Positions 1 through 64,000 of a stretch of 64,000 nt of DNA are shown here, piece after piece (positions within the stretch are counted from its first letter, which is position 1; the number at the start of each line of letters is the position of its first letter). Origin of the DNA: Escherichia coli (lineage in GTDB: Bacteria > Pseudomonadota > Gammaproteobacteria > Enterobacterales > Enterobacteriaceae); the NCBI RefSeq assembly GCF_003334305.1, contig NZ_QOWS01000009.1, one strand, 5' to 3'. The translations under genes and the position numbers were made by a program. The notes under the pieces are model-generated. The model had not been told where the DNA came from, searched no databases, and saw nothing but the letters and a program-made list of their open reading frames with translations.

Positions 1-1224
1 CAGACGCTGATGCACGCCAAAACGATGCTGTTCATCGATAATCACCAGCGCCAGACCGTTAAACTGCACCTGTTCCTGGAAGATGGCGTGTGTACCGACA
101 ATCATCTGCACCTGACCGCTGGCGATGGCTTCCTGCTGTGCCAGTCGCGCTTTACCTTTCTGCTTACCGGCGAGCCAGCCCACTTCGATACCGAGCGGTG
201 CAAACCAGTTGCGGAAGTTATTGGCGTGCTGCTCGGCGAGTAATTCGGTTGGTGCCATCAGGGCCACCTGTTTGCCGTGGGCAATCGCACGCAGCGCGGC
301 GAGGGCGGCGACCAGTGTTTTACCGGAACCTACATCGCCCTGCACCAGGCGCATCATTGGAACATCCAGCGCCATATCATGCTCGATCTCCGCCACTACG
401 CGTGCCTGTGCGCCCGTTGGCTTGAACGGTAAGGCGGCGAGGAGTTTATTTTTCAGCGCGTCATTGGCGCTCAGCGGCTGGGCATGAAAACGCTGTGCTC
501 CGGCACGTAAGGCTAACATGCTGAGGTTGTGCGCCAGCAGTTCTTCCAGAATCAGACGACGTTGCGCCGGATGCTGCCCGGTTTCCAGATCGCTAAGCTG
601 TAGCGTCGGCGGCGGGCGGTGCAAAGTGCGCAACGCTTCCGGTAGCGTCATCATTCCTTGTGACAGTTCCGGCGGCAGGAGTTCTTCAATGGCGCAGGTG
701 TCGAGCAGATCCAGCGCCTGGTCGGTTAATTTACGCAGCGTGGCCTGCTTTACGCCTTCCGTTGTTGGATAAACCGGCGTGAGCGTTTCCTGTAATTCTG
801 GCGTGCTGAGATCGCCCTGCACGCGGTATTCCGGGTGGATCATCTCCGCACCATATTTACCGCGCTTTGCTTCGCCATAAGCCAGTACACGGCGGCCCGT
901 CGCCAGGCTATTTTTCATTGCCGCGCTGAAATTGAAAAAGCGCATGGTGAGGATGCCGGAACCGTCGCTGATCTGGCAGGTCATCATCCGCCGACCGCCG
1001 AAGGAGATATTGCAGTTCAGCACTTCGCCTTCCACCGTGGCATAAACGCCCGGCAGTAGTTCTCCGATGGGGTAGAGATGGGTGCGATCTTCGTAGCGCA
1101 GGGGAAGGTGTAAGAGTAGATCCTGCACGGTATGCAGGTTGATTTTCGCCAGTTTGTTACTAAGTGCTGCGCCAACGCCCGTTAGGGAACTGAGTGGGAC
1201 AGCATCTAACAGGCGACCTTTCAT
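1..1224 (-). CDS. recG: ATP-dependent DNA helicase RecG, N-terminal part; gene continues beyond window start
   Basis: Minus-strand ATG at 1222-1224 reads MKGRLLDA...; in-frame Walker A region DVPMMRLVQGDVGSGKT decoded near 300-350; no stop before window edge, so absent from ORF track. Confidence 0.9.
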   Translation of the reverse strand, partial: MKGRLLDAVPLSSLTGVGAALSNKLAKINLHTVQDLLLHLPLRYEDRTHLYPIGELLPGVYATVEGEVLNCNISFGGRRMMTCQISDGSGILTMRFFNFSAAMKNSLATGRRVLAYGEAKRGKYGAEMIHPEYRVQGDLSTPELQETLTPVYPTTEGVKQATLRKLTDQALDLLDTCAIEELLPPELSQGMMTLPEALRTLHRPPPTLQLSDLETGQHPAQRRLILEELLAHNLSMLALRAGAQRFHAQPLSANDALKNKLLAALPFKPTGAQARVVAEIEHDMALDVPMMRLVQGDVGSGKTLVAALAALRAIAHGKQVALMAPTELLAEQHANNFRNWFAPLGIEVGWLAGKQKGKARLAQQEAIASGQVQMIVGTHAIFQEQVQFNGLALVIIDEQHRFGVHQRL

Positions 1225-1229
1225 GGCAC

Positions 1230-1919
1230 TTACCCTGCAGCCTGCATAGTAGCCCACCAGTCGGCATCAGCTTCGATCTCGCCTTGCTGATTGACGTGGG
1301 GATAAGGCAGGCCTTTGCGTTTTGCGACTTTCGCCAGCACCGGATAGCCGCCTTCAAACAACAGGCGTTGTTGCTCTGCTTCCGGCAACATGCTGTTTTC
1401 ACGCAGGTACATGCCTGCATTTTGCCGCTGACGCTGGGCTTCGTAAAGAATGAGGGCTGAGGCAACGGAAACATTCAGCGACTGCACCATGCCGATCATC
1501 GGAATGATGATGTCCTGATCCGCCAGGGCCAATGCTTCCTGCGTGATGCCCGTTTTCTCCTGTCCCATCAAAATGCAGGTCGGGCGAGTGTAATCAATTT
1601 CGCGGAAATCGACAGCGTTATCAGAAAGATGGGTTGCCAGAATCTGCATGCCCTGGCCTTTGAGATGAGCGACGGCATCGCCAATGGTGCGGTGTGTTTT
1701 CACCTGTACCCAGCTGTTACTACCCGCCGCTGCCGAAGCCATGGTGCGCATGCGGCTACCAGGCCAGACGGCGTGAACTTCATGTACGCCAACGGCATCT
1801 GCGGTACGAATAATCGCAGAAACGTTATGAGGTTTGTGGACCTGCTCCATGCAGACGGTCAGATCAGGCTGCCGCCTGGCGAGCATTTCGCAGATGCGTG
1901 CATAACGTGTTGGGTTCAT
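1230..1919 (-). CDS. trmH: tRNA (Gm18) 2'-O-methyltransferase
   Basis: 229-aa ORF; SpoU-type methyltransferase sequence; lies between spoT and recG as in the E. coli spoT operon. Confidence 0.95.
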   Translation of the reverse strand: MNPTRYARICEMLARRQPDLTVCMEQVHKPHNVSAIIRTADAVGVHEVHAVWPGSRMRTMASAAAGSNSWVQVKTHRTIGDAVAHLKGQGMQILATHLSDNAVDFREIDYTRPTCILMGQEKTGITQEALALADQDIIIPMIGMVQSLNVSVASALILYEAQRQRQNAGMYLRENSMLPEAEQQRLLFEGGYPVLAKVAKRKGLPYPHVNQQGEIEADADWWATMQAAG

Positions 1920-1925
1920 AAAACA

Positions 1926-4034
1926 TTAATTTCGGTTTCGGGTGACTTTAATCACGTCTGGCATCACGCGGATTTTGCGCATGATATTCGCCAGATGCAC
2001 ACGGTCACGGGCGGTCAGACGAATAAAGGCGCTGTAGACGCGACCATCTTTCTCTTCCGTATTCAAACTTTGAATATTCGAAGTCGTGGTGTTAATTGCC
2101 GCCGTCAGGTTTGCCAGCGCGCCCTGATGATTGAACATCTCCACCTTGATTTCGGTGATGAACTCCTGCGCCGTCTCTTTATCCCATTCCACAGCCATAA
2201 ACTTCTCTGGCTCTTTCTGGTAGCCACGGATATTACGGCAGGATTCATGGTGGATCACCAGACCTTTACCGGGGCTGACGTGGGCGATAATCGGGTCGCC
2301 AGGAATAGGGCGGCAGCATTTCGCAAAGGTGATCAGCACGCCATCGGCACCTTTAATGGGCAGATGTCCGTGGCTTTGGGTTGCCGGTGGAATGGAGGCG
2401 TCCCCATGTTGCAGATTTTTCGCGACCACCACGCTCATTGCGTTACCAAGTCCGATTTCTGCCAGCAGATCGTCAAGCGTTGCCAGCTTCATGCGATCCA
2501 GCTCGCGCTGAATATTTTCCTGCGGGATTTCATTCAGCTTACGGCTACCACCCAAAGCATGGTTGAGCAGACGACGGCCCAGGCTTACAGAATCATCACG
2601 CTTGAGGTTTTTCAGCAACTGACGAATTTTGGCGCGCGCTTTTGAGCTAACGACAAAGTTCAGCCACGCGGCATTCGGGCGAGCGCCCGGTGCGGTAATG
2701 ATTTCAACGGTTTGACCGCTGGTAAGCGGCTGCGACAGCGGGTAAGGCTGGCGGTCAACGCGTGCGCCCACGCAGGCATGACCGATATCGGTATGCACTG
2801 CATAAGCGAAGTCGACGGGCGTTGCACCGGCAGGCAGCTCGACAATTCGCCCTTCCGGTGTGAAAACGTAAATCTCATCCGGGAAGAGATCGGATTTAAC
2901 GCTCTCGATAAATTCAAACGAACTACCGGCGCTCTGTTGCAGCTCCAGCAGGCTTTGCATCCAGCGCTGGGCGCGGATTTGCGCGGTGGTGCTGGTTTCG
3001 CCGTGCTCTTTATAAGCCCAGTGCGCGGCAACACCCATCTCCGCCATCTGATCCATATCTTCGGTACGGATCTGGACCTCAACCGGCACACCGTGCGGGC
3101 CGATCATCGAGGTGTGCAAAGACTGATAGCCGTTCGCTTTTGGAATGGCGATGTAGTCTTTCACGCGACCCGGACGCGGCTTGTACAGGCTATGCATTTG
3201 CCCGAGCACGCGATAACAGGTGTCAGAATCATTGACGATCACGCGGAAAGCGTAGATGTCCATGATTGAGTGAAAACGCTGCTCTTTGAGCACCATTTTG
3301 CAGTAAATCGAATAAAGATGCTTTTCGCGACCACTGACGCGGCACGGTATTCCCGCTTCCTGCAAACGCCCTTCGATTTCAGAGAGGATTTTTTGGATCA
3401 TCTCTTTACGGTTGCCGCGCGCGGCTTTCACCACTTCTTTAATTACGCGGTAACGATTGGGATACAGCGCCTCAAAACCCAGCTCTTCGAGTTCGGTTTT
3501 AATGTGGTGGATACCTAAACGGTGCGCCAGCGGGCTATAAATTTCGAGAGTTTCACGGGCGATGCGGCGACGTTTGTCCGGGCGAAGTGAGCCCAGCGTG
3601 CGCATGTTGTGGGTACGGTCGGCAAGTTTGATGAGGATGACGCGGATATCCTGCACCATCGCCATAATCATCTTGCGAAAGTTTTCGGCCTGCGCCTCTT
3701 TCTTATCGCGGAACTTGAGTTTATCAAGTTTCGACACCCCCTCTACCAGCTCGGCGACGCTTTTACCAAAAAGCTGTTCCATATCCTGGTAGGTGGCGGG
3801 AGTATCTTCAATCACGTCATGCAGCAGCGCCGCCATCAGCGTTTCATAGTCGAGTTTCATCTCGGCCAGAATGCAGGCAACCGCTACCGGGTGCGTGATA
3901 TAGGGTTCACCGCTTGAACGTGTTTGCCCCTCGTGAGCATCACGTGCAACGAGATACGCCTGCCGCAGACGCTTGATTTGGTCTTCCGGCAGGTAGGTTT
4001 GAATCAGTTGATTCAGGCTTTCAAACAGATACAA
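1926..4034 (-). CDS. spoT: bifunctional (p)ppGpp synthetase/hydrolase SpoT
   Basis: 702-aa ORF with HD hydrolase and RelA/SpoT synthetase regions; length matches E. coli SpoT. Confidence 0.97.
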   Translation of the reverse strand: MYLFESLNQLIQTYLPEDQIKRLRQAYLVARDAHEGQTRSSGEPYITHPVAVACILAEMKLDYETLMAALLHDVIEDTPATYQDMEQLFGKSVAELVEGVSKLDKLKFRDKKEAQAENFRKMIMAMVQDIRVILIKLADRTHNMRTLGSLRPDKRRRIARETLEIYSPLAHRLGIHHIKTELEELGFEALYPNRYRVIKEVVKAARGNRKEMIQKILSEIEGRLQEAGIPCRVSGREKHLYSIYCKMVLKEQRFHSIMDIYAFRVIVNDSDTCYRVLGQMHSLYKPRPGRVKDYIAIPKANGYQSLHTSMIGPHGVPVEVQIRTEDMDQMAEMGVAAHWAYKEHGETSTTAQIRAQRWMQSLLELQQSAGSSFEFIESVKSDLFPDEIYVFTPEGRIVELPAGATPVDFAYAVHTDIGHACVGARVDRQPYPLSQPLTSGQTVEIITAPGARPNAAWLNFVVSSKARAKIRQLLKNLKRDDSVSLGRRLLNHALGGSRKLNEIPQENIQRELDRMKLATLDDLLAEIGLGNAMSVVVAKNLQHGDASIPPATQSHGHLPIKGADGVLITFAKCCRPIPGDPIIAHVSPGKGLVIHHESCRNIRGYQKEPEKFMAVEWDKETAQEFITEIKVEMFNHQGALANLTAAINTTTSNIQSLNTEEKDGRVYSAFIRLTARDRVHLANIMRKIRVMPDVIKVTRNRN

Positions 4035-4052
4035 GGGCGACCCGCTTTGTGA

Positions 4053-4328
4053 TTAACGACGACCTTCAGCAATAGCGGTAACGGCTTGTAATTCAGCGGC
4101 TTCCTGCTCTTGCTGTTCCTGGCGTTCGCGAACGTCGAGGATCTGGTTGTTGATCAGACCTTCTTCGATTTCGCGCAGCGCGATTACAGTGGTTTTATCG
4201 TTTTCTTCCGGTACCAGCGGATCCTTTCCGCCTACCTGCATCTGACGAGCGCGACGCGCGGCGACCAGTACCAGGTCAAAACGGTTACCAATTTTCTCTA
4301 CAGCGTCCTGAACAGTTACGCGTGCCAT
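4053..4328 (-). CDS. rpoZ: RNA polymerase omega subunit
   Basis: 91-aa [32 protein letters not shown]...; immediately upstream of spoT. Confidence 0.97.
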
Positions 4329-4382
4329 ACTTAAAAAGCTCCACAGGTGAAGAAATGACTGGGCATGATACTGAAATCAGGT

Positions 4383-5130
<748 letters not shown>

Positions 5131-5149
5131 TTTCCGCATTTGCCTGTGA

Positions 5150-7560
<2,411 letters not shown>

Positions 7561-7851
7561 GGTTCTCTCCCTAAAAATCTGTCTGGCAGGGTAGCGATTT
7601 GTGCGTATTGTCACGATTGAGATTTTTTAAGGTGAGAGGAAATTGATAACTTGTAGTTATGTGAAATCGCTATTTTCTGTAGCGTAGATGCATTCTTCTG
7701 ACTTCTTGTCTGAGAAAATGCATAAGAAAAAATAGGTTAAAATTGAGGGGTGGAAAAGAAAGGTGCAATGTTTAGCCATTGTGTTCACCGCACCTGGACT
7801 TTGGCTTACGCATCGGGCATCTCAATCAACAAAAAGAGTTTTTAGTTTCTG

Positions 7852-8676
7852 CTATTTCTTCTCTGTAATTTTTACACTGTTTTCCAACTGCTTGATGCTG
7901 ACCTGCGGGGTCGGCAACTCCTCAGGCATGGTTCCGCCAAGTTCCTGAATGGTTTGCCTCACCTTGCTACCCACGTCAAAGTGTGTGGTATTAGCTTGCT
8001 GTTTTGAATTCACGCCATCCCGCTTGAGTTTTTCTTCTGTTTGGGTAGCTCGAAAGAGATTAGCCGCCAGTTCTGTTGAACCCATATGATCCAGGATCTT
8101 CTGACTCTTTTTCAGCCCCTTCAGTTGGTGGATGGCTTTCTGATCTAATCCACCATACAGCCCCTGGTAACCATGATTCTGAAATATGGCGAAATCAGTA
8201 GCTGTCGCTACCCCAGCTTGCTGTGCTGCCTCAACCAATTGTTTGTTATGTTCTTTCAACTCATTTCTCAGAAACAGACGCTTTTCGTCTTCACGAAGTT
8301 GCTTAAATGCTTCATCGTCAGCAAGCTCCTGCCGTCGGGTCTGGATAGCAAAATAAGTCTGCCCTGCCGCAATGACCGGTTTCGCAGGGTCGCCGTTTTG
8401 TACTACCAGGTAACAGGCATAGCGGGAGAGATGAACATCTTCAAGTTCTCGTTGAGCCCCTGAACCTAATACAACCATTTTGGTGGTTTCAACGAAATGG
8501 TCAGATGCAGCTTGATTGCTGGCTTCGCACGCTTGAGTCGCGCGGGCCAGTACCTTTTGAAAATTGCGCCAGTCCCGATAATCCAGTAACGGTGCCAATT
8601 CTCTAGCTGACCAAAATTCTTGCCCTTCAGTGCCATAATGCCGTATTTCTTCAAAAGGTTGATGATGTTCGTTCAT
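7852..8676 (-). CDS. dinD: DNA damage-inducible protein D
   Basis: ORF 7852-8688; start trimmed to MNEHHQPFEEIRHYGTEGQEFW (274 aa); LexA box upstream. Confidence 0.9.
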   Translation of the reverse strand: MNEHHQPFEEIRHYGTEGQEFWSARELAPLLDYRDWRNFQKVLARATQACEASNQAASDHFVETTKMVVLGSGAQRELEDVHLSRYACYLVVQNGDPAKPVIAAGQTYFAIQTRRQELADDEAFKQLREDEKRLFLRNELKEHNKQLVEAAQQAGVATATDFAIFQNHGYQGLYGGLDQKAIHQLKGLKKSQKILDHMGSTELAANLFRATQTEEKLKRDGVNSKQQANTTHFDVGSKVRQTIQELGGTMPEELPTPQVSIKQLENSVKITEKK

Positions 8677-8719
8677 TGCCCACTCCATGTGATATCGATT
8701 GCAAAGAAAGTAAATCTGT

Positions 8720-8739
8720 AACTGTATTTATATACAGTT
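8720..8739 (-). promoter_or_regulatory. LexA (SOS) box in dinD promoter
   Basis: CTGTATTTATATACAG at 8722-8737 fits CTGT-N8-ACAG consensus, about 45 bp upstream of dinD start. Confidence 0.8.
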
Positions 8740-8828
8740 GTGAGTATCTCACGTTCTCAGTGTGCTGGGCAAAAAAACATCGCAAAATCTGGAGCAGGCA
8801 CGCAAAACAGAATTGAAGTTGCGGGGAA

Positions 8829-8862
8829 GAAAAATGCCGCTCTGTTTGAGTGGGCGGCATTT
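8829..8862 (-). terminator. rho-independent terminator downstream of yicC
   Basis: Minus-strand hairpin ATGCCGC...GCGGCAT followed by T-run, about 35 nt after yicC stop. Confidence 0.6.
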
Positions 8863-8896
8863 GTGAAGGCTGAAAAGTAAGAATTAGTGTTACGAG

Positions 8897-9760
8897 TTAC
8901 TCAATATTCTGAATCTGCTCGCGCATCTGCTCAATCAACACTTTCAGCTCGATGGCGGAGTTTGTCACTTCGGCATTGATAGATTTCGACGCAAGAGTGT
9001 TCGACTCGCGGTTGAATTCCTGCATCATAAAGTCCAGACGACGACCAACGGCTTCTTTTTTCTTCAGAATGTTGTAGGTCTCTTTGACATGCGCTTCCAG
9101 GCGGTCCAGTTCTTCGGCAACGTCAATTCGTTGTGCCAGCAGAACCAGCTCCTGCTCCAGACGGTTGTTTTCCAACTGAACCTGAGCATCTTCCAGCTTC
9201 GCGACCAGACGCTCACGCTGCCATTGCAGGATTTCCGGCATATGGGCGCGGACTTTGACCACTTCGGCGGTGACGCCTTCCAGACGCTGCTCGATCAATG
9301 CTTTCAGCGCCTGACCTTCGGTTTCGCGCGCGACGATAAAGTCGTCCAGCGTACCATCCAACGCCGCGAGAATTTCAGCGGCAATCGCGTCGAGATCCTG
9401 CTCCTGGGCTGCCATCACGCCCGGCCAGCGTAGAATATCAACCGGGTTGATTTCCCCTTCGTCACTCTGCATTTTTACCCAGTTCGCGGCAGTTACCAGC
9501 TGTTTAGCCAGTTTTTCATTGAGGATCAGCTCACCTTGTGCGCTAACATCTGGCTCATAGCGCAGGGTACATTCCACTTTACCGCGCGTCAGGCGAGAAC
9601 GAATACGCTCGCGAACGACAGGTTCAAGGCTACGGAACTGCTCCGGCAGACGAAAGTAAGTTTCCAGATAACGCTGGTTTACCGAGCGCATTTCCCAGGT
9701 TGCGCTCCCCCATTCACCCTTGATTTCACGCCGGGCGTAGGCGGTCATACTGCGGATCAT
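8897..9760 (-). CDS. yicC: UPF0701 protein YicC (YicC-family stress-induced protein)
   Basis: 287-aa ORF MIRSMTAYARREIKGEWGSATWEMRSVNQRYLE...; divergent from rph. Confidence 0.93.
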   Translation of the reverse strand: MIRSMTAYARREIKGEWGSATWEMRSVNQRYLETYFRLPEQFRSLEPVVRERIRSRLTRGKVECTLRYEPDVSAQGELILNEKLAKQLVTAANWVKMQSDEGEINPVDILRWPGVMAAQEQDLDAIAAEILAALDGTLDDFIVARETEGQALKALIEQRLEGVTAEVVKVRAHMPEILQWQRERLVAKLEDAQVQLENNRLEQELVLLAQRIDVAEELDRLEAHVKETYNILKKKEAVGRRLDFMMQEFNRESNTLASKSINAEVTNSAIELKVLIEQMREQIQNIE

Positions 9761-9886
9761 AGACGTTCCTGTTTATAAAAGGAGAGGTGGAAGGATTATA
9801 GCCATCGATGCCTTGTCAGGATAGGAATAACCGCCGGAAGTCCGTATAATGCGCAGCCACATTTGTTTCAAGCCGGAGATTTCAAT

Positions 9887-10603
9887 ATGCGTCCAGCAGG
9901 CCGTAGCAATAATCAGGTGCGTCCCGTTACCCTGACTCGTAACTATACAAAACATGCAGAAGGCTCGGTGCTGGTCGAATTTGGCGATACCAAAGTGTTG
10001 TGTACCGCCTCTATTGAAGAAGGCGTGCCGCGCTTCCTGAAAGGTCAGGGCCAGGGCTGGATCACCGCAGAGTACGGTATGCTGCCGCGTTCTACCCACA
10101 CCCGTAACGCTCGTGAAGCGGCGAAAGGTAAGCAGGGTGGACGCACAATGGAAATCCAGCGTCTGATCGCCCGTGCTCTTCGCGCGGCAGTAGATTTGAA
10201 AGCGCTGGGTGAGTTCACCATTACGCTGGACTGCGACGTGCTTCAGGCTGATGGTGGCACTCGTACCGCGTCGATTACGGGTGCCTGCGTGGCGCTGGCA
10301 GATGCGCTACAGAAGCTGGTGGAAAACGGCAAGCTGAAAACCAACCCGATGAAAGGGATGGTAGCCGCAGTTTCTGTCGGAATTGTGAACGGCGAAGCGG
10401 TTTGCGATCTGGAATACGTTGAAGACTCTGCCGCAGAGACCGACATGAACGTAGTGATGACCGAAGACGGGCGCATCATTGAAGTGCAGGGGACGGCAGA
10501 AGGCGAACCGTTCACCCACGAAGAATTACTCACCTTGTTGGCTCTGGCCCGAGGGGGAATCGAATCCATTGTAGCGACGCAGAAGGCGGCGCTGGCAAAC
10601 TGA
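9887..10603 (+). CDS. rph: ribonuclease PH, full length
   Basis: ORF 9863-10603; start trimmed to [20 protein letters not shown] (238 aa); reads through to ...ATQKAALAN with no frameshift. Confidence 0.93.
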
Positions 10604-10610
10604 TTTTTAA

Positions 10611-10636
10611 GGCGACTGATGAGTCGCCTTTTTTTT
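10611..10636 (+). terminator. pyrE attenuator hairpin in rph-pyrE intercistronic region
   Basis: GGCGACTGATGAGTCGCC stem-loop followed by TTTTTTTT, directly upstream of pyrE. Confidence 0.8.
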
Positions 10637-10668
10637 GTCTGTAGAAAAGTAAGATGAGGAGCGAAGGC

Positions 10669-11310
10669 ATGAAACCATATCAGCGCCAGTTTATTGAATT
10701 TGCGCTTGGCAAGCAGGTGTTAAAGTTTGGCGAGTTTACGTTGAAGTCCGGGCGCAAAAGCCCCTATTTCTTCAACGCCGGGCTGTTTAATACCGGGCGC
10801 GATCTGGCACTGTTAGGCCGTTTTTACGCTGAAGCGTTGGTGGATTCCGGCCTTGAGTTCGATCTGCTGTTTGGCCCTGCTTACAAAGGGATCCCGATTG
10901 CCACCACTACCGCCGTGGCGCTGGCGGAGCATCATGACCTTGACCTGCCGTACTGCTTTAACCGCAAAGAGGCAAAAGACCACGGTGAAGGCGGCAATCT
11001 GGTTGGTAGCGCGTTACAAGGACGCGTAATGCTGGTAGATGATGTGATCACCGCCGGAACGGCGATTCGCGAATCGATGGAGATTATTCAGGCTAATGGC
11101 GCGACGCTTGCTGGCGTGTTGATTTCGCTCGATCGTCAGGAACGGGGGCGCAGCGAGATTTCGGCGATTCAGGAAGTTGAGCGTGATTACAACTGCAAAG
11201 TGATCTCTATCATCACCCTGAAAGACCTGATTGCTTACCTGGAAGAGAAGCCGGAAATGGCGGAACATCTGGCGGCGGTTAAGGCCTATCGCGAAGAGTT
11301 TGGCGTTTAA
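10669..11310 (+). CDS. pyrE: orotate phosphoribosyltransferase
   Basis: ORF 10654-11310; start trimmed to [23 protein letters not shown] (213 aa). Confidence 0.95.
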
Positions 11311-11316
11311 AGAAAC

Positions 11317-11340
11317 TCGCCGGATGAAAAGTCATCCGGC
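11317..11340. terminator. bidirectional hairpin between convergent pyrE and slmA
   Basis: CGCCGGATGA-AAAG-TCATCCGGCG perfect inverted repeat. Confidence 0.6.
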
Positions 11341-11346
11341 GTCATA

Positions 11347-11943
11347 TTACTGCAACTGCGCGGCAATTAGCGGCCAGCGGGCGTCAAAATCATCCGTCGG
11401 GCGGTATTTAAATTCGCTGCGGACAAAACGTGACAGCATACCTTCACAGAAGGCCAGGATCTGGCTTGCCAGCAGGGTTTCATCGGTGGTGTAACCTTCA
11501 CCCTCACGCATTCTCTTTTCACGCAATACCTGGCGCAGCTGCGCTTCAATACGCTCGAACAGCTGGTTGATGCGCCCTTGCAGGCGATCCTGTTCAAACA
11601 TTAGCGCATGACCAGTGAGGATGCGGGTCAGGCCAGGATTACGCTCACCAAAACCGAGAAGCAGCAACACAATCAGACGCAGGCGCGCTGTGGTGTCTTT
11701 CTCATCTTTCAGAATCAGGTTGATGCGAGTAATCAGGCTATCTTCGATAAACTCAATCAGGCTATCGAACATGCGGGTCTTACTGGGGAAGTGGCGATAC
11801 AGTGCCGCTTCGGAAACGCCGACAGAGGCGGCCAGTTTTGCCGTCGTGATACGTTGGCTTCCATCGCTGGATTCCAGCATCAGCGCCAGAGACTGAAGTA
11901 TTTCCTCGCGACGGTTCCTTTTCGCAGTTTGTTTTTCTGCCAT
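11347..11943 (-). CDS. slmA: nucleoid occlusion factor SlmA (TetR family)
   Basis: ORF 11347-11985; start trimmed to [24 protein letters not shown] (198 aa). Confidence 0.92.
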
Positions 11944-12049
11944 GTTACAAAATACCCCTGAAAATAAGCACTTGCCAGGCGGCACCCACGCTATGACCGC
12001 AAACGAAATGTTTGCGGCTATGTTATGACGTTATTCGGATGCGTATGTG

Positions 12050-12508
12050 TTACTGACGACCAGAGTGACCAAAGCCGCCTTCACCGCGGTCGGTGGCGTC
12101 GAAATCTTCCACCAGATTAAATTCAGCCTGTACTACCGGAACAAAAATCATCTGGGCGATGCGTTCGCCAGGTTGAATGGTGAAGCTGTCCTGACCACGG
12201 TTCCACACGGAAATCATCAACTGGCCCTGATAGTCAGAATCGATCAATCCTACCAGGTTACCAAGCACGATACCGTGCTTATGTCCCAATCCGGAGCGCG
12301 GCAGCATCATTGCCGCCAGTGAAGGATCGGCAATATGAATCGCCAGCCCGGTCGGAACCAGCGTAGTGTCACCCGGAGCCAGTTCTACGGCGTCGTCGAG
12401 ACAGGCACGCAGGTCAAGTCCGGCAGAGCCAGAGGTGGCATAAGTCGGGAGCGGAAATTCCTTCCCAACGCGCGGGTCCAGAATCTTAACGTCGATTTTT
12501 TTCATCAT
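12050..12508 (-). CDS. dut: dUTP diphosphatase
   Basis: 152-aa [36 protein letters not shown]... Confidence 0.96.
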
Positions 12509-13706
12509 AACGGGTCACGATCTCGTCGAGTAATAATTGGCCAAGGAGCTCTTTGCGCTCAAGCGGTAAGACTTTATCTCCGTCCTGCCAGAAAAGGTGT
12601 AATGCGTTGTTGTCGCTGTTAAATCCTTGAGTTGGCTGGGAAACATCGTTCGCGCAGATCAGATCAAGGTTTTTACGGATACGTTTTTGCCGGGCGTATT
12701 CTTCCACATTATTTGTTTCGGCGGCAAATCCAACGACGTAGGGTCGATGGTCTTTTAGTGCGGCAACGCCTGCGACGATATCGGGGTTTTTAACCATTTT
12801 TATTGTTAATTCATCACCCTGCGTGGCCTGCTTTTTGATTTTCTCTGGGGCCACGGTAGCTGCGCGATAATCCGCCACGGCGGCGCAGCCGATAAAAATA
12901 TTTTGCTGCTGTACAGAAGCATTCACGGCGGCTTCCATTTCCAGCGCGGTCATCACATCAACACGTTTAACAAACGGTGGCGTCGGTAGTGAAACCGGAC
13001 CTGATACCAGCGTGACGTTCGCGCCACGACGGGCAGCGGCGGCGGCGATAGCAAAACCCATCTTGCCGGAGCTGTGATTAGAGATATAACGCACGGGATC
13101 GAGCGGTTCACGCGTCGGGCCGGCGGTAATCATAATGTTCAGATGTTTCAGGTCGTTGACGGGCGAAAAATGCGCTACCGCCATATCCACAATGGTTAAC
13201 GGATCGAGCATTCGCCCAGGACCGATATCACCACAAGCCTGACTGCCACTGTCTGGCCCCCAGATGAGCAAACCACGGGAAGCAAGCACCTCTAAATTAT
13301 GCTGCGTGGCAGCGGCACGGTACATCTGCTGGTTCATGGCGGGGAGCACGGCTACAGGCGCAGGTGTAGCCAGACAAATCGTCGATACCAGGTCATTCGC
13401 CATTCCGGCAGCAACACGGGCAATCAAATCTGCCGTGGCAGGGGCGAGAATCACTAAATCAGCCCATTTACCCAGCTCAATATGGCCCATAGCGGCTTCG
13501 GCTGCCGGGTTCAGCAGACTGTCGGAAACGGGATAACCAGAAACCGCCTGCAAGCTAAGTGGGGTGATAAAGGCTTTTGCCGCTTCGGTCATGGCTACGC
13601 GGACGTCGGCCCCGCGATCGCGCAAACGACGCACCAGTTCAGGGGTTTTATAGGCAGCAATACCGCCGCTAACGCCGAGAACGATTTTTTTACCGGCCAG
13701 GCTCAT
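12486..13706 (-). CDS. coaBC: bifunctional phosphopantothenoylcysteine decarboxylase/synthetase CoaBC
   Basis: ORF 12486-13778; start trimmed to [20 protein letters not shown] (406 aa, flavoprotein N-domain); 3' end overlaps dut start. Confidence 0.93.
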
Positions 13707-13871
13707 GATGATTTTTCCTGTTGGGTGACACCAGAAGTTGGCGATTTTATCACAATACTTTTGTTGTCGTGCCTTCACCTGAGAATCACTTTGCGAGGCG
13801 CTTTCCAGGATTGAAAACTGGCCGTCGATTTAACGGAACGGCTATGACAGGATGCGAGCACCACAAAGGAG

Positions 13872-14546
13872 GTGAAGGTGAAAAACAATTCACAGCTGAT
13901 GATGCCGCGCGAAAAAATGCTGAAGTTTGGTATTAGCGCCTTAACGGATGTCGAGCTGCTGGCGCTATTTCTGCGTACCGGAACGCGCGGTAAAGATGTA
14001 TTAACCCTGGCAAAAGAGATGCTGGAGAATTTCGGCTCTCTTTATGGCTTGTTAACCTCTGAATATGAACAATTTAGTGGCGTTCATGGAATTGGCGTGG
14101 CGAAATTTGCCCAGTTAAAGGGGATTGCTGAACTGGCGCGGCGTTACTACAACGTGCGGATGCGTGAAGAAAGCCCTTTACTCAGCCCGGAGATGACGAG
14201 GGAATTTTTACAAAGCCAGCTCACGGGTGAGGAGCGGGAGATCTTTATGGTGATCTTTCTCGACTCCCAACACCGGGTTATAACGCATAGCCGTCTTTTT
14301 TCCGGCACGCTAAACCATGTTGAAGTCCATCCTCGGGAAATTATCCGCGAAGCGATAAAAATAAACGCCTCGGCGCTGATCCTTGCACATAATCACCCTT
14401 CGGGTTGTGCTGAACCCAGTAAAGCGGATAAACTCATTACTGAACGGATAATAAAGAGTTGTCAGTTCATGGATTTACGCGTGCTCGACCATATCGTGAT
14501 TGGGCGTGGAGAGTATGTTTCTTTTGCCGAACGCGGCTGGATTTAA
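13872..14546 (+). CDS. yicR: RadC-like JAB domain protein YicR
   Basis: 224-aa ORF with JAMM-like HNHPSG motif; exact start codon uncertain by about 2 codons. Confidence 0.88.
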
Positions 14547-14741
14547 CCCGCTATGCGCGATCCTTCGGGATCTTTGTCTGTTCGGGACTTGAGCACATCG
14601 CTGAGTCAGCGTATACTACGCCACCTTTGAGAATCTCGGGTTTGGCATTTGGGCCTGGCAATCGAGAGTTCACATAGAACTGCGATGACCGGGCTGTAAA
14701 GCCTGACGAGGCGCCAATACCCCATACGAAGCTCGAGCTAA

Positions 14742-14999
<258 letters not shown>

Positions 15000-15016
15000 G
15001 TACTTAGAGGAAATAA

Positions 15017-15187
<171 letters not shown>

Positions 15188-15204
15188 TTCTCGCTTTGAT
15201 GTAA

Positions 15205-15234
15205 CAAAAAACCTCGCTCCGGCGGGGTTTTTTG
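15205..15234 (+). terminator. rho-independent terminator after rpmBG
   Basis: CCTCGC-TCCG-GCGGGG hairpin followed by TTTTTTG. Confidence 0.75.
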
Positions 15235-15284
15235 TTATCTGCTTGCCCCCATATTGACTGCATCTGTTCATTCCTGGAGATGCT

Positions 15285-16094
15285 ATGCCTGAATTACCCG
15301 AAGTTGAAACCAGCCGCCGCGGCATAGAACCGCATCTCGTTGGTGCAACCATTCTTCATGCAGTGGTGCGCAACGGACGCTTGCGCTGGCCGGTTTCAGA
15401 AGAGATCTACCGTTTAAGCGACCAACCAGTGCTTAGCGTGCAGCGGCGGGCTAAATATTTGCTGCTGGAGCTGCCTGAGGGCTGGATTATCATTCATTTG
15501 GGGATGTCTGGCAGCCTGCGCATCCTTCCAGAAGAACTTCCCCCTGAAAAGCATGACCATGTGGATTTGGTGATGAGCAACGGTAAAGTGCTGCGCTACA
15601 CCGATCCGCGCCGCTTTGGTGCCTGGCTGTGGACCAAAGAGCTGGAAGGGCATAATGTGCTGGCCCATCTTGGACCGGAGCCGCTCAGCGACGATTTCAA
15701 TGGTGAGTATCTGCATCAGAAGTGCGCGAAGAAAAAAACGGCGATTAAACCGTGGCTGATGGATAACAAGCTGGTGGTAGGGGTAGGGAATATCTATGCC
15801 AGCGAATCACTGTTTGCGGCGGGGATCCATCCGGATCGGCTGGCGTCATCACTGTCGCTGGCAGAGTGTGAATTGTTAGCTCGGGTGATTAAAGCGGTGT
15901 TGCTGCGTTCGATTGAGCAGGGCGGTACAACGCTGAAAGATTTTCTGCAAAGTGATGGTAAACCGGGCTATTTCGCACAGGAATTGCAGGTTTACGGGCG
16001 AAAAGGCGAGCCGTGTCGGGTGTGCGGTACGCCGATTGTGGCGACTAAACATGCGCAGCGGGCAACGTTTTATTGTCGGCAGTGCCAGAAGTAA
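15285..16094 (+). CDS. mutM: formamidopyrimidine-DNA glycosylase
   Basis: 269-aa [16 protein letters not shown]...; C-terminal zinc finger [26 protein letters not shown]. Confidence 0.97.
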
Positions 16095-16103
16095 TTCATG
16101 CGC

Positions 16104-16125
16104 GCCGGATGGCATACCATCCGGC
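16104..16125. repeat. REP-like hairpin between convergent mutM and coaD
   Basis: GCCGGATGGCATACCATCCGGC palindrome. Confidence 0.55.
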
Positions 16126-16132
16126 ATAAACG

Positions 16133-17897
<1,765 letters not shown>

Positions 17898-18221
17898 AGT
17901 AAATAGCTGACTTATGGATGTGCTGGGGATTCTATGTATTTAGCTGTGGCTTTACCATTACTTTTCCCGTTTTTGACTTAAATAGCAATTTACCCGCCAA
18001 TTCTTGCTGAACATCTATACTTTTTTTGTATTTTTATGCGATTCATTGATTTCTGCTGTACGTGCAGGAAGGAATCGCAGAGCAACAGTGAAAGAATATG
18101 GTTGCTAATGATTTTATTTGATTGATTTCTTTATTGAAAATCAACAATGTGCTTAAAAATCATTCGGGTCGGATTGCCGCGAAAGAAGTGATACACTAGC
18201 GCGTCAATATCAGTGCGGTAT

Positions 18222-18262
18222 CAGTATTCAGGTAGCTGTTGAGCCTGGGGCGGTAGCGTGCT
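18222..18262 (+). promoter_or_regulatory. JUMPstart element with ops site in waaQ leader
   Basis: GGCGGTAGCGTG at 18249-18260 matches the ops consensus; upstream GGTAGC direct repeat; about 50 nt before waaQ. Confidence 0.85.
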
Positions 18263-18309
18263 TTTTCTGCTTCACCTTAATCGGATAATCTCAACAAAAA
18301 GAGTTACTT

Positions 18310-19368
18310 GTGGATAAGCCATTTCGAAGAATTTTGCTCATTAAGATGCGTTTTCATGGGGATATGTTATTAACTACTCCCGTCATTAGTTCGCTGAAAA
18401 AAAATTACCCTGACGCAAAAATCGATGTGCTGCTTTATCAGGACACCATCCCGATCCTGTCTGAAAATCCAGAGATTAACGCGCTCTACGGCATAAAAAA
18501 TAAAAAAGCAAAAGCCTCAGAAAAAATTGCCAACTTTTTTCATCTCATCAAGGTATTACGTGCCAATAAGTATGACCTTATCGTCAATCTTACCGATCAA
18601 TGGATGGTTGCTATACTGGTTCGCTTATTAAATGCCCGTGTGAAAATTTCCCAGGATTATCATCATCGGCAGTCTGCTTTTTGGCGTAAAAGTTTCACCC
18701 ATTTGGTGCCGTTGCAGGGTGGAAATGTGGTGGAAAGTAACTTATCCGTGCTGACACCATTGGGACTTGATTCGTTGGTGAAGCAGACAACCATGAGTTA
18801 CCCGCCTGCAAGCTGGAAACGTATGCGTCGCGAACTTGATCACGCTGGTGTTGGACAAAATTATGTGGTTATCCAACCTACGGCGCGGCAAATCTTCAAA
18901 TGCTGGGACAACGCCAAGTTTTCCGCTGTGATTGATGCCTTACATGCTCGTGGTTATGAAGTCGTTCTGACGTCCGGCCCAGATAAAGACGATCTGGCCT
19001 GCGTCAATGAAATTGCGCAGGGATGCCAGACGCCACCAGTAACGGCGCTGGCTGGAAAGGTGACCTTCCCGGAACTTGGTGCGTTAATCGATCATGCGCA
19101 GCTGTTTATTGGCGTTGATTCCGCACCGGCGCATATTGCCGCTGCAGTTAATACGCCGCTGATATCGCTGTTTGGTGCGACAGACCATATTTTCTGGCGT
19201 CCCTGGTCAAATAACATGATTCAATTCTGGGCGGGAGATTACCGGGAAATGCCAACGCGCGATCAGCGTGACCGAAATGAGATGTATCTTTCGGTTATTC
19301 CGGCGGCAGATGTCATTGCTGCTGTCGATAAATTACTGCCCTCCTCCACGACAGGTACGTCGTTATGA
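18310..19368 (+). CDS. waaQ: LPS heptosyltransferase III
   Basis: GT9 heptosyltransferase; ORF begins with GTG at 18310 (RILLIK motif included); a TTG at 18334 is an alternative start. Confidence 0.85.
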   Translation: MDKPFRRILLIKMRFHGDMLLTTPVISSLKKNYPDAKIDVLLYQDTIPILSENPEINALYGIKNKKAKASEKIANFFHLIKVLRANKYDLIVNLTDQWMVAILVRLLNARVKISQDYHHRQSAFWRKSFTHLVPLQGGNVVESNLSVLTPLGLDSLVKQTTMSYPPASWKRMRRELDHAGVGQNYVVIQPTARQIFKCWDNAKFSAVIDALHARGYEVVLTSGPDKDDLACVNEIAQGCQTPPVTALAGKVTFPELGALIDHAQLFIGVDSAPAHIAAAVNTPLISLFGATDHIFWRPWSNNMIQFWAGDYREMPTRDQRDRNEMYLSVIPAADVIAAVDKLLPSSTTGTSL

Positions 19369-20489
19369 TCGTTGCTTTTTGTTTATATAAATATTTTCCC
19401 TTTGGCGGTTTGCAGCGTGATTTTATGCGTATTGCTCAGACAGTCGCCGCCCGAGGTCATCATGTTCGGGTTTATACCCAGTCGTGGGAAGGCGAATGCC
19501 CTGATGTATTTGAACTGATCAAAGTGCCGGTTAAATCGCATACCAATCACGGGCGCAATGCGGAGTATTTTGCCTGGGTGCAAAAACATTTACGCGAACA
19601 TCCCGTCGATAAAGTCGTTGGATTCAACAAAATGCCGGGGCTGGACGTTTATTATGCCGCTGATGTTTGTTATGCCGAGAAAGTAGCGCAGGAAAAAGGC
19701 TTTTTCTATCGCCTGACGTCACGTTATCGCCATTATGCCGCCTTTGAGCGGGCAACCTTCGAACAGGGCAAGCCGACACAGCTGCTGATGCTGACAGATA
19801 AGCAAATCGCCGATTTCCAGAAACATTATCAGACTGAAGCGGAGCGTTTTCATATTCTGCCACCGGGGATTTATCCTGATCGTAAATATAGCCAGCAGCC
19901 AGCCAATAGCCGTGAAATCTTCCGTAAGAAGAATGGAATAACCGAACAACAATATTTATTGTTGCAGGTCGGTTCAGACTTCACGCGTAAAGGTGTCGAT
20001 CGTTCCATTGAAGCACTTGCTTCGTTACCGGATTCGCTGCGCCACAACACATTGCTATATGTTGTTGGGCAGGATAAACCGCGAAAATTTGAGGCGCTGG
20101 CAGAAAAACGCGGTGTGCGCAGTAATGTTCACTTTTTCTCGGGGCGCAATGATGTCTCGGAATTAATGGCGGCGGCGGATTTATTACTGCATCCTGCCTA
20201 CCAGGAAGCGGCGGGAATTGTGCTGCTGGAAGCGATTACTGCAGGATTACCGGTACTAACAACTGCCGTTTGTGGCTATGCGCATTATATTGTCGACGCT
20301 AATTGCGGCGAGGCTATTGCTGAGCCATTCCGCCAGGAAACATTGAATGAGATTTTACGCAAAGCGTTAACGCAATCTTCATTGCGCCAGGCCTGGGCGG
20401 AAAATGCGCGACATTATGCTGATACACAAGATTTATACAGTCTGCCAGAGAAAGCGGCGGATATCATAACGGGTGGTCTGGATGGTTGA
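19365..20489 (+). CDS. waaG: LPS glucosyltransferase I (GT4)
   Basis: 374-aa ORF; ATGA overlap with waaQ stop. Confidence 0.93.
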
Positions 20490-21279
20490 ACTTAAAGAGC
20501 CGTTTGCCACGTTATGGCGCGGCAAAGATCCTTTTGAGGAAGTTAAAACCTTGCAGGGTGAGGTATTTCGTGAACTGGAAACTCGCCGTACTCTGCGCTT
20601 TGAAATGGCGGGCAAAAGCTATTTTCTCAAATGGCATCGCGGCACGACCCTGAAAGAGATAATCAAAAATTTACTCTCATTGCGGATGCCAGTATTAGGC
20701 GCTGACCGCGAATGGAATGCGATTCATCGACTGCGGGATGTCGGCGTTGATACTATGTATGGGGTGGTATTTGGCGAAAAAGGCATGAATCCGCTGACCA
20801 GAACTTCATTTATTATTACCGAAGATCTGACACCAACCATAAGTCTGGAAGATTACTGTGCTGACTGGGCGACTACCCCTCCAGATGTTCGCGTAAAGCG
20901 TATGCTTATTAAGCGTGTCGCGACGATGGTGCGCGATATGCATGCTGCGGGCATTAACCACCGTGACTGTTATATCTGTCATTTCCTGCTGCACTTGCCT
21001 TTTTCCGGTAAGGAAGAGGAGTTAAAAATTTCGGTAATTGACCTGCACCGGGCGCAGCTTCGCACGCGCGTTCCACGTCGTTGGCGGGATAAAGATCTTA
21101 TTGGGCTTTATTTTTCTTCGATGAATATCGGCCTGACTCAGCGGGATATCTGGCGGTTTATGAAAGTGTATTTTGCCGCCCCGCTTAAAGACATTCTCAA
21201 GCAGGAACAAGGACTGCTGTCGCAAGCAGAAGCAAAAGCCACAAAAATCAGGGAAAGAACGATTCGAAAATCGTTGTAA
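20482..21279 (+). CDS. waaP: LPS core heptose(I) kinase
   Basis: ORF 20473-21279; start trimmed to [21 protein letters not shown] (265 aa). Confidence 0.92.
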
Positions 21280-21294
21280 TTTCCGGAGAGAAAT

Positions 21295-22311
21295 ATGAGT
21301 GCCCACTATTTTAATCCACAAGAGATGATCAATAAGACAATCATCTTCGATGAAAGGCCAGCGGCGTCAGTGGCATCATCATTCCATGTTGCTTATGGCA
21401 TTGATAAAAACTTTCTTTTTGGTTGTGGTGTTTCAATCACGTCAGTTTTGTTACATAACAACGACGTGAGTTTTGTTTTCCACGTTTTTATTGATGATAT
21501 CCCTGAAGCCGATATCCAGCGTTTAGCCCAATTGGCGAAAAGCTATCGTACCTGTATCCAGATCCATCTAGTAAATTGTGAACGGCTTAAGGCATTACCG
21601 ACGACCAAAAATTGGTCTATTGCCATGTATTTCCGTTTTGTAATTGCAGATTACTTTATTGATCAACAAGATAAGATCCTTTACCTGGATGCTGATATCG
21701 CCTGTCAGGGAAACTTAAAGCCGCTGATAACAATGGATCTTGCCAATAACGTTGCTGCTGTTGTTACTGAACGCGATGCTAACTGGTGGTCGTTACGGGG
21801 TCAAAGTCTGCAGTGTAATGAACTTGAAAAGGGTTACTTTAATTCAGGTGTCCTGTTAATTAATACACTAGCGTGGGCGCAGGAGTCCGTTTCTGCTAAA
21901 GCGATGTCGATGCTTGCTGATAAAGCCATCGTTTCCCGTTTAACCTATATGGATCAAGATATCCTTAATCTTATCCTGTTAGGGAAAGTTAAATTCATTG
22001 ATGCTAAATACAATACGCAATTTAGTTTAAATTATGAATTAAAAAAATCATTTGTTTGTCCAATTAATGATGAAACCGTATTAATTCATTATGTCGGCCC
22101 GACAAAACCCTGGCATTACTGGGCCGGTTATCCAAGTGCGCAACCTTTTATCAAAGCCAAAGAAGCATCGCCCTGGAAAAATGAACCGTTAATGCGGCCA
22201 GTTAACTCAAACTATGCTCGTTATTGCGCCAAGCATAATTTTAAACAAAACAAACCAATTAACGGGATAATGAATTATATTTATTATTTTTATTTAAAGA
22301 TAATAAAATGA
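21295..22311 (+). CDS. waaO: GT8 LPS alpha-1,3-glucosyltransferase (R1-type WaaO)
   Basis: 338-aa GT8 retaining glycosyltransferase; first gene of the AT-rich outer-core block. Confidence 0.75.
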   Translation: MSAHYFNPQEMINKTIIFDERPAASVASSFHVAYGIDKNFLFGCGVSITSVLLHNNDVSFVFHVFIDDIPEADIQRLAQLAKSYRTCIQIHLVNCERLKALPTTKNWSIAMYFRFVIADYFIDQQDKILYLDADIACQGNLKPLITMDLANNVAAVVTERDANWWSLRGQSLQCNELEKGYFNSGVLLINTLAWAQESVSAKAMSMLADKAIVSRLTYMDQDILNLILLGKVKFIDAKYNTQFSLNYELKKSFVCPINDETVLIHYVGPTKPWHYWAGYPSAQPFIKAKEASPWKNEPLMRPVNSNYARYCAKHNFKQNKPINGIMNYIYYFYLKIIK

Positions 22312-22327
22312 AATTGAGAAAAGTTAA

Positions 22328-23323
22328 ATGAATGAATTTATAAAAGAACGGTTTTCGTATTTAGCAGATAATAAAAAAGAAAACGCCCCAGAGCTAAATG
22401 TTTCCTACGGTATCGATAAGAATTTTTTGTATGGTGCTGGCGTTTCAATTTCTTCCGTTTTGATTAATAATTCAGATATTAATTTTGTCTTTCATGTTTT
22501 CACTGATTATGTGGATGATGATTATTTAAAGTCATTTAATGAAACAGCAAAACAATTTAATACCTCAATTATTGTATATTTAATTGACCCCAAATACTTT
22601 GCTGATCTGCCGACGTCACAGTTTTGGTCGTACGCGACATACTTCAGGGTATTGTCTTTTGAATATCTGAGTGAAAGTATTTCCACACTGCTGTATCTGG
22701 ATGCCGATGTTGTTTGTAAAGGAAGCCTGAAACCTCTCACAGAAATTATATTTAAAGATGAGTTTGCTGCGGTCATTCCTGACAATGATAGTACTCAGGC
22801 GGCATGTGCAAAACGCCTCAACATTCCCGAAATGAATGGACGTTATTTCAATGCAGGCGTTATCTATGTCAATCTTAAAAAATGGCATGAAGCAAATTTG
22901 ACACCGTATTTACTCAAACTTTTACGAGGGGAAACTAAATATGGCTCTCTTAAATATTTAGATCAGGATGCGTTGAATATCGCATTTAATATGAATAATA
23001 TCTACCTTGCGAAGAATTTTGATACTATTTATACCCTGAAAAACGAACTTTATGATCGTAGTCATCGAAAGTATCAGCAAACCATTACCGATAAAACAGT
23101 GTTGATTCACTATACAGGGATAACTAAACCATGGCATAGCTGGGCTGGATATCCGTCTGCATCATACTTTAATATCGCGCGTGAACAATCTCCCTGGAAG
23201 AAATATCCTCTTAAAGAGGCGCGGACTGTTGCAGAAATGCAGAAACAATATAAGCATCTGTTTGCCCATGGTGAGTATATAAAAGGCATAACTTCATTAA
23301 TTAAGTACAAGCTTAAGAAATAA
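22328..23323 (+). CDS. waaT: GT8 LPS alpha-1,2 hexosyltransferase (R1-type WaaT)
   Basis: 331-aa GT8 paralogue; position between waaO and waaY. Confidence 0.7.
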   Translation: MNEFIKERFSYLADNKKENAPELNVSYGIDKNFLYGAGVSISSVLINNSDINFVFHVFTDYVDDDYLKSFNETAKQFNTSIIVYLIDPKYFADLPTSQFWSYATYFRVLSFEYLSESISTLLYLDADVVCKGSLKPLTEIIFKDEFAAVIPDNDSTQAACAKRLNIPEMNGRYFNAGVIYVNLKKWHEANLTPYLLKLLRGETKYGSLKYLDQDALNIAFNMNNIYLAKNFDTIYTLKNELYDRSHRKYQQTITDKTVLIHYTGITKPWHSWAGYPSASYFNIAREQSPWKKYPLKEARTVAEMQKQYKHLFAHGEYIKGITSLIKYKLKK

Positions 23324-23332
23324 ATTACTCTT

Positions 23333-24025
23333 ATGATTACAAGTATACGTTATCGCGGCTTCTCATTTTATTACAAAGATAATGATAATAAATATAAAGA
23401 AATCTTTGATGAAATACTGGCCTATAATTTTAAAACAGTAAAAGTATTACGTAATATTGATGATACCAAAGTATCATTGATTGATACGAAATATGGTCGC
23501 TATGTTTTTAAAGTCTTTGCCCCGAAAACGAAAAGGAATGAACGTTTTTTAAAATCTTTTGTAAAAGGTGACTACTATCAGAATTTGATCGTTGAAACCG
23601 ATCGTGTCAGAAGTGCAGGTCTTACTTTTCCTAATGATTTTTATTTTCTGGCTGAGCGTAAAATTTTCAACTATGCCAGTGTTTTTATTATGCTTATCGA
23701 GTATGTCGAGGGCGTAGAGCTCAATGATATGCCGATTATTCCAGAAAATGTTAAAGCAGAAATTAAGGCTTCAATGGAAAAATTGCATGCCTTAAATATG
23801 CTATCGGGCGACCCACACCGGGGTAATTTTATCGTTAGTAAAGATGGTGTCAGGATAATTGACCTATCCGGTAAAAGCTGTACGGCAGAGCGTAAAGCTC
23901 GTGATCGTCTGGCCATGGAACGTCACCTGGGTATTGCCAACGAAATAAAAGATTATGGCTACTATTCAGTAATCTACAGAACCAAACTACGCAAATTTAT
24001 TAAAAAATTAAAAGGCAAAGCGTAA
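23333..24025 (+). CDS. waaY: LPS core heptose(II) kinase
   Basis: 230-aa ORF; kinase-like; conserved position in waa clusters. Confidence 0.85.
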   Translation: MITSIRYRGFSFYYKDNDNKYKEIFDEILAYNFKTVKVLRNIDDTKVSLIDTKYGRYVFKVFAPKTKRNERFLKSFVKGDYYQNLIVETDRVRSAGLTFPNDFYFLAERKIFNYASVFIMLIEYVEGVELNDMPIIPENVKAEIKASMEKLHALNMLSGDPHRGNFIVSKDGVRIIDLSGKSCTAERKARDRLAMERHLGIANEIKDYGYYSVIYRTKLRKFIKKLKGKA

Positions 24026-24050
24026 ACCACACAGTCAAAACGGAACCAAC

Positions 24051-25076
24051 ATGGATTTATTAGCTGAGAGTATTACTGAAGTCGCTGTCTCTGGGGAAAT
24101 TGCTAACACCGATCGTGTGTTAAATATCGCTTACGGTATTGACCGTAACTTTTTATTTGGTGCGGCAGTATCTATGCAATCAGTTGTTATGCATAACCCG
24201 GACCTTGCGGTTAAGTTTCATCTCTTTACCGACTACATTGATGAAGATTATCTACAACGTGTTAATGCTTTTACCAGCAAAAATGCTAACGTTGAAGTAA
24301 TAATTTATAAAGTCTCCAATGCCTTTATTGATATCTTCCCCAGCCTGAAACAGTGGTCTTATGCAACATTCTTCCGTTTAGTTGCGTTCCAGTATTTGAG
24401 TGAAACTATTGAAAATCTGTTATATATCGATGCTGATGTCATCTGTAAAGGCTCATTAGCTGGATTGCTTGATATTAATTTTGATGAGGATAAGTTCGCA
24501 GCTGTTATTAAAGATGTGCCTTTTATGCAGGAAAAACCAGCGAAGCGTCTGGCTATAGAGGGACTTCCAGGGAATTATTTCAACGCCGGTGTAGTATATC
24601 TGCAGCTTGAAGCATGGGCGAAAAATGATTTTATGAATAAAGCCATTGCTATGCTGGCAAGTGACCCGCAGCACACGAAGTATAAATGCCTTGATCAGGA
24701 TATTTTAAATATTCTGTTCTTTGGTCATTGTATTTTTATTAGCGGCGATTATGATTGCTTTTATGGCATTGACTATGAGTTAAAAAATAAAAGCGATGAA
24801 GATTATAAAAAGACCATTACCGATGATACTAAGCTGATTCATTATGTTGGCGTAACGAAGCCCTGGAACGACTGGACGAATTATCCCTGCCAGAAGTATT
24901 TTAATGAGGCTTATCAGGCTTCTTGCTGGAATGATGTGGCGTTTATTCCAGCCACGAATGAAAAGCAGTATCAAGTGAAATATCAACATGCAAAGAAAAA
25001 TGGTGATACGTTTAACGCTTTTATTTACTTCATTAAATTTAAATTAAATAAGTATAAAAGAAAACTATTTGGATAA
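24051..25076 (+). CDS. waaW: GT8 LPS alpha-1,2 hexosyltransferase (R1-type WaaW)
   Basis: 341-aa third GT8 paralogue, sharing the NIAYGIDxNFLFG N-terminal motif with waaO/waaT. Confidence 0.7.
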   Translation: MDLLAESITEVAVSGEIANTDRVLNIAYGIDRNFLFGAAVSMQSVVMHNPDLAVKFHLFTDYIDEDYLQRVNAFTSKNANVEVIIYKVSNAFIDIFPSLKQWSYATFFRLVAFQYLSETIENLLYIDADVICKGSLAGLLDINFDEDKFAAVIKDVPFMQEKPAKRLAIEGLPGNYFNAGVVYLQLEAWAKNDFMNKAIAMLASDPQHTKYKCLDQDILNILFFGHCIFISGDYDCFYGIDYELKNKSDEDYKKTITDDTKLIHYVGVTKPWNDWTNYPCQKYFNEAYQASCWNDVAFIPATNEKQYQVKYQHAKKNGDTFNAFIYFIKFKLNKYKRKLFG

Positions 25077-25160
25077 TAATAAAAATCATGGATGTCTGAG
25101 TTACAATAATAATTAAGGATGAGTACTATCATATTTTATTAGTTCAGGCAAGAGAACACG

Positions 25161-26144
25161 ATGAGCAATGATTACCCTTTAGTATCCATAATAATACCGA
25201 CGTATAATTCATCTGATTACATTACTGAAACTCTAACGAAATTAGAAAAACAAACTTACCCAAATTTTGAAATTGTTATTGTTAATGATGGTTCTAAAGA
25301 TAACACATCAAACGTTTTGAGAGAGTATGGGTTAACCCACTCTCGATTAATTATTATCAATAAAGAAAATGGCGGTGTTTCGTCTGCCAGGAATACAGGT
25401 ATCCGCAAGGCGCAAGGACAGTTTATATGTTTTATGGATGATGATGATGAGATAGATCCTAACTATCTGCTGAAGATGTATACCAGACAACATGAGACGG
25501 GAGGGGATGCGATTTATTGTGGGCTTTATGGCCATTATATAAAAGATGGTGTTACTTACTCACCTATAAATACAGAGTTTAATGAAGGATCTTTACTTTT
25601 CGACTTTTTTTATAAAAAGGTTAGATTCCATATAGGGTGCTTGTTTATAAGAAAACAACTTCTGGAAGAGAATAATCTTTTTTTTGATGAAGATTTACGA
25701 CTAGGAGAAGATCTTGATTTTATCTATCGACTGCTAATTACATGCGATATGTATGCGGTTCCATATTATATGTATAAGCATAACTATAGAGAAAATTCCT
25801 TAATGAACTCATGTAGAACCATCACTCATTATCGACATGAGTCATTTGCGCACGAAAGAATCTACTCTTCTGTGATGCAGTTATACAAAGGTAACCGGAA
25901 AGAAGAAATTCATACATTATTGAGTCAAAATAGAGCTTATCATAAAACTCGTTATTTATGGAATGTTCTACTTAATGGTGATTTTAAACTATTGAATCAA
26001 TTAGTTGAAAACAATGATAAAGAATTAAGAGATTGTAATCTTCCTGGCAAGAGAGATAAGAGACGAGCAAAAATATTAGCATCAAAAAATTATATTCTCT
26101 GGAGGATGGTAAGACTGGTAAATAGAAAAAAGAATAAACGTTAG
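25161..26144 (+). CDS. waaV: GT2 LPS beta-glucosyltransferase (R1-type WaaV)
   Basis: 327-aa GT2 with SIIIPTYNSSDYITETL and FMDDDDEIDP motifs; a GT2 here (not GT25 WaaX or GT9 WaaK) indicates R1. Confidence 0.7.
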   Translation: MSNDYPLVSIIIPTYNSSDYITETLTKLEKQTYPNFEIVIVNDGSKDNTSNVLREYGLTHSRLIIINKENGGVSSARNTGIRKAQGQFICFMDDDDEIDPNYLLKMYTRQHETGGDAIYCGLYGHYIKDGVTYSPINTEFNEGSLLFDFFYKKVRFHIGCLFIRKQLLEENNLFFDEDLRLGEDLDFIYRLLITCDMYAVPYYMYKHNYRENSLMNSCRTITHYRHESFAHERIYSSVMQLYKGNRKEEIHTLLSQNRAYHKTRYLWNVLLNGDFKLLNQLVENNDKELRDCNLPGKRDKRRAKILASKNYILWRMVRLVNRKKNKR

Positions 26145-26189
26145 ATCTTGCATTAAATAACCCATCCTCGTAGCATAGGTTGAAACTAT

Positions 26190-27443
26190 ATGTCGTTTTG
26201 TTGGAATGAAATTAATTCTGGTATAAAGTCTTTAATTCTCATATTATGTATTTTTTCTTTAATGACTTTGTCTTTATGGGATGATGTTGCAACAAAGTTT
26301 CTTCATGCAGCTGGAATTATATCTGCATTGTATTTTCTTGCGACACCAAAAAAAACAATAACTAATAATCCTACTTTGTTAATTTTCATCTCATTATGTC
26401 TTTTGGGTATCGTAAATATCATCTGGTATTCACATTATAAAGTTTCAGGCTCTGTTTATACCAATGCATATCGTGGCCCAATGGAAACTGGAAAAATTGC
26501 CTTGTGTAGCGCTTTTATTTTCTTAGTTCTTTTTGCTAAAAATGAGATGAGAACAAAAATAAAATTTGGGAAACTAATTCTGTTCGCATCCCTGGCAACG
26601 CAGTTACTTTTTTTTGCGCATGCCATGTGGCAACATTTCTATTTAAACGTCGACCGTGTTGCATTATCAGCTTCCCACGCTACAACAGCAGGCTACATCA
26701 TCCTTTTTCCTTCTTTACTGGCATCAATTCTCATTTTAAAATCCGACTTTAGACATAAAACAACATTATATACAATTAACTTCATGCTTAGCTTATGTGC
26801 TGTCATAGTAACTGAGACGCGTGCAGCCATATTAGTGTTTCCATTCTTTGCGTTAATATTAATCGTAATGGATAGTTATATTAATAAGCGAATTAATTAT
26901 AAGTTATATTGTTTTATTACGATTGCATTATTAGCAGGTGTATTTTCTTTTAAAGATACATTGCTTATGAGAATGAATGACTTAAATAACGATTTAGTTA
27001 ATTATTCGCATGATAACACCAGAACTTCAGTCGGTGCCCGTCTGGCAATGTATGAAGTTGGCTTAAAAACATATTCTCCAATAGGACAATCACTGGAAAA
27101 ACGTGCGGAAAAAATACATGAACTAGAAGAAAAAGAGCCTAGATTGAGTGGCGCTTTACCCTATGTAGATTCTCATTTGCATAACGATCTCATAGATACG
27201 TTATCAACGCGTGGTATTCCTGGAGTTGTATTAACAATTTTAGCATTTTCAGCAATACTCATATATGCCTTAAGAACTGCTAAAGAACCTTATATTTTAA
27301 TCTTGCTTTTTTCACTACTGGTAGTAGGACTAAGTGATGTAATACTCTTTTCTAAACCGGTTCCGACTGCTGTGTTTATCACCATAATATTGCTTTGTGC
27401 TTATTTTAAAGCACAATCGGACCAATGTTTATTAGAGAAGTAA
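26190..27443 (+). CDS. waaL: O-antigen ligase
   Basis: 417-aa polytopic membrane protein at the canonical end of the outer-core operon. Confidence 0.88.
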   Translation: MSFCWNEINSGIKSLILILCIFSLMTLSLWDDVATKFLHAAGIISALYFLATPKKTITNNPTLLIFISLCLLGIVNIIWYSHYKVSGSVYTNAYRGPMETGKIALCSAFIFLVLFAKNEMRTKIKFGKLILFASLATQLLFFAHAMWQHFYLNVDRVALSASHATTAGYIILFPSLLASILILKSDFRHKTTLYTINFMLSLCAVIVTETRAAILVFPFFALILIVMDSYINKRINYKLYCFITIALLAGVFSFKDTLLMRMNDLNNDLVNYSHDNTRTSVGARLAMYEVGLKTYSPIGQSLEKRAEKIHELEEKEPRLSGALPYVDSHLHNDLIDTLSTRGIPGVVLTILAFSAILIYALRTAKEPYILILLFSLLVVGLSDVILFSKPVPTAVFITIILLCAYFKAQSDQCLLEK

Positions 27444-27457
27444 TGAATATGTGAAAT

Positions 27458-27486
27458 AAAATCAGCAAGGAAGCTGATTTTATTTC
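27458..27486. terminator. bidirectional terminator between convergent waaL and waaC
   Basis: ATCAGC-AAGGAA-GCTGAT hairpin flanked by A-run and T-run. Confidence 0.7.
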
Positions 27487-27512
27487 AAAATTATCTATTA
27501 AAGAGTTGTAAT

Positions 27513-28484
27513 TTAAATCATGGCAGCGTTTTCTTCAATGAACCGCTTAACAGCATTTGCTGTCAATTGAGACAACTCATTCCCCGGAGCCCTACAAACC
27601 ATCTGATTCTTCCCATACCCACCAATTAATCCCGGATCGGTTGGTCCATAAACCGTGATATTGGGTCTATCCAGTGCCGCCGTTAAATGGCTTAACCCCG
27701 TATCCACCGACACTACAAATTTAGCCCCGGCCAGCACGCGGGCAACGCCTTCCAGACTCATCTTCGGCAATACTTCAACATAAGCAAATCCTTCCGCCAG
27801 TCGTTTCGCCCGTTCTTCCTCATGCGGCGCGCCCCACGGAAGTTTAATCCGTATTCCTGAATCAGCCAGTAAACCAATCAATTCTCGCCAGTGTTCTTCC
27901 GGCCAGTGTTTATCATCACGGGTCGTCGCATGAAGAAATACGGCATATTCGCCAGCATCTGTAGGCAGGTTCGTCAGAAAATGCTGTGCGATAGCATAAT
28001 CGCCCTGGGTTTGCGGTTTGCTATAGCCCAAACTTTTGGCAAACAGTTCGCGGGTGCGTTCTACGGCGTGCTGCTGTTTTGCAATATGATGCTTACGATT
28101 GTAAAACAGGCTGGCTAAAGGTTCGCGAGCGGTTTGCCAGTCCATGCCATGCTTTACGCCATGCGCCAGACGCGTCACCAGCGCCGCGCTTTTTACCAGC
28201 CCCTGAGCGTCGATAACTGCGTCATAGTTCTCTGCTTGTAGCGCTTCACGAAACGCTTTGCGTTCAGCTTTTATAGGGGCCGAGAACCAGGCTTTACGCC
28301 AGCGACGTATTGCCACAGGAATAACTCGCTCAACGGCAGCGTGCCAGGAAGGAATCTGTGCGAACCCTTCTTCCACCACCCAGTCAAACTTAATTTCTGG
28401 GATTGCCTGCTGGGCATCAGTGAGTGCGGGCAACGTATGGAGAACATCGCCCATCGACGATGTTTTAACGATCAAAACCCGCAT
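27513..28484 (-). CDS. waaC: LPS heptosyltransferase I
   Basis: 323-aa ORF MRVLIVKTSSMGDVLHTLPALTDA... Confidence 0.95.
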   Translation of the reverse strand: MRVLIVKTSSMGDVLHTLPALTDAQQAIPEIKFDWVVEEGFAQIPSWHAAVERVIPVAIRRWRKAWFSAPIKAERKAFREALQAENYDAVIDAQGLVKSAALVTRLAHGVKHGMDWQTAREPLASLFYNRKHHIAKQQHAVERTRELFAKSLGYSKPQTQGDYAIAQHFLTNLPTDAGEYAVFLHATTRDDKHWPEEHWRELIGLLADSGIRIKLPWGAPHEEERAKRLAEGFAYVEVLPKMSLEGVARVLAGAKFVVSVDTGLSHLTAALDRPNITVYGPTDPGLIGGYGKNQMVCRAPGNELSQLTANAVKRFIEENAAMI

Positions 28485-28487
28485 CCG

Positions 28488-29534
28488 TCAGGCTTCCTCT
28501 TGTAACAATAGCGCGTTGAGTTCTTCCAGTACGCGCTGGGGAGTAATGTCGATCAAGCTCTGGTGATAACCCTCCGCAGCGTCACCTTTACGCACTTTGT
28601 GATAGCCGGTAATCAGGCGGATCACGCGCGCTTTATGGGATAGCGGCGGTGTGAAGTCCGGGCTACTCGGACCATACAGGGCAACCAGCGGACGATTGAG
28701 CGCCGCCGCAACGTGCATCAGGCCAGAATCGTTAGTGACAATGGCTTTACAGGCTGCAATCAGGATAACCGCTTGATCAAGCTGTGTTTCCCCCGCCAGG
28801 TTCCGACACCATGCCTGCTGCTCGGTATTCAAAGCGGCAAGAATCTCATTGCCTGCTTCATGATCTTTCGCCGAGCCAAACAGAACCACCTGATAACCTT
28901 CATCAATCAGCTGCTTTGCCAGCTCCGCATAGTGGTAGTGTGGCCAGCGTTTTGCCGGACCAAACTCCGCACCCGGGCAAAAACCAATCATCGGACGTTC
29001 TGATGAAAGCGAAAATTGATTACAGGTATATGATTTTTCACCTTCGCTCACCTGCAACTGCGGCCATAACAATGGCTGCGGCAGATCTTGTGCTGTGCGC
29101 ATAATGCCTTTGTCATAGGCCAGCGCGACATAGCGTTCCACCATTAGCGGCCAGGCTTCTTTATCGAGCACGCGTACATCGTTGAGTAAACCGTAGCGCA
29201 TCTCGCCGCGCCAGCCGGTGCGATGAGGAATACCCGCGAAGAAAGGCACTAATGCGGATTTGAAGGAGTTGGGTAAGACGTAGGCGCGGTCGTAGCGCTT
29301 TTCACGCAGGCTATGACCCAGTTTGCGGCGTTCGCCGATTTCCAGCGCTCCGTGACCGAGAGGCATAGGGATAGCTTCGTTAACTTCCGGCATCCGCGAT
29401 AATAATGGACGGCACCATGCCGGTGCCATCACATCGATTATCGCCTGGGGATAGCGCGCCTGGAGCGTGCGATAGAGACTTTGCGACATCATCATGTCGC
29501 CAACCCAAGACGGGCCGATCACCAGTATTTTCAT
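28488..29534 (-). CDS. waaF: LPS heptosyltransferase II
   Basis: 348-aa ORF MKILVIGPSWVGDMMMSQSLYRTL... Confidence 0.95.
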   Translation of the reverse strand: MKILVIGPSWVGDMMMSQSLYRTLQARYPQAIIDVMAPAWCRPLLSRMPEVNEAIPMPLGHGALEIGERRKLGHSLREKRYDRAYVLPNSFKSALVPFFAGIPHRTGWRGEMRYGLLNDVRVLDKEAWPLMVERYVALAYDKGIMRTAQDLPQPLLWPQLQVSEGEKSYTCNQFSLSSERPMIGFCPGAEFGPAKRWPHYHYAELAKQLIDEGYQVVLFGSAKDHEAGNEILAALNTEQQAWCRNLAGETQLDQAVILIAACKAIVTNDSGLMHVAAALNRPLVALYGPSSPDFTPPLSHKARVIRLITGYHKVRKGDAAEGYHQSLIDITPQRVLEELNALLLQEEA

Positions 29535-29543
29535 GCAGAGCTC

Positions 29544-30476
29544 TTATGCGTCGCGATTCAGCCAGGCCATGTATTCCGTTACACCTTCAGCAACGGTTTT
29601 GAACGGTTTGTCGTAACCCGCCGCGCGCAGATTTGTCAGATCTGCCTGAGTGAACGCCTGGTAGCGGCCTTTCAGCTTATCCGGGAACGGAATGTATTCG
29701 ATCTGGCCTTTCTTGTGATAAGCCAGCGTAGCATCTGCTACTGCCTGGAAGGATTCTGCACGACCGGTGCCGAGGTTGAAGATACCGGAAACGCCATTTT
29801 CCAGGAACCACAGGTTTACATCTGCCACGTCGCCCACATAGACGAAGTCGCGTTTGAAGTTCTCGCTACCTTCAAACAGCTTCGGTGATTCACCGTTGTT
29901 AAGCTGAGTGTTGAGATGGAACGCGACGCTCGCCATGCTGCCTTTATGGCCTTCACGCGGTCCATAAACGTTGAAATAACGGAAGCCAACAATCTGCGAG
30001 TTCGCTTCAGGCAGGATTTGGCGAACATATTCATCAAACAGGAATTTTGAGTAACCGTAGACGTTCAACGGTTTTTCGTACTCGCGGGATTCAATAAAGT
30101 CGGAGGTGCGTCCGCCGTAGGTGGCTGCGGAAGAAGCGTACAGGAACGGGATTTCGCGCTCCAGGCAGTAGTGCAGCAGCTCCTTGGAGTATTGATAGTT
30201 GTTATCCATCATATACTTGCCGTCCCACTCGGTGGTGGAAGAGCATGCGCCTTCGTGGAAAATCGCTTCGACATCGCCGAACTCTTCGCCAGCCATAATC
30301 TGGATCAGGAAGTCTTCCTTATCCATATAGTCCGCGATATCCAGATCCACCAGGTTCACAAACTTGGTGCCGTCTTTCAGGTTGTCCACCACCAGAATAT
30401 CGGTGATGCCTTTATCATTCAGGGCCTTAACGATGTTGCTGCCGATAAAGCCCGCGCCGCCGGTAACGATGATCAT
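29544..30476 (-). CDS. hldD: ADP-L-glycero-D-manno-heptose 6-epimerase
   Basis: 310-aa [26 protein letters not shown]... (Rossmann fold). Confidence 0.96.
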
Positions 30477-30689
30477 AACTGTAACCTTCGAATTATGGAG
30501 TCAGAGACAATCTCAGACACGAATACTTCTATCATATCACTACACGGCGTTGGCTTCAGCCATTCGCCAAAAGTGAGATTGATGGACGTTATTTATCCTG
30601 AATTTTGCAGAAGTGTTAACGCGTCATCTCGTCGCGACCTATAAGTTTGGGTAATATGTGCTGGAATTTGCCCTGTCTGGAGAATCGCA

Positions 30690-31886
30690 ATGCGTGGAGA
30701 ATTTTATCAGCAGTTAACCAACGATCTGGAAACCGCACGGGCGGAAGGGTTGTTTAAAGAAGAGCGCATTATTACGTCTGCGCAGCAAGCAGATATCACT
30801 GTGGCTGATGGAAGCCACGTCATTAACTTTTGTGCCAACAACTATCTCGGGCTGGCGAATCATCCGGATCTGATTGCGGCAGCAAAGGCGGGAATGGATT
30901 CTCACGGTTTCGGCATGGCTTCGGTGCGTTTTATTTGCGGCACTCAGGACAGCCATAAAGAGCTTGAACAAAAACTGGCGGCATTCCTGGGGATGGAAGA
31001 TGCGATTCTCTACTCTTCCTGCTTTGATGCTAACGGTGGACTGTTTGAAACGCTGCTGGGTGCGGAAGACGCCATTATCTCCGACGCACTGAACCACGCG
31101 TCTATTATTGATGGTGTGCGTCTGTGCAAAGCTAAACGCTATCGCTATGCCAACAACGATATGCAGGAGCTGGAAGCACGTCTGAAAGAAGCGCGTGAAG
31201 CCGGTGCGCGTCATGTGCTGATTGCCACCGATGGTGTGTTCTCAATGGACGGCGTGATTGCCAACCTGAAAGGCGTTTGCGATCTGGCAGATAAATACGA
31301 TGCCCTGGTGATGGTGGATGACTCCCACGCGGTCGGTTTTGTCGGTGAAAATGGTCGTGGTTCCCATGAATACTGCGATGTGATGGGCCGGGTCGATATT
31401 ATCACCGGTACGCTTGGTAAAGCGCTGGGCGGGGCTTCTGGTGGTTATACCGCGGCGCGCAAAGAGGTGGTTGAGTGGCTGCGCCAGCGTTCTCGTCCGT
31501 ACCTGTTCTCCAACTCGCTGGCACCGGCCATTGTTGCCGCGTCCATCAAAGTACTGGAGATGGTCGAAGCGGGCAGCGAACTGCGTGACCGTCTGTGGGC
31601 GAACGCGCGCCAGTTCCGTGAGCAAATGTCGGCGGCGGGCTTTACCCTGGCGGGAGCCGATCATGCCATTATTCCGGTCATGCTTGGCGATGCAGTAGTG
31701 GCGCAGAAATTTGCCCGTGAGCTGCAAAAAGAGGGCATTTACGTCACCGGTTTCTTCTATCCGGTCGTTCCGAAAGGTCAGGCGCGTATTCGTACCCAGA
31801 TGTCTGCGGCGCATACCCCTGAGCAAATTACGCGTGCAGTAGAAGCATTCACGCGTATTGGTAAACAACTGGGCGTTATCGCCTGA
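30690..31886 (+). CDS. kbl: 2-amino-3-ketobutyrate CoA ligase
   Basis: 398-aa PLP-dependent enzyme. Confidence 0.96.
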
Positions 31887-31895
31887 GGATGTGAG

Positions 31896-32921
31896 ATGAA
31901 AGCGTTATCCAAACTGAAAGCGGAAGAGGGCATCTGGATGACCGACGTTCCTGTACCGGAACTCGGGCATAACGATCTGCTGATTAAAATCCGTAAAACA
32001 GCCATCTGCGGGACTGACGTTCACATCTATAACTGGGATGAGTGGTCGCAAAAAACCATCCCGGTGCCGATGGTCGTAGGCCATGAATATGTCGGTGAAG
32101 TGGTAGGTATTGGTCAGGAAGTGAAAGGCTTCAAAATCGGCGATCGCGTTTCTGGCGAAGGCCATATCACCTGCGGTCACTGTCGCAACTGTCGTGGCGG
32201 TCGTACCCATCTGTGCCGCAACACCATTGGTGTCGGTGTTAACCGTCCGGGCTGCTTCGCCGAATATCTGGTGATTCCGGCGTTCAACGCTTTCAAAATC
32301 CCCGACAATATCTCCGACGACCTGGCTTCCATTTTTGATCCCTTCGGTAACGCCGTGCATACCGCGCTGTCGTTCGATCTGGTGGGCGAAGATGTGCTGG
32401 TTTCTGGTGCAGGTCCGATAGGTATTATGGCTGCGGCGGTGGCGAAACACGTTGGTGCACGCAATGTGGTGATCACCGATGTTAACGAATACCGCCTTGA
32501 GCTGGCGCGCAAAATGGGTATCACCCGTGCGGTCAACGTCGCTAAAGAAAACCTTAATGATGTGATGGCAGAACTGGGCATGACCGAAGGCTTTGATGTC
32601 GGTCTGGAAATGTCCGGTGCGCCGCCAGCGTTTCGTACCATGCTCGACACCATGAACCACGGCGGTCGCATTGCGATGCTGGGTATTCCACCGTCCGATA
32701 TGTCTATCGACTGGACCAAAGTAATCTTTAAAGGCTTGTTCATTAAAGGTATTTACGGTCGTGAGATGTTTGAAACCTGGTACAAGATGGCGGCGCTGAT
32801 TCAGTCAGGTCTGGATCTCTCGCCGATCATTACCCATCGTTTCTCTATCGATGATTTCCAGAAGGGCTTTGACGCTATGCGTTCGGGCCAGTCCGGGAAA
32901 GTAATTCTGAGTTGGGATTAA
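31896..32921 (+). CDS. tdh: L-threonine 3-dehydrogenase
   Basis: 341-aa zinc-dependent ADH-family enzyme. Confidence 0.96.
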
Positions 32922-32928
32922 CACGAAC

Positions 32929-32952
32929 AAGGGCTGGTATTCCAGCCCTTTT
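32929..32952 (+). terminator. rho-independent terminator after tdh
   Basis: GGGCTGG-TATT-CCAGCCC hairpin followed by TTTTG. Confidence 0.8.
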
Positions 32953-33159
32953 GCCTGAGGATAATCCGTTAAATATGTAAAATCCTGTCAGTGTAATAAA
33001 GATATCGTAATTGCGCTGATCTCTTATATAGCTGCTCTCATTATCTCTCTACCCTGAAGTGACTCTCTCACCTGTAAAAATAATATCTCACAGGCTTAAT
33101 AGTTTCTTAATACAAAGCCTGTAAAACGTCAGGATAACTTCAGAGGTCGTCGGTAATTT

Positions 33160-34194
33160 ATGATGAACAGCACCAATAAACTTAGTGTTATTATTCCGTT
33201 ATATAATGCGGGCGATGATTTCCGCACTTGTATGGAATCTTTAATTACGCAAACCTGGACTGCTCTGGAAATCATTATTATTAACGATGGTTCAACGGAT
33301 AATTCTGTTGAAATAGCAAAGCATTACGCAGAAAACTATCCGCACGTTCGTTTGTTGCATCAGGCGAATGCTGGCGCATCGGTAGCGCGTAATCGTGGGA
33401 TCGAGGTGGCGACGGGCAAATATGTCGCTTTTGTCGATGCTGACGATGAGGTCTATCCCACCATGTACGAAACGCTGATGACCATGGCGTTAGAGGATGA
33501 CCTCGACGTGGCGCAGTGCAACGCTGACTGGTGTTTTCGTGAAACGGGAGAAACCTGGCAATCCATCCCCAGCGATCGCCTTCGCTCAACCGGCGTATTA
33601 ACCGGCCCGGACTGGCTGCGGATGGGGCTTTCTTCGCGCCGTTGGACTCACGTTGTCTGGATGGGGGTTTATCGCCGTGATGTTATTGTTAAAAATAACA
33701 TTAAATTTATTGCCGGATTACATCATCAGGATATTGTCTGGACAACAGAATTCATGTTTAACGCGCTGCGTGCGCGATATACCGAGCAATCATTATATAA
33801 ATATTATCTGCATAATACGTCAGTGAGTCGGTTGCATAGACAAGGGAATAAAAACCTTAATTATCAACGTCACTATATTAAGATTACCCGCCTGCTGGAG
33901 AAATTAAATCGAAATTATGCCGACAAAATTACGATTTATCCGGAATTTCATCAGCAAATAACTTACGAAGCATTGCGTGTTTGCCATGCGGTGCGCAAAG
34001 AGCCGGATATTCTTACCCGCCAACGGATGATTGCCGAGATATTTACTTCCGGTATGTATAAGCGCCTGATTACCAATGTGCGCAGCGTGAAGGTCGGTTA
34101 CCAGGCGTTACTGTGGTCTTTCCGCTTATGGCAATGGCGCGACAAAACGCGGTCGCACCATCGCATTACGCGTAGCGCCTTTAATTTGCGCTAG
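33160..34194 (+). CDS. waaH: GT2 glycosyltransferase WaaH (YibD)
   Basis: 344-aa GT2 (SVIIPLYNAGDD..., VDADDE). Confidence 0.92.
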   Translation: MMNSTNKLSVIIPLYNAGDDFRTCMESLITQTWTALEIIIINDGSTDNSVEIAKHYAENYPHVRLLHQANAGASVARNRGIEVATGKYVAFVDADDEVYPTMYETLMTMALEDDLDVAQCNADWCFRETGETWQSIPSDRLRSTGVLTGPDWLRMGLSSRRWTHVVWMGVYRRDVIVKNNIKFIAGLHHQDIVWTTEFMFNALRARYTEQSLYKYYLHNTSVSRLHRQGNKNLNYQRHYIKITRLLEKLNRNYADKITIYPEFHQQITYEALRVCHAVRKEPDILTRQRMIAEIFTSGMYKRLITNVRSVKVGYQALLWSFRLWQWRDKTRSHHRITRSAFNLR

Positions 34195-35140
34195 CGTTAA
34201 ACTTCGCCGCTTCGGGCTGTTTGCCCCAGCCTTGCCACTGATGCTGGAAGTAAACGATCAGCGTGCTCTGGCTGATGCTTTCGCTTAATACTTCAAAGAA
34301 GCGATTAGCATAAACAGGTTCTATCGGTTTCTTCGGTTTGCACAGCTTCACGCCACGGAACGGATTACGCGGTGCATCAGGCACAGCGTTTTTCGGCGGT
34401 GTAGAAGTATCAACCTGCGGTTCATTCAGCAAGCTGCTGGCTTTCACCAGCGTAATGTCTGGCGGCAGGTTATAAACCATCTGTTGTAGCACGCGTACCG
34501 TTGAAGGGTGAGGATGCCCAATGGCAATGGTTGAACCGTTGCGACGCGCCAGATCAATTGCGCGATTAAATTGCACACGGATGTCCGCTTCGTTCTGCGA
34601 ATCGTCGAGGAACACCTTCCGTTTGATCACCTTCACGCCAGTACCTTGCGCGGCGCGCATCGCCTGGGTATTACCGATGGTTACGCTGTCGAGGAAGTAA
34701 AGATTGTAACGCTCCAGTGCCTGCATCACTTTCTGCATACCAAACAGGTTAGAGGTCATCTTGCTACCCATGTGGTTGTTGATCCCCACGGCATAGGGCA
34801 CGTTATTGACCGCACTACGAATAATGCGCTCAATTTCGTCGCTGCTCATCTCCGGGCGCAGCGTATTTTTCTCCAGCGGCTGTTTACTCAGTGGTGCCAT
34901 CGGGAGATGAATCAACACTTCGTGCCCGCTGTTATGCGCTTTGGTCGCCATCTCTCTGGCGTGCGGTGAATCGGGTAATACAGCGACGGAGATAGCGGAG
35001 GGCATCGCCAGCACCTGGTTTTCGTTGTGCGGGCGATACCCAAAATCATCAATGACGATGGCAAGTTTGCCAGCAAGTACGGGGGAGGAGAGCGCCAACA
35101 GAGCGGCAAATGCAAGAACGTTACGACGAAATGGAAACAA
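34181..35140 (-). CDS. yibQ: divergent polysaccharide deacetylase family protein YibQ
   Basis: 319-aa ORF with signal peptide; 3' end overlaps waaH 3' end by 14 nt (convergent). Confidence 0.9.
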   Translation of the reverse strand: MFPFRRNVLAFAALLALSSPVLAGKLAIVIDDFGYRPHNENQVLAMPSAISVAVLPDSPHAREMATKAHNSGHEVLIHLPMAPLSKQPLEKNTLRPEMSSDEIERIIRSAVNNVPYAVGINNHMGSKMTSNLFGMQKVMQALERYNLYFLDSVTIGNTQAMRAAQGTGVKVIKRKVFLDDSQNEADIRVQFNRAIDLARRNGSTIAIGHPHPSTVRVLQQMVYNLPPDITLVKASSLLNEPQVDTSTPPKNAVPDAPRNPFRGVKLCKPKKPIEPVYANRFFEVLSESISQSTLIVYFQHQWQGWGKQPEAAKFNASAN

Positions 35141-35143
35141 AAC

Positions 35144-36403
35144 TTATCTTCCCAACCACGGCTGTGGATTGACCGCCTGACCCTGGCGGCGAATTTCGAA
35201 ATAGAGTGAAGGCCGACCCTGACCGCCACTGCTGCCCACCAGTGCAATTGGCTGGCCCGCGCGAACCTGCGAACCAACGCTCACCAGTGCGCTCTGATTA
35301 TAGCCGTAAAGACTCATGTCGCCTTTACCGTGCTCAACCACCACCACCAGACCGTAACCTTGCAGCCAGTCAGCCAGAATCACCCGACCGTCGGCAATCG
35401 CTTTAACTTCAGTACCTTCAGAGGCACCGATAACCATTCCTTTCCAGCGTAGTTCGCCCTGTAGCTGTTCACCATAGCGATGCAGCGTCGGCCCGCGAAC
35501 CGGCCAGAATGCCTGACCACGCGGCGCACCCAGGCCACCAGTTCGGGACATCAGCGATTTTTCGCTTTCGGTCGGTTTATAGGTGGTGCCTTTGCGCGTC
35601 GCTTCTTTCTGGCGGTCGCGAACCGCCTGGGCCTCACGCGCTTCTCGTTCAGCACGCGCTTTCGCCGCGGCTTCCGCACGGGCAATGCTGTTACGCAGAC
35701 GGGATTCGTTGGCACGCAGTTCACTTAGCTGCTGCTGACCTTGCTGGATGGAAGATTCCAGCCCCGCCAGCGTCTTTTTACGCTCGTTCAGAGCCTGAGT
35801 CAGTTTCGCCTGTTGGGCGCGCTGTTCATATAACAGCGTTTGTTGCTCGCTTTGTTTCTCTTCCAGTTCAGCACGCTGCATGGCGACTTCTTCACGCGTT
35901 TGCTTCAACTGGGCAATGGTTTCTTGTCGCGCCTGGTTGAGATAGCCGAAATAAGCCTGTAAACGCTGTCCACGCTGGCTTTCTTCACCGCTGAGAATTA
36001 GCTGAATACCGGTATGCTCGCCCTGACGGAATGCGGCATCCAGTTGCGCGGCGAGGCTGCGCTCCTGGGCGGCTTTTTGCTGCTCCAGTTTGGCAATCGA
36101 CGCGTTCATCTCATCAATCTGTTTATTGAGTTGATTGAGCGTGTTTTGCGTTTCGCGCAGCTTACGGGTGGCTTCAGAGATCGCTTCTTCCTGCTTTTTC
36201 AATTGTGCGAGCAGGCTTGCGCGTTGTTGTTGCTTTTGGCGTACCGCGCGCTCTTTTGCGGCGATATCGGCCTGAATAGATTTGAGTTGGTCACGCTCAT
36301 CCGCGTGGGCGGAAAAGGCGCACAACAATACGCCAGCGCTAAGAACGCTGGCGTAGATGATGGGCCTGATTGCAAACCTGCGCGGTTTCACGGCCCGTGT
36401 CAT
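35144..36403 (-). CDS. envC: murein hydrolase activator EnvC
   Basis: ORF 35144-36427; start trimmed to MTRAVKPRRFAIRP (419 aa); long coiled coil plus C-terminal LytM domain. Confidence 0.92.
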   Translation of the reverse strand: MTRAVKPRRFAIRPIIYASVLSAGVLLCAFSAHADERDQLKSIQADIAAKERAVRQKQQQRASLLAQLKKQEEAISEATRKLRETQNTLNQLNKQIDEMNASIAKLEQQKAAQERSLAAQLDAAFRQGEHTGIQLILSGEESQRGQRLQAYFGYLNQARQETIAQLKQTREEVAMQRAELEEKQSEQQTLLYEQRAQQAKLTQALNERKKTLAGLESSIQQGQQQLSELRANESRLRNSIARAEAAAKARAEREAREAQAVRDRQKEATRKGTTYKPTESEKSLMSRTGGLGAPRGQAFWPVRGPTLHRYGEQLQGELRWKGMVIGASEGTEVKAIADGRVILADWLQGYGLVVVVEHGKGDMSLYGYNQSALVSVGSQVRAGQPIALVGSSGGQGRPSLYFEIRRQGQAVNPQPWLGR

Positions 36404-36436
36404 GGTATTAATCGCCTTTCCCCTCATGGGGAGGGA

Positions 36437-37981
36437 TTATTCCACGATGAACAGCGGCTTACCAGTCATCTCTTGCGGGATTTCCATACCCATCAGCGAC
36501 AACATGGTCGGCGCGATGTCAGAAAGTTTGCCGCCTTCAACCGCTTTCACGTTCTTATCACCAACATAAATCAGCGGAACTGGCAGGTTGGTGTGTGCCG
36601 TGTGTGCCTGACCCGTTGCCGGATCGCGCATCTGTTCAGCGTTACCGTGGTCAGCGGTGATCAGCAGTTGTCCACCCACGGACTCAACCGCTTTCGCGAC
36701 TTCTTCCACGCAGTGATCCAGTGCTTCAACCGCTTTAACCGCCGCTTCCATCACCCCGGTGTGACCTACCATGTCGCCGTTCGGATAGTTACAGATAATG
36801 GTGTCGTATTTGCCGCTCTTGATGGCCGCAACCAGTTTTTCGGTCAGCTCTGCGGAGCTCATTTCCGGTTGCAGATCGTAGGTAGCCACTTTCGGTGAGT
36901 TGATCAGAATGCGATCTTCGCCTTTGAACGACTCTTCTACGCCACCGTTGAAGAAGAAAGTAACGTGGGCATATTTTTCGGTTTCGGAAATACGCAACTG
37001 AGTTTTGTCGTTTTTCGCCATCCACTCGCCGAAGGTGTTAACCAGGGAAGCGGGTGGGTAAGCAACCGCAGTTTTGATGTCAGCGGCGTATTCGGTCAGC
37101 ATCACGAAATCGACGTTAACCACTTTCTTACGCGCGAAGCCATCGAAATCAGCGTTCACGAATGCACGAGTGATTTCACGCGCGCGGTCAGCACGGAAGT
37201 TCATGAAAATCAGCGCATCGCCGTCTTCCATTGCCGCATCTGGCTGACCTTCTGCACGAATAACGGTCGCTTTCACGAACTCGTCGTTTTCGTCGCGAGC
37301 ATAAGCTGCCTGCAAACCAGCAACGGCAGTATCGGCCTGGAACTCACCCTGCGCCAGAGTCAGCAGGTCATAGGCTTTTTCAACGCGATCCCAACGGTTA
37401 TCGCGGTCCATCGCGTAGTAACGACCAATGATGGACGCTACGCGGCCTTTACCCAGCGCAGCAAATTTCTCTTCAAATTTTTTCAGCGAGGATTCAGCAC
37501 TGCGCGGCGGGGTGTCGCGACCGTCAAGGAATGCGTGCAGGTAGATTTTTTCTGCGCCGCGTTCAGCTGCCAGTTCTACCATCGCCATGATGTGATCTTC
37601 GTGGCTGTGTACGCCGCCTGCGGAGAGCAGACCCATAATGTGTACTGCTTTACCTGCGTTTTTCGCTTTATCTACCGCGCCAGTCAGCACTGGATTAGCA
37701 AAGAAAGCGCGATCTTTGATTTCAACGTCCAGACGAGTCAGGTCCTGATACACGATGCGGCCGGCACCCAGGTTAACGTGGCCTACTTCGGAGTTACCCA
37801 TCTGACGGTCAGGCAGACCGACTTCCAGACCGGAAGCGTCGATCAGGGTATGCGGACGATTGGCCCACAGTGCATCCATTACCGGGGTTTTAGCACTAAA
37901 AATGGCGTTATCCTGCTGTTCTTCGCGATAGCCATAGCCATCCAGAATCACCAGTACCATAGGTTTTTTAGAAACCGACAT
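36437..37981 (-). CDS. gpmM: 2,3-bisphosphoglycerate-independent phosphoglycerate mutase
   Basis: ORF 36437-38125; start trimmed to [20 protein letters not shown] (514 aa). Confidence 0.93.
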
Positions 37982-38225
37982 TGCGACAACCTCATACTCA
38001 AGAGTCAAAATTTGCGTAATTTTACTACAGCTGAATCGATAAAATAGCCTCTGAAGATCAAAATATACGACCGCTCGCGGCAAGCCGATGCCAGATTTAC
38101 GCTTTTTTTTCGTCGCGCCCCGCAAAATTGCATTCCAGTTAACGCGCTGGCTGTATTTGCCGCACCGCGCAGGTATACTCCTTTCCTGGTTTTTTTAATC
38201 ACTACGTCGGGAGTTGTTACCCCCC

Positions 38226-38657
38226 ATGCAAGAAATTATGCAATTTGTTGGCCGTCATCCCATACTGAGTATCGCCTGGATCGCGTTACTGGTGGCGGTT
38301 CTTGTGACTACGTTTAAGAGCCTGACCTCGAAAGTGAAGGTGATTAGTCGTGGTGAAGCTACGCGTCTGATCAACAAAGAAGACGCTGTGGTTGTGGATT
38401 TACGTCAGCGTGATGACTTCCGTAAAGGCCATATCGCAGGTTCTATCAATCTGTTGCCGAGCGAAATCAAAGCCAACAATGTTGGTGAGCTTGAGAAGCA
38501 CAAAGACAAACCGGTTATCGTGGTAGACGGTTCTGGCCTGCAGTGCCAGGAGCCTGCAAATGCGCTGACGAAAGCTGGTTTTGCGCAAGTATTCGTGCTG
38601 AAAGAGGGCGTCGCTGGCTGGGCTGGCGAAAACTTGCCTTTGGTGCGCGGCAAATAA
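38226..38657 (+). CDS. yibN: rhodanese-domain inner membrane protein YibN
   Basis: ORF 38214-38657; start trimmed to [25 protein letters not shown] (143 aa). Confidence 0.9.
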
Positions 38658-38797
38658 TTTACCTGTCGTCTTTCATGATGCAGGCCGTTAGCTGCAATTA
38701 GGCCCCCAGCGACTTATTGTTATAAGCTTCTGGGGACACTCCATTTTGCTGCCGCCCTGCAACATGAAATTTCAGGGTAAAAAACAGGAGCTAATTT

Positions 38798-39049
38798 ATG
38801 GCCAATGTTGAAATCTATACTAAAGAAACCTGCCCGTATTGCCATCGTGCAAAAGCACTGCTGAGCAGCAAGGGCGTGAGTTTCCAGGAGTTGCCGATCG
38901 ATGGCAATGCCGCCAAGCGTGAAGAGATGATCAAACGCAGCGGTCGCACCACGGTTCCCCAGATTTTTATTGACGCACAGCACATTGGCGGCTGTGATGA
39001 CTTGTATGCATTGGATGCACGTGGTGGACTGGATCCCCTGCTGAAATAA
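38798..39049 (+). CDS. grxC: glutaredoxin 3
   Basis: 83-aa ORF with CPYC active site. Confidence 0.96.
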
Positions 39050-39111
39050 CGTGTGAACGTTGGCATTACATTGCGCAGTATTTAAGGACAACACTTAAGG
39101 GTTTTCTACAC

Positions 39112-39579
39112 ATGTCAGAACAAAACAACACCGAAATGACTTTCCAGATCCAACGTATTTATACCAAGGATATTTCTTTCGAAGCGCCGAACGCGCCGCA
39201 CGTTTTCCAGAAAGATTGGCAGCCAGAAGTTAAACTTGATCTGGATACGGCATCTACTCAACTGGCAGATGACGTTTACGAAGTGGTACTGCGTGTTACC
39301 GTAACGGCCTCCCTGGGCGAAGAAACCGCGTTCCTGTGTGAAGTTCAGCAGGGCGGTATTTTCTCCATCGCGGGTATCGAAGGCACCCAGATGGCACATT
39401 GCCTGGGCGCATACTGCCCGAACATTCTGTTCCCGTATGCTCGTGAGTGCATCACCAGCATGGTATCCCGCGGTACATTCCCGCAACTGAACCTTGCGCC
39501 GGTTAACTTCGATGCGCTGTTCATGAACTATTTGCAGCAGCAGGCTGGCGAAGGTACTGAAGAACATCAGGATGCCTGA
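39112..39579 (+). CDS. secB: protein-export chaperone SecB
   Basis: 155-aa [35 protein letters not shown]... Confidence 0.97.
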
Positions 39580-40598
39580 TGAACCAACGTAATGCTTCAA
39601 TGACTGTGATCGGTGCCGGCTCGTACGGCACCGCTCTTGCCATCACCCTGGCAAGAAATGGCCACGAGGTTGTCCTCTGGGGCCATGACCCTGAACATAT
39701 CGCAACGCTTGAACGCGACCGCTGTAACGCCGCGTTTCTCCCCGATGTGCCTTTTCCCGATACGCTCCATCTTGAAAGCGATCTCGCCACTGCGCTGGCA
39801 GCCAGCCGTAATATTCTCGTCGTCGTACCCAGCCATGTCTTTGGTGAAGTGCTGCGCCAGATTAAACCGCTGATGCGTCCTGATGCGCGTCTGGTGTGGG
39901 CGACCAAAGGGCTGGAAGCGGAAACCGGGCGTCTGTTACAGGACGTGGCCCGCGAGGCGTTAGGCGATCAAATTCCGCTGGCGGTTATCTCTGGCCCAAC
40001 GTTTGCGAAAGAACTGGCGGCAGGTTTACCGACAGCTATTTCGCTGGCCTCGACCGATCAGACCTTTGCCGATGATCTCCAGCAGCTGCTGCACTGCGGC
40101 AAAAGTTTCCGCGTTTACAGCAATCCGGATTTCATTGGCGTGCAGCTTGGCGGCGCGGTGAAAAACGTCATTGCCATTGGTGCGGGGATGTCCGACGGTA
40201 TCGGTTTTGGTGCGAATGCGCGTACGGCGCTGATCACCCGTGGGCTGGCTGAAATGTCGCGTCTTGGCGCGGCGCTGGGTGCCGATCCTGCCACCTTTAT
40301 GGGCATGGCGGGGCTGGGGGATCTGGTGCTTACCTGTACCGACAACCAGTCGCGTAACCGCCGTTTTGGCATGATGCTCGGTCAGGGCATGGATGTACAA
40401 AGCGCGCAGGAGAAGATTGGTCAGGTGGTGGAAGGCTACCGCAATACGAAAGAAGTCCGCGAACTGGCGCATCGCTTCGGCGTTGAAATGCCAATAACCG
40501 AGGAAATTTATCAAGTATTATATTGCGGAAAAAACGCGCGCGAGGCAGCATTGACGTTATTAGGTCGTGCACGCAAGGACGAGCGCAGCAGCCACTAA
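39579..40598 (+). CDS. gpsA: NAD(P)H-dependent glycerol-3-phosphate dehydrogenase
   Basis: 339-aa ORF; start overlaps secB stop (TGATG). Confidence 0.96.
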
Positions 40599-40627
40599 CC
40601 CCAGGGAACCTTTGTTACCGCTATGAC

Positions 40628-40655
40628 CCGGCCCGCGCAGAACGGGCCGGTCATT
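40628..40655 (+). terminator. GC-rich hairpin between gpsA and cysE (terminator or attenuator candidate)
   Basis: CCGGCCCG-CGCAGAA-CGGGCCGG inverted repeat. Confidence 0.4.
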
Positions 40656-40677
40656 ATCTCATCGTGTGGAGTAAGCA

Positions 40678-41499
40678 ATGTCGTGTGAAGAACTGGAAAT
40701 TGTCTGGAACAATATTAAAGCCGAAGCCAGAACGCTGGCGGACTGTGAGCCAATGCTGGCCAGTTTTTACCACGCGACGCTACTCAAGCACGAAAACCTT
40801 GGTAGTGCACTGAGCTACATGCTGGCGAACAAGCTGTCATCGCCAATTATGCCTGCTATTGCTATCCGTGAAGTGGTGGAAGAAGCCTACGCCGCTGACC
40901 CGGAAATGATCGCCTCTGCGGCCTGTGATATTCAGGCGGTGCGTACCCGCGACCCGGCAGTCGATAAATACTCAACCCCGTTGTTATACCTGAAGGGTTT
41001 TCATGCCTTGCAGGCCTATCGCATCGGTCACTGGTTGTGGAATCAGGGGCGTCGCGCATTGGCAATCTTTCTGCAAAACCAGGTTTCTGTGACGTTCCAG
41101 GTCGATATTCACCCGGCAGCAAAAATTGGCCGTGGCATTATGCTCGACCACGCCACGGGCATCGTTGTGGGTGAAACGGCGGTAATTGAAAACGACGTAT
41201 CGATTCTGCAATCTGTGACGCTTGGCGGTACGGGTAAATCTGGTGGTGACCGTCACCCGAAAATTCGTGAAGGTGTGATGATTGGCGCGGGCGCGAAAAT
41301 CCTCGGCAATATTGAAGTTGGTCGCGGCGCGAAGATTGGCGCAGGTTCCGTGGTGCTGCAACCGGTGCCGCCGCATACAACCGCCGCTGGCGTTCCGGCT
41401 CGTATTGTCGGTAAACCAGACAGCGATAAGCCATCAATGGATATGGACCAGCATTTCAACGGTATTAACCATACATTTGAGTATGGGGATGGGATCTAA
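40678..41499 (+). CDS. cysE: serine O-acetyltransferase
   Basis: 273-aa ORF with left-handed beta-helix hexapeptide repeats. Confidence 0.96.
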   Translation: MSCEELEIVWNNIKAEARTLADCEPMLASFYHATLLKHENLGSALSYMLANKLSSPIMPAIAIREVVEEAYAADPEMIASAACDIQAVRTRDPAVDKYSTPLLYLKGFHALQAYRIGHWLWNQGRRALAIFLQNQVSVTFQVDIHPAAKIGRGIMLDHATGIVVGETAVIENDVSILQSVTLGGTGKSGGDRHPKIREGVMIGAGAKILGNIEVGRGAKIGAGSVVLQPVPPHTTAAGVPARIVGKPDSDKPSMDMDQHFNGINHTFEYGDGI

Positions 41500-41514
41500 T
41501 GTCCTGTGATCGTG

Positions 41515-41549
41515 CCGGATGCGATGTAATCATCTATCCGGCATACAGT
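41515..41549. repeat. REP-like palindromic element between cysE and trmL
   Basis: GCCGGATGCG...CCGGCATACAG resembles the REP consensus. Confidence 0.6.
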
Positions 41550-41551
41550 AA

Positions 41552-42025
41552 CTAATCTCTCAACAACGCTCCCGGATATCCCAGCTGCCGCCAGGCTTCA
41601 TACACCACAACTGACACCGCATTGGACAGGTTCATGCTGCGGCTGTCCGGCACCATCGGAATGCGAATTTTTTGTTCAGCGGGCAGGGCATCAAGAATGC
41701 TCGCTGGCAGGCCGCGTGTTTCCGGGCCGAACATCAGATAATCGCCATCCTGATAGTTTACGGCGCTGTGAGCAGGCGTACCTTTCGTGGTGAGGGCAAA
41801 CAGGCGCTGGGGATTTTCTGCTTCGAGGAATGCGCGAAAGTCATGATGACGCGTAACGGCGGTAAACTCGTGATAGTCCAGCCCCGCGCGGCGCAGGCGC
41901 TTATCGTCCCAGGCAAATCCCATCGGTTCGATGATATGCAGACGAAAGCCGGTATTAGCGCAAAGACGGATGATATTGCCAGTATTTGGCGGAATTTCTG
42001 GTTCGTAAAGTACGATGTTTAGCAT
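41552..42025 (-). CDS. trmL: tRNA (cytidine/uridine-2'-O)-methyltransferase TrmL
   Basis: 157-aa SpoU/TrmH-family ORF. Confidence 0.95.
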
Positions 42026-42029
42026 ACTG

Positions 42030-42205
42030 CCCCCTTAGTGCGGGGGCAGGATAGCAGAAAATTGGTGAGCAGTGCGGCCTTTTCCCCTCACCCCGGAGGG
42101 GCGAGGGAGAAAAAAAGAGTGCGGTGTCGTTTCAGAGTGAGGGAGTACATACAGCGCCGAACGGTCCCCACTCCCTGAGGGAGAGGGTTAGGGTGAGGGG
42201 GCTCA
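42030..42205. repeat. GC-rich imperfect palindromic intergenic repeats (two units)
   Basis: CCCCTCACCCCGGAGGGGCGAGGGAG and CCCCACTCCCTGAGGGAGAGGGTTAGGGTGAGGGGG; a related copy lies at 54945-55016. Confidence 0.5.
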
Positions 42206-42210
42206 AACGA

Positions 42211-43401
42211 CTATGCCGCATTCCCTTTCGCCATCGGAGCCAGTGCCGTAGGCAACTCTTTACCCAGCCCCTGCACCAGCGAATCTTGCGTAATTTCACT
42301 GATCGATTTCGCGCCAGTCAGCGTCATTGCCACTTTCATCTCTTTCTCGATCAGATTTAGCAGGTTAGCTACACCCGCCTGGCCCGCTGTTGCCAGCGCA
42401 TACAGGAAAGCACGACCCAGAAGTACGGTGTCGGCACCGAGCGCAATCATACGCACGACATCAAGCCCGTTACGAATTCCGCTATCCGCCAGAATGGCGA
42501 TATCACCTTTCACCGCATCTGCAATAGCGGGCAACGCACGAGCGGAAGAGAGTACACCGTCCAGCTGGCGGCCACCGTGGTTAGAAACCACAATTCCATC
42601 AGCACCAAAACGTACTGCATCGCGCGCATCTTCCGGATCGAGGATCCCTTTGATCACCATCGGGCCATCCCAGAAATCGCGGATCCACTCAAGGTCTTTC
42701 CATGAGATGGACGGATCGAAGTTATTCCCCAGCCAGCCGATGTAATCTTCCAGTCCGGTCGGTTTGCCGAGATAAGCTGAGATATTACCTAAATCATGTG
42801 GACGACCGTTCAGGCCCACATCCCACGCCCATTGCGGATGCGTCACCGCCTGCAAGTAGCGGCGCATTGCCGCATTTGGGCCGCTCATACCTGAATGCGC
42901 ATCACGGTAGCGTGCGCCCGGTGTCGGCATATCCACGGTGAAAACCAGCGTCGAACAACCCGCTGCTTTTGCTCGCTCCAGCGCGTTACGCATAAAGCCG
43001 CGATCGCGCAGTACATAAAGCTGGAACCACATTGGGCGCTTGATGGCTGGCGCGACTTCTTCAATCGGGCAAACGGAAACCGTCGAGAGAGTAAACGGAA
43101 TGCCATGCGCGTCCGCCGCTTTGGCTGCCTGAACTTCGCCACGACGCGCATACATGCCACACAAACCCACCGGTGCCAGTGCTACCGGCATCGACAATTT
43201 CTCATTAAACAGCGTCGTTTCCAGGCTTAAGTCAGACATGTTTTTCAGAATACGCTGGCGCAGTGCCACTTCTGACAAATCTTCCACGTTGCGGCGCAGC
43301 GTGTATTCAGAATATGCACCACCATCCATATAGTGGAACAGGAACGGCGGCAGAATGCGTTGCGCTGCGGCGCGATAATCGCTGGCTGCGGAAATAATCA
43401 T
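42211..43401 (-). CDS. lldD: L-lactate dehydrogenase (FMN-dependent)
   Basis: 396-aa ORF. Confidence 0.96.
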
Positions 43402-44174
43402 GCGTTTTTCTCCCTCGAATGCTCATAATGCTCACCGGGCAGGCGGGTAATCCGTGCGTGGCGAGCCTGATCTTCATCGAATCGTTTCATGGTGGTGTGA
43501 ACAAAACTAAGGTGCGCCATCATTGCTTTACGCGCCCCGTCGGCATCACCAGCAAAAATGGCGTCAATGACAGCCTGATGTTGTTCGGTCAGTTGTGAAA
43601 AAACCGGTGGCACCAGATACATCCGCTGACGGCTATGCTTCACTGAGGATTGCAGGACATCGAAGAAACCGCGCATGGTTTGCAGCAGCACGATGTTATG
43701 TGAGGCTTCGGCAATCGCCAGATGAAAACGAACGTCCGCTTGTGAGGCGATATCCGGGTCTTCACTTAGCGTTGCTTCAAAGCAAAGCTGAATCTTTTCT
43801 TTGTCGCCAGGTGTGGCGCGCATTGCCGCATGCCATGCGGTGCTGGCTTCAATGGCGTAGCGGGCTTCCAGAATATCGAAACTGTAATCCGGATCATCGG
43901 CCATCAGCGTTTTTAGCGGCTGGACGATGTTTTGCTCCGACCATGTGTCATGACGCCAGCGAATAAACGTCCCGCCGCCGCGTCGACTGAGCAGCACGCC
44001 TTCGCTCACCAGTTTTGCCAGCGCCTCGCGTAGTGAATTACGTGATACGCCGAGTTGCATCGCCAGTTGGCGCTCAGCGGGCAACTTCATGCCCGCTTCC
44101 AGGTTTTTTTCATCAATCAGCGCCCGCACACGATCGGCAACCTCGTCTGACAGGCGTCTGGGTAAAACAATCAT
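43398..44174 (-). CDS. lldR: GntR-family regulator LldR
   Basis: ORF 43398-44189; start trimmed to [20 protein letters not shown] (258 aa); overlaps lldD start. Confidence 0.93.
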
Positions 44175-45829
44175 TAAGGAATCATCCACGTTAAGACATA
44201 AGCCTGAAGCGTGGTGATCACGCCCACCATACAGGTGAAGATCAGGCTGTGTTTGACAGTAAAGCGGAACAAATCAGACTCTTTGCCCACCAGGCCTACC
44301 GCCGCACAGGCGATAGCGATAGATTGCGGGGAGATCATCTTACCGGTGACGCCACCGGTGGTATTGGCGGCAACCAGCAACAGATCAGAGACGCCAATTT
44401 GTTGTGCTGCGGTGGCTTGCAGCGCGGCGAACAGGGCGTTAGATGAGGTATCCGACCCGGTCAGGAATACCCCCAGCCAGCCGAGGAACGGCGAGAAGAA
44501 GGTGAATGCATGACCGGTGTGCGCCAGTGCCAGTGCCAGTGTTGATGACAGTCCGGAATAGTTCGAGATAAAGGCGAACGCCAGCACCATGCCGATGGAG
44601 TAGATGGGTAGAGCCAGTTCTTTCAGCGTGCTGCCGAAGGTGCTGATAGCGTCAGACGGTTTCATCTTCAGCCAGACAATCGAGAGCAGTGCAGCAAACA
44701 GAATGGCGGTGCCGGTGGCAGAGAACCAGTCAAACTTAAACACGGCGGCATAGGCTGTAGCCTCGCTGACCACTGGTGGCATACGGGCAACCAGTTTATC
44801 GAGGTACGGCACCGGAATGTTGATCACCCACTCATACAGCGCACCACCCGATGCGAACAGGGCTTTAAACGGCGGGATACTCCACAGTGTTACGGTAGCT
44901 GTCAGGAACAGGAACGGTGTCCAGGCACGTAACACCTGACCCGCAGTGTAACCGGTGTGGGCCAGCGTCATATCAACCTGTGACGCCCCCAAATCACCAA
45001 AACGGAATACGCGCACTGGCTGCCAGCGTTTGAGGAACAGCGTCAGGCAGAGCAGTGATACCAGCGAAGAGATAATGTCCGGCAGCTCCGGCCCAATGAA
45101 GTTAGAGCTAAGGTACTGAGCGATGGCAAACGAGCCGCCCGCAACCACGACCGCAGGCCACGTCTCCTTGATACCGCGCCAGCCGTCCATAATCGCCATG
45201 ATCCAGAACAGCACGATAATGGTCATAAACGGTAGCTGCCGCCCCACCATCTGGCCAATCTCAAAGCTGTCGATGCCTGTTACTTGTCCGGCAACCAGGA
45301 TTGGAATGCCCATCGCGCCAAATGCCACTGGCGCGGTGTTAACAATCAGGCACAGTCCGGCGGCGTACAGCGGTTTAAAACCCAGGCCGACCAGCAATGC
45401 GGCGGTAATTGCTACCGGTGCGCCAAAGCCTGCGGCTCCTTCAAGGAACGCGCCGAAACAGAAACCGACGATCAGCATTTGCAGACGCTGGTCAGGGGTT
45501 ATCGAAAGAATAGACGAGCGAATGATGTCAAACTGCCCGGTTTTCACCGAGATCTTATAGACGAACACCGCTGCAATAATGATCCACGCGATGGGCCACA
45601 ACCCGTAGAAGAAACCATAAACCACCGAGGCCAGCGCGTTAGCGACCGGCATTTTATAGAACAGCAAAGCCACGGCAAGGGCGATTGCCACCGTCCACGA
45701 GGCGGCGACGTATCCTTTCAGTTTGAGCTTAATCAGCGCAAAGAAGAAAAACAGGATGGGAAGCGATGCTATCAGACTGGAAAGCCAGATATTCCCGGCG
45801 GGATCGTAGTTTTGTTGCCAGAGATTCAT
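44174..45829 (-). CDS. lldP: L-lactate permease
   Basis: ORF 44174-45856; start trimmed to [15 protein letters not shown] (551 aa). Confidence 0.93.
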
Positions 45830-46026
45830 TGCAGGTCTCCTGGAGTCCACGCACATCGTGTAATGAGTCTGTTGCTCATCTCCTTGTCACACGTTGTGTA
45901 AAAGTGGCACTGCCAATTGTGTTGTGTAGGGATAATGACAATGAATGGTTAACTAAATGTTATGTATTGGCAATATTGATGTGAGTTTTAATTGGGGAAT
46001 TGTGAACCAGAGGTCAGATAAGCGAA

Positions 46027-46043
46027 GAATTGGTAGGGCCAAT
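46027..46043. promoter_or_regulatory. candidate LldR operator palindrome upstream of lldP
   Basis: AATTGG-TAGGG-CCAATT perfect inverted repeat about 200 bp upstream of lldP start. Confidence 0.45.
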
Positions 46044-46132
46044 TCTTGTGGGGGGAGATGTCTGGTAAAGAAAAAGGGCAATCCTCATCAGAGAATTGCC
46101 CTTAGATTGTTGACCCGGAGCGCCTTATCTTG

Positions 46133-46157
46133 CCTGATGCGCGTAACGCATCAGGCA
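46133..46157. repeat. REP-like palindrome / terminator downstream of adhesin gene
   Basis: GCCTGATGCG-CGTAA-CGCATCAGGC perfect palindrome about 40 nt after adhesin stop. Confidence 0.6.
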
Positions 46158-46197
46158 ATTTGGCGTTTGCCCTTAGTCACACTAACTTAATGGATCA

Positions 46198-49100
46198 TTA
46201 CCACTGAATACCGGCACCGAGTGCGGCGGAGTATTCACCCTGGCTATTGGTACTACCTTGTAATTTGTAGACCCAACGACCATTGGCGCTCACCATCGAT
46301 ACACCTAAAGCAACTGCCGATTCACCGTTGTAAGTACCGCCACCAATAGAAGCCATGCTGGCACCCGGTGTATAAGCCTGCGGCAGACCGGTCATTGCCA
46401 TTGCAGAAGCGATACCACCGCTCAACTTGCTTTCAGTTTTAGACAGTTTGTTATCCATTTCAACCATTCGCTGATCGGTGTATTGCTTCGTTTCCTGCAC
46501 GCTTTGCTTCAACTGCGCGTAATTCACCGCGTCGTTGTTGTTGACGCCAGCGGAGACGTTGCTGATACGAGTCGTACCGCCGTTGCCGCCACCGAGGGTG
46601 ATATTGCTATAGTCGATAGAACCATCAGCTTTGGTGTCGTAACGCACACCGCCAGCTTCGGAAGACTTCAACTGTGCCACGTTAACAGCATCGGTGTCGT
46701 TTTTACCTGCGGCTACGTTGGTGATACGACGTTGATTAGTAGATGAGCCTACAGAGATCGTATTTTCTTCGGTTGCCACAGACCCTGTACCCAGTGCGAC
46801 GCTGTTATCCGCGGCAGCAATGGAGCCAGAACCAATCGCGACGCTATCTTTACCCTGCGCGCTGGCATCTACACCATCGGTATTGGTCTTGAAGTACTTG
46901 GTGCTACCGGTGGTGACGATATCGCCAATACCGTTTTCGATATTGGTGACGCGTGAATCAAGATTCGTTACCCGATTATCCAGGTTAGTAATGCTCTGGG
47001 TATTCTGGGAAACCTGCGCATCCGTTACTTTCAACTGACCCACGTTGACCGCATCGGTATCAGCCGAACCTGCTGCGACGTTAGTGATCTGACGTTGACC
47101 ATCCGCACTACCGACTGAGAATTCACCGACAGAGTTCTGCGGTGCGTCCATGTTGTAGGCGGTATAATTGGTTTGAGCGCCACGAGTGGTCGTAGAACCA
47201 TTACCTATCGCAATACTGTTGACATGAATGACTTGCGCATTGCTACCAATGGCAATGCCGTTAAGTGCATTCGCGTCCACGTAGGCACCATAACCGATAC
47301 CAATACCTTTATCGCCATTCACGATGGTTTTCGCACCCATTGCCAGCGAGTCAGTTCCCACTGCCAGTGAATCTTCTTCCGTTGAATTAGCGTGGAAGTA
47401 TTTAGTCGGCGTGGTTGCGACCGCACCAATCGCATTCTGCAATTGACGAACCGTAACGGCGTCATGGGCTTCGGAACCATCGGCTACGTTGATGATTTGA
47501 CGATATTTACCGTCATCACCGATAGACAATGCACCGAGCAGTTCGCCATCCGTGGTGTCGTAACCAATAACAACGCCATTTTCCGTTATGCTGGTGTCAC
47601 GGGAGCCTTTGGCAATCACTCGGCTGGAAACAGAGCTGCTACCCAGGGCGATACCCGTATCAACGTCGCTGTAGCTGCCCTGACCAATAGCTACGCTGCT
47701 ATCGCCTTTGGCGACAGAGTTATAACCTATAGCTGTAGCGCCAACACCCTGTGCGCTGGCGTCGTTGAACGCTAAGCCGTCGTCGTTAGTACGCACATAG
47801 TTAATACCCGCACCGTTTTCTTGGATATAGGTTGCGTCGGTGTTACCAGCGAGCTGATTGATAATTTGGGTGTTCTGCTCAATCATCATATTCGTCGCAT
47901 TCAACTGAGAACCGTTCACTGCATCGGTACTGTCCTCACTAATACTGCCATTAGCGACATTAGTGATGATGCTGGCTTTACCGTCATGGCTGGCATTGTA
48001 GGCTCCAGCACCGCCATTGGCAGTCTCATCCCACAGCAAGGCGTTATCATCAAGCGCATCCAGGGCGTCACCGACGTTGTTGTACTCGGCGTTCGCAATG
48101 GTGTAAGTCGGTGCGGTGATGGTGCCGTCAGCGTTGACTTCTGCGTCACCACCCAGCGCATCAGCGATGTACTTATTGGTGGTATAGAGTTGTGAGCCGT
48201 TAATCGCGTCGCTGCTGGCAGCAGAGATTGCACCGTTAGCGACGTTAGTGATTACACTGGCAGTTTTATCTTTTCCGTGAGCGGCGCTAAATGCACCATT
48301 TTCACCGGCGTCCGCATCCCAGAGCAGAGCGTCGTCAAGAGTGGTATCGATAGCATTCAGGGCATCACCGACATTATCGTAATCAGCATTAGCAATGGTG
48401 TACGTCGGCGCAGTGATGGTGCCGTCTGCATTGACTTCGGCACCACCCCCCAGCGCATCAACAACATAACTGCTCACGCCGTGGAGTTGTGAGCCGTTTA
48501 CTGCGTCAGAACTGGAGTCTGAAATTTCACCATCTGCGACATCAGTGATCACGCTTGCGTCACCATTAGTACCGTGTTTGGCACTGAATTTACCTGCGGT
48601 GGCATCCCAAAGCAGAGCATCGCCGAGAGACGTGCTAAATGAGGAGTTAATCGCAGCCAGTGCATCGCCGACGTTATAATAATTTGTTTCACCGATTTTG
48701 TAGGTTGGACCGGTAAACACACCGTCAGTATTCACAGAAGCATTGCCGCCGAAGTAGGTGGCGATATTGCTGCTTAAGTCATAAAGCTGGCTACCGTTAA
48801 TGGCATCGGAACTGGTTGCAGTGACTGTGCCGTCCAGGATATTGGTGATTTTGCTGGCGGTATTGTTGCCATGAGCTGCAGTGAAGACACCATTGTCCTT
48901 ATCCCATTTCAGCGCATCCTCACCAAGATTAGTCACCGTCTCAGTCAGATTAGAGATGTTGGTGGTGTTAGTGGCGATATTGGTGGTATTCGTCGCCACG
49001 GCATCGTTGGTGGTTTTCAACTGAGAGCCGTTAACGGCATCGGTGCTGCCAGTCGTCAGGTCGCCATCTTTAACGTTGGTGATTTTGCTGGTGGTCTCGG

Positions 49101-64000: not shown

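Follow-up and report, generated by a model that had tools for sequence, protein, structure and literature searches.

The LexA operator of dinD and its setting in a chromosomal segment of Escherichia coli

Does the palindrome lying beside dinD in this stretch of Escherichia coli DNA act as a LexA operator (SOS box), and if so, which transcript does it govern and from what position relative to the promoter? The stretch analysed, referred to here as the window, comprises 64,000 nucleotides of E. coli chromosome (NCBI RefSeq assembly GCF_003334305.1, contig NZ_QOWS01000009.1) with the gene order ligB-yicG-dinD-yicC-rph-pyrE-slmA. The locus is syntenic with E. coli K-12, and several complete E. coli genomes match a 601-base query around the box at 100% identity. 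In the SOS system, a LexA dimer binds two half-sites and is released through self-cleavage stimulated by RecA-ssDNA; lexA lies outside the window, and a host LexA of matching specificity is taken from the identity of the species. A preliminary description had placed a LexA box at 8720-8739, just upstream of dinD, and offered it as a positive control for the reading of regulatory sites. Our analysis indicates that these bases are almost certainly the single, high-affinity LexA operator of chromosomal E. coli dinD.

Sequence and strength of the dinD box

The plus-strand letters at 8720-8739 are AACTGTATTTATATACAGTT, and their reverse complement, AACTGTATATAAATACAGTT, is the sense-strand 20-mer of dinD, which is encoded on the minus strand. 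A 16-base CTGT-N8-ACAG core (CTGTATTTATATACAG) occupies 8722-8737 with both arms exact, so that the CTG and CAG trinucleotides stand 10 bp apart inside the 16-bp palindrome, and the full site forms a perfect 8+8 inverted repeat with arms AACTGTAT and ATACAGTT around a 4-base centre. Compared with the consensus TACTG(TA)5CAGTA, 17 of the 20 positions match, in accordance with the fit to the SOS box consensus that had been proposed for this site.

For scoring, a symmetrised log-odds LexA matrix was derived from the 18 published E. coli K-12 LexA boxes of Table 4 in PMC3009722 with dinD omitted, leaving 17. Under this matrix the dinD box reached 24.7 bits and was the top match in the 64-kb window, followed by matches of 16.4 and 14.1 bits, whilst among 200 first-order Markov sequences of 64 kb the per-sequence maximum averaged 12.1 bits (sd 2.2) and never exceeded 18.0. 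The preliminary description had named a LexA matrix scan as the check on its reading and a poor score as the result that would speak against it; the box instead scores well above the random maximum. When all published boxes were scored leave-one-out, the dinD box ranked 4th of 18, and our own leave-one-out calculation gave it a value resembling the heterology index (HI) of 2.95. Proven LexA sites have an HI below about 12.6-15 (quoted thresholds), and the AT-rich spacer of the dinD box, its score and its HI all fall within the range of such sites. The published HI of dinD is 2.2, the third lowest among the classical SOS genes listed in PMC11228462. The dinD box is thus among the strongest LexA operators of E. 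coli.

The loose CTGT-N8-ACAG pattern occurs twice in the window against an expectation of 0.58, and 12 of 100 shuffled sequences contained at least two matches, so the pattern alone proves nothing. Its other occurrence, at 19168, with a GC-rich spacer and a poor score under the matrix, was taken as chance. The two runners-up in the matrix scan are likewise probably chance matches, each lying inside an open reading frame and within the range of random maxima: TACTGTTTATTATGCCAGTT at 51559-51578 (16.4 bits) falls in a 227-aa frame, and TCCTGTTAATTAATACACTA at 21851-21870 (14.1 bits) in a 338-aa frame. The 227-aa frame adjoins one of 1,616 aa whose translation reads as repetitive and adhesin-like. 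Inside the spacer between yicC and dinD the next-best matrix match reaches 7.4 bits, and dinD accordingly has a single box.

The site can also be matched directly to a characterized one. The reverse complement of 8717-8741 is the K-12 dinD 25-mer ACAACTGTATATAAATACAGTTACA (PMC3009722, Table 4), with 8720-8739 corresponding to its 20-mer; judged by its letters, the box is therefore the K-12 dinD (pcsA) SOS box itself, beyond mere resemblance. RT-qPCR on lexA(Def) and lexA(Ind-) strains confirmed the LexA dependence of dinD (PMC3009722), and a study that includes RNA-seq in lexA3 gives dinD a 9.8-fold induction by AZT and a 12-fold dependence on LexA cleavage (PMC11228462). Ciprofloxacin raises both dinD mRNA and protein (PMC11002266), and a review lists dinD with a known SOS box alongside the consensus used above (PMC6590174). 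The earlier attribution of the box to a damage-inducible dinD thus agrees with the published K-12 box, at the level of both the 20-mer and the 25-mer, and with its published LexA dependence.

Over the stretch that begins about 120 nt upstream of the ATG and runs to the end of codon 5, a single base distinguishes the window from K-12 MG1655. It is located outside both the box and the candidate promoter described below, and regulatory conclusions drawn in K-12 can for this reason be transferred to the window. For the K-12 operator, which has the same letters, the literature documents LexA-dependent, damage-inducible expression, and this would carry over to the window allele; all experimental data on dinD come from K-12, whose DinD protein differs from that of the window in residues 12-85. 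The operator was already known and adds nothing to SOS biology. Its value here is as the positive control for which it had been put forward, and in that role it works, given that a LexA operator was located to the base from raw letters. This supports the skill of that first reading at spotting regulatory sites in the window.

The dinD locus, its candidate promoter and competing readings

The dinD coding sequence occupies 7852-8676 on the minus strand (274 aa plus stop) and encodes DNA damage-inducible protein D, as indicated by the open reading frame, the RefSeq annotation of a strain identical over the 601-base query and two family matches. DinD scored 501.6 bits against the NCBIfam equivalog NF008573 (cut-off 242) over residues 1-274, which places it in that family, and Pfam Bro-N matched its N-terminal residues 10-105 (1.1e-10). 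The open reading frame list contains a longer in-frame start, an ATG at 8688. The RefSeq start at 8676 is favoured because it is preceded, at a distance of 6 nt, by a Shine-Dalgarno GGAG read directly on the minus strand (8686-8683). Measured to this ATG, the box ends 43 nt upstream, in non-coding spacer. The preliminary description was correct that the box stands just upstream of dinD but omitted the strand: dinD runs from right to left, and upstream of it means to the right of the gene.

The upstream neighbour, yicC (8897-9760, minus strand, from its open reading frame and annotation), is co-oriented with dinD but outside the SOS unit, and its 3' end lies 157 nt upstream of the box. Downstream of yicC, RNA folding detected a terminator-like hairpin on the minus strand at 8832-8862, in which a 9-bp stem (AAAUGCCGC/GCGGCAUUU) encloses a 13-nt loop and is followed by UUCUU. 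The hairpin has a folding energy of -12.4 kcal/mol (z = -3.47), and 1 of 200 shuffled sequences folded as well. A consensus terminator scan of 8600-8950, which allowed loops of 3-8 nt only, did not recover it. The hairpin probably shields dinD from transcription running on out of yicC.

The standard scan of 8600-8950 returned no canonical sigma-70 promoter. A loose scan of the spacer between yicC and dinD gave as its best -35/-10 pair a candidate at 8743-8772 on the minus strand, consisting of a -35 TTGCCC (8772-8767), an 18-nt spacer and an extended -10 TGaGATACT (TG at 8751-8750, hexamer at 8748-8743). This pair matches 8 of 12 positions plus the extended -10 TG and falls below the threshold of the standard scan. 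The box, upstream of the dinD start codon, has this weak candidate promoter beside it. From this geometry, transcription is predicted to start near 8736, with the operator at about -3 to +17.

Most likely, LexA occupancy blocks RNA polymerase at this weak extended -10 promoter just upstream of the box. In an undamaged cell, a LexA dimer would sit on the two CTGT/ACAG half-sites and keep dinD off; with the operator placed between the probable -10 and the ribosome-binding site, bound LexA would block either initiation by RNA polymerase or promoter clearance. Upon DNA damage, RecA-ssDNA filaments would stimulate LexA self-cleavage, vacating the operator and allowing dinD to be transcribed. We infer this block, rather than read it directly, because the standard scan returned no promoter and the candidate matches at 8/12 positions only.

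A different geometry would place the -10 inside the box itself, as TATAAA (8732-8727) or TATATA (8734-8729) on the minus strand, with LexA competing directly with sigma-70. Overlap of the -10 by the LexA box is common among SOS promoters, and TATAAA, within the AT-rich spacer of the dinD box, matches TATAAT at 5 of 6 positions. These hexamers, however, are not preceded by an acceptable -35 at 15-19 nt upstream, the options at 17 nt being AACGTG and AGAACG, and the resulting pairs fall below even the threshold of the loose scan, in which TTGCCC-18-TGaGATACT is the top candidate. We therefore regard a -10 within the box as unlikely and retain the arrangement in which the operator follows the extended -10.

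Two further readings would remove dinD from the centre of the account. Were the palindrome an AT-rich inverted repeat that arose by chance and regulates nothing, the lack of significant CTGT-N8-ACAG enrichment in the window and the absence of such a box from DinD homologues elsewhere would both be expected. A score of 24.7 bits, where random sequences reach 18.0 at most, is not, nor is the retention of both CTGT/ACAG arms in diverged E. coli haplotypes with changed flanks, and expression data published for lexA mutants, obtained on the identical sequence, already refute this reading, to which we attach practically no probability. Alternatively, the box might serve mainly another transcript, for instance by blocking transcription that reads through from yicC or as the operator of an antisense or divergent RNA, with dinD incidental. 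Some read-through could arrive, as the co-oriented yicC ends 157 nt upstream, but the terminator-like hairpin stands between yicC and the box, the open reading frame list and the standard promoter scan hold no frame or promoter-like site pointing away from it, and the published LexA dependence is that of dinD itself. This makes a role centred on another transcript very improbable, and the site is best regarded as the operator of dinD.

Variation of the operator and of dinD within E. coli

Of 5,426 complete E. coli genomes, at least 3,373, MG1655 among them, carry a 36-mer centred on the dinD box as a single chromosomal copy, and the 114-base dinD promoter region was present in 4,705 genomes of the same set. 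In a diverged haplotype represented by loci L005, L091 and L093, the box carries one spacer substitution (AACTGTATATAAACACAGTT on the dinD strand) and scores 23.0 bits; both CTGT/ACAG arms are intact amid several flank substitutions. This retention of the arms is the only within-species hint of selective constraint that the alignment offers. The five E. coli haplotypes compared share about 98% identity over the entire spacer and yield no useful phylogenetic footprint within the species.

In a subset of genomes the operator is interrupted by ISKox3, an insertion sequence of the ISL3 family whose insertion point falls precisely within the AT-rich 8-bp centre of the dinD LexA box (L003:1671-3014 and L092:1670-3012); in L003 the two duplicated copies stand 1,316 bp apart. 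The insertion parts the two LexA half-sites and cuts dinD off from its promoter. ESY003 has ATTTATAT as its 8-bp target duplication, and 24AR0180, which carries the other operator haplotype, has GTTTATAT; M217 is a further strain with the insertion; finding ISKox3 at the same position in two operator haplotypes implies either two independent insertions or recombination after a single one. The ISKox3 junction was detected in 236 genomes of the same set of 5,426, and our literature search found no report of ISKox3 in the dinD LexA box.

The protein encoded downstream also varies. DinD of the window is 85% identical to K-12 DinD. The two alleles diverge only within residues 12-85, where identity is about 45%, and are nearly identical in residues 1-11 and 86-274 and in the promoter/operator region. 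The diverged cassette corresponds to 8422-8643 of the window on the minus strand (dinD codons 12-85; compare L006:1211-1432) and covers the N-terminal part of the Bro-N domain. Across 5,426 complete E. coli genomes, 2,814 carry the window type of cassette, 1,899 the K-12 type and about 713 neither. Both types resemble homologues at prophage edges, L013 being window-like and L016 K-12-like. As compared at the sequence level, these mosaic alleles suggest recombinational domain swapping.

Gene loss and decay were observed as well. In APEC17 (L004), dinD is fully deleted between yicG and yicC; WCHEC115106 (L002) carries a 603-nt allele with an internal in-frame deletion of residues 156-221; and in GPEC856 (L005), dinD pseudogene fragments annotated as BRO family and DnaD still lie behind a 23-bit LexA box.

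An invariant operator, two ancient and deeply diverged Bro-N versions and the ISKox3 insertions could together depict dinD as a phage-derived SOS gene under ongoing diversifying and disruptive selection and not as a fixed housekeeping member of the regulon. We hold this reading to be possible but rather doubtful; it would hold if the domain swap reflects selection on DinD recognition and if the insertions uncouple dinD from SOS. DinD modulates RecA, and the mosaicism of dinD, together with IS disruption of its operator, could bear on strain differences in this modulation.

Relatives of DinD and comparison with known systems

DinD homologues are widespread at prophage edges and in Streptococcus satellite phages, and one lies on a Klebsiella chromosome (L013, L016, L043, L090 and the viral loci L017-L089). 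Against phage families, DinD gave a strong match to phrog_8036 (2.1e-108) and a weak one to phrog_130, the anti-repressor Ant family. When 80 viral-contig loci with DinD relatives were scanned over the 300 nt upstream, the box was found only in 5, each of which duplicates the E. coli yicC-dinD locus and has the box 44 nt from the start by script count. The distant homologues mostly lie on low G+C contigs or in Gram-positive or Bacteroidota phages, to which a gammaproteobacterial matrix should not apply, and only the enterobacterial negatives are meaningful. Among these, the prophage-edge homologues with 76-86% identity had nothing above 5 bits under the LexA matrix in the 300 nt upstream, and a Klebsiella pneumoniae homologue (75% identity), situated between ibpB and a transporter gene, had no candidate box, its best match of 6.7 bits overlapping the start codon. 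LexA control as a trait of the DinD family was accordingly rejected, the box being confined to the E. coli yicC-dinD locus among the loci examined. Because homologues outside this locus are without such a box, conservation across genera gives no support to the dinD site. This distribution and the phage-family matches suggest that E. coli dinD may be a phage-derived gene that gained LexA control at the yicC-dinD locus.

One viral record requires separate mention. GenBank MG065691.1 ('Campylobacter phage A11a', UNVERIFIED, 174 kb; L007) contains a K-12-like E. coli ligB-to-yicC segment at 120435-126256, in which the yicC-dinD spacer is identical to that of MG1655 and the weak matrix matches of the ligB and yicC regions of the E. 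coli loci recur. Contaminating or misassembled host DNA is the probable source of this segment.

LexA-controlled phage antirepressor genes, such as tum of coliphage 186 and the antirepressors of Gifsy prophages, offer a parallel: in those systems a host LexA box directly controls a phage-type gene, as it does at dinD. Unlike these genes, dinD stands alone on the chromosome, with the window showing no surrounding prophage, and the literature found documents no antirepressor activity of DinD. The prophage-edge DinD homologues examined differ from dinD in turn, being without a gammaproteobacterial LexA box.

The closest comparison is with K-12 dinD (pcsA), which shares with the window the same 20-mer and 25-mer, the same distance to the ATG, the same yicC-dinD-yicG locus and about 120 essentially identical surrounding bases; the protein allele differs (residues 12-85 about 45% identical), whereas the operator does not. 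Some other SOS genes carry tandem LexA boxes, unlike dinD with its one. Beyond dinD, the operators of umuDC, sbmC, recN and tisB/istR-2 have the CTGT-(AT-rich)8-ACAG architecture in common with the dinD box, and under leave-one-out scoring the scores of all five are comparable (24-27 bits, with HI-like values of 0.6-3). The published HI of this group of high-affinity single operators is 1.8-3.5 (PMC11228462), and it is in their target genes that umuDC, sbmC, recN and tisB/istR-2 differ from dinD.

Follow-up and report, generated by a model that had tools for sequence, protein, structure and literature searches.

Does the rph-pyrE locus of this Escherichia coli strain carry the rph-1 frameshift of MG1655, and what does the state of rph reveal about the background of the strain? 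The initial annotation of the stretch of DNA analyzed here (64,000 nucleotides, hereafter the window) had answered both parts of this question at once, taking an intact rph, together with a lipopolysaccharide core block and an adhesin gene, as signs of a non-K-12 E. coli. We find that the two parts need separate evidence. Our reading, to which we assign a probability of about 97%, is that the rph-pyrE operon of the window is an ordinary wild-type one, from a natural E. coli that lies outside K-12 and is essentially identical to strain A7.

Read directly from the window, the rph open reading frame (9887–10603, plus strand) begins with the ATG at 9887 and ends with the TGA at 10601–10603, giving 717 nt and 238 amino acids, and re-reading of 9887–10603 revealed no frameshift or premature stop. 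Its identification as the wild-type allele encoding full-length RNase PH draws on this translation, the A7 annotation, a profile match, and a database identity. The protein scores 380.8 bits against TIGR01966, the NCBIfam equivalog model for RNase PH (cutoff 141.5 bits), over profile positions 1–235 of 236, and solved RNase PH structures such as 1R6L align with it end to end (residues 2–237). It is exactly the same protein as UniProt RNPH_ECO24 from strain E24377A, and it was found on at least 1000 contigs. This is a genuine complete gene, and a chance open reading frame is excluded. RNase PH is a phosphorolytic 3′–5′ exoribonuclease that acts in tRNA and rRNA maturation, and identity with RNPH_ECO24 suggests that the protein encoded here would have the same activity. 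A promoter scan at its set thresholds detected no consensus promoter 5′ of rph, a weak test that tells little.

The rph-pyrE region was aligned with that of MG1655 (NC_000913.3), the comparison that had been proposed as a check, and the rph-1 frameshift is not seen in the window. The alignment contains a single indel: a run of five Gs in the window (GGGGG, 10553–10557, plus strand) is paired with GGGG in MG1655, whose rph is annotated in NC_000913.3 as a 687-nt 'truncated RNase PH'. Translation of the MG1655 allele shows that the frame after loss of the G ends in ...ARGESNPL*, a product of 228 amino acids that stops well before the attenuator, at a TAG that lies out of frame in the window (10572–10574, plus strand). 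In the window, which has all five Gs, rph continues past this point to its native TGA. Beyond the indel, the two sequences differ by 10 substitutions in rph, of which 2 change an amino acid, and by 14 in pyrE, of which 3 do so; the 126-nt yicC-rph intergenic region is the same in both. Syntenic annotation rules out that the wrong locus of MG1655 was compared. The initial reading of an intact rph without the frameshift thus stands, and its description of the locus as not a K-12 MG1655-type rph-1 background was exactly right.

The native stop codon of rph is followed, after 5 nt, by the pyrE attenuator, an intrinsic terminator between rph and pyrE (10609–10636, plus strand) identified by terminator scan and RNA folding. 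The terminator scan gives a hairpin, AAGGCGACT-GATG-AGTCGCCTT, at 10609–10630, with a stem of nine pairs (five of them GC) and a loop of 4 nt, and then a T tract that extends to 10636. RNA folding places this hairpin at the center of the minimum-free-energy structure, which has −18.5 kcal/mol against −11.1 ± 2.4 in shuffled sequences (z = −3.1). When the whole window was scanned with Rfam, the pyrE attenuator matched no family. The 65-nt spacer from rph to pyrE (10604–10668) is identical in the window and MG1655. Downstream, pyrE (10669–11310, plus strand) encodes an orotate phosphoribosyltransferase of 213 amino acids (TIGR00336, 239.3 bits; A7 annotation). A pyrE attenuator hairpin following rph had been claimed beforehand, and the hairpin and T tract bear this out; of the limits given for the region at that time, the start at 9887 is exact and the end at 10636 falls on the last base of the T tract.

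The 3′ end of rph is known as the translated leader of a UTP-sensitive attenuator of pyrE (Bonekamp 1984 and Jensen 1993, cited via PMC11148124, PMC9997739, and PMC5933015). For a K-12 sequence identical to that of the window, read-through into pyrE is known to rise at low UTP and to need translation of the rph 3′ end (PMC5933015, PMC11148124); in view of this identity, the attenuator of the window is predicted to be UTP-sensitive as well. When UTP is scarce, RNA polymerase would pause and the ribosome translating rph would stay close behind it. Because the rph stop lies just 5 nt before the hairpin, a coupled ribosome should then sit on the 5′ arm and block it, so that termination would fail and transcription would enter pyrE. 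In MG1655 and W3110, the loss of one G places the stop 29 nt further upstream and the ribosome releases too early, with constitutively high termination and low pyrE expression as the outcome, a defect that should be absent from the window. The published account of rph-1 is likewise that the early stop uncouples ribosome and polymerase, leaving pyrE under-expressed and the cell partially starved for pyrimidines (PMC11148124, PMC9997739, PMC5933015). From typical ribosome footprints, we infer that a ribosome terminating at the wild-type stop would cover the 5′ arm, whereas one terminating at the rph-1 stop would not. The geometry observed in the window, with the stop 5 nt from the stem as opposed to 34 nt for the rph-1 stop, fits the coupling account.

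An open reading frame of full length could still encode an impaired enzyme, or the attenuator could be altered, such that pyrE expression remained abnormal. Two residues give this idea its substance, as the Rph of the window differs from the K-12 rph+ protein by V138A and I216T. The protein with these residues is, however, the very one that serves as the UniProt reference for E24377A and recurs on the many contigs noted above; the 1541-nt rph-pyrE segment that encodes it is matched at 100% in many natural isolates, including E24377A; and the attenuator and spacer are those of the characterized K-12 sequence. We therefore regard an impaired locus as very unlikely. The narrower proposal that A138 and T216 of Rph, with G14, L62, and S162 of PyrE, measurably alter the supply of pyrimidines or the processing of RNA when compared with the K-12 rph+ allele strikes us as extremely improbable. 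The rph-pyrE allele of the window is one that natural isolates commonly carry, E24377A among them, and a full-length rph with a normal attenuator in a wild strain is textbook knowledge; the wild-type reading leaves nothing in the region unexplained.

Whether an intact rph also speaks against a K-12 origin is a different matter. The rph-1 allele belongs to the lineage of W1485, MG1655, and W3110, and to EMG2 (PMC5379014, PMC9997739, PMC11148124), and K-12 strains reported as rph+ include RR1/HB101, JM83, DH10B, WG1, and NCM3722-type strains (PMC5379014, PMC11148124, PMC9997739). We rebuilt the K-12 rph allele with the missing G restored and looked for it in the complete genomes of 5426 E. coli. 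It is found at 100% over 1562 nt in C600, DH5alpha, NEB 5-alpha, DH1, DH10B, NEB10-beta, and MC4100, and also in BW2952, RR1, NCM3722, AG100, RV308, ER2796, and others. The exact 72-mer of rph-1, for its part, occurs in just 167 of 5424 complete genomes; in a spread sample from this search, two records were identical, strain HT-947 and a record of MG1655. An intact rph with five Gs is present in eight records that bear the label 'K-12 MG1655' (CP010438–CP010445); these are MG1655 derivatives in which rph has been repaired or has reverted. Since rph+ strains are numerous among the laboratory strains of K-12, an intact rph alone cannot identify a strain as non-K-12. The use of rph as a sign of a non-K-12 background consequently fails, since the feature does not discriminate, and the wording that the frameshift 'characterises common K-12 laboratory strains' was overstated for an allele of the W1485/MG1655/W3110/EMG2 lineage.

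The background must be read from the rest of the window, which matches E. coli A7 (NZ_CP028767.1), isolated from orangutan feces in the USA. Direct string comparison shows A7 and the window to be identical over positions 1–25000, and the match is again 100% over 25001–50000. Across 13001–62000 the only differences are seven substitutions, all clustered at 61696–61742 in an rhs core fragment, which suggests a sister strain or assembly, gene conversion between rhs repeats, or a mis-assembly. In the A7 annotation, the surrounding region (59428–62000) contains an Imm57 immunity gene with a frameshift and, on the flanks of yibG, several fragments of rhs cores, in other words a decayed rhs toxin/immunity array. 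A second strain, WL164 (NZ_CP128642.1), carries about 8.9 kb of extra DNA within its match to positions 1–25000 and is otherwise identical; the extra DNA, which is absent from the window, has integrase and 'injection protein' genes and looks like the insertion of a small prophage or island.

Divergence from MG1655 is evident, and the near-identity that marks the K-12 lineage is not seen. Over the roughly 7 kb around rph (7434–14437), identity is 97.4%, with 171 mismatches in 7008 aligned bases; it falls to 88.4% across waaA–waaP and lies at 98–99.5% in other shared stretches. Gene content differs as well. The window has neither the K-12 core set of waaS, waaB, waaJ, waaZ, and waaU nor waaL in the rfaD operon, and htrL, which in MG1655 occupies about 1.3 kb between kbl and rfaD, is absent at the corresponding site (30525–30585).

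Where K-12 has its own core genes, the window has an outer-core block (21295–27443, plus strand; A7 annotation) composed of waaO, a waaT-like GT8 gene, waaY, waaW, a GT2 gene at the waaV position, and waaL, which lies on the strand of the waaQ operon. The corresponding MG1655 core reads waaS-waaB-waaO-waaJ-waaY-waaZ-waaU, and its waaL belongs to the rfaD operon; window positions 21176–27585 have no match in MG1655 at the nucleotide level. The block has the gene content of an R1 core. For in silico typing we used primers for the R1, R2, R3, R4, and K-12 cores that we take to be those of Amor et al. (2000). Both R1 primers match the window exactly and predict a 552-bp product (26041–26592), whereas the R2, R3, and K-12 primers have no site in the window; on MG1655, which served as the control, the K-12 pair predicts a product of 917 bp. 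A single match was obtained with the R4 primers, that of R4K14 in waaW. The waaW gene is common to the R1 and R4 core types.

The distribution of the block across genomes agrees with this typing. It is complete in 1826 of the 5426 complete genomes, while about 700 share only its first 60% (waaO–waaW), at about 99% identity, and diverge at the waaV/waaL end, a pattern that would be expected for R4 and is consistent with R1/R4 mosaicism. The R1 type, whose prototype is F470, also includes B/BL21; in BL21 the block is 99.0% identical and is broken by IS1. The source names of the protein cluster bear out the name waaW, whereas those for the GT2 protein are generic and do not include 'WaaV'; because of this, the R1 assignment draws on the genes present, the primers, and the split among genomes, and on these the earlier identification of an R1 core block is supported. 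Upstream of waaQ, at 18222–18260, lies a JUMPstart RNA element (RF01707, 55.2 bits), the sole match in the window at the Rfam gathering level.

The second difference in gene content is a locus comprising ehaG, which encodes a trimeric autotransporter adhesin, and a DUF3251 gene (46142–52317, minus strand; A7 annotation). It is absent from MG1655, where only about 60 bp separate the flanking matches. Among the 5426 complete genomes, 4159 have the locus in some form, but it is matched over at least 80% of its length in only 1977, and many matches are at 79–85% identity; these low-identity matches are UpaG or YadA-like alleles, and the ehaG/upaG locus is highly polymorphic. Presence of ehaG is therefore the majority state in E. 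coli and is not special to this strain; K-12 is the exception. The adhesin gene does distinguish the window from MG1655, but in calling it an 'insertion' the initial annotation probably had the polarity reversed, because most genomes have the locus and K-12 is unusual in this respect.

Against this body of evidence we can set the proposal that the window derives from one of the rph+ strains of K-12 (C600, DH10B, MC4100, and NCM3722 are examples) or from MG1655 after repair of its rph. That such strains exist, and that the restored allele is matched at 100% in dozens of K-12 records, some of them labelled MG1655 (PMC5379014, PMC11148124), speaks for the proposal, yet it would have to accommodate the 10 rph and 14 pyrE sites at which the window departs from the K-12 allele, the 97.4% identity around rph and 88% across waaA–waaP, the missing waaS, waaB, waaJ, waaZ, waaU, and htrL, the presence of ehaG, the lack of sites for the K-12 core primers, and the identity with A7, and we give it next to no credence. 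Both versions, the rph+ K-12 strain and the repaired MG1655, were rejected on sequence divergence. The conclusion of a non-K-12 E. coli was thus correct, and is carried by divergence from MG1655, identity to A7, the different waa block, and ehaG.

The value of the locus lies in provenance only: it comes from a natural, A7-like isolate that has ehaG and a core of the R1 type, and not from a laboratory strain of the MG1655/W3110 type. Because this is a natural isolate with an intact rph, expression of pyrE should escape the rph-1 polarity defect. The practical lesson is that rph status by itself is unfit for calling a strain non-K-12.

Four known systems place the window. With the R1 lipopolysaccharide core type it shares the waaO-waaT-waaY-waaW-waaV-waaL block on the strand of the waaQ operon, a likeness at the level of genes. 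The rph-1 allele of MG1655 and W3110 (Jensen 1993) occupies the same locus and has the same yicC-rph intergenic region, attenuator, and spacer, but it has four Gs, the frameshift, and the premature TAG, whereas the window has five Gs and neither of the latter, besides the substitutions in rph (10) and pyrE (14). The rph+ strains of K-12 (C600, DH1, DH5alpha, DH10B, MC4100, RR1, NCM3722) resemble the window in having an intact 238-amino-acid RNase PH and a functional-looking attenuator; they differ from it by 24 substitutions in rph-pyrE, by two amino acid changes in Rph and three in PyrE, and by the gene content of the flanks. Closest is the wild-type rph-pyrE operon of E24377A and A7, represented by RNPH_ECO24, from which no difference was detected: the 1541 nt and the protein are identical, and the order yicC / rph-pyrE / slmA is shared.

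Follow-up and report, generated by a model that had tools for sequence, protein, structure and literature searches.

Is the ops sequence ahead of waaQ in this Escherichia coli strain a working RfaH signal, and what else governs the divergent genes on either side of it? We analyzed a 64-kb stretch of E. coli DNA (the window, to which all positions refer), in which a first-pass annotation had described an AT-rich divergent control region of about 410 bp. The gap between the waaA and waaQ open reading frames measures exactly 412 bp, with 38.3% GC as against 48.8% for the whole window, and separates waaA-coaD on the minus strand from the waaQ operon on the plus strand (Table 1). The neighboring genes carry the annotation of strain 214-4, which is 100% identical over the queried segment, 17600 to 18600. 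The order of genes in the operon is that of CFT073 and not that of K-12, and we take it to be an R1-like core type. The distal core genes (GT8, waaY, GT8, GT2, and ligase; window 22000 to 27000) have 32 to 38% GC versus roughly 42 to 55% in adjacent regions. Such low GC is typical of horizontally exchanged outer-core cassettes, and fits a picture of counter-silencing and the H-NS coating reported for CFT073. A search for small open reading frames in the spacer found ten of 21 to 46 amino acids; those lying within it overlap the variable blocks, with no cross-allele conservation by eye.

Table 1. Features of the waaA-waaQ region, in window coordinates
Feature	Position	Strand	Basis or remark
coaD, second gene of the waaA-coaD unit	16133-16612	-	NCBIfam TIGR01510 match; RefSeq annotation of strain 214-4
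waaA (Kdo transferase), reads away from the spacer	16620-17897	-	NF004385, full length, 905.7 bits; annotation
waaA-waaQ divergent intergenic spacer, mosaic	17898-18309	.	Three-allele alignment, cross-genus alignment, composition
Conserved islands in the spacer	17898-17986, 18021-18049, 18154-18265	.	Three-allele and cross-genus alignments
Allele-specific variable blocks in the spacer	17987-18019, 18050-18152	.	Three-allele and cross-genus alignments
Conserved waaA-proximal block, candidate waaA promoter and 5' UTR	17904-17966	-	95% mean identity, 18 sequences, >10 genera
Central variable block, unrelated among alleles A, B, and C	18050-18152	.	Alignment; tolerates natural IS1 and IS10-like insertions
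TCGGAT at the -35 position, poor consensus match	18169-18174	+	17 bp upstream of the -10 hexamer; TCGG invariant and AT nearly so in 18 sequences
waaQ/rirA promoter, extended -10, TG-a-TACACT (TGaTACACT)	18189-18197	+	Last base 7 nt upstream of the RirA 5' end (from MG1655 b4760)
RirA sRNA ortholog, 72 nt here versus 73 in K-12	18204-18275	+	Full-length alignment to MG1655 b4760
JUMPstart element	18222-18260	+	RF01707; 5-bp stem 18229-18233/18243-18247, loop 18234-18242
ops, GGCGGTAGCGTG, non-template strand	18249-18260	+	Exact match
T-run just after ops	18262-18266	+	Kept in waaQ leaders, absent from most other JUMPstart loci
Weak Shine-Dalgarno-like AAGAG, 6 nt before GTG	18299-18303	+	Invariant in 18 leaders
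waaQ (rfaQ, heptosyltransferase III), GTG start, first gene of the long core operon	18310-19368	+	NF007742, 714 bits; TIGR02201 profile from residue 7; GTG invariant across genera
Remaining RfaH-dependent operon: waaG, waaP, waaO, GT8, waaY, GT8, GT2, O-antigen ligase	19365-27443	+	Strain 214-4 annotation; CFT073 order identical; composition

Farther from the spacer, positions 1 to 8709 of the window hold an integrated element adjoining the 3' side of yicC (8898 to 9761), where CFT073 has dinD instead. This element encodes a tyrosine integrase (7450 to 8709, minus strand), an HTH regulator, an AntA/AntB antirepressor, an Ash-family protein, and a TOPRIM/DUF927 primase-like gene, and looks like a P4-like or satellite-type island. 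The gene radC (about 13879 to 14546) is annotated as frameshifted in strain 214-4 and is intact in CFT073, O157:H7, and YJ3.

The homologous spacer is present in 5,425 of 5,426 complete E. coli genomes, and three alleles of it can be distinguished. Allele A, that of the window, accounts for 4,410 of the 5,426 records at ≥99% identity to the window and includes O157:H7, O104:H4, and CFT073; the K-12 spacer is a minority allele, B (78.7% identity to the window), and strains with an R2-like gene set carry allele C (76.4%). All three have in common the conserved islands of Table 1, namely, 89 bp adjoining waaA, a 29-bp island in the interior, and the block on the waaQ side, and the two variable blocks are unrelated between alleles. 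Two independent natural insertions, both in allele C strains, fall in the central variable block: an IS1 (SW07163) and an ISVsa5/IS10-like element (E2). They occupy about 3215 to 3990 in locus L005 and about 3959 to 5300 in locus L131, equivalent to about 18057 to 18105 of the window, and each leaves about 160 to 200 bp by waaA and about 100 to 140 bp upstream of the waaQ start, which suggests that the waaA and waaQ promoter modules are separable and that the center of the spacer is dispensable. The 29-bp island (TTTTTTTGTATTTTTATGCGATTCATTGA) is invariant in the three E. coli alleles and largely kept in Citrobacter and Pluralibacter, with variable flanks; its role may be to bind a regulator or to serve either gene as an upstream promoter element.

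We next turn to the ops sequence. The 12-mer GGCGGTAGCGTG had been claimed to be exact, and it is; it is also the sole match in the 64 kb even with one mismatch allowed. By itself, a 12-mer match counts for little: when the window is shuffled 100 times, at least one match at ≤1 mismatch arises in 24 cases. The surrounding sequence, previously called JUMPstart-like, is matched in full by the Rfam covariance model for JUMPstart, RF01707 (model positions 1 to 38 of 38), with 55.2 bits against a gathering score of 35 and an E value of 7e-11 in a 7-kb search or 6.4e-10 for the whole window. RF01707 is the only Rfam family above threshold anywhere in the window. Below threshold, the rpmB-rpmG terminator hairpin (AAAAAACCUCGCUCCGGCGGGGUUUUUU; 15160 to 15235) resembles istR, Leu_leader, RNAI, and others, and this similarity is that of a terminator only.

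The bases that ops requires (PMC5995543) are all intact: GGCGGTAGnnTG on the non-template strand, G4, G5, T6, A7, the C3:G8 pair, and T11-G12. Following the base roles described previously (PMC5995543, PMC11001881), G5 and T6 correspond to 18253 and 18254, C3 and G8 to 18251 and 18256, and the pause position U11 to 18259. The element lies in the 5' untranslated leader of a polysaccharide-synthesis operon, between the inferred start of transcription at 18204 and the waaQ GTG at 18310, and ops itself follows that inferred start by 45 nt and precedes the start codon by 49 nt.

The same arrangement recurs in other genera. A DNA-pattern scan of species-representative genomes for the JUMPstart/ops core gave at least 120 loci. 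Among the matches listed, a WaaQ homolog starts 39 to 66 nt after ops in at least 25 loci (25/120), waaA is divergent and 352 to 383 nt upstream in at least 16 (16/120), and a T-rich stretch follows ops in at least 34 (34/120). Like the RF01707 elements of rfb, cps, kps, hly, and other loci, the waaQ element combines a hairpin and ops in the 5' leader of a long surface-polysaccharide operon. The waaQ leaders have one loop base more than the Rfam consensus and, in contrast to other RF01707 elements, a T-run after ops and a conserved 5' segment complementary to ops RNA. Exact enterobacterial JUMPstart/ops sequences also turned up on contigs labeled Arthrobacter (4 kb, coverage 2) and Chryseobacterium (a 799-kb contig) and in Erysipelotrichia, Peptococcaceae, and Wohlfahrtiimonas metagenome-assembled genomes (loci L025, L044, L066, L105, and L117 overall); these are likely products of contamination, misbinning, or mislabeling.

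The waaA-waaQ spacers themselves were compared in an alignment of 18 sequences, drawn from Escherichia, Citrobacter, Silvania, Pluralibacter, Kosakonia, Shimwellia, Cedecea, and others. Leaving aside the columns that the search pattern had imposed, the invariant or nearly invariant parts are the TG and TACA.T of the -10 region, TCGGAT, AAGAG, the GTG, and the waaA-proximal block; for the TG and TACA.T, invariance holds over more than 10 genera. In the window, the TG (18189 to 18190) and TACACT (18192 to 18197) form a sigma70 extended -10 element, and transcription of waaQ probably starts at about 18204, a position carried over from the K-12 annotation by alignment of the RirA 5' end, with the K-12 start itself taken as the same position because the RirA 5' ends align. 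The resulting leader is 106 nt long. A generic sigma70 scan of the region reported two weak sites, both in the variable block, and missed this promoter because its -35 element is poor. The K-12 promoter hexamers that Shimada et al. predicted do not line up with the start defined by RirA and were not adopted. Likewise, a 7-nt inverted repeat (18237 to 18243/18290 to 18296) is allele specific and was dismissed, and the fold of the whole leader (18195 to 18312) is no better than that of shuffled sequences (z = 0.29).

The MG1655 annotation starts waaQ at an ATG equivalent to 18346, 12 codons inside the GTG form. We consider the GTG to be the better start, and the K-12 start is probably 12 codons too short, because none of 18 leaders, representing more than 10 genera, departs from the GTG or the AAGAG, because the TIGR02201 heptosyltransferase III profile begins at residue 7 of the longer form, and because substitutions between alleles in the 12 intervening codons, as read from the alignment, are synonymous or conservative. 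In K-12, the promoter -10, JUMPstart, ops, and the weak AAGAG/GTG start are identical to those of the window and waaA is likewise divergent. The differences are the two unrelated variable blocks, an overall spacer identity of 79%, and a T-run after ops that is one T shorter in the window.

Divergent kdtA/rfaQ promoters were reportedly described by Clementz in 1992. Apart from that report, the proposal that the spacer also drives waaA-coaD, on its other side, finds support both in K-12 and here. The conserved waaA-proximal block contains candidate hexamers on the minus strand, read from the sequence as TGGTAA (17957 to 17952) and TAGAAT (17934 to 17929) with a 17-bp spacer, and from this match and the conservation of the block we infer that they form the waaA promoter. 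In K-12, an RpoD-holoenzyme SELEX peak lies in the waaQ-waaA spacer, which was also flagged as H-NS bound (PMC3946193). Further, Reg-Seq assayed the K-12 waaA-coaD promoter and assigned it to the (1, 0) architecture class: the assay revealed one new binding site, for which it identified no factor (PMC7567609).

The waaQ leader had also been named as the source of a small RNA, RirA, in K-12. Indeed, RefSeq annotates an ncRNA, rirA (b4760), at 3808166 to 3808238 of MG1655 (73 nt), and it maps to the leader of the window, which differs from it by 5 substitutions and by the loss of one T from the run that follows ops (about 92% identity). The mapped segment includes JUMPstart and ops, and its 5' end sits at the waaQ promoter, with the -10 element ending 7 nt upstream. 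Reviews from the discovering group agree, describing RirA as a 73-nt sRNA that contains JUMPstart and ops, has its 5' end in common with waaQ mRNA, and is reported to bind RfaH together with RNA polymerase (RNAP) in an ops-dependent manner; excess (overexpressed) RirA mimics an rfaH deletion (PMC5736990, PMC6358824, PMC8745692). Accumulation of a discrete RNA of about 73 nt and its binding to RfaH and RNAP are reported for K-12 only, and by analogy the near-identical segment of the window may behave in the same way.

For the RNA equivalent to RirA, structure prediction gives a single long hairpin that has the JUMPstart stem-loop at its tip and in which ops RNA is paired to the conserved 5' segment. 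This pairing is kept in 97.7% of cells, versus 29 to 56% in slid controls, and shuffling yields a value as high in 11 of 500 cases; because the search pattern dictates the 3' side and the structure comes from those very sequences, the evidence for a conserved long hairpin is only suggestive. As a single sequence, RirA folds better than shuffles in K-12 (z = -2.3) but not in the window allele (z = -0.66). An ops-like stretch at 18214 to 18225 (TGCGGTATCAGT, 7/12 matches) was considered as a second ops and rejected, as it has neither G8 nor the TG pause bases; complementarity to ops RNA accounts for it better.

These data bear on whether the 72-nt RNA has a role of its own in this strain. It could instead be a by-product of the ops pause, an arrested, terminated, or decaying leader fragment with no titrating role at natural levels. 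Every RirA phenotype in the reviews stems from overexpression, a terminator scan of 17800 to 18400 found none, leaving the RirA 3' end with no obvious intrinsic terminator, and the window allele folds no better than shuffled sequences. Against this stand the discrete species annotated in MG1655, the ops-dependent binding to RfaH with RNAP, and the conserved pairing of the 5' segment, in which changes preserve pairing. We therefore regard a mere by-product as possible but on the unlikely side.

A second question is whether the JUMPstart hairpin contributes at the RNA level. The stem lies directly upstream of ops, and one of its pairs was left free by the search pattern, the other stem positions being fixed by it and thus uninformative on covariation. 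Across 84 distinct elements the free pair covaries among four pair types (U:A in 56, A:U in 13, G:U in 8, G:C in 3, and a non-pair in 4) and is pairable in 80; waaQ leaders have A:U or G:U here, whereas most other RF01707 loci have U:A. From the end of the 5-bp stem (with its 9-nt loop) at 18247 to the pause position at 18259 the distance is 12 nt, or 11 nt with an extra U.G pair, although this spacing is set by the search pattern and its constancy is not independent evidence. A stem ending 11 to 12 nt before the pause nucleotide presumably resembles those of hairpin-stabilized (his-type) pauses.

A covarying hairpin at this distance behind the ops pause could set the lifetime of the pause or restrict backtracking of the RfaH-bound complex, and RfaH loading would then need more than the 12-nt DNA signal. 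RfaH-bound ops complexes do backtrack and need help escaping (PMC11001881), but on short scaffolds in vitro, RNAP pauses and RfaH is recruited with no signal other than ops (PMC5995543, PMC11001881), and the literature searched assigns the hairpin no such role. We judge it improbable that the nascent hairpin tunes the pause, and quite improbable that the upstream half of JUMPstart, together in waaQ leaders with the conserved 5' segment that pairs with ops RNA, acts at the RNA level. If it did, the longer RirA hairpin would form only after escape, and the 39-nt JUMPstart would gain a role beyond that of the 12-nt DNA signal.

The strongest evidence that ops works as an RfaH signal comes from published work on CFT073, whose spacer is identical to that of the window at 408 of 412 positions and from -36 through the start codon. 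The four substitutions (17969, 18057, 18090, and 18167) leave the -10 element, RirA segment, JUMPstart, ops, and leader untouched, and the operon order is the same. In CFT073, chromatin immunoprecipitation (ChIP) places a sigma70 peak ahead of ops, where transcription is predicted to start, and ChIP-seq detects RfaH along the rfa operon beyond the one ops that it has; H-NS and StpA coat the operon. When rfaH is deleted, RNAP 5.4 kb downstream falls to a traveling ratio of ≤0.1 to 0.34 (PMC9765446). The ops-to-start distance in the same study is 40 to 67 nt (PMC9765446). The gene for RfaH is present in 5,426 of 5,426 E. coli genomes. Recruitment of RfaH and distal polarity, experimentally shown on the CFT073 leader, would by identity of sequence extend to the leader of the window. 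The first-pass annotation had predicted that the waaQ operon depends on RfaH and had named a lack of polarity on distal waa genes in an rfaH mutant as the observation that would speak against it; the CFT073 data bear the prediction out, and the polarity is present.

We give next to no credence to the view that the 12-mer is a chance occurrence in an AT-rich spacer, with no role and a waaQ operon expressed without RfaH: near matches do arise in shuffled windows, and 34 ops-like sites inside coding regions of CFT073 do not bind RfaH (PMC9765446), but the exact match here forms part of a full-length JUMPstart, belongs to the non-template strand within a leader, is identical in all three E. coli alleles, and keeps its position ahead of waaQ in many genera, and RfaH ChIP and rfaH deletion polarity on the identical CFT073 leader have already refuted this view.

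Taken as a whole, the region is, with a probability that we put at about 95%, the canonical control region between the divergent units of the waa (LPS core) locus of E. coli, and its allele is the one that most E. coli carry; nothing contradicts this model. RNAP is known to pause at U11 of ops, where the non-template strand forms a small hairpin with C3:G8 as the closing pair and T6 flipped out; RfaH reads G5 and T6, is activated, and hyperstabilizes the pause until the complex escapes, after which it remains with RNAP, aids ribosome recruitment, and prevents Rho-dependent termination (PMC5995543, PMC11001881). In the window, the extended -10 promoter would start transcription at about 18204 and yield a leader whose JUMPstart ends in ops. 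RNAP reaching ops would pause at 18259, and the non-template hairpin would offer G5 and T6 to RfaH, which would load and then refold its C-terminal domain. Once loaded, RfaH would exclude NusG and so block Rho-dependent termination, suppress pausing across the AT-rich, H-NS-coated distal genes, and help to bring a ribosome to the weak AAGAG/GTG start 49 nt downstream. The short RNA from the same start (RirA) would carry ops and, as in K-12, could bind RfaH and RNAP and, in excess, damp the activity of RfaH. At its other end, the spacer would bear the waaA-coaD promoter.

As a control region with an RfaH signal, the waaA-waaQ spacer is already known, intact, and ordinary: it is textbook for K-12 and has been shown directly for CFT073. 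For the majority allele of E. coli, the present analysis adds the exact coordinates of the promoter, start, RirA ortholog, JUMPstart, ops, and start codon, and it adds evidence that the control elements are identical across three spacer alleles while the center of the spacer is replaceable. For the organism, this region controls whether E. coli makes a complete LPS core and thereby affects O-antigen attachment, outer-membrane integrity, resistance to serum and antibiotics, and phage receptors.

Follow-up and report, generated by a model that had tools for sequence, protein, structure and literature searches.

An AT-rich outer-core lipopolysaccharide block with the gene content of the R1-type waaQ operon in Escherichia coli

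The R1 locus, for which F470 is the prototype strain, is carried by Shigella sonnei, by E. coli B/BL21 and by many ExPEC strains. R1 is the commonest core type of E. coli, with a reported share of 35.5%, and it is enriched in extraintestinal pathogens (PMC13293308). The enzymatic steps of its assembly come from Heinrichs et al. 1998 (J Biol Chem 273:29497) and Vinogradov et al. 1999, as these are cited in PMC3526765, PMC7504096 and PMC12548472. Among its products, WaaV was described as the R1-specific beta-1,3-glucosyltransferase that adds the side-branch beta-glucose on GlcII (PMC3526765). The core type matters in several ways: it sets the attachment site of the O antigen, it sets the range of phages and antibodies that recognise cells which are rough or partly shielded, and it decides whether a given core-based vaccine or typing scheme is applicable to a strain.

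The window considered here is a stretch of 64 kb, and its block at 21295-27443 (6149 bases) is filled by six intact genes, all on the plus strand. With a probability of about 96%, this block is the outer-core half of an intact R1-type waaQ operon of Escherichia coli, and the basis for this assignment is its gene content, gene order, integrity, R1 markers, JUMPstart/ops leader and population frequency. An ORF map reproduced exactly the coordinates and the gene content given in the first-pass annotation, namely three GT8 genes, waaY, one GT2 gene and waaL between waaP upstream and the convergent waaC downstream. The order within the block is O-T-Y-W-V-L and the whole operon reads waaQ-G-P-O-T-Y-W-V-L on one strand, where waaQ, waaG and waaP are named from the annotation of the identical strain A7. 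The features are as follows.

18222-18260, plus strand: JUMPstart element of the waaQ operon leader (matched by Rfam RF01707 at 55.2 bits, where the gathering score is 35)
18310-19368, plus strand: waaQ, inner-core heptosyltransferase III
19365-20489, plus strand: waaG, glucosyltransferase I
ending at 21279, plus strand: waaP, HepI kinase
21295-22311, plus strand: waaO, 338 aa, GT8
22328-23323, plus strand: waaT, 331 aa, GT8
23333-24025, plus strand: waaY, 230 aa, HepII kinase
24051-25076, plus strand: waaW, 341 aa, GT8
25161-26144, plus strand: waaV, 327 aa, GT2
26190-27443, plus strand: waaL, 417 aa, R1-type lipid A-core:surface polymer (O-antigen) ligase
27452-27487, no strand: perfect inverted repeat (15 bp, loop of 6) in the gap where waaL and waaC converge
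27513-28484, minus strand: waaC, convergent to waaL
27513-27585, minus strand: 3' end of waaC, a segment that is still type-specific (right-hand breakpoint at 27556-27586)

The window agrees with the R1 core-type locus, as known from typed strains, in content, order, orientation, ORF lengths, primer sites, low GC and JUMPstart leader. Typed R1 strains enter this comparison indirectly, through typing primers designed on them and taken from PMC13293308 and through reported ORF lengths. In silico, the primers R1R4-R (24920-24939, in waaW) and R1-F (25743-25761, in waaV) match exactly and predict a product of 842 bp at 24920-25761, while the other seven primers, for R2, R3, R4 and K-12, find no site in the window at up to 3 mismatches. 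In the same way, the lengths of waaG, waaT, waaY, waaW and waaV equal those reported for strain TK001 (PMC12548472). Together with the gene order, these markers bear out the earlier proposal of an R1 core type with the GT2 gene as WaaV. Of 5426 complete E. coli genomes, 1826 (33.7%) carry the block near full length, with a coverage of 80% or more. Its identity is 100% to strain A7 and, in DNA, 98-100% to about 1800 E. coli genomes, BL21-lineage DNA included, and each of its six proteins belongs as an exact member to a large E. coli/Shigella sonnei cluster. The R1 outer-core gene set is already known and nothing in it is new; the block is thus ordinary and already explained, since it is this well-known set, present in about one third of sequenced E. 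coli. The result places the strain in a known type only and raises no new question.

The R4 locus is the nearest comparator in architecture, with waaL likewise last in the waaQ operon and 99.6% DNA identity from waaQ up to position 25008, inside the 3' end of waaW. Since R1 and R4 have waaO, waaT, waaY and the greater part of waaW in common, and since R1/R4 hybrids exist (PMC13293308), the block might in principle belong to an R4-type locus or to a hybrid comparable to ECOR46, with a beta-galactose side branch instead of beta-glucose. Beyond the breakpoint, however, R4 has waaX (GT25, 257 aa) where the window has waaV (GT2, 327 aa), and the 3' end of waaC differs as well. No WaaX-like sequence was found by tblastn in the 64-kb window, the R4-F primer site is absent, and the single waaL of the window encodes a protein only 35% identical to R4 WaaL. 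An R4 or hybrid identity is thus exceedingly improbable, and the sequence comparison is taken to refute it for the 64-kb window. The first-pass annotation had named a closer match of the GT2 gene to WaaX as the finding that would count against WaaV; there is no detectable similarity between the two proteins, and since WaaX does not belong to GT2, that criterion was ill-posed.

K-12 uses the same site, between waaA/coaD and waaC, but its entire waaQ operon has diverged. Its positional homologues share 51% (waaO) and 52% (waaY) amino-acid identity with those of the window, and WaaJ shares 43% with WaaT. K-12 has in addition waaS, waaB, waaZ and waaU, none of which gave a tblastn match in the window at E <= 1e-3, and it is without waaV; its waaL lies on the other strand in the hldD-waaFC operon. 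In the R3 locus of O157:H7, waaQGP is 98-100% identical to the window and the likeness ends after the initial 50 bp of the first GT8 gene. This locus contains waaI, waaY, waaJ and a GlcNAc transferase gene, hence two GT8 genes only and no GT2 gene, and its waaL is in the waaC operon. Both types were excluded by these reference-locus comparisons, and R2 by the absence of the R2 typing primers and by a gene set that is not that of R2.

These comparisons give direct sight of the horizontal replacement of the outer-core cassette that had earlier been proposed, as sharp identity breakpoints against the R4, R3 and K-12 loci. On the right, identity resumes within waaC, at 27585 (R4), 27556 (R3) and 27586 (K-12), and the length of WaaC varies by core type (323, 319 and 330 aa). 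The accompanying contrast with waaQGP as a conserved backbone does not survive the K-12 comparison: while WaaQ, WaaG and WaaP share 98-100% amino-acid identity with the R3 and R4 copies, waaQGP shows 66-82% DNA identity to K-12 (amino-acid identity of 73% for WaaQ, 90% for WaaG and 84% for WaaP). The cassette is one of several alternative, consistently AT-rich alleles of a single chromosomal locus, probably swapped between strains via homologous recombination in conserved flanks.

The AT-richness itself is confirmed. The GC content of the block is 35.0% against 50.3% in the rest of the window, and no other stretch of equal length in the window is as low (the median being 50.9%); in waaV and waaL, GC3 goes down to 26-27%. 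The corresponding blocks of K-12, R3 and R4 have 33-35% GC (K-12 33%) and are equally AT-rich, so low GC was rejected as a marker separating R1 from K-12.

A distinct core type that shares only the architecture of R1 was also considered, on the model of L007, a locus about 82% identical in DNA and collinear with the R1 architecture. Metagenome-derived assemblies do contain collinear loci whose waaV (73%) and waaL (80%) have diverged. The proteins of the window, on the other side, fall into the main E. coli clusters as exact members, the DNA identity of 98-100% extends to about 1800 E. coli genomes and the R1 primers match exactly, which leaves such a separate type with next to no probability. 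A pattern for waaV, built on 29 specified bases conserved between the window and L007, was used to scan the GTDB species-representative genomes, in which the sole match was a contig of 2958 bp that is assigned to a Mollicutes MAG and shares 99.2% identity with the window.

At the protein level, all three GT8 paralogues match NF011718, and the Pfam search, made for WaaT only, gave Glyco_transf_8 and Glyco_transf_8C. WaaO, WaaT and WaaW align over their full length with the GT8 enzymes of K-12 and R3; they retain the LDAD(I/V) and HYxGxxKPW motifs, with D132-A-D134 and HYxGxxKPW invariant. The specificities of these paralogues had been held to be unreadable from sequence, which is right for sequence alone, but they can be assigned through near-identity to characterised R1 enzymes. 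By orthology, WaaO is assigned as the UDP-glucose:(glucosyl)LPS alpha-1,3-glucosyltransferase that would add GlcII. It scores 612 bits against NF011718 and is 55% identical to R3 WaaI; the identical protein is in an 8159-member cluster whose sources name glucosyltransferase and galactosyltransferase alike, and the NCBI rule labels it 3-alpha-galactosyltransferase, in conflict with the assumed glucosyltransferase role. WaaT is likewise assigned by orthology as the alpha-1,2-galactosyltransferase predicted to place GalI onto GlcII. WaaW is 94% identical to its R4 counterpart, and WaaY corresponds to RfaY/WaaY, with 401 bits for NF007684, whose cutoff is 248. WaaV matches Pfam Glycos_transf_2 (PF00535, E = 1.7e-39) and includes VSIIIPTYN and FMDDDDEIDP; sequence comparison found no homologue of it in the K-12, R3 and R4 loci. 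WaaL matches Wzy_C (PF04932, E = 1.1e-18), has many hydrophobic segments and carries at residue 331 the sequence HNDLIDTLSTRGIPG, which fits the ligase motif H[NSQ]x9Gxx[GTY]. It belongs, as an exact member, to an E. coli/S. sonnei cluster of 6615 proteins and is 31% identical to K-12 WaaL.

The only uncommon feature relative to the R1 locus, and nothing of substance, is a pair of substitutions in WaaT, C172R and D230N with respect to the commonest allele. This R172, N230 allele was seen on just 12 contigs, the common one on more than 1000, and inactivated R1 loci are known, such as that of a BL21-derived strain in which waaT of the same cassette is disrupted by IS1. Could the locus then be functionally defective, with a rough or truncated core, for instance because of this allele, in the way that IS1 in waaT makes E. 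coli B defective? All ORFs of the window are full length, without IS element or frameshift, both substitutions sit at alignment positions where functional GT8 paralogues differ freely from one another, and the catalytic motifs are undamaged; a functional defect is therefore improbable, if a shade less so than the other alternatives. By contrast with the IS1-broken BL21-derived copy, the window copy is intact, and an IS-disrupted R1 was excluded. It is similarly doubtful that R172/N230 shifts donor or acceptor use towards a modified R1 core, to which the data give no positive pointer, or, separately, that the 82%-identical L007 would make the R1 cassette an old cross-species polymorphism and not a recent import.

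For the intact R1-type operon, we infer the assembly steps from the literature on R1 prototype strains. At the inner membrane, on its cytoplasmic side, lipid A-Kdo2 would receive two heptoses from WaaC and WaaF, and WaaG would add GlcI, while the heptose region would be decorated by WaaP (phosphate), WaaQ (HepIII) and WaaY (phosphate). GlcII (alpha-1,3) would then come from WaaO, GalI (alpha-1,2) from WaaT, GalII (alpha-1,2) from WaaW and the beta-1,3-linked glucose side branch on GlcII from WaaV. After the flip to the periplasm, the R1-type WaaL would join Und-PP-linked O antigen (or ECA) to the beta-glucose.

The ops sequence GGCGGTAG lies at 18249 within the JUMPstart element, which is on sequence grounds assigned as an RfaH-dependent antitermination site: RNA polymerase modified by RfaH, recruited at ops, would read through the operon. 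A sigma-70 scan of the block lends no support to internal promoters, with 34 sites against 32.1 +/- 6.2 in shuffles. At the other end, the inverted repeat between waaL and waaC is a terminator-like hairpin that may work in both directions.

The block at 21295-27443 (+ strand, 6149 bases) represents an E. coli R1 core locus that is intact, canonical and already known. The first-pass annotation had placed three GT8 genes, waaY, one GT2 gene and waaL between waaP and waaC, and the ORF map agrees with this to the base; its interpretation also holds, apart from the corrections given below.

Genes of the block and its flanks
18310-19368, waaQ, upstream of the block
19365-20489, waaG, upstream of the block
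ending at 21279, waaP, directly before the block
21295-22311, + strand, waaO, 338 aa, GT8 (protein 1)
22328-23323, + strand, waaT, 331 aa, GT8 (protein 2)
23333-24025, + strand, waaY, 230 aa (protein 3), NF007684 at 401 bits
24051-25076, + strand, waaW, 341 aa, GT8 (protein 4)
25161-26144, + strand, waaV, 327 aa, GT2 (protein 5), PF00535, E = 1.7e-39
26190-27443, + strand, waaL, 417 aa, Wzy_C ligase (protein 6)
27513-28484, - strand, waaC, convergent with waaL and followed by waaF and hldD, both on the - strand

NF011718 was matched by WaaO, WaaT and WaaW, and above its cutoff by WaaO only. The invariant D-A-D and HYxGxxKPW are kept in all three in an alignment with the K-12 and R3 GT8 enzymes; of these paralogues, WaaT was shown to carry the Pfam domains Glyco_transf_8 and Glyco_transf_8C. 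The WaaV protein contains the strings IIIPTYN and DDDD, and WaaL the H[NSQ]x9Gxx[GTY] motif together with numerous hydrophobic segments.

The R1 type, initially read from the sequence alone, was borne out by the primers that the LPSTyper study (PMC13293308) uses for typing, applied in silico to the window. In silico PCR gave exact matches for R1R4-R at 24920-24939 and for R1-F at 25743-25761, with a product of exactly 842 bp, equal to the published size, and none of the R2, R3, R4 and K-12 primers was found in the window with three mismatches allowed. The block is 100% identical in E. coli strain A7, from which the window differs at 7 positions in 64 kb, and of 5426 complete E. coli genomes, 1826 cover at least 80% of it. 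This share (33.7%) accords with the R1 frequency of 35.5% in the same study (PMC13293308). Each of the six proteins is an exact member of a cluster with thousands of entries from E. coli and Shigella sonnei, named WaaW, WaaY, WaaL and so on by their sources. In the same way, the ORF lengths of WaaG (374), WaaT (331), WaaY (230), WaaW (341) and WaaV (327) are those of strain TK001 (PMC12548472). A BL21-derived strain harbors the same cassette with an IS1 within waaT, where the window copy is uninterrupted. Of the 2540 places where the R1 block matched, three were on plasmid-labelled records, which could be misassemblies or genuinely mobilised copies.

The GT2 gene had been taken for waaV, a closer match to WaaX being the proposed refutation. 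A locus of R4 gene order (H16, L002) matches the block over its first 60% only; after waaW, in the waaX position, it carries a 257-aa GT25 gene. The WaaL encoded there is 35% identical to that of the window. BLASTP of the window GT2 protein against this GT25 protein gave no match (best E = 4.4), and tblastn found no homologue of WaaX, WaaU, WaaZ, WaaS or WaaB in the window. The gene is therefore waaV, and the reported absence of the K-12 genes waaS, waaB, waaZ and waaU stands. The WaaX comparison could never have come out positive, since WaaX is a member of a different glycosyltransferase family.

Comparing the DNA with that of reference loci revealed nested breakpoints. R4 is 99.6% identical to the window until 25008, 68 bp short of the waaW stop, and identity returns at 27585 within the waaC 3' end. 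With R3 (O157:H7), identity extends to 21344, 50 bp into waaO, and returns at 27556. K-12 departs from the window between waaA and waaQ, at around 18000, and identity returns at 27586. The R1-specific unit is thus about 25009-27584, comprising the waaW 3' end, waaV and waaL, and the ~24 terminal codons of waaC. The block is indeed AT-rich, as claimed, with 35.0% GC versus 50.3% in the remaining window; it is the 6.1-kb stretch of lowest GC in the 64 kb, and GC3 is down to 26-27% for waaV and waaL. However, low GC is no special mark of R1, since the corresponding blocks have 34.6% (R4), 33.3% (K-12) and 33.1% (R3). The breakpoints support the suggested replacement of the cassette, by recombinational exchange, but waaQGP is not a conserved backbone with respect to K-12, being only 66-82% identical, and the entire waaQ operon is a different allele from that of K-12.

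Full-length WaaV relatives form a graded series of 73, 71, 60, 56, 46, 39 and 36% identity. The first lies in L007 (Logan SRR22936684), a locus fully collinear with the R1 architecture: its positions 1-9237 correspond to window 18465-27671 in the order waaQGPOTYWVL, 76-87% identical per gene, with WaaV 73% and WaaL 80% identical in amino acids. It may belong to another species and be a sister to the R1 cassette. The 39% relative comes from a 4.35-Mb contig of metagenomic origin (L010), where it adjoins waaC in a differently ordered waa locus. A 2958-bp contig (L012, DVKU01000169.1) from a chicken-faeces MAG named 'Candidatus Avacholeplasma faecigallinarum' shares 99.2% identity with window 24817-27774. 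It covers the R1-specific segment (waaW 3' end, waaV, waaL, waaC 3' end), ends close to the R1/R4 breakpoints and most likely represents E. coli DNA that was placed in this bin in error on account of its low GC.

Following the literature on R1 prototypes, WaaO would add GlcII and WaaT GalI, GalII being added by WaaW (PMC12548472). WaaV would attach a beta-1,3-linked glucose to GlcII as a side branch (PMC3526765), and WaaL would ligate O polysaccharide or ECA to this beta-glucose (PMC7504096). That GT8 specificity is unreadable from sequence was fair in the abstract, but the specificities could be assigned from near-identity to characterised R1 enzymes. R1 WaaO resembles R3 WaaI (55% identity) slightly more than K-12 WaaO (51%), and source names conflict. 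The waaO product (21295-22311) is a 'lipopolysaccharide 3-alpha-galactosyltransferase' per PGAP and NCBIfam NF011718, and an identical sequence is a UDP-glucose:(glucosyl)LPS alpha-1,3-glucosyltransferase per other sources, the R1 core having glucose there. The NF011718 equivalog rule seems to merge WaaO with WaaI. The waaT allele (22328-23323) differs by C172R and D230N from the commonest R1/R4 allele and was found on only 12 contigs, versus more than 1000 for the latter; both residues are variable among GT8 paralogues.

A JUMPstart element (RF01707, 55.2 bits) spans 18222-18260 and contains ops GGCGGTAG (18249), which fits the known RfaH-dependent expression of the waaQ operon. A perfect 15-bp inverted repeat (27452-27487) separates the convergent waaL and waaC. 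Promoter-like sites within the block were no more frequent than in shuffles.

Outside the block, htrL/yibB, which K-12 and O157:H7 carry between rfaD and kbl, is missing at 30477-30689 (hldD-kbl), and tblastn found no HtrL in the window; it is also absent from A7 and the examined R4 strain. Some 1.28 kb of the K-12 sequence has ~60 bp as its counterpart here. Outside the waa cluster, the GT2 gene waaH (yibD, 33160-34194; GC somewhat low, ~44-48%) is annotated as UDP-glucuronate:LPS(HepIII) glycosyltransferase. A 4.85-kb EhaG trimeric autotransporter adhesin gene (~46198-51048, - strand) has internal repeats ~86% identical around 48842-49375 and is followed at 51-53 kb by an AT-rich stretch with yibL, yibT and a DUF3251 gene. 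Finally, an Rhs element has its AT-rich end (32-38% GC) at ~59428-64000. As annotated in the near-identical A7, this end comprises the rhsB C-terminus, yhhH, yibA, two truncated fragments of the RHS core, yibG and an Imm57 immunity gene with a frameshift; it looks like an orphan toxin/immunity array.

Follow-up and report, generated by a model that had tools for sequence, protein, structure and literature searches.

The waaH and yibQ genes and their shared ends

We analysed a 64,000-nt stretch of Escherichia coli DNA (the window; contig NZ_QOWS01000009.1 of assembly GCF_003334305.1) in which two convergent genes, waaH and yibQ, have their last 14 nt in common, as read from the sequence and from the list of open reading frames (Table 1). 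The waaH stop codon, TAG at 34192-34194, lies inside yibQ, and the yibQ stop codon, TAA as the reverse complement of 34181-34183, lies inside waaH. The coordinates place codon position 1 of one gene opposite position 1 of the other and position 2 opposite position 3, an arrangement known as phase 123:132 and reported as the most frequent phase, with 49% of convergent overlaps of at least 5 nt (Lillo & Krakauer 2007, PMC2174442). RefSeq gives identical ends for both genes in an identical strain, MC1061 and MG1655, with the MG1655 coordinates being 3788101-3789060 (+) for yibQ and 3789047-3790081 (−) for waaH. The 14-nt convergent overlap pointed out by an earlier sequence-only reading of this DNA was thus borne out by the sequence, the list of open reading frames and the matching RefSeq ends.

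Table 1. Positions of the genes, sequence features and mapped RNA features at the waaH-yibQ junction (window coordinates).
Feature	Position	Strand	Description and source
waaH (yibD) CDS	33160-34194	+	344 aa, UDP-glucuronate:LPS(HepIII) glycosyltransferase; ORF list, RefSeq, NCBIfam, Pfam
yibQ (sddA) CDS	34181-35140	−	319 aa, deacetylase acting in the periplasm on denuded glycan strands; stands at the end of the envC-yibQ operon
envC	35144-36403	−	Upstream operon partner, transcription continues through yibQ; RefSeq and bioRxiv 10.1101/2025.02.18.638797
Shared coding stretch	34181-34194	both	TTAATTTGCGCTAG; encodes WaaH ..(F)NLR-stop and YibQ ..(A)SAN-stop
Variable YibQ tail	34184-34225	−	14 residues, GKQPEAAKFNASAN, past the conserved WQGW motif; creates the overlap
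WaaH codons 341-342	34180-34185	+	TTT AAT (F-N), hold the yibQ stop; codon table
O157:H7 change site	34141-34143	+	GAC AAA ACG to GAA AAA AAC G (A7 run); alignment and translation
yibQ-sense 13-bp hairpin	34131-34164	−	17-50 nt past the yibQ stop; GCGAUGGUGCGAC / GUCGCGCCAUUGC, two G-U pairs
envC-yibQ read-through, antisense to the 3′ third of waaH	33857-34180	−	Ends at the published Rho region, approximately 324 nt beyond the stop of yibQ
RNase III-cut 21-nt sense/antisense duplex	34953-34973	−	Inside yibQ, >690 nt past the waaH stop; PMC7373196 Table S3, mapped to the window

Both waaH and yibQ are genuine protein-coding genes. WaaH scores 635 bits against the NCBIfam equivalog NF007482 (cut-off 423), with the profile spanning residues 1-334 and the last ten residues lying outside the model, and a Pfam GT2 domain covers residues 9-137. 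In YibQ, Pfam PF04748 covers residues 28-238 (E = 6e-76). YibQ has been characterized as SddA, a deacetylase that acts on denuded glycan strands in the periplasm and is co-transcribed with envC; residues 239-319 form a flexible tail that catalysis does not require and that the protease Prc targets, and cell separation is sensitive to the SddA:EnvC ratio (bioRxiv 10.1101/2025.02.18.638797).

The locus was found in 5,425 of 5,426 complete E. coli genomes, and a 140-nt probe for the junction was matched at 95% identity or more in 5,423 of them. Among the six convergent junctions in the window this is the sole overlap, the others having gaps of 36, 38, 35, 61 and 11 nt. Genome-wide it is not rare, since 58 convergent overlaps have been reported for E. 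coli (Lillo & Krakauer, PMC2174442). The waaH-yibQ overlap is real, ordinary and already present in public E. coli annotation.

Junction states across genera and the variable YibQ tail

Scanning for WaaH in one genome per species gave 54 loci, and yibQ was the convergent neighbour in 37 loci, with the window and two further E. coli records counted in; in Pantoea, Rahnella and Erwinia waaH lies away from yibQ. Junction states were computed from the first in-frame stop of each gene and are given here in nt, negative for an overlap and positive for a gap. The −14 state was found at 20 of the 37 loci and in at least eight genera, covering Escherichia (E. albertii as well), several Citrobacter, Salmonella arizonae and diarizonae, Leclercia, Cedecea, Silvania and an Enterobacter sp. 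Shorter overlaps of −4 were seen in Kluyvera (two loci) and UBA5654, and the C. freundii complex has a state of 0. Gaps were found in Kosakonia (+6), Superficieibacter (+10 and +14), Siccibacter (+44 and +50) and Pseudocitrobacter (+72 and +113). In Siccibacter (S. colletis and S. turicensis, the latter with the +50 gap) the space holds a bidirectional terminator, AAACGGCCCCGCCGGGCCGTTTTTTTTT, with a folding energy of −15 to −16 kcal/mol, and in Pseudocitrobacter it holds REP-like palindromes. The gene context of further YibQ proteins added C. koseri, also at −14, Trabulsiella at −4 with a different GT2 as the partner, Atlantibacter with a gap of 0, and Enterobacter wuhouensis at +33 with another glycosyltransferase as the partner. 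Taken with the junction states, these four contexts indicate that yibQ ends in a densely packed region, with LPS glycosyltransferase genes lying head-on to it.

The difference between these states is found in the end of YibQ. The conserved C-terminal block of all YibQ proteins ends in ...QHQWQGW, and what follows is 1-5 residues long in the non-overlapping loci and 12-14 residues long in the −14 group. The same division is seen in 120 clusters of YibQ proteins, in which the tail after WxGW has 1-8 residues in 78 and 12-14 residues in 41, with none at 9-11. Column identity in the tail is 0.42, as opposed to 0.73 in the preceding 80 columns. The last eight residues of WaaH, [RK]-x-A-[LFI]-N-L-x, have a column identity of 0.80, and the A and N are invariant. 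Superficieibacter (ending NRQK-stop, +10/+14) and UBA5654 (ending NRQKPTS-stop, −4) belong to one clade and differ by a small indel that deletes the yibQ stop and creates the overlap, a comparison which shows that such overlaps can form easily. From the distribution of junction states we infer that the direction of change was extension of YibQ and not truncation, with the YibQ reading frame having probably grown across what had been a short spacer and into waaH at its constrained end, and the tail being carried along as a passenger. As a separate observation, in Leclercia, Silvania and C. sedlakii the YibQ tail contains GGGGG...CCCCC hairpins that might be terminator relics; they come without U-tracts, and the conserved W-G codons account for part of their sequence.

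The overlap also leaves a mark on the codons of waaH. Read on the opposite strand, bases 2 and 3 of WaaH codon 341 and base 1 of the invariant Asn codon form the yibQ stop, which therefore requires T or C at the end of codon 341. This codon is TTT, CTT, CTC or ATT in 20 of 20 loci of the −14 group and never CTG, CTA or TTR; two codons on, Leu343 freely uses CTG, CTA, TTG, TTA and CTT. The overlap is exactly 14 nt long even though WaaH identity across the genera is only 77-95%, and this could reflect selection for the arrangement itself. Loss of the yibQ stop would extend the protein by 3-5 codons in Escherichia and by 31-74 codons in most other genera, and since the extension would be so long in most genera, the fixed length can be explained by ordinary purifying selection on the yibQ stop.

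Termination of the two transcripts

The sequence-only reading had further proposed that the overlap leaves no room for a terminator and that transcription from either side must read into the other gene. The first of these held up, as there is no intergenic space and no intrinsic terminator was found at the E. coli junction, either with a consensus scan or in a scan of all loci covering ~80 nt around either stop. A GC-rich hairpin with an A-tract on one side and a U-tract on the other, as present in Siccibacter, was not found at the E. coli junction, and an Rfam scan of window positions 30000-39000 gave no match at E ≤ 1. Each full-length mRNA covers the overlap because each stop codon lies at its far side, and for the same reason both transcripts could not end before the overlap and remain translatable.

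Read-through was corroborated by published data on the yibQ strand and is presumed on the waaH strand. Adams et al. (2021, PMC7815308) mapped a Rho termination region on the yibQ strand at MG1655 3,789,384 (+) and classed it as antisense to waaH. Reads upstream and downstream of the region were 106 and 28 without bicyclomycin and 187 and 274 with it, which corresponds to a Rho score of 5.55 (p = 1.8e-15). The region corresponds to window position ~33857, an approximate position given that the comparison was made in 800-nt windows. The envC-yibQ transcript enters waaH and, according to these data, is terminated there by Rho; waaH transcripts presumably end likewise by Rho inside antisense yibQ. 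The base composition past the two stops is only mildly biased, with a C/G ratio of 1.29-1.32 from +26 to +150 past the yibQ stop and of 1.2 from +1 to +100 past the waaH stop. For the yibQ strand this amounts to ordinary Rho-dependent termination within the partner, as in most convergent overlaps.

Two hairpins inside the opposing coding sequences offer another explanation, in which they would be the true 3′-end determinants, acting as cryptic terminators or stabilisers. Such elements would have precedent, as ~20% of the genes in E. coli convergent overlaps (23 of 116) have a predicted Rho-independent terminator located in the partner gene (PMC2174442). The 13-bp yibQ-sense hairpin is stable (z = −2.28 for a 146-nt stretch) and stronger on the yibQ strand owing to its G-U pairs, related stems fold in most other genera, and on the folding predictions it is a possible 3′ stabiliser. 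It has no U-tract behind the stem, however, and covariation across 17 sequences was equal to that in shuffles (77.8% of cells paired vs. 77.4%), so we see no support for it as a selected structure and regard it as a thermodynamic feature of Escherichia only. On the waaH side, a hairpin with a T5 run lies ~190 nt past the stop (window ~34368-34393) and recurs at 180-195 nt in other loci, but RNAalifold on 31 loci gave −2.6 kcal/mol with no compensatory pairs, and the conservation of its sequence is that of the antisense of the YibQ peptide APRNPFRGVK. Considered as an embedded terminator, it was rejected as a conserved structure. In the Term-seq tables, which cover three conditions, none of them inducing waaH, no 3′ end is listed on either strand for yibQ, waaH or their vicinity (PMC7815308). 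On balance we think it unlikely that the embedded hairpins set the 3′ ends, and favour Rho-dependent termination inside the partner gene.

Possible antisense interference, meaning of the overlap and comparison with known systems

Since the two transcripts necessarily overlap, it is worth asking whether the junction is a regulatory device in which waaH transcription during phosphate starvation meets envC-yibQ transcription, and collision of RNA polymerases, or duplex formation with cleavage by RNase III, lowers SddA. Several observations are in keeping with this. In a published low-phosphate RNA-seq comparison of wild type with ΔphoB, waaH counts were 13872/11547 and 3032/2925, respectively (log2 2.1, ~4-fold), and were above those of envC, while envC itself trended down where waaH was higher (−0.4 log2, q = 0.19). 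In the O157:H7 strain EDL933 waaH was induced 80-fold in low phosphate (bioRxiv 10.1101/536201). RNase III-cut duplexes inside yibQ mean that RNA antisense to yibQ exists, and together with the yibQ-strand RNA antisense to waaH seen in the Rho data they indicate that sense and antisense transcripts co-occur in vivo. The exact overlap is kept in at least eight genera, and the SddA:EnvC ratio is important for cell separation.

Weighed against this, the antisense interference suggested by the sequence-only reading found no support in the same RNA-seq data. At a ~4-fold difference in waaH, yibQ showed no detectable change, as it is missing from all rows up to q = 0.57 of the significance-sorted table, the change in envC was non-significant, and no reciprocal expression of waaH and yibQ/envC was seen between wild type and ΔphoB. 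The libraries were directional (ScriptSeq), with the strand-awareness of read counting unconfirmed, and waaH was substantially expressed in both strains; for that reason the data argue only against a strong steady-state effect on yibQ, and a modest or post-transcriptional one may exist. How directly PhoB acts on waaH differs between reports, with the wild type vs. ΔphoB study finding no PhoB ChIP-seq signal at waaH and concluding that control is indirect, and the O157:H7 study reporting PhoB binding at waaH by EMSA (bioRxiv 10.1101/536201). The RNase III-cut duplexes are over 690 nt away from the junction, and such reads arise from 87% of E. coli genes (PMC7373196). In related genera this gene pair is separated by a bidirectional terminator or by REP-like elements, and convergent transcripts can overlap whether or not their coding sequences do; since transcript overlap of hundreds of nt would be there with or without the 14 shared bases, the coding overlap itself adds little.

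A natural allele also weighs against a regulatory role for the overlap. In O157:H7, WaaH is frameshifted to ...EKNAVAPSHYA followed by an early TAG at window 34173-34175, which leaves a gap of 5 nt between the stops of waaH and yibQ and no coding overlap. The allele abolishes only the coding overlap, and the transcript overlap remains. This exact allele is carried by 311 of the 5,426 complete E. coli genomes. RefSeq labels the gene a 'frameshifted' pseudogene, although only the last 17 residues are replaced. Deletion of waaH in EDL933 led to less biofilm and was complemented by a plasmid copy (bioRxiv 10.1101/536201). Since the gene is inducible and its deletion can be complemented, both the coding overlap and the last 17 residues of WaaH appear dispensable for the biofilm phenotype.

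Taken together, we find it improbable that the overlap serves as a regulatory device. Its most specific form, in which the junction is a selected collision or duplex switch by which starvation-time waaH transcription truncates or destabilises the 3′ end of the envC-yibQ mRNA, lowers SddA relative to EnvC and so tunes amidase-driven separation of daughter cells during remodelling of the LPS core, seems to us very improbable. Finally, although many long convergent overlaps in databases are 3′-extension artefacts (PMC2478687), the notion that this one stems from faulty annotation (through an incorrect stop, a frameshift in the sequence or an open reading frame that is no gene) has practically no standing and is refuted by both stops being read straight from the sequence as the first in frame, by the identical sequence in thousands of complete genomes, by the experimental characterization of both proteins at full length, including an SddA construct of residues 24-319, and by an overlap of merely 14 nt being kept across genera.

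The explanation we prefer, and hold with considerable confidence, is that the overlap is a genuine but passive tail-to-tail arrangement in which the YibQ extension is held by stop-codon selection. The functional part of YibQ/SddA would end at ...QHQWQGW. With no stop after this motif in the group of Escherichia, Salmonella and Citrobacter and in several further genera, the frame would simply continue for 12-14 poorly conserved residues until its first in-frame stop, which would be supplied opposite the conserved WaaH C-terminal codons [L/F/I]-N. The WaaH end would then be the constrained partner and the YibQ tail the passenger, with purifying selection on the yibQ stop keeping the arrangement and the pyrimidine-only third base of WaaH codon 341 as its likely trace. 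Because no terminator fits between the genes, each mRNA would run on, untranslated, as antisense RNA to the other gene; the published data show that the envC-yibQ transcript is stopped by Rho a few hundred nt inside waaH, and the waaH transcript would be stopped in the same way inside yibQ. The 14 shared bases themselves have no demonstrated regulatory role and appear dispensable.

As it stands the overlap is of little importance, being present in every E. coli annotation and belonging to a well-described class, but it does have practical consequences. Deleting all of waaH also removes the stop codon of yibQ and the last four codons before it, and deleting yibQ clips waaH in turn, so this mutual clipping should be considered when the phenotypes of Keio-type or cassette mutants in either gene are interpreted. 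The pseudogene label that RefSeq gives to O157:H7 waaH contrasts with an inducible gene and a complementable phenotype. The locus also illustrates, cleanly and on a small scale, how a convergent overlap originates and is afterwards maintained by a constraint on synonymous sites of the partner gene. If interference were true, it would link LPS remodelling in phosphate starvation to septal peptidoglycan processing.

Among known systems, excludons and cis-antisense regulation (reviewed in PMC7154746) share with this locus the overlap of neighbouring opposite-strand transcripts and, through the duplexes in yibQ, cleavage by RNase III. They differ in that waaH-yibQ shows no reciprocal expression in the available RNA-seq and is a convergent pair with a 3′ overlap, as opposed to a long antisense RNA over a whole operon. 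Bidirectional terminators between convergent genes (Ju et al. 2019; collision model, bioRxiv 10.1101/2022.10.23.513370) are matched by the Siccibacter pair, with an A-tract, GC hairpin and T-tract in its 44-50 nt gap, whereas E. coli waaH-yibQ has neither such an element nor room for one. A closer likeness is seen with the Rho-terminated read-through and antisense RNA of E. coli (Peters et al. 2012; Adams et al. 2021, PMC7815308), in which antisense-to-gene sites are the largest class of Rho termination regions (51.5%); the yibQ-strand RNA is likewise untranslated after its stop and has a bicyclomycin-sensitive end a few hundred nt on, although waaH-yibQ is documented in one direction only and at a site that is approximate, having been mapped with 800-nt windows. 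The conserved convergent overlapping pairs of prokaryotes (Rogozin et al. 2002; Lillo & Krakauer 2007, PMC2174442; Pallejà et al. 2008, PMC2478687) differ in nothing essential. These too are bona fide opposite-strand genes sharing their 3′ ends, with short overlaps in phase 123:132 that are found in several species and can be explained by stop-codon loss and 3′ extension. What waaH-yibQ adds is that one can say which side donated the extension (YibQ, with its tail) and which is the constrained one (WaaH, at its C-terminus), and that a natural allele, that of O157:H7, dissolves the overlap.

Transcription on the upstream side of waaH

On the upstream side, waaH is preceded by a tdh terminator hairpin (Table), which matches a strong published Term-seq 3′ end in MG1655, at 3,790,287 on the minus strand with a score of 45526 (PMC7815308). 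The tdh terminator shields waaH from kbl-tdh transcription. Within the gene, Adams et al. (PMC7815308) report a second Rho termination region, of class ‘internal waaH’, at MG1655 3,790,042 on the minus strand, which corresponds to window ~33199 on the plus strand and sits 39 nt inside the waaH ORF. Reads at this region were 95/20 without bicyclomycin (BCM) and 154/187 with BCM, with a Rho score of 5.77 and p = 7e-13 (PMC7815308). In rich medium, Rho seems to stop transcription of the waaH strand close to the start of the ORF, and early Rho termination could be one contribution to the silence of waaH outside phosphate starvation.

Elsewhere in the window, yibT and mtlR form another convergent junction that is too short for a terminator. 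The P4-like integrative element carries a DUF5906 primase-like gene, ash-family and antirepressor genes and a tyrosine integrase (7227-8486), and is missing from this position in K-12, as judged from the MG1655 gene order.

Table. Features located in the window and in comparison loci (L-numbers)
Feature	Location	Strand	Remark
P4-like integrative element adjoining yicC	window 1-8486		gene annotation
tdh terminator hairpin, AAGGGCTGG.ATTCCAGCCCTT + T-run	window 32929-32954	+	matches published Term-seq 3′ end
yibT (+)/mtlR (-) convergent junction	window 53072-53084		gap only 11 nt
Canonical bidirectional intrinsic terminator, waaH-yibQ junction, Siccibacter	L031 1462-1505; L019 5036-5085
REP-like palindromes, e.g. 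GCCGGATGCGGCTACGCCTTATCCGGCCTAC, waaH-yibQ junction, Pseudocitrobacter	L016 and L032 gaps

Alleles and lesions of waaH

The waaH of O157:H7 carries an A7-run insertion (window 34141-34175; comparison locus L059, 1520-1556) that swaps only the last 17 residues, giving a WaaH of 338 aa. This allele is found in 311 of 5,426 genomes, and in O157:H7 the gene carries the RefSeq pseudogene label ‘frameshifted’. Since the O157:H7 gene is up 80-fold in low phosphate and its deletion phenotype can be complemented (bioRxiv 10.1101/536201), the pseudogene label is probably too harsh.

Recurrent lesions in waaH were also seen in individual strains with yibQ left intact. ETEC1748 has an internal waaH deletion of ~180 nt, and its leftover ORF extends 108 nt into yibQ; an IS1-associated deletion in strain G5 leaves only the final 114 nt of waaH; and the gene is interrupted by an IS1 insertion in Ecol_517.

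The YibQ C-terminus and the yibQ-tdh interval

The C-terminal region of YibQ/SddA has been called disordered in the literature. In every genus examined, residues ~247-305 (window 34226-34400, minus strand) form a strongly conserved block, PRNPFRGVKLCKPK...PVYA.RFF.VLSESI.QSTL..YFQHQWQGW. The block looks like a functional module and not a mere linker, and is perhaps an interaction or membrane-binding motif. A 1.8 kb JGI metagenome contig encodes a predicted protein of 543 aa (P0002) in which YibQ, through WQGW, is fused to WaaH ~118-344 in one frame and on one strand; misassembly or an artefactual inversion is the likeliest source of the fusion.

The waaH-yibQ junction, with its terminators and palindromes in other genera (Table), is evolutionarily plastic. 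Across the yibQ downstream regions compared (L064-L067), the convergent glycosyltransferase genes between yibQ and tdh differ by genus, with the interval holding a waaH-like GT2, a 265-aa GT2 accompanied by a GT4, or a Caps_synth gene with GT2, Wzy_C and sulfatase genes. The yibQ-tdh interval acts as a small and variable islet for LPS modification.

Follow-up and report, generated by a model that had tools for sequence, protein, structure and literature searches.

The 64-kb window analysed here, a single stretch of 64,000 nucleotides, is part of an Escherichia coli chromosome and carries cysE-trmL-lldDRP and mtlDA in the reverse of the K-12 orientation. Between trmL and lldD, and again between mtlA and mtlD, it holds short GC-rich units that share sequence with one another, which raises the question to what family they belong, how they came to be there and whether they do anything for the genes that flank them. 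The family is already known and the window copies are decayed alleles: by their sequence, the units are degenerate copies of the BoxC repeat, which is identical with the PIT elements, the TMECO and the HPG1/HPG2 G-quadruplex motifs. BoxC has been rediscovered three times, as a hairpin, as a triplex and as a quadruplex. To our knowledge, it has been an orphan repeat since 1992, for which no protein partner or origin was found.

Repeat units of the window and their family

Both genes of the first locus are on the minus strand, with trmL starting at 42025 and lldD ending at 42211, and the spacer between them (42026-42210) measures 185 nt; the mtlA-mtlD spacer of the window is 95 nt long. All three units are intergenic, between annotated genes, and are laid out as follows:

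Unit A, 42167-42200, plus strand: CCCACTCCC-TGA-GGGAGAGGG-TTA-GGGTGAGGGG; type-A (TTA loop) BoxC, orthologue of K-12 TMECO #17
Unit B, 42084-42107, minus strand: CCCTCGCCCC-TCC-GGGGTGAGGGG; truncated type-B BoxC, orthologue of K-12 TMECO #18
Spacer between units B and A, 42108-42166, no strand assigned: 59 nt, with an extra partial C-block CTCCCTCAC on the minus strand
mtlA-mtlD unit, 54975-55007, minus strand: CCCTCTCC-TCAC-GGAGAGGG-TTT-GGGTGAGGG; full-length BoxC-like copy with 8-nt stems
mtl partner, 54952-54969, plus strand: truncated inverted copy with G-blocks 1 and 2 only, GAGAGGG-CTG-GGGTGAGG

A canonical BoxC unit is composed of i) a C-block (CCCTCNCCC) followed by a loop of 3-6 nt, ii) G-block 1 (GGGAGAGGG) and, after a 3-nt loop, iii) G-block 2 (GGGTGAGGG), with the loop between the G-blocks being TTA in type A and CCG in type B. 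The corresponding parts of unit A are the C-block at 42167-42175 (CCCACTCCC, with one T>A change), the loop TGA, G-block 1 at 42179-42187, the loop TTA and G-block 2 at 42191-42201. Unit B has lost 12 nt (GGGGAGAGGGCC, i.e. G-block 1 together with the loop) in a deletion between two CCGGGG direct repeats, and the remainder is a plain hairpin with one G.T pair. The two units stand head-to-head, with the C-blocks facing inward and G-block 2 outermost. In the mtl unit, the C-block occupies 54999-55006, G-block 1 54987-54994 and, beyond the loop TTT, G-block 2 54975-54983; here the mRNA of the mtl operon has the sequence of the G-rich strand. The truncated partner lies tail-to-tail with the full mtl unit across 5-6 nt (AAAAG), giving a palindrome with 18-nt arms, and the inverted repeat 54952-54969/54976-54993 is 89% complementary.

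The arms of the repeats lie where a first-pass annotation of this DNA had placed them, with two units in the trmL-lldD spacer and one between mtlA and mtlD, and each of the two arms has three sites. CCCTCACCC is found at 42085-42093 (plus), 42191-42199 (minus) and 54975-54983 (plus), against 0.28 matches expected in the window, a count of three that was reached in only one of 100 shuffles; CCCTCTCC is found at 42180-42187 (minus), 54987-54994 (plus) and 54999-55006 (minus), against 0.75 expected. Within the window, both of these shared 8-9-mers are confined to the unit sites. The span of 42030-42205 given for the trmL-lldD pair does hold units A and B, but also takes in part of a separate hairpin (42024-42052) that covers the Shine-Dalgarno sequence and start codon of trmL, is kept in every aligned allele and is unrelated to the BoxC units.

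According to Holder 2015 (PMC4666352), the BoxC palindrome of the early 1990s, which by that account was first described in the envM sequence, Maher's PIT elements and TMECO are one element, and the copies TMECO #17 (type A, 3781028-3781061) and TMECO #18 (type B, 3781121-3781156) are listed there for the K-12 lldD-trmL spacer (Table 1, Table S2). Box C, which had been put forward as one candidate for comparison, is therefore the correct family. The same K-12 pair was described as the putative G-quadruplex motifs HPG1 and HPG2 (Kaplan 2016, PMC5100583). Aligned with K-12, the lldD-trmL spacer of the window equals the K-12 spacer minus 12 nt and with two SNPs, one of them the T>A change in the C-block of TMECO #17 and the other in flanking sequence. 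At the level of sequence, this demonstrates that the window copies are orthologous to catalogued K-12 copies and are decaying by what reads as block-sized slippage, a kind of change to which the layout of the repeat lends itself. An alignment with the fabI/envM copy (TMECO #9) gave short flanks in common, ACGGTCCCC (5') and GGGGAAAAG (3').

The published TMECO pattern (CCCTCNCCC N3-6 GGGNGAGGG N3 GGGNGAGGG; PMC4666352), applied as a strict regular expression, has no match in the window on either strand. Due to the substitution in unit A, the deletion in unit B and the 8-nt stems of the mtl unit, none of the window units passes it, and the family assignment therefore rests on orthology and on a profile search. 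For the latter, we used a profile HMM (nhmmer) built from 21 catalogued K-12 copies, with the orthologues #17 and #18 left out. It matched unit A with E=9.5e-7 and the mtl unit with E=4.5e-4 (model positions 1-35), unit B in part with E=2.4e-3 (model positions 1-23) and the mtl partner weakly with E=0.27, and gave no further match in the 64-kb window. Together, the shuffles and the profile E-values rule out chance similarity of the units. In Holder's terms, the window units are 'TMECO mutated' alleles (PMC4666352). The mtl unit is absent from the 23 TMECO copies of the same paper, and a literature search on the E. coli mtlA-mtlD spacer found nothing relevant. An Rfam covariance-model scan of 41000-56000 at E<=1 gave no match at the units and a weak STnc380 hit elsewhere. 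The isolated G-run GGGGGAGGG at 58969 was rejected as a family member, as it has neither a C-block nor a partner.

A REP/BIME identity of the units was likewise rejected. The REP consensus (a GCCKGATGCG ... TATCMGGCMTAC palindrome) matches only at 41514-41546 and 46132-46156, outside the units, and no sequence is common to the units and the REP-like palindromes at these two sites and at about 16104-16125, in agreement with the separation of the two kinds of repeat proposed earlier.

Variation, predicted structure and possible functions

Every one of the 5426 complete E. coli genomes carries the 36-nt BoxC consensus, which occurs at 92,765 places (92,400 chromosomal and 365 on plasmids), with a median of 19 and a range of 1-32 per genome. 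The first-pass annotation had proposed such a genome-wide search, naming a motif found at these sites alone and without secondary structure as the result that would speak against a repeat family; since the motif occurs genome-wide, this is not the case. The individual loci are variable, strikingly so in the lldD-trmL spacer, where at least five alleles of different length were distinguished:

197 nt: as in K-12, in an estimated 1200 or so genomes (2717 full-coverage genomes minus 1498)
185 nt: as in the window, carrying the 12-nt deletion, in 1498 of 5426 genomes (28%)
About 153 nt: centre swapped for a 35-nt palindrome like the ends of IS4-family elements, 803 genomes
72 nt: one-G-block remnant, among the rarer alleles of a 60-row sample
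47 nt: empty spacer, accounting for about 28% of the same 60 rows

The mtl spacer measures 95 nt in the window versus 229 nt in K-12, where a BIME containing two REPs, plus one additional small hairpin, adjoins the BoxC-like unit. The short spacer form was found in 1634 of 5405 genomes. These observations are in line with the report that TMECO loci vary far more than control loci and often decay to plain hairpins (Holder 2015, PMC4666352).

We consider it probable, at roughly three chances in four, that the window units are copies of a non-autonomous, selfish or neutral structured repeat that has no dedicated regulatory job at either locus and whose main consequence is local indel instability. 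As structured repeats, BoxC units would be tolerated at the 3' ends of genes, and their near-identical blocks may misalign, or fold on single-stranded DNA during replication, and thereby give rise to local indels. The 12-nt deletion in unit B would then be a slippage product between the CCGGGG direct repeats, and in mRNA the units would form ordinary hairpins only. Both the part played by structure in the instability and the absence of a dedicated function at the two loci are inferences. There are points against this explanation: mobility, or weak constraint on such spacers, could simply account for the extra variability, unit A has a Watson-Crick hairpin that is not exceptional (see below), and the near-fixation of the mtl unit, which is matched in 5405 of 5426 genomes, would be compatible with selection for a role in the mtl operon as well.

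With regard to structure, we scanned the window for purine-motif (class-II) intrastrand triplexes (at least 8 triads, at most one mismatch, loops of 1-6 nt). Exactly two sites were triplex-capable, unit A (9 triads, one mismatch) and the mtl unit, against none in 20 shuffles; both are thus predicted to satisfy the PIT definition, and unit B, having lost a block, is without this capacity. Isolated G-rich strands of K-12 consensus oligonucleotides adopted a hairpin with a third strand, i.e. a purine-motif triplex, in CD and NMR, and in vivo DMS footprinting gave no triplex signal (PMC4666352). The latter is a further point against our explanation, so that a structural cause of the instability is putative. 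When folded as DNA, the mtl unit reached z=-4.6 and -4.8 and unit B -11.7 kcal/mol with z=-3.2; the mutated unit A is unremarkable (z=-1.1 and -1.4).

The main rival to a repeat without dedicated function is an element that acts at the RNA level, in which the hairpins at the lldD 3' end and between mtlA and mtlD block 3'-5' exonucleases, or cause pausing or attenuation, and in this way set the expression of the flanking genes, comparable to REP in malEFG. RNA folding, which had been suggested as a check on the repeats, did reveal stable structures: the mtl spacer RNA folds with -40.2 kcal/mol and z=-4.0, with 0 of 200 shuffles being as good, and the lldD-trmL spacer RNA with -68.7 kcal/mol and z=-2.65, so that the z-scores of the spacer RNAs, unit B and the mtl DNA range from -2.65 to -4.8 overall. 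The near-fixation of the mtl unit speaks for such an element as well, as does the finding that K-12 copies lie mostly in tandem or convergent spacers, i.e. at the 3' ends of genes (table in PMC5100583). Against it, about 35% of E. coli genomes are without most or all of the lldD-trmL element and no replacement is apparent, and the K-12 copies have no strand bias. Besides, neither spacer contains an intrinsic terminator (GC-rich stem plus T-run) on either strand, with no stem being followed by a T-run, and no promoter consensus was detected in either of them. In published assays, to the extent that PMC4666352 recounts them, RNA polymerase was unaffected and neither promoter nor terminator activity was seen, the latter two with reference to Hoyne & Maher 2002. 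The terminator role that had been considered for the units in the beginning is therefore not borne out. The role as mRNA stabilisers that had been named beside it is possible for these units, as the modelled fold of the mtl spacer RNA would allow it. Taken as a whole, we regard an RNA-level function as unlikely.

Even less probable is a regulatory switch between G-quadruplex, hairpin and duplex as proposed by Kaplan et al. 2016 (PMC5100583). Using the rule of four tracts of G3+ separated by N1-7, unit A is the sole canonical G4 motif in the 64-kb window (GGGAGAGGGTTAGGGTGAGGGGG, 42179-42201), and circular dichroism of an HPG2 oligonucleotide indicated K+-dependent G4 formation (PMC5100583). 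However, NMR of the full oligonucleotide gave a triplex and not a G4 (PMC4666352). Unit B and the mtl unit fail the rule: the G-rich strand of unit B has two G-tracts and the first tract of the mtl unit is GG instead of GGG, and two of the three units can therefore not form a three-tetrad G4. The G-rich strand of unit A, moreover, is antisense to the lldD and trmL mRNAs. Least probable in our estimate is an adaptive generator of variation, with repeats kept by selection for raised local mutability as speculated by Holder et al.: the higher variability of TMECO loci compared with control loci (PMC4666352) and the many lldD-trmL alleles would agree with it, but the variation consists in loss or decay of the repeat in spacers to which no function has been ascribed, such second-order selection is weak, and the association with nuclease genes described below fits the origin of a selfish element better.

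For the loci of the window, the units are of little import, and their recognition as BoxC guards against misreading such spacers as terminators, sRNAs or small ORFs. In addition, the deletion in unit B provides a clean natural case of block-sized slippage, carried by 28% of the complete E. coli genomes.

DUF559 genes in the neighbourhood of the motif

The motif is widespread among bacteria. When one genome per species was scanned for GGAGAGGGNNNGGGTGAGGG, at least 120 stretches were returned, from at least 23 organisms and at least 6 phyla and adding up to about 1 Mb of loci. Among the matches listed, there are Verrucomicrobia, Planctomycetota, Elusimicrobia, Chloroflexi, Deltaproteobacteria and Myxococcota as well as Alpha- and Gammaproteobacteria, two of them cultured isolates (Aestuariivirga sp. 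and Pseudomonas bananamidigenes), and most organisms have several copies. The C-block, which is outside the search pattern, precedes the two G-blocks in 130 of the 137 instances among the matches listed; only two variants of it are common there, CCCTCTCC (87) and CCCTCGCC (39), which are also those of E. coli, and CCG and TTA predominate as loops. Within one genome, the conserved part is the core of about 36 nt and a few bases more. That an exact core is kept across phyla is hard to reconcile with a purely neutral element and counts against that part of our explanation. The motif is also present on 487 PLSDB plasmids, mostly large Rhizobium, Sinorhizobium and Azospirillum replicons together with enterobacterial plasmids. 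Carriage by phages was discarded as a candidate, with only five of 50,697 phage records containing the motif.

Clustering the ORFs near the motif across organisms resulted in two clusters. One of them, response regulators, is an ordinary abundant family and was put aside; the other is a recurring small protein of the DUF559 family (PF04480), to which E. coli YcjD belongs. DUF559 has a Vsr-like PD-(D/E)XK nuclease fold (PMC1189080). Its profile matches the structural-genomics protein 3HRL with E=9e-38 and a chain of 3R3P, deposited in the PDB as 'mobile intron protein', with E=3e-4, and the family is very large, with at least 8000 clusters at E<=1e-5. The structure 3R3P we take to be the homing endonuclease I-Bth0305I.

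The motif and DUF559 genes are physically associated, and the evidence for this is strong. The loci chosen by the motif contain three DUF559 genes, all of which have it in close flanking position, two with HMM matches on both sides; in the Afipia locus, the HMM match is downstream only and the upstream copy was deduced from the N-terminal translation of the ORF. In IMG/VR contigs, seven of seven close DUF559 relatives are flanked by the motif on both sides, and three distant, AT-rich ones are without it. For 80 metagenome loci chosen by the protein, the motif was scored within 250 nt of the gene: 34 of 77 have it on the upstream side and 32 of 79 on the downstream side, compared with a background of four matches in 169 kb at more than 500 nt from the gene, which corresponds to an enrichment of about 90-fold. 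The two-sided metagenome loci fall into 20 with the canonical orientation and two that are reversed. The geometry of the cassette is stereotyped, with [C-block, G1, G2] on the plus strand, 12-77 nt, the DUF559 ORF, and then [G2', G1', C'] on the minus strand; the downstream copy overlaps the last codons, and the stop codon is in or beside G2'. In many of the loci missed by the E. coli-derived profile, variant tripartite inverted repeats flank the gene (e.g. CCCTCCCC/GGGGAGGG/GGGTGGGG).

The chances seem to us about even that BoxC/TMECO serve a widespread small cassette with a DUF559 nuclease as its terminal inverted repeats or as its homing target, with the solo and paired copies, those of the window among them, being gene-less relics or empty sites. 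DUF559 would then stand to BoxC as RAYT does to REP/REPIN. One recurrent variant of the C-block, CCCTCGCCC, mispairs with the G-blocks (G.T or G.A), and this could provide a cue for a Vsr-like enzyme. Tail-to-tail BoxC pairs (four pairs in K-12 and the mtl unit) are arranged like the DUF559 cassette without the gene, and the lldD-trmL pair is head-to-head. No DUF559 gene is located in the 64-kb window, and apart from the motif blocks the 59-nt spacer within the lldD-trmL pair is not homologous to the ycjD flank.

E. coli itself encodes one such protein, YcjD, with 117 residues. In K-12, ycjD lies between fabI and sapF; its stop codon is inside a BoxC C-block, followed by a degenerate duplicate of ycjD's own 3' end, and the fabI/envM copy (TMECO #9) is situated about 170 nt downstream. 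The gene was found in 3378 of 5426 E. coli genomes. Among 60 genomes sampled at even spacing, each of the 37 with ycjD had at least 12 BoxC places and each of the 14 with at most six places was without ycjD, and nine ycjD-negative genomes still had 14-19 places. The gene is present in phylogroups A, B1 and C in place of eefRABCD (PMC12817139); because it tracks phylogroup, the relation between ycjD and BoxC copy number is only suggestive. For ST69 and ST182, the same study describes 12 nt inserted at the 3' end of ycjD (PMC12817139), which appear to be one BoxC block, as in one of our loci (L140). Within the literature searched, we found no paper that links DUF559 or ycjD to BoxC repeats, which is not proof of the link being unpublished.

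Should the association with DUF559 hold, it would give BoxC repeats an origin and a very large uncharacterised nuclease family its first biological context, and the upkeep of BoxC repeats would become a bench question on one E. coli protein, YcjD. If the nuclease acts on the motif, DUF559 would gain a substrate and BoxC an origin.

Comparison with known repeats and mobile elements

The closest counterpart is the BoxC/PIT/TMECO element as described before (Bergler 1992; Bachellier; Hoyne & Maher 2000, 2002; Holder 2015), which has the same blocks, block order and type A and B loops as the window units. Like the window pair, an A copy is joined there with a B copy in inverted orientation, and the copies are intergenic and number about 20 per genome. 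In terms of G-quadruplex motifs, the HPG1 sequence GGGAGAGGGTTAGGGTGAGGG (locus 3781038) is exactly G-block 1 plus G-block 2 of unit A, and HPG2 is the K-12 counterpart of unit B, which in the window is short of two G-tracts; the mtl unit fails the G3 rule applied to HPG (PMC5100583). REP/BIME resemble BoxC in being GC-rich, short intergenic palindromes at gene 3' ends, often in inverted doublets. However, they have no sequence similarity to BoxC and are simple hairpins with a GTAG head, whereas BoxC is tripartite (a hairpin and a mirror block).

MITEs are similar insofar as tail-to-tail BoxC pairs can be seen as the cassette minus its gene, but BoxC is not known to have a target-site duplication or a transposase. 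Free-standing genes for Vsr-like homing endonucleases (3R3P) are similar in one respect, as the DUF559 gene is likewise placed inside a palindromic site that is also found empty elsewhere in the genome. In contrast to these, the DUF559 cassette is without intron or intein context, and cleavage of BoxC by DUF559 is putative. A further parallel is offered by REP and RAYT (REPINs): REP flanks the single-copy RAYT gene, and DUF559 genes are bracketed likewise by the BoxC-like motif. The two proteins differ, RAYT being a Y1 (HUH) transposase and DUF559, the candidate partner of BoxC, having a PD-(D/E)XK Vsr-like nuclease fold.

The lldD-trmL spacer and the trmL leader

Directly upstream of trmL, the spacer to lldD carries a GC-rich hairpin that has to be distinguished from the neighbouring BoxC pair:

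42024-42052, GC-rich hairpin CTGCCCCC-GCACTAA-GGGGGCAG, directly 5' of the trmL ATG

This hairpin is unchanged in all six aligned lldD-trmL alleles, including the 47-nt "empty" one, and therefore lies outside the BoxC repeat. Its 3' arm contains the probable trmL Shine-Dalgarno sequence, and the hairpin may gate trmL translation. The allele of E. coli strain Res13-Lact-PER04-33 (locus L003) carries a 35-nt palindrome, GCTGTCTCTTGATCAGATCTCCTGATCAAGAGACAG, in place of the central part of the BoxC pair. At other sites this palindrome falls inside annotated IS4 family transposase features, and it resembles the inside end of IS50. The complete junction of this palindrome allele was found in 803 E. 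coli genomes.

The mtlA-mtlD spacer and other sites

The mtlA-mtlD spacer spans 95 nt in the window (54924-55018), whereas its K-12 counterpart (L002, 696-924) spans 229 nt. Directly before the BoxC-like mtl unit, K-12 holds an insert made up of a two-REP BIME plus one additional hairpin, CCCTCTCC-ACAT-GGAGAAGG, with CCCTCTCC repeated at the insert borders. The short allele is represented in 1634 of 5405 genomes at a query coverage of at least 80%.

One further G-run was considered as a family member and rejected, as it is isolated:

58966-58983, lone G-run TGAGGGGGAGGGGGGAGA, no complementary C-block nearby

Separately, Rfam gives a weak match to the enterobacterial sRNA STnc380 at 46003-46112 (E=0.0015; 34.4 bits, below the gathering score of 60), which adjoins a REP-like palindrome at 46132-46156.

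BoxC beside DUF559 genes and on plasmids

In K-12 (L128, NC_000913.3 1351100-1352300), a perfect 16-bp palindrome (CACCTCATTCTGACAA ... TTGTCAGAATGAGGTG) lies in front of the DUF559 gene ycjD and overlaps its GTG start. Downstream of the gene come a degenerate second copy of its final ~45 nt and then the full BoxC copy. In a Verrucomicrobiales MAG (L015, 39-2183), a long ORF continues across an inserted BoxC motif without a stop codon, and in an Opitutales MAG (L047, 3559-5712) such an ORF spans the entire BoxC-DUF559-BoxC cassette, likewise without interruption. Both ORFs are similar to type I restriction-modification methyltransferases (NPPF motif), and some DUF559 database names ("adenine-specific DNA-methyltransferase") may derive from such fusions.

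The TMECO catalogue reported no plasmid association of the repeat (Holder 2015; PMC4666352). In PLSDB, 487 plasmid records match the BoxC consensus, from Klebsiella, Rhizobium, Sinorhizobium, Azospirillum, Escherichia, Aeromonas and others, with 153 of these records predicted to be mobilizable and 103 conjugative.
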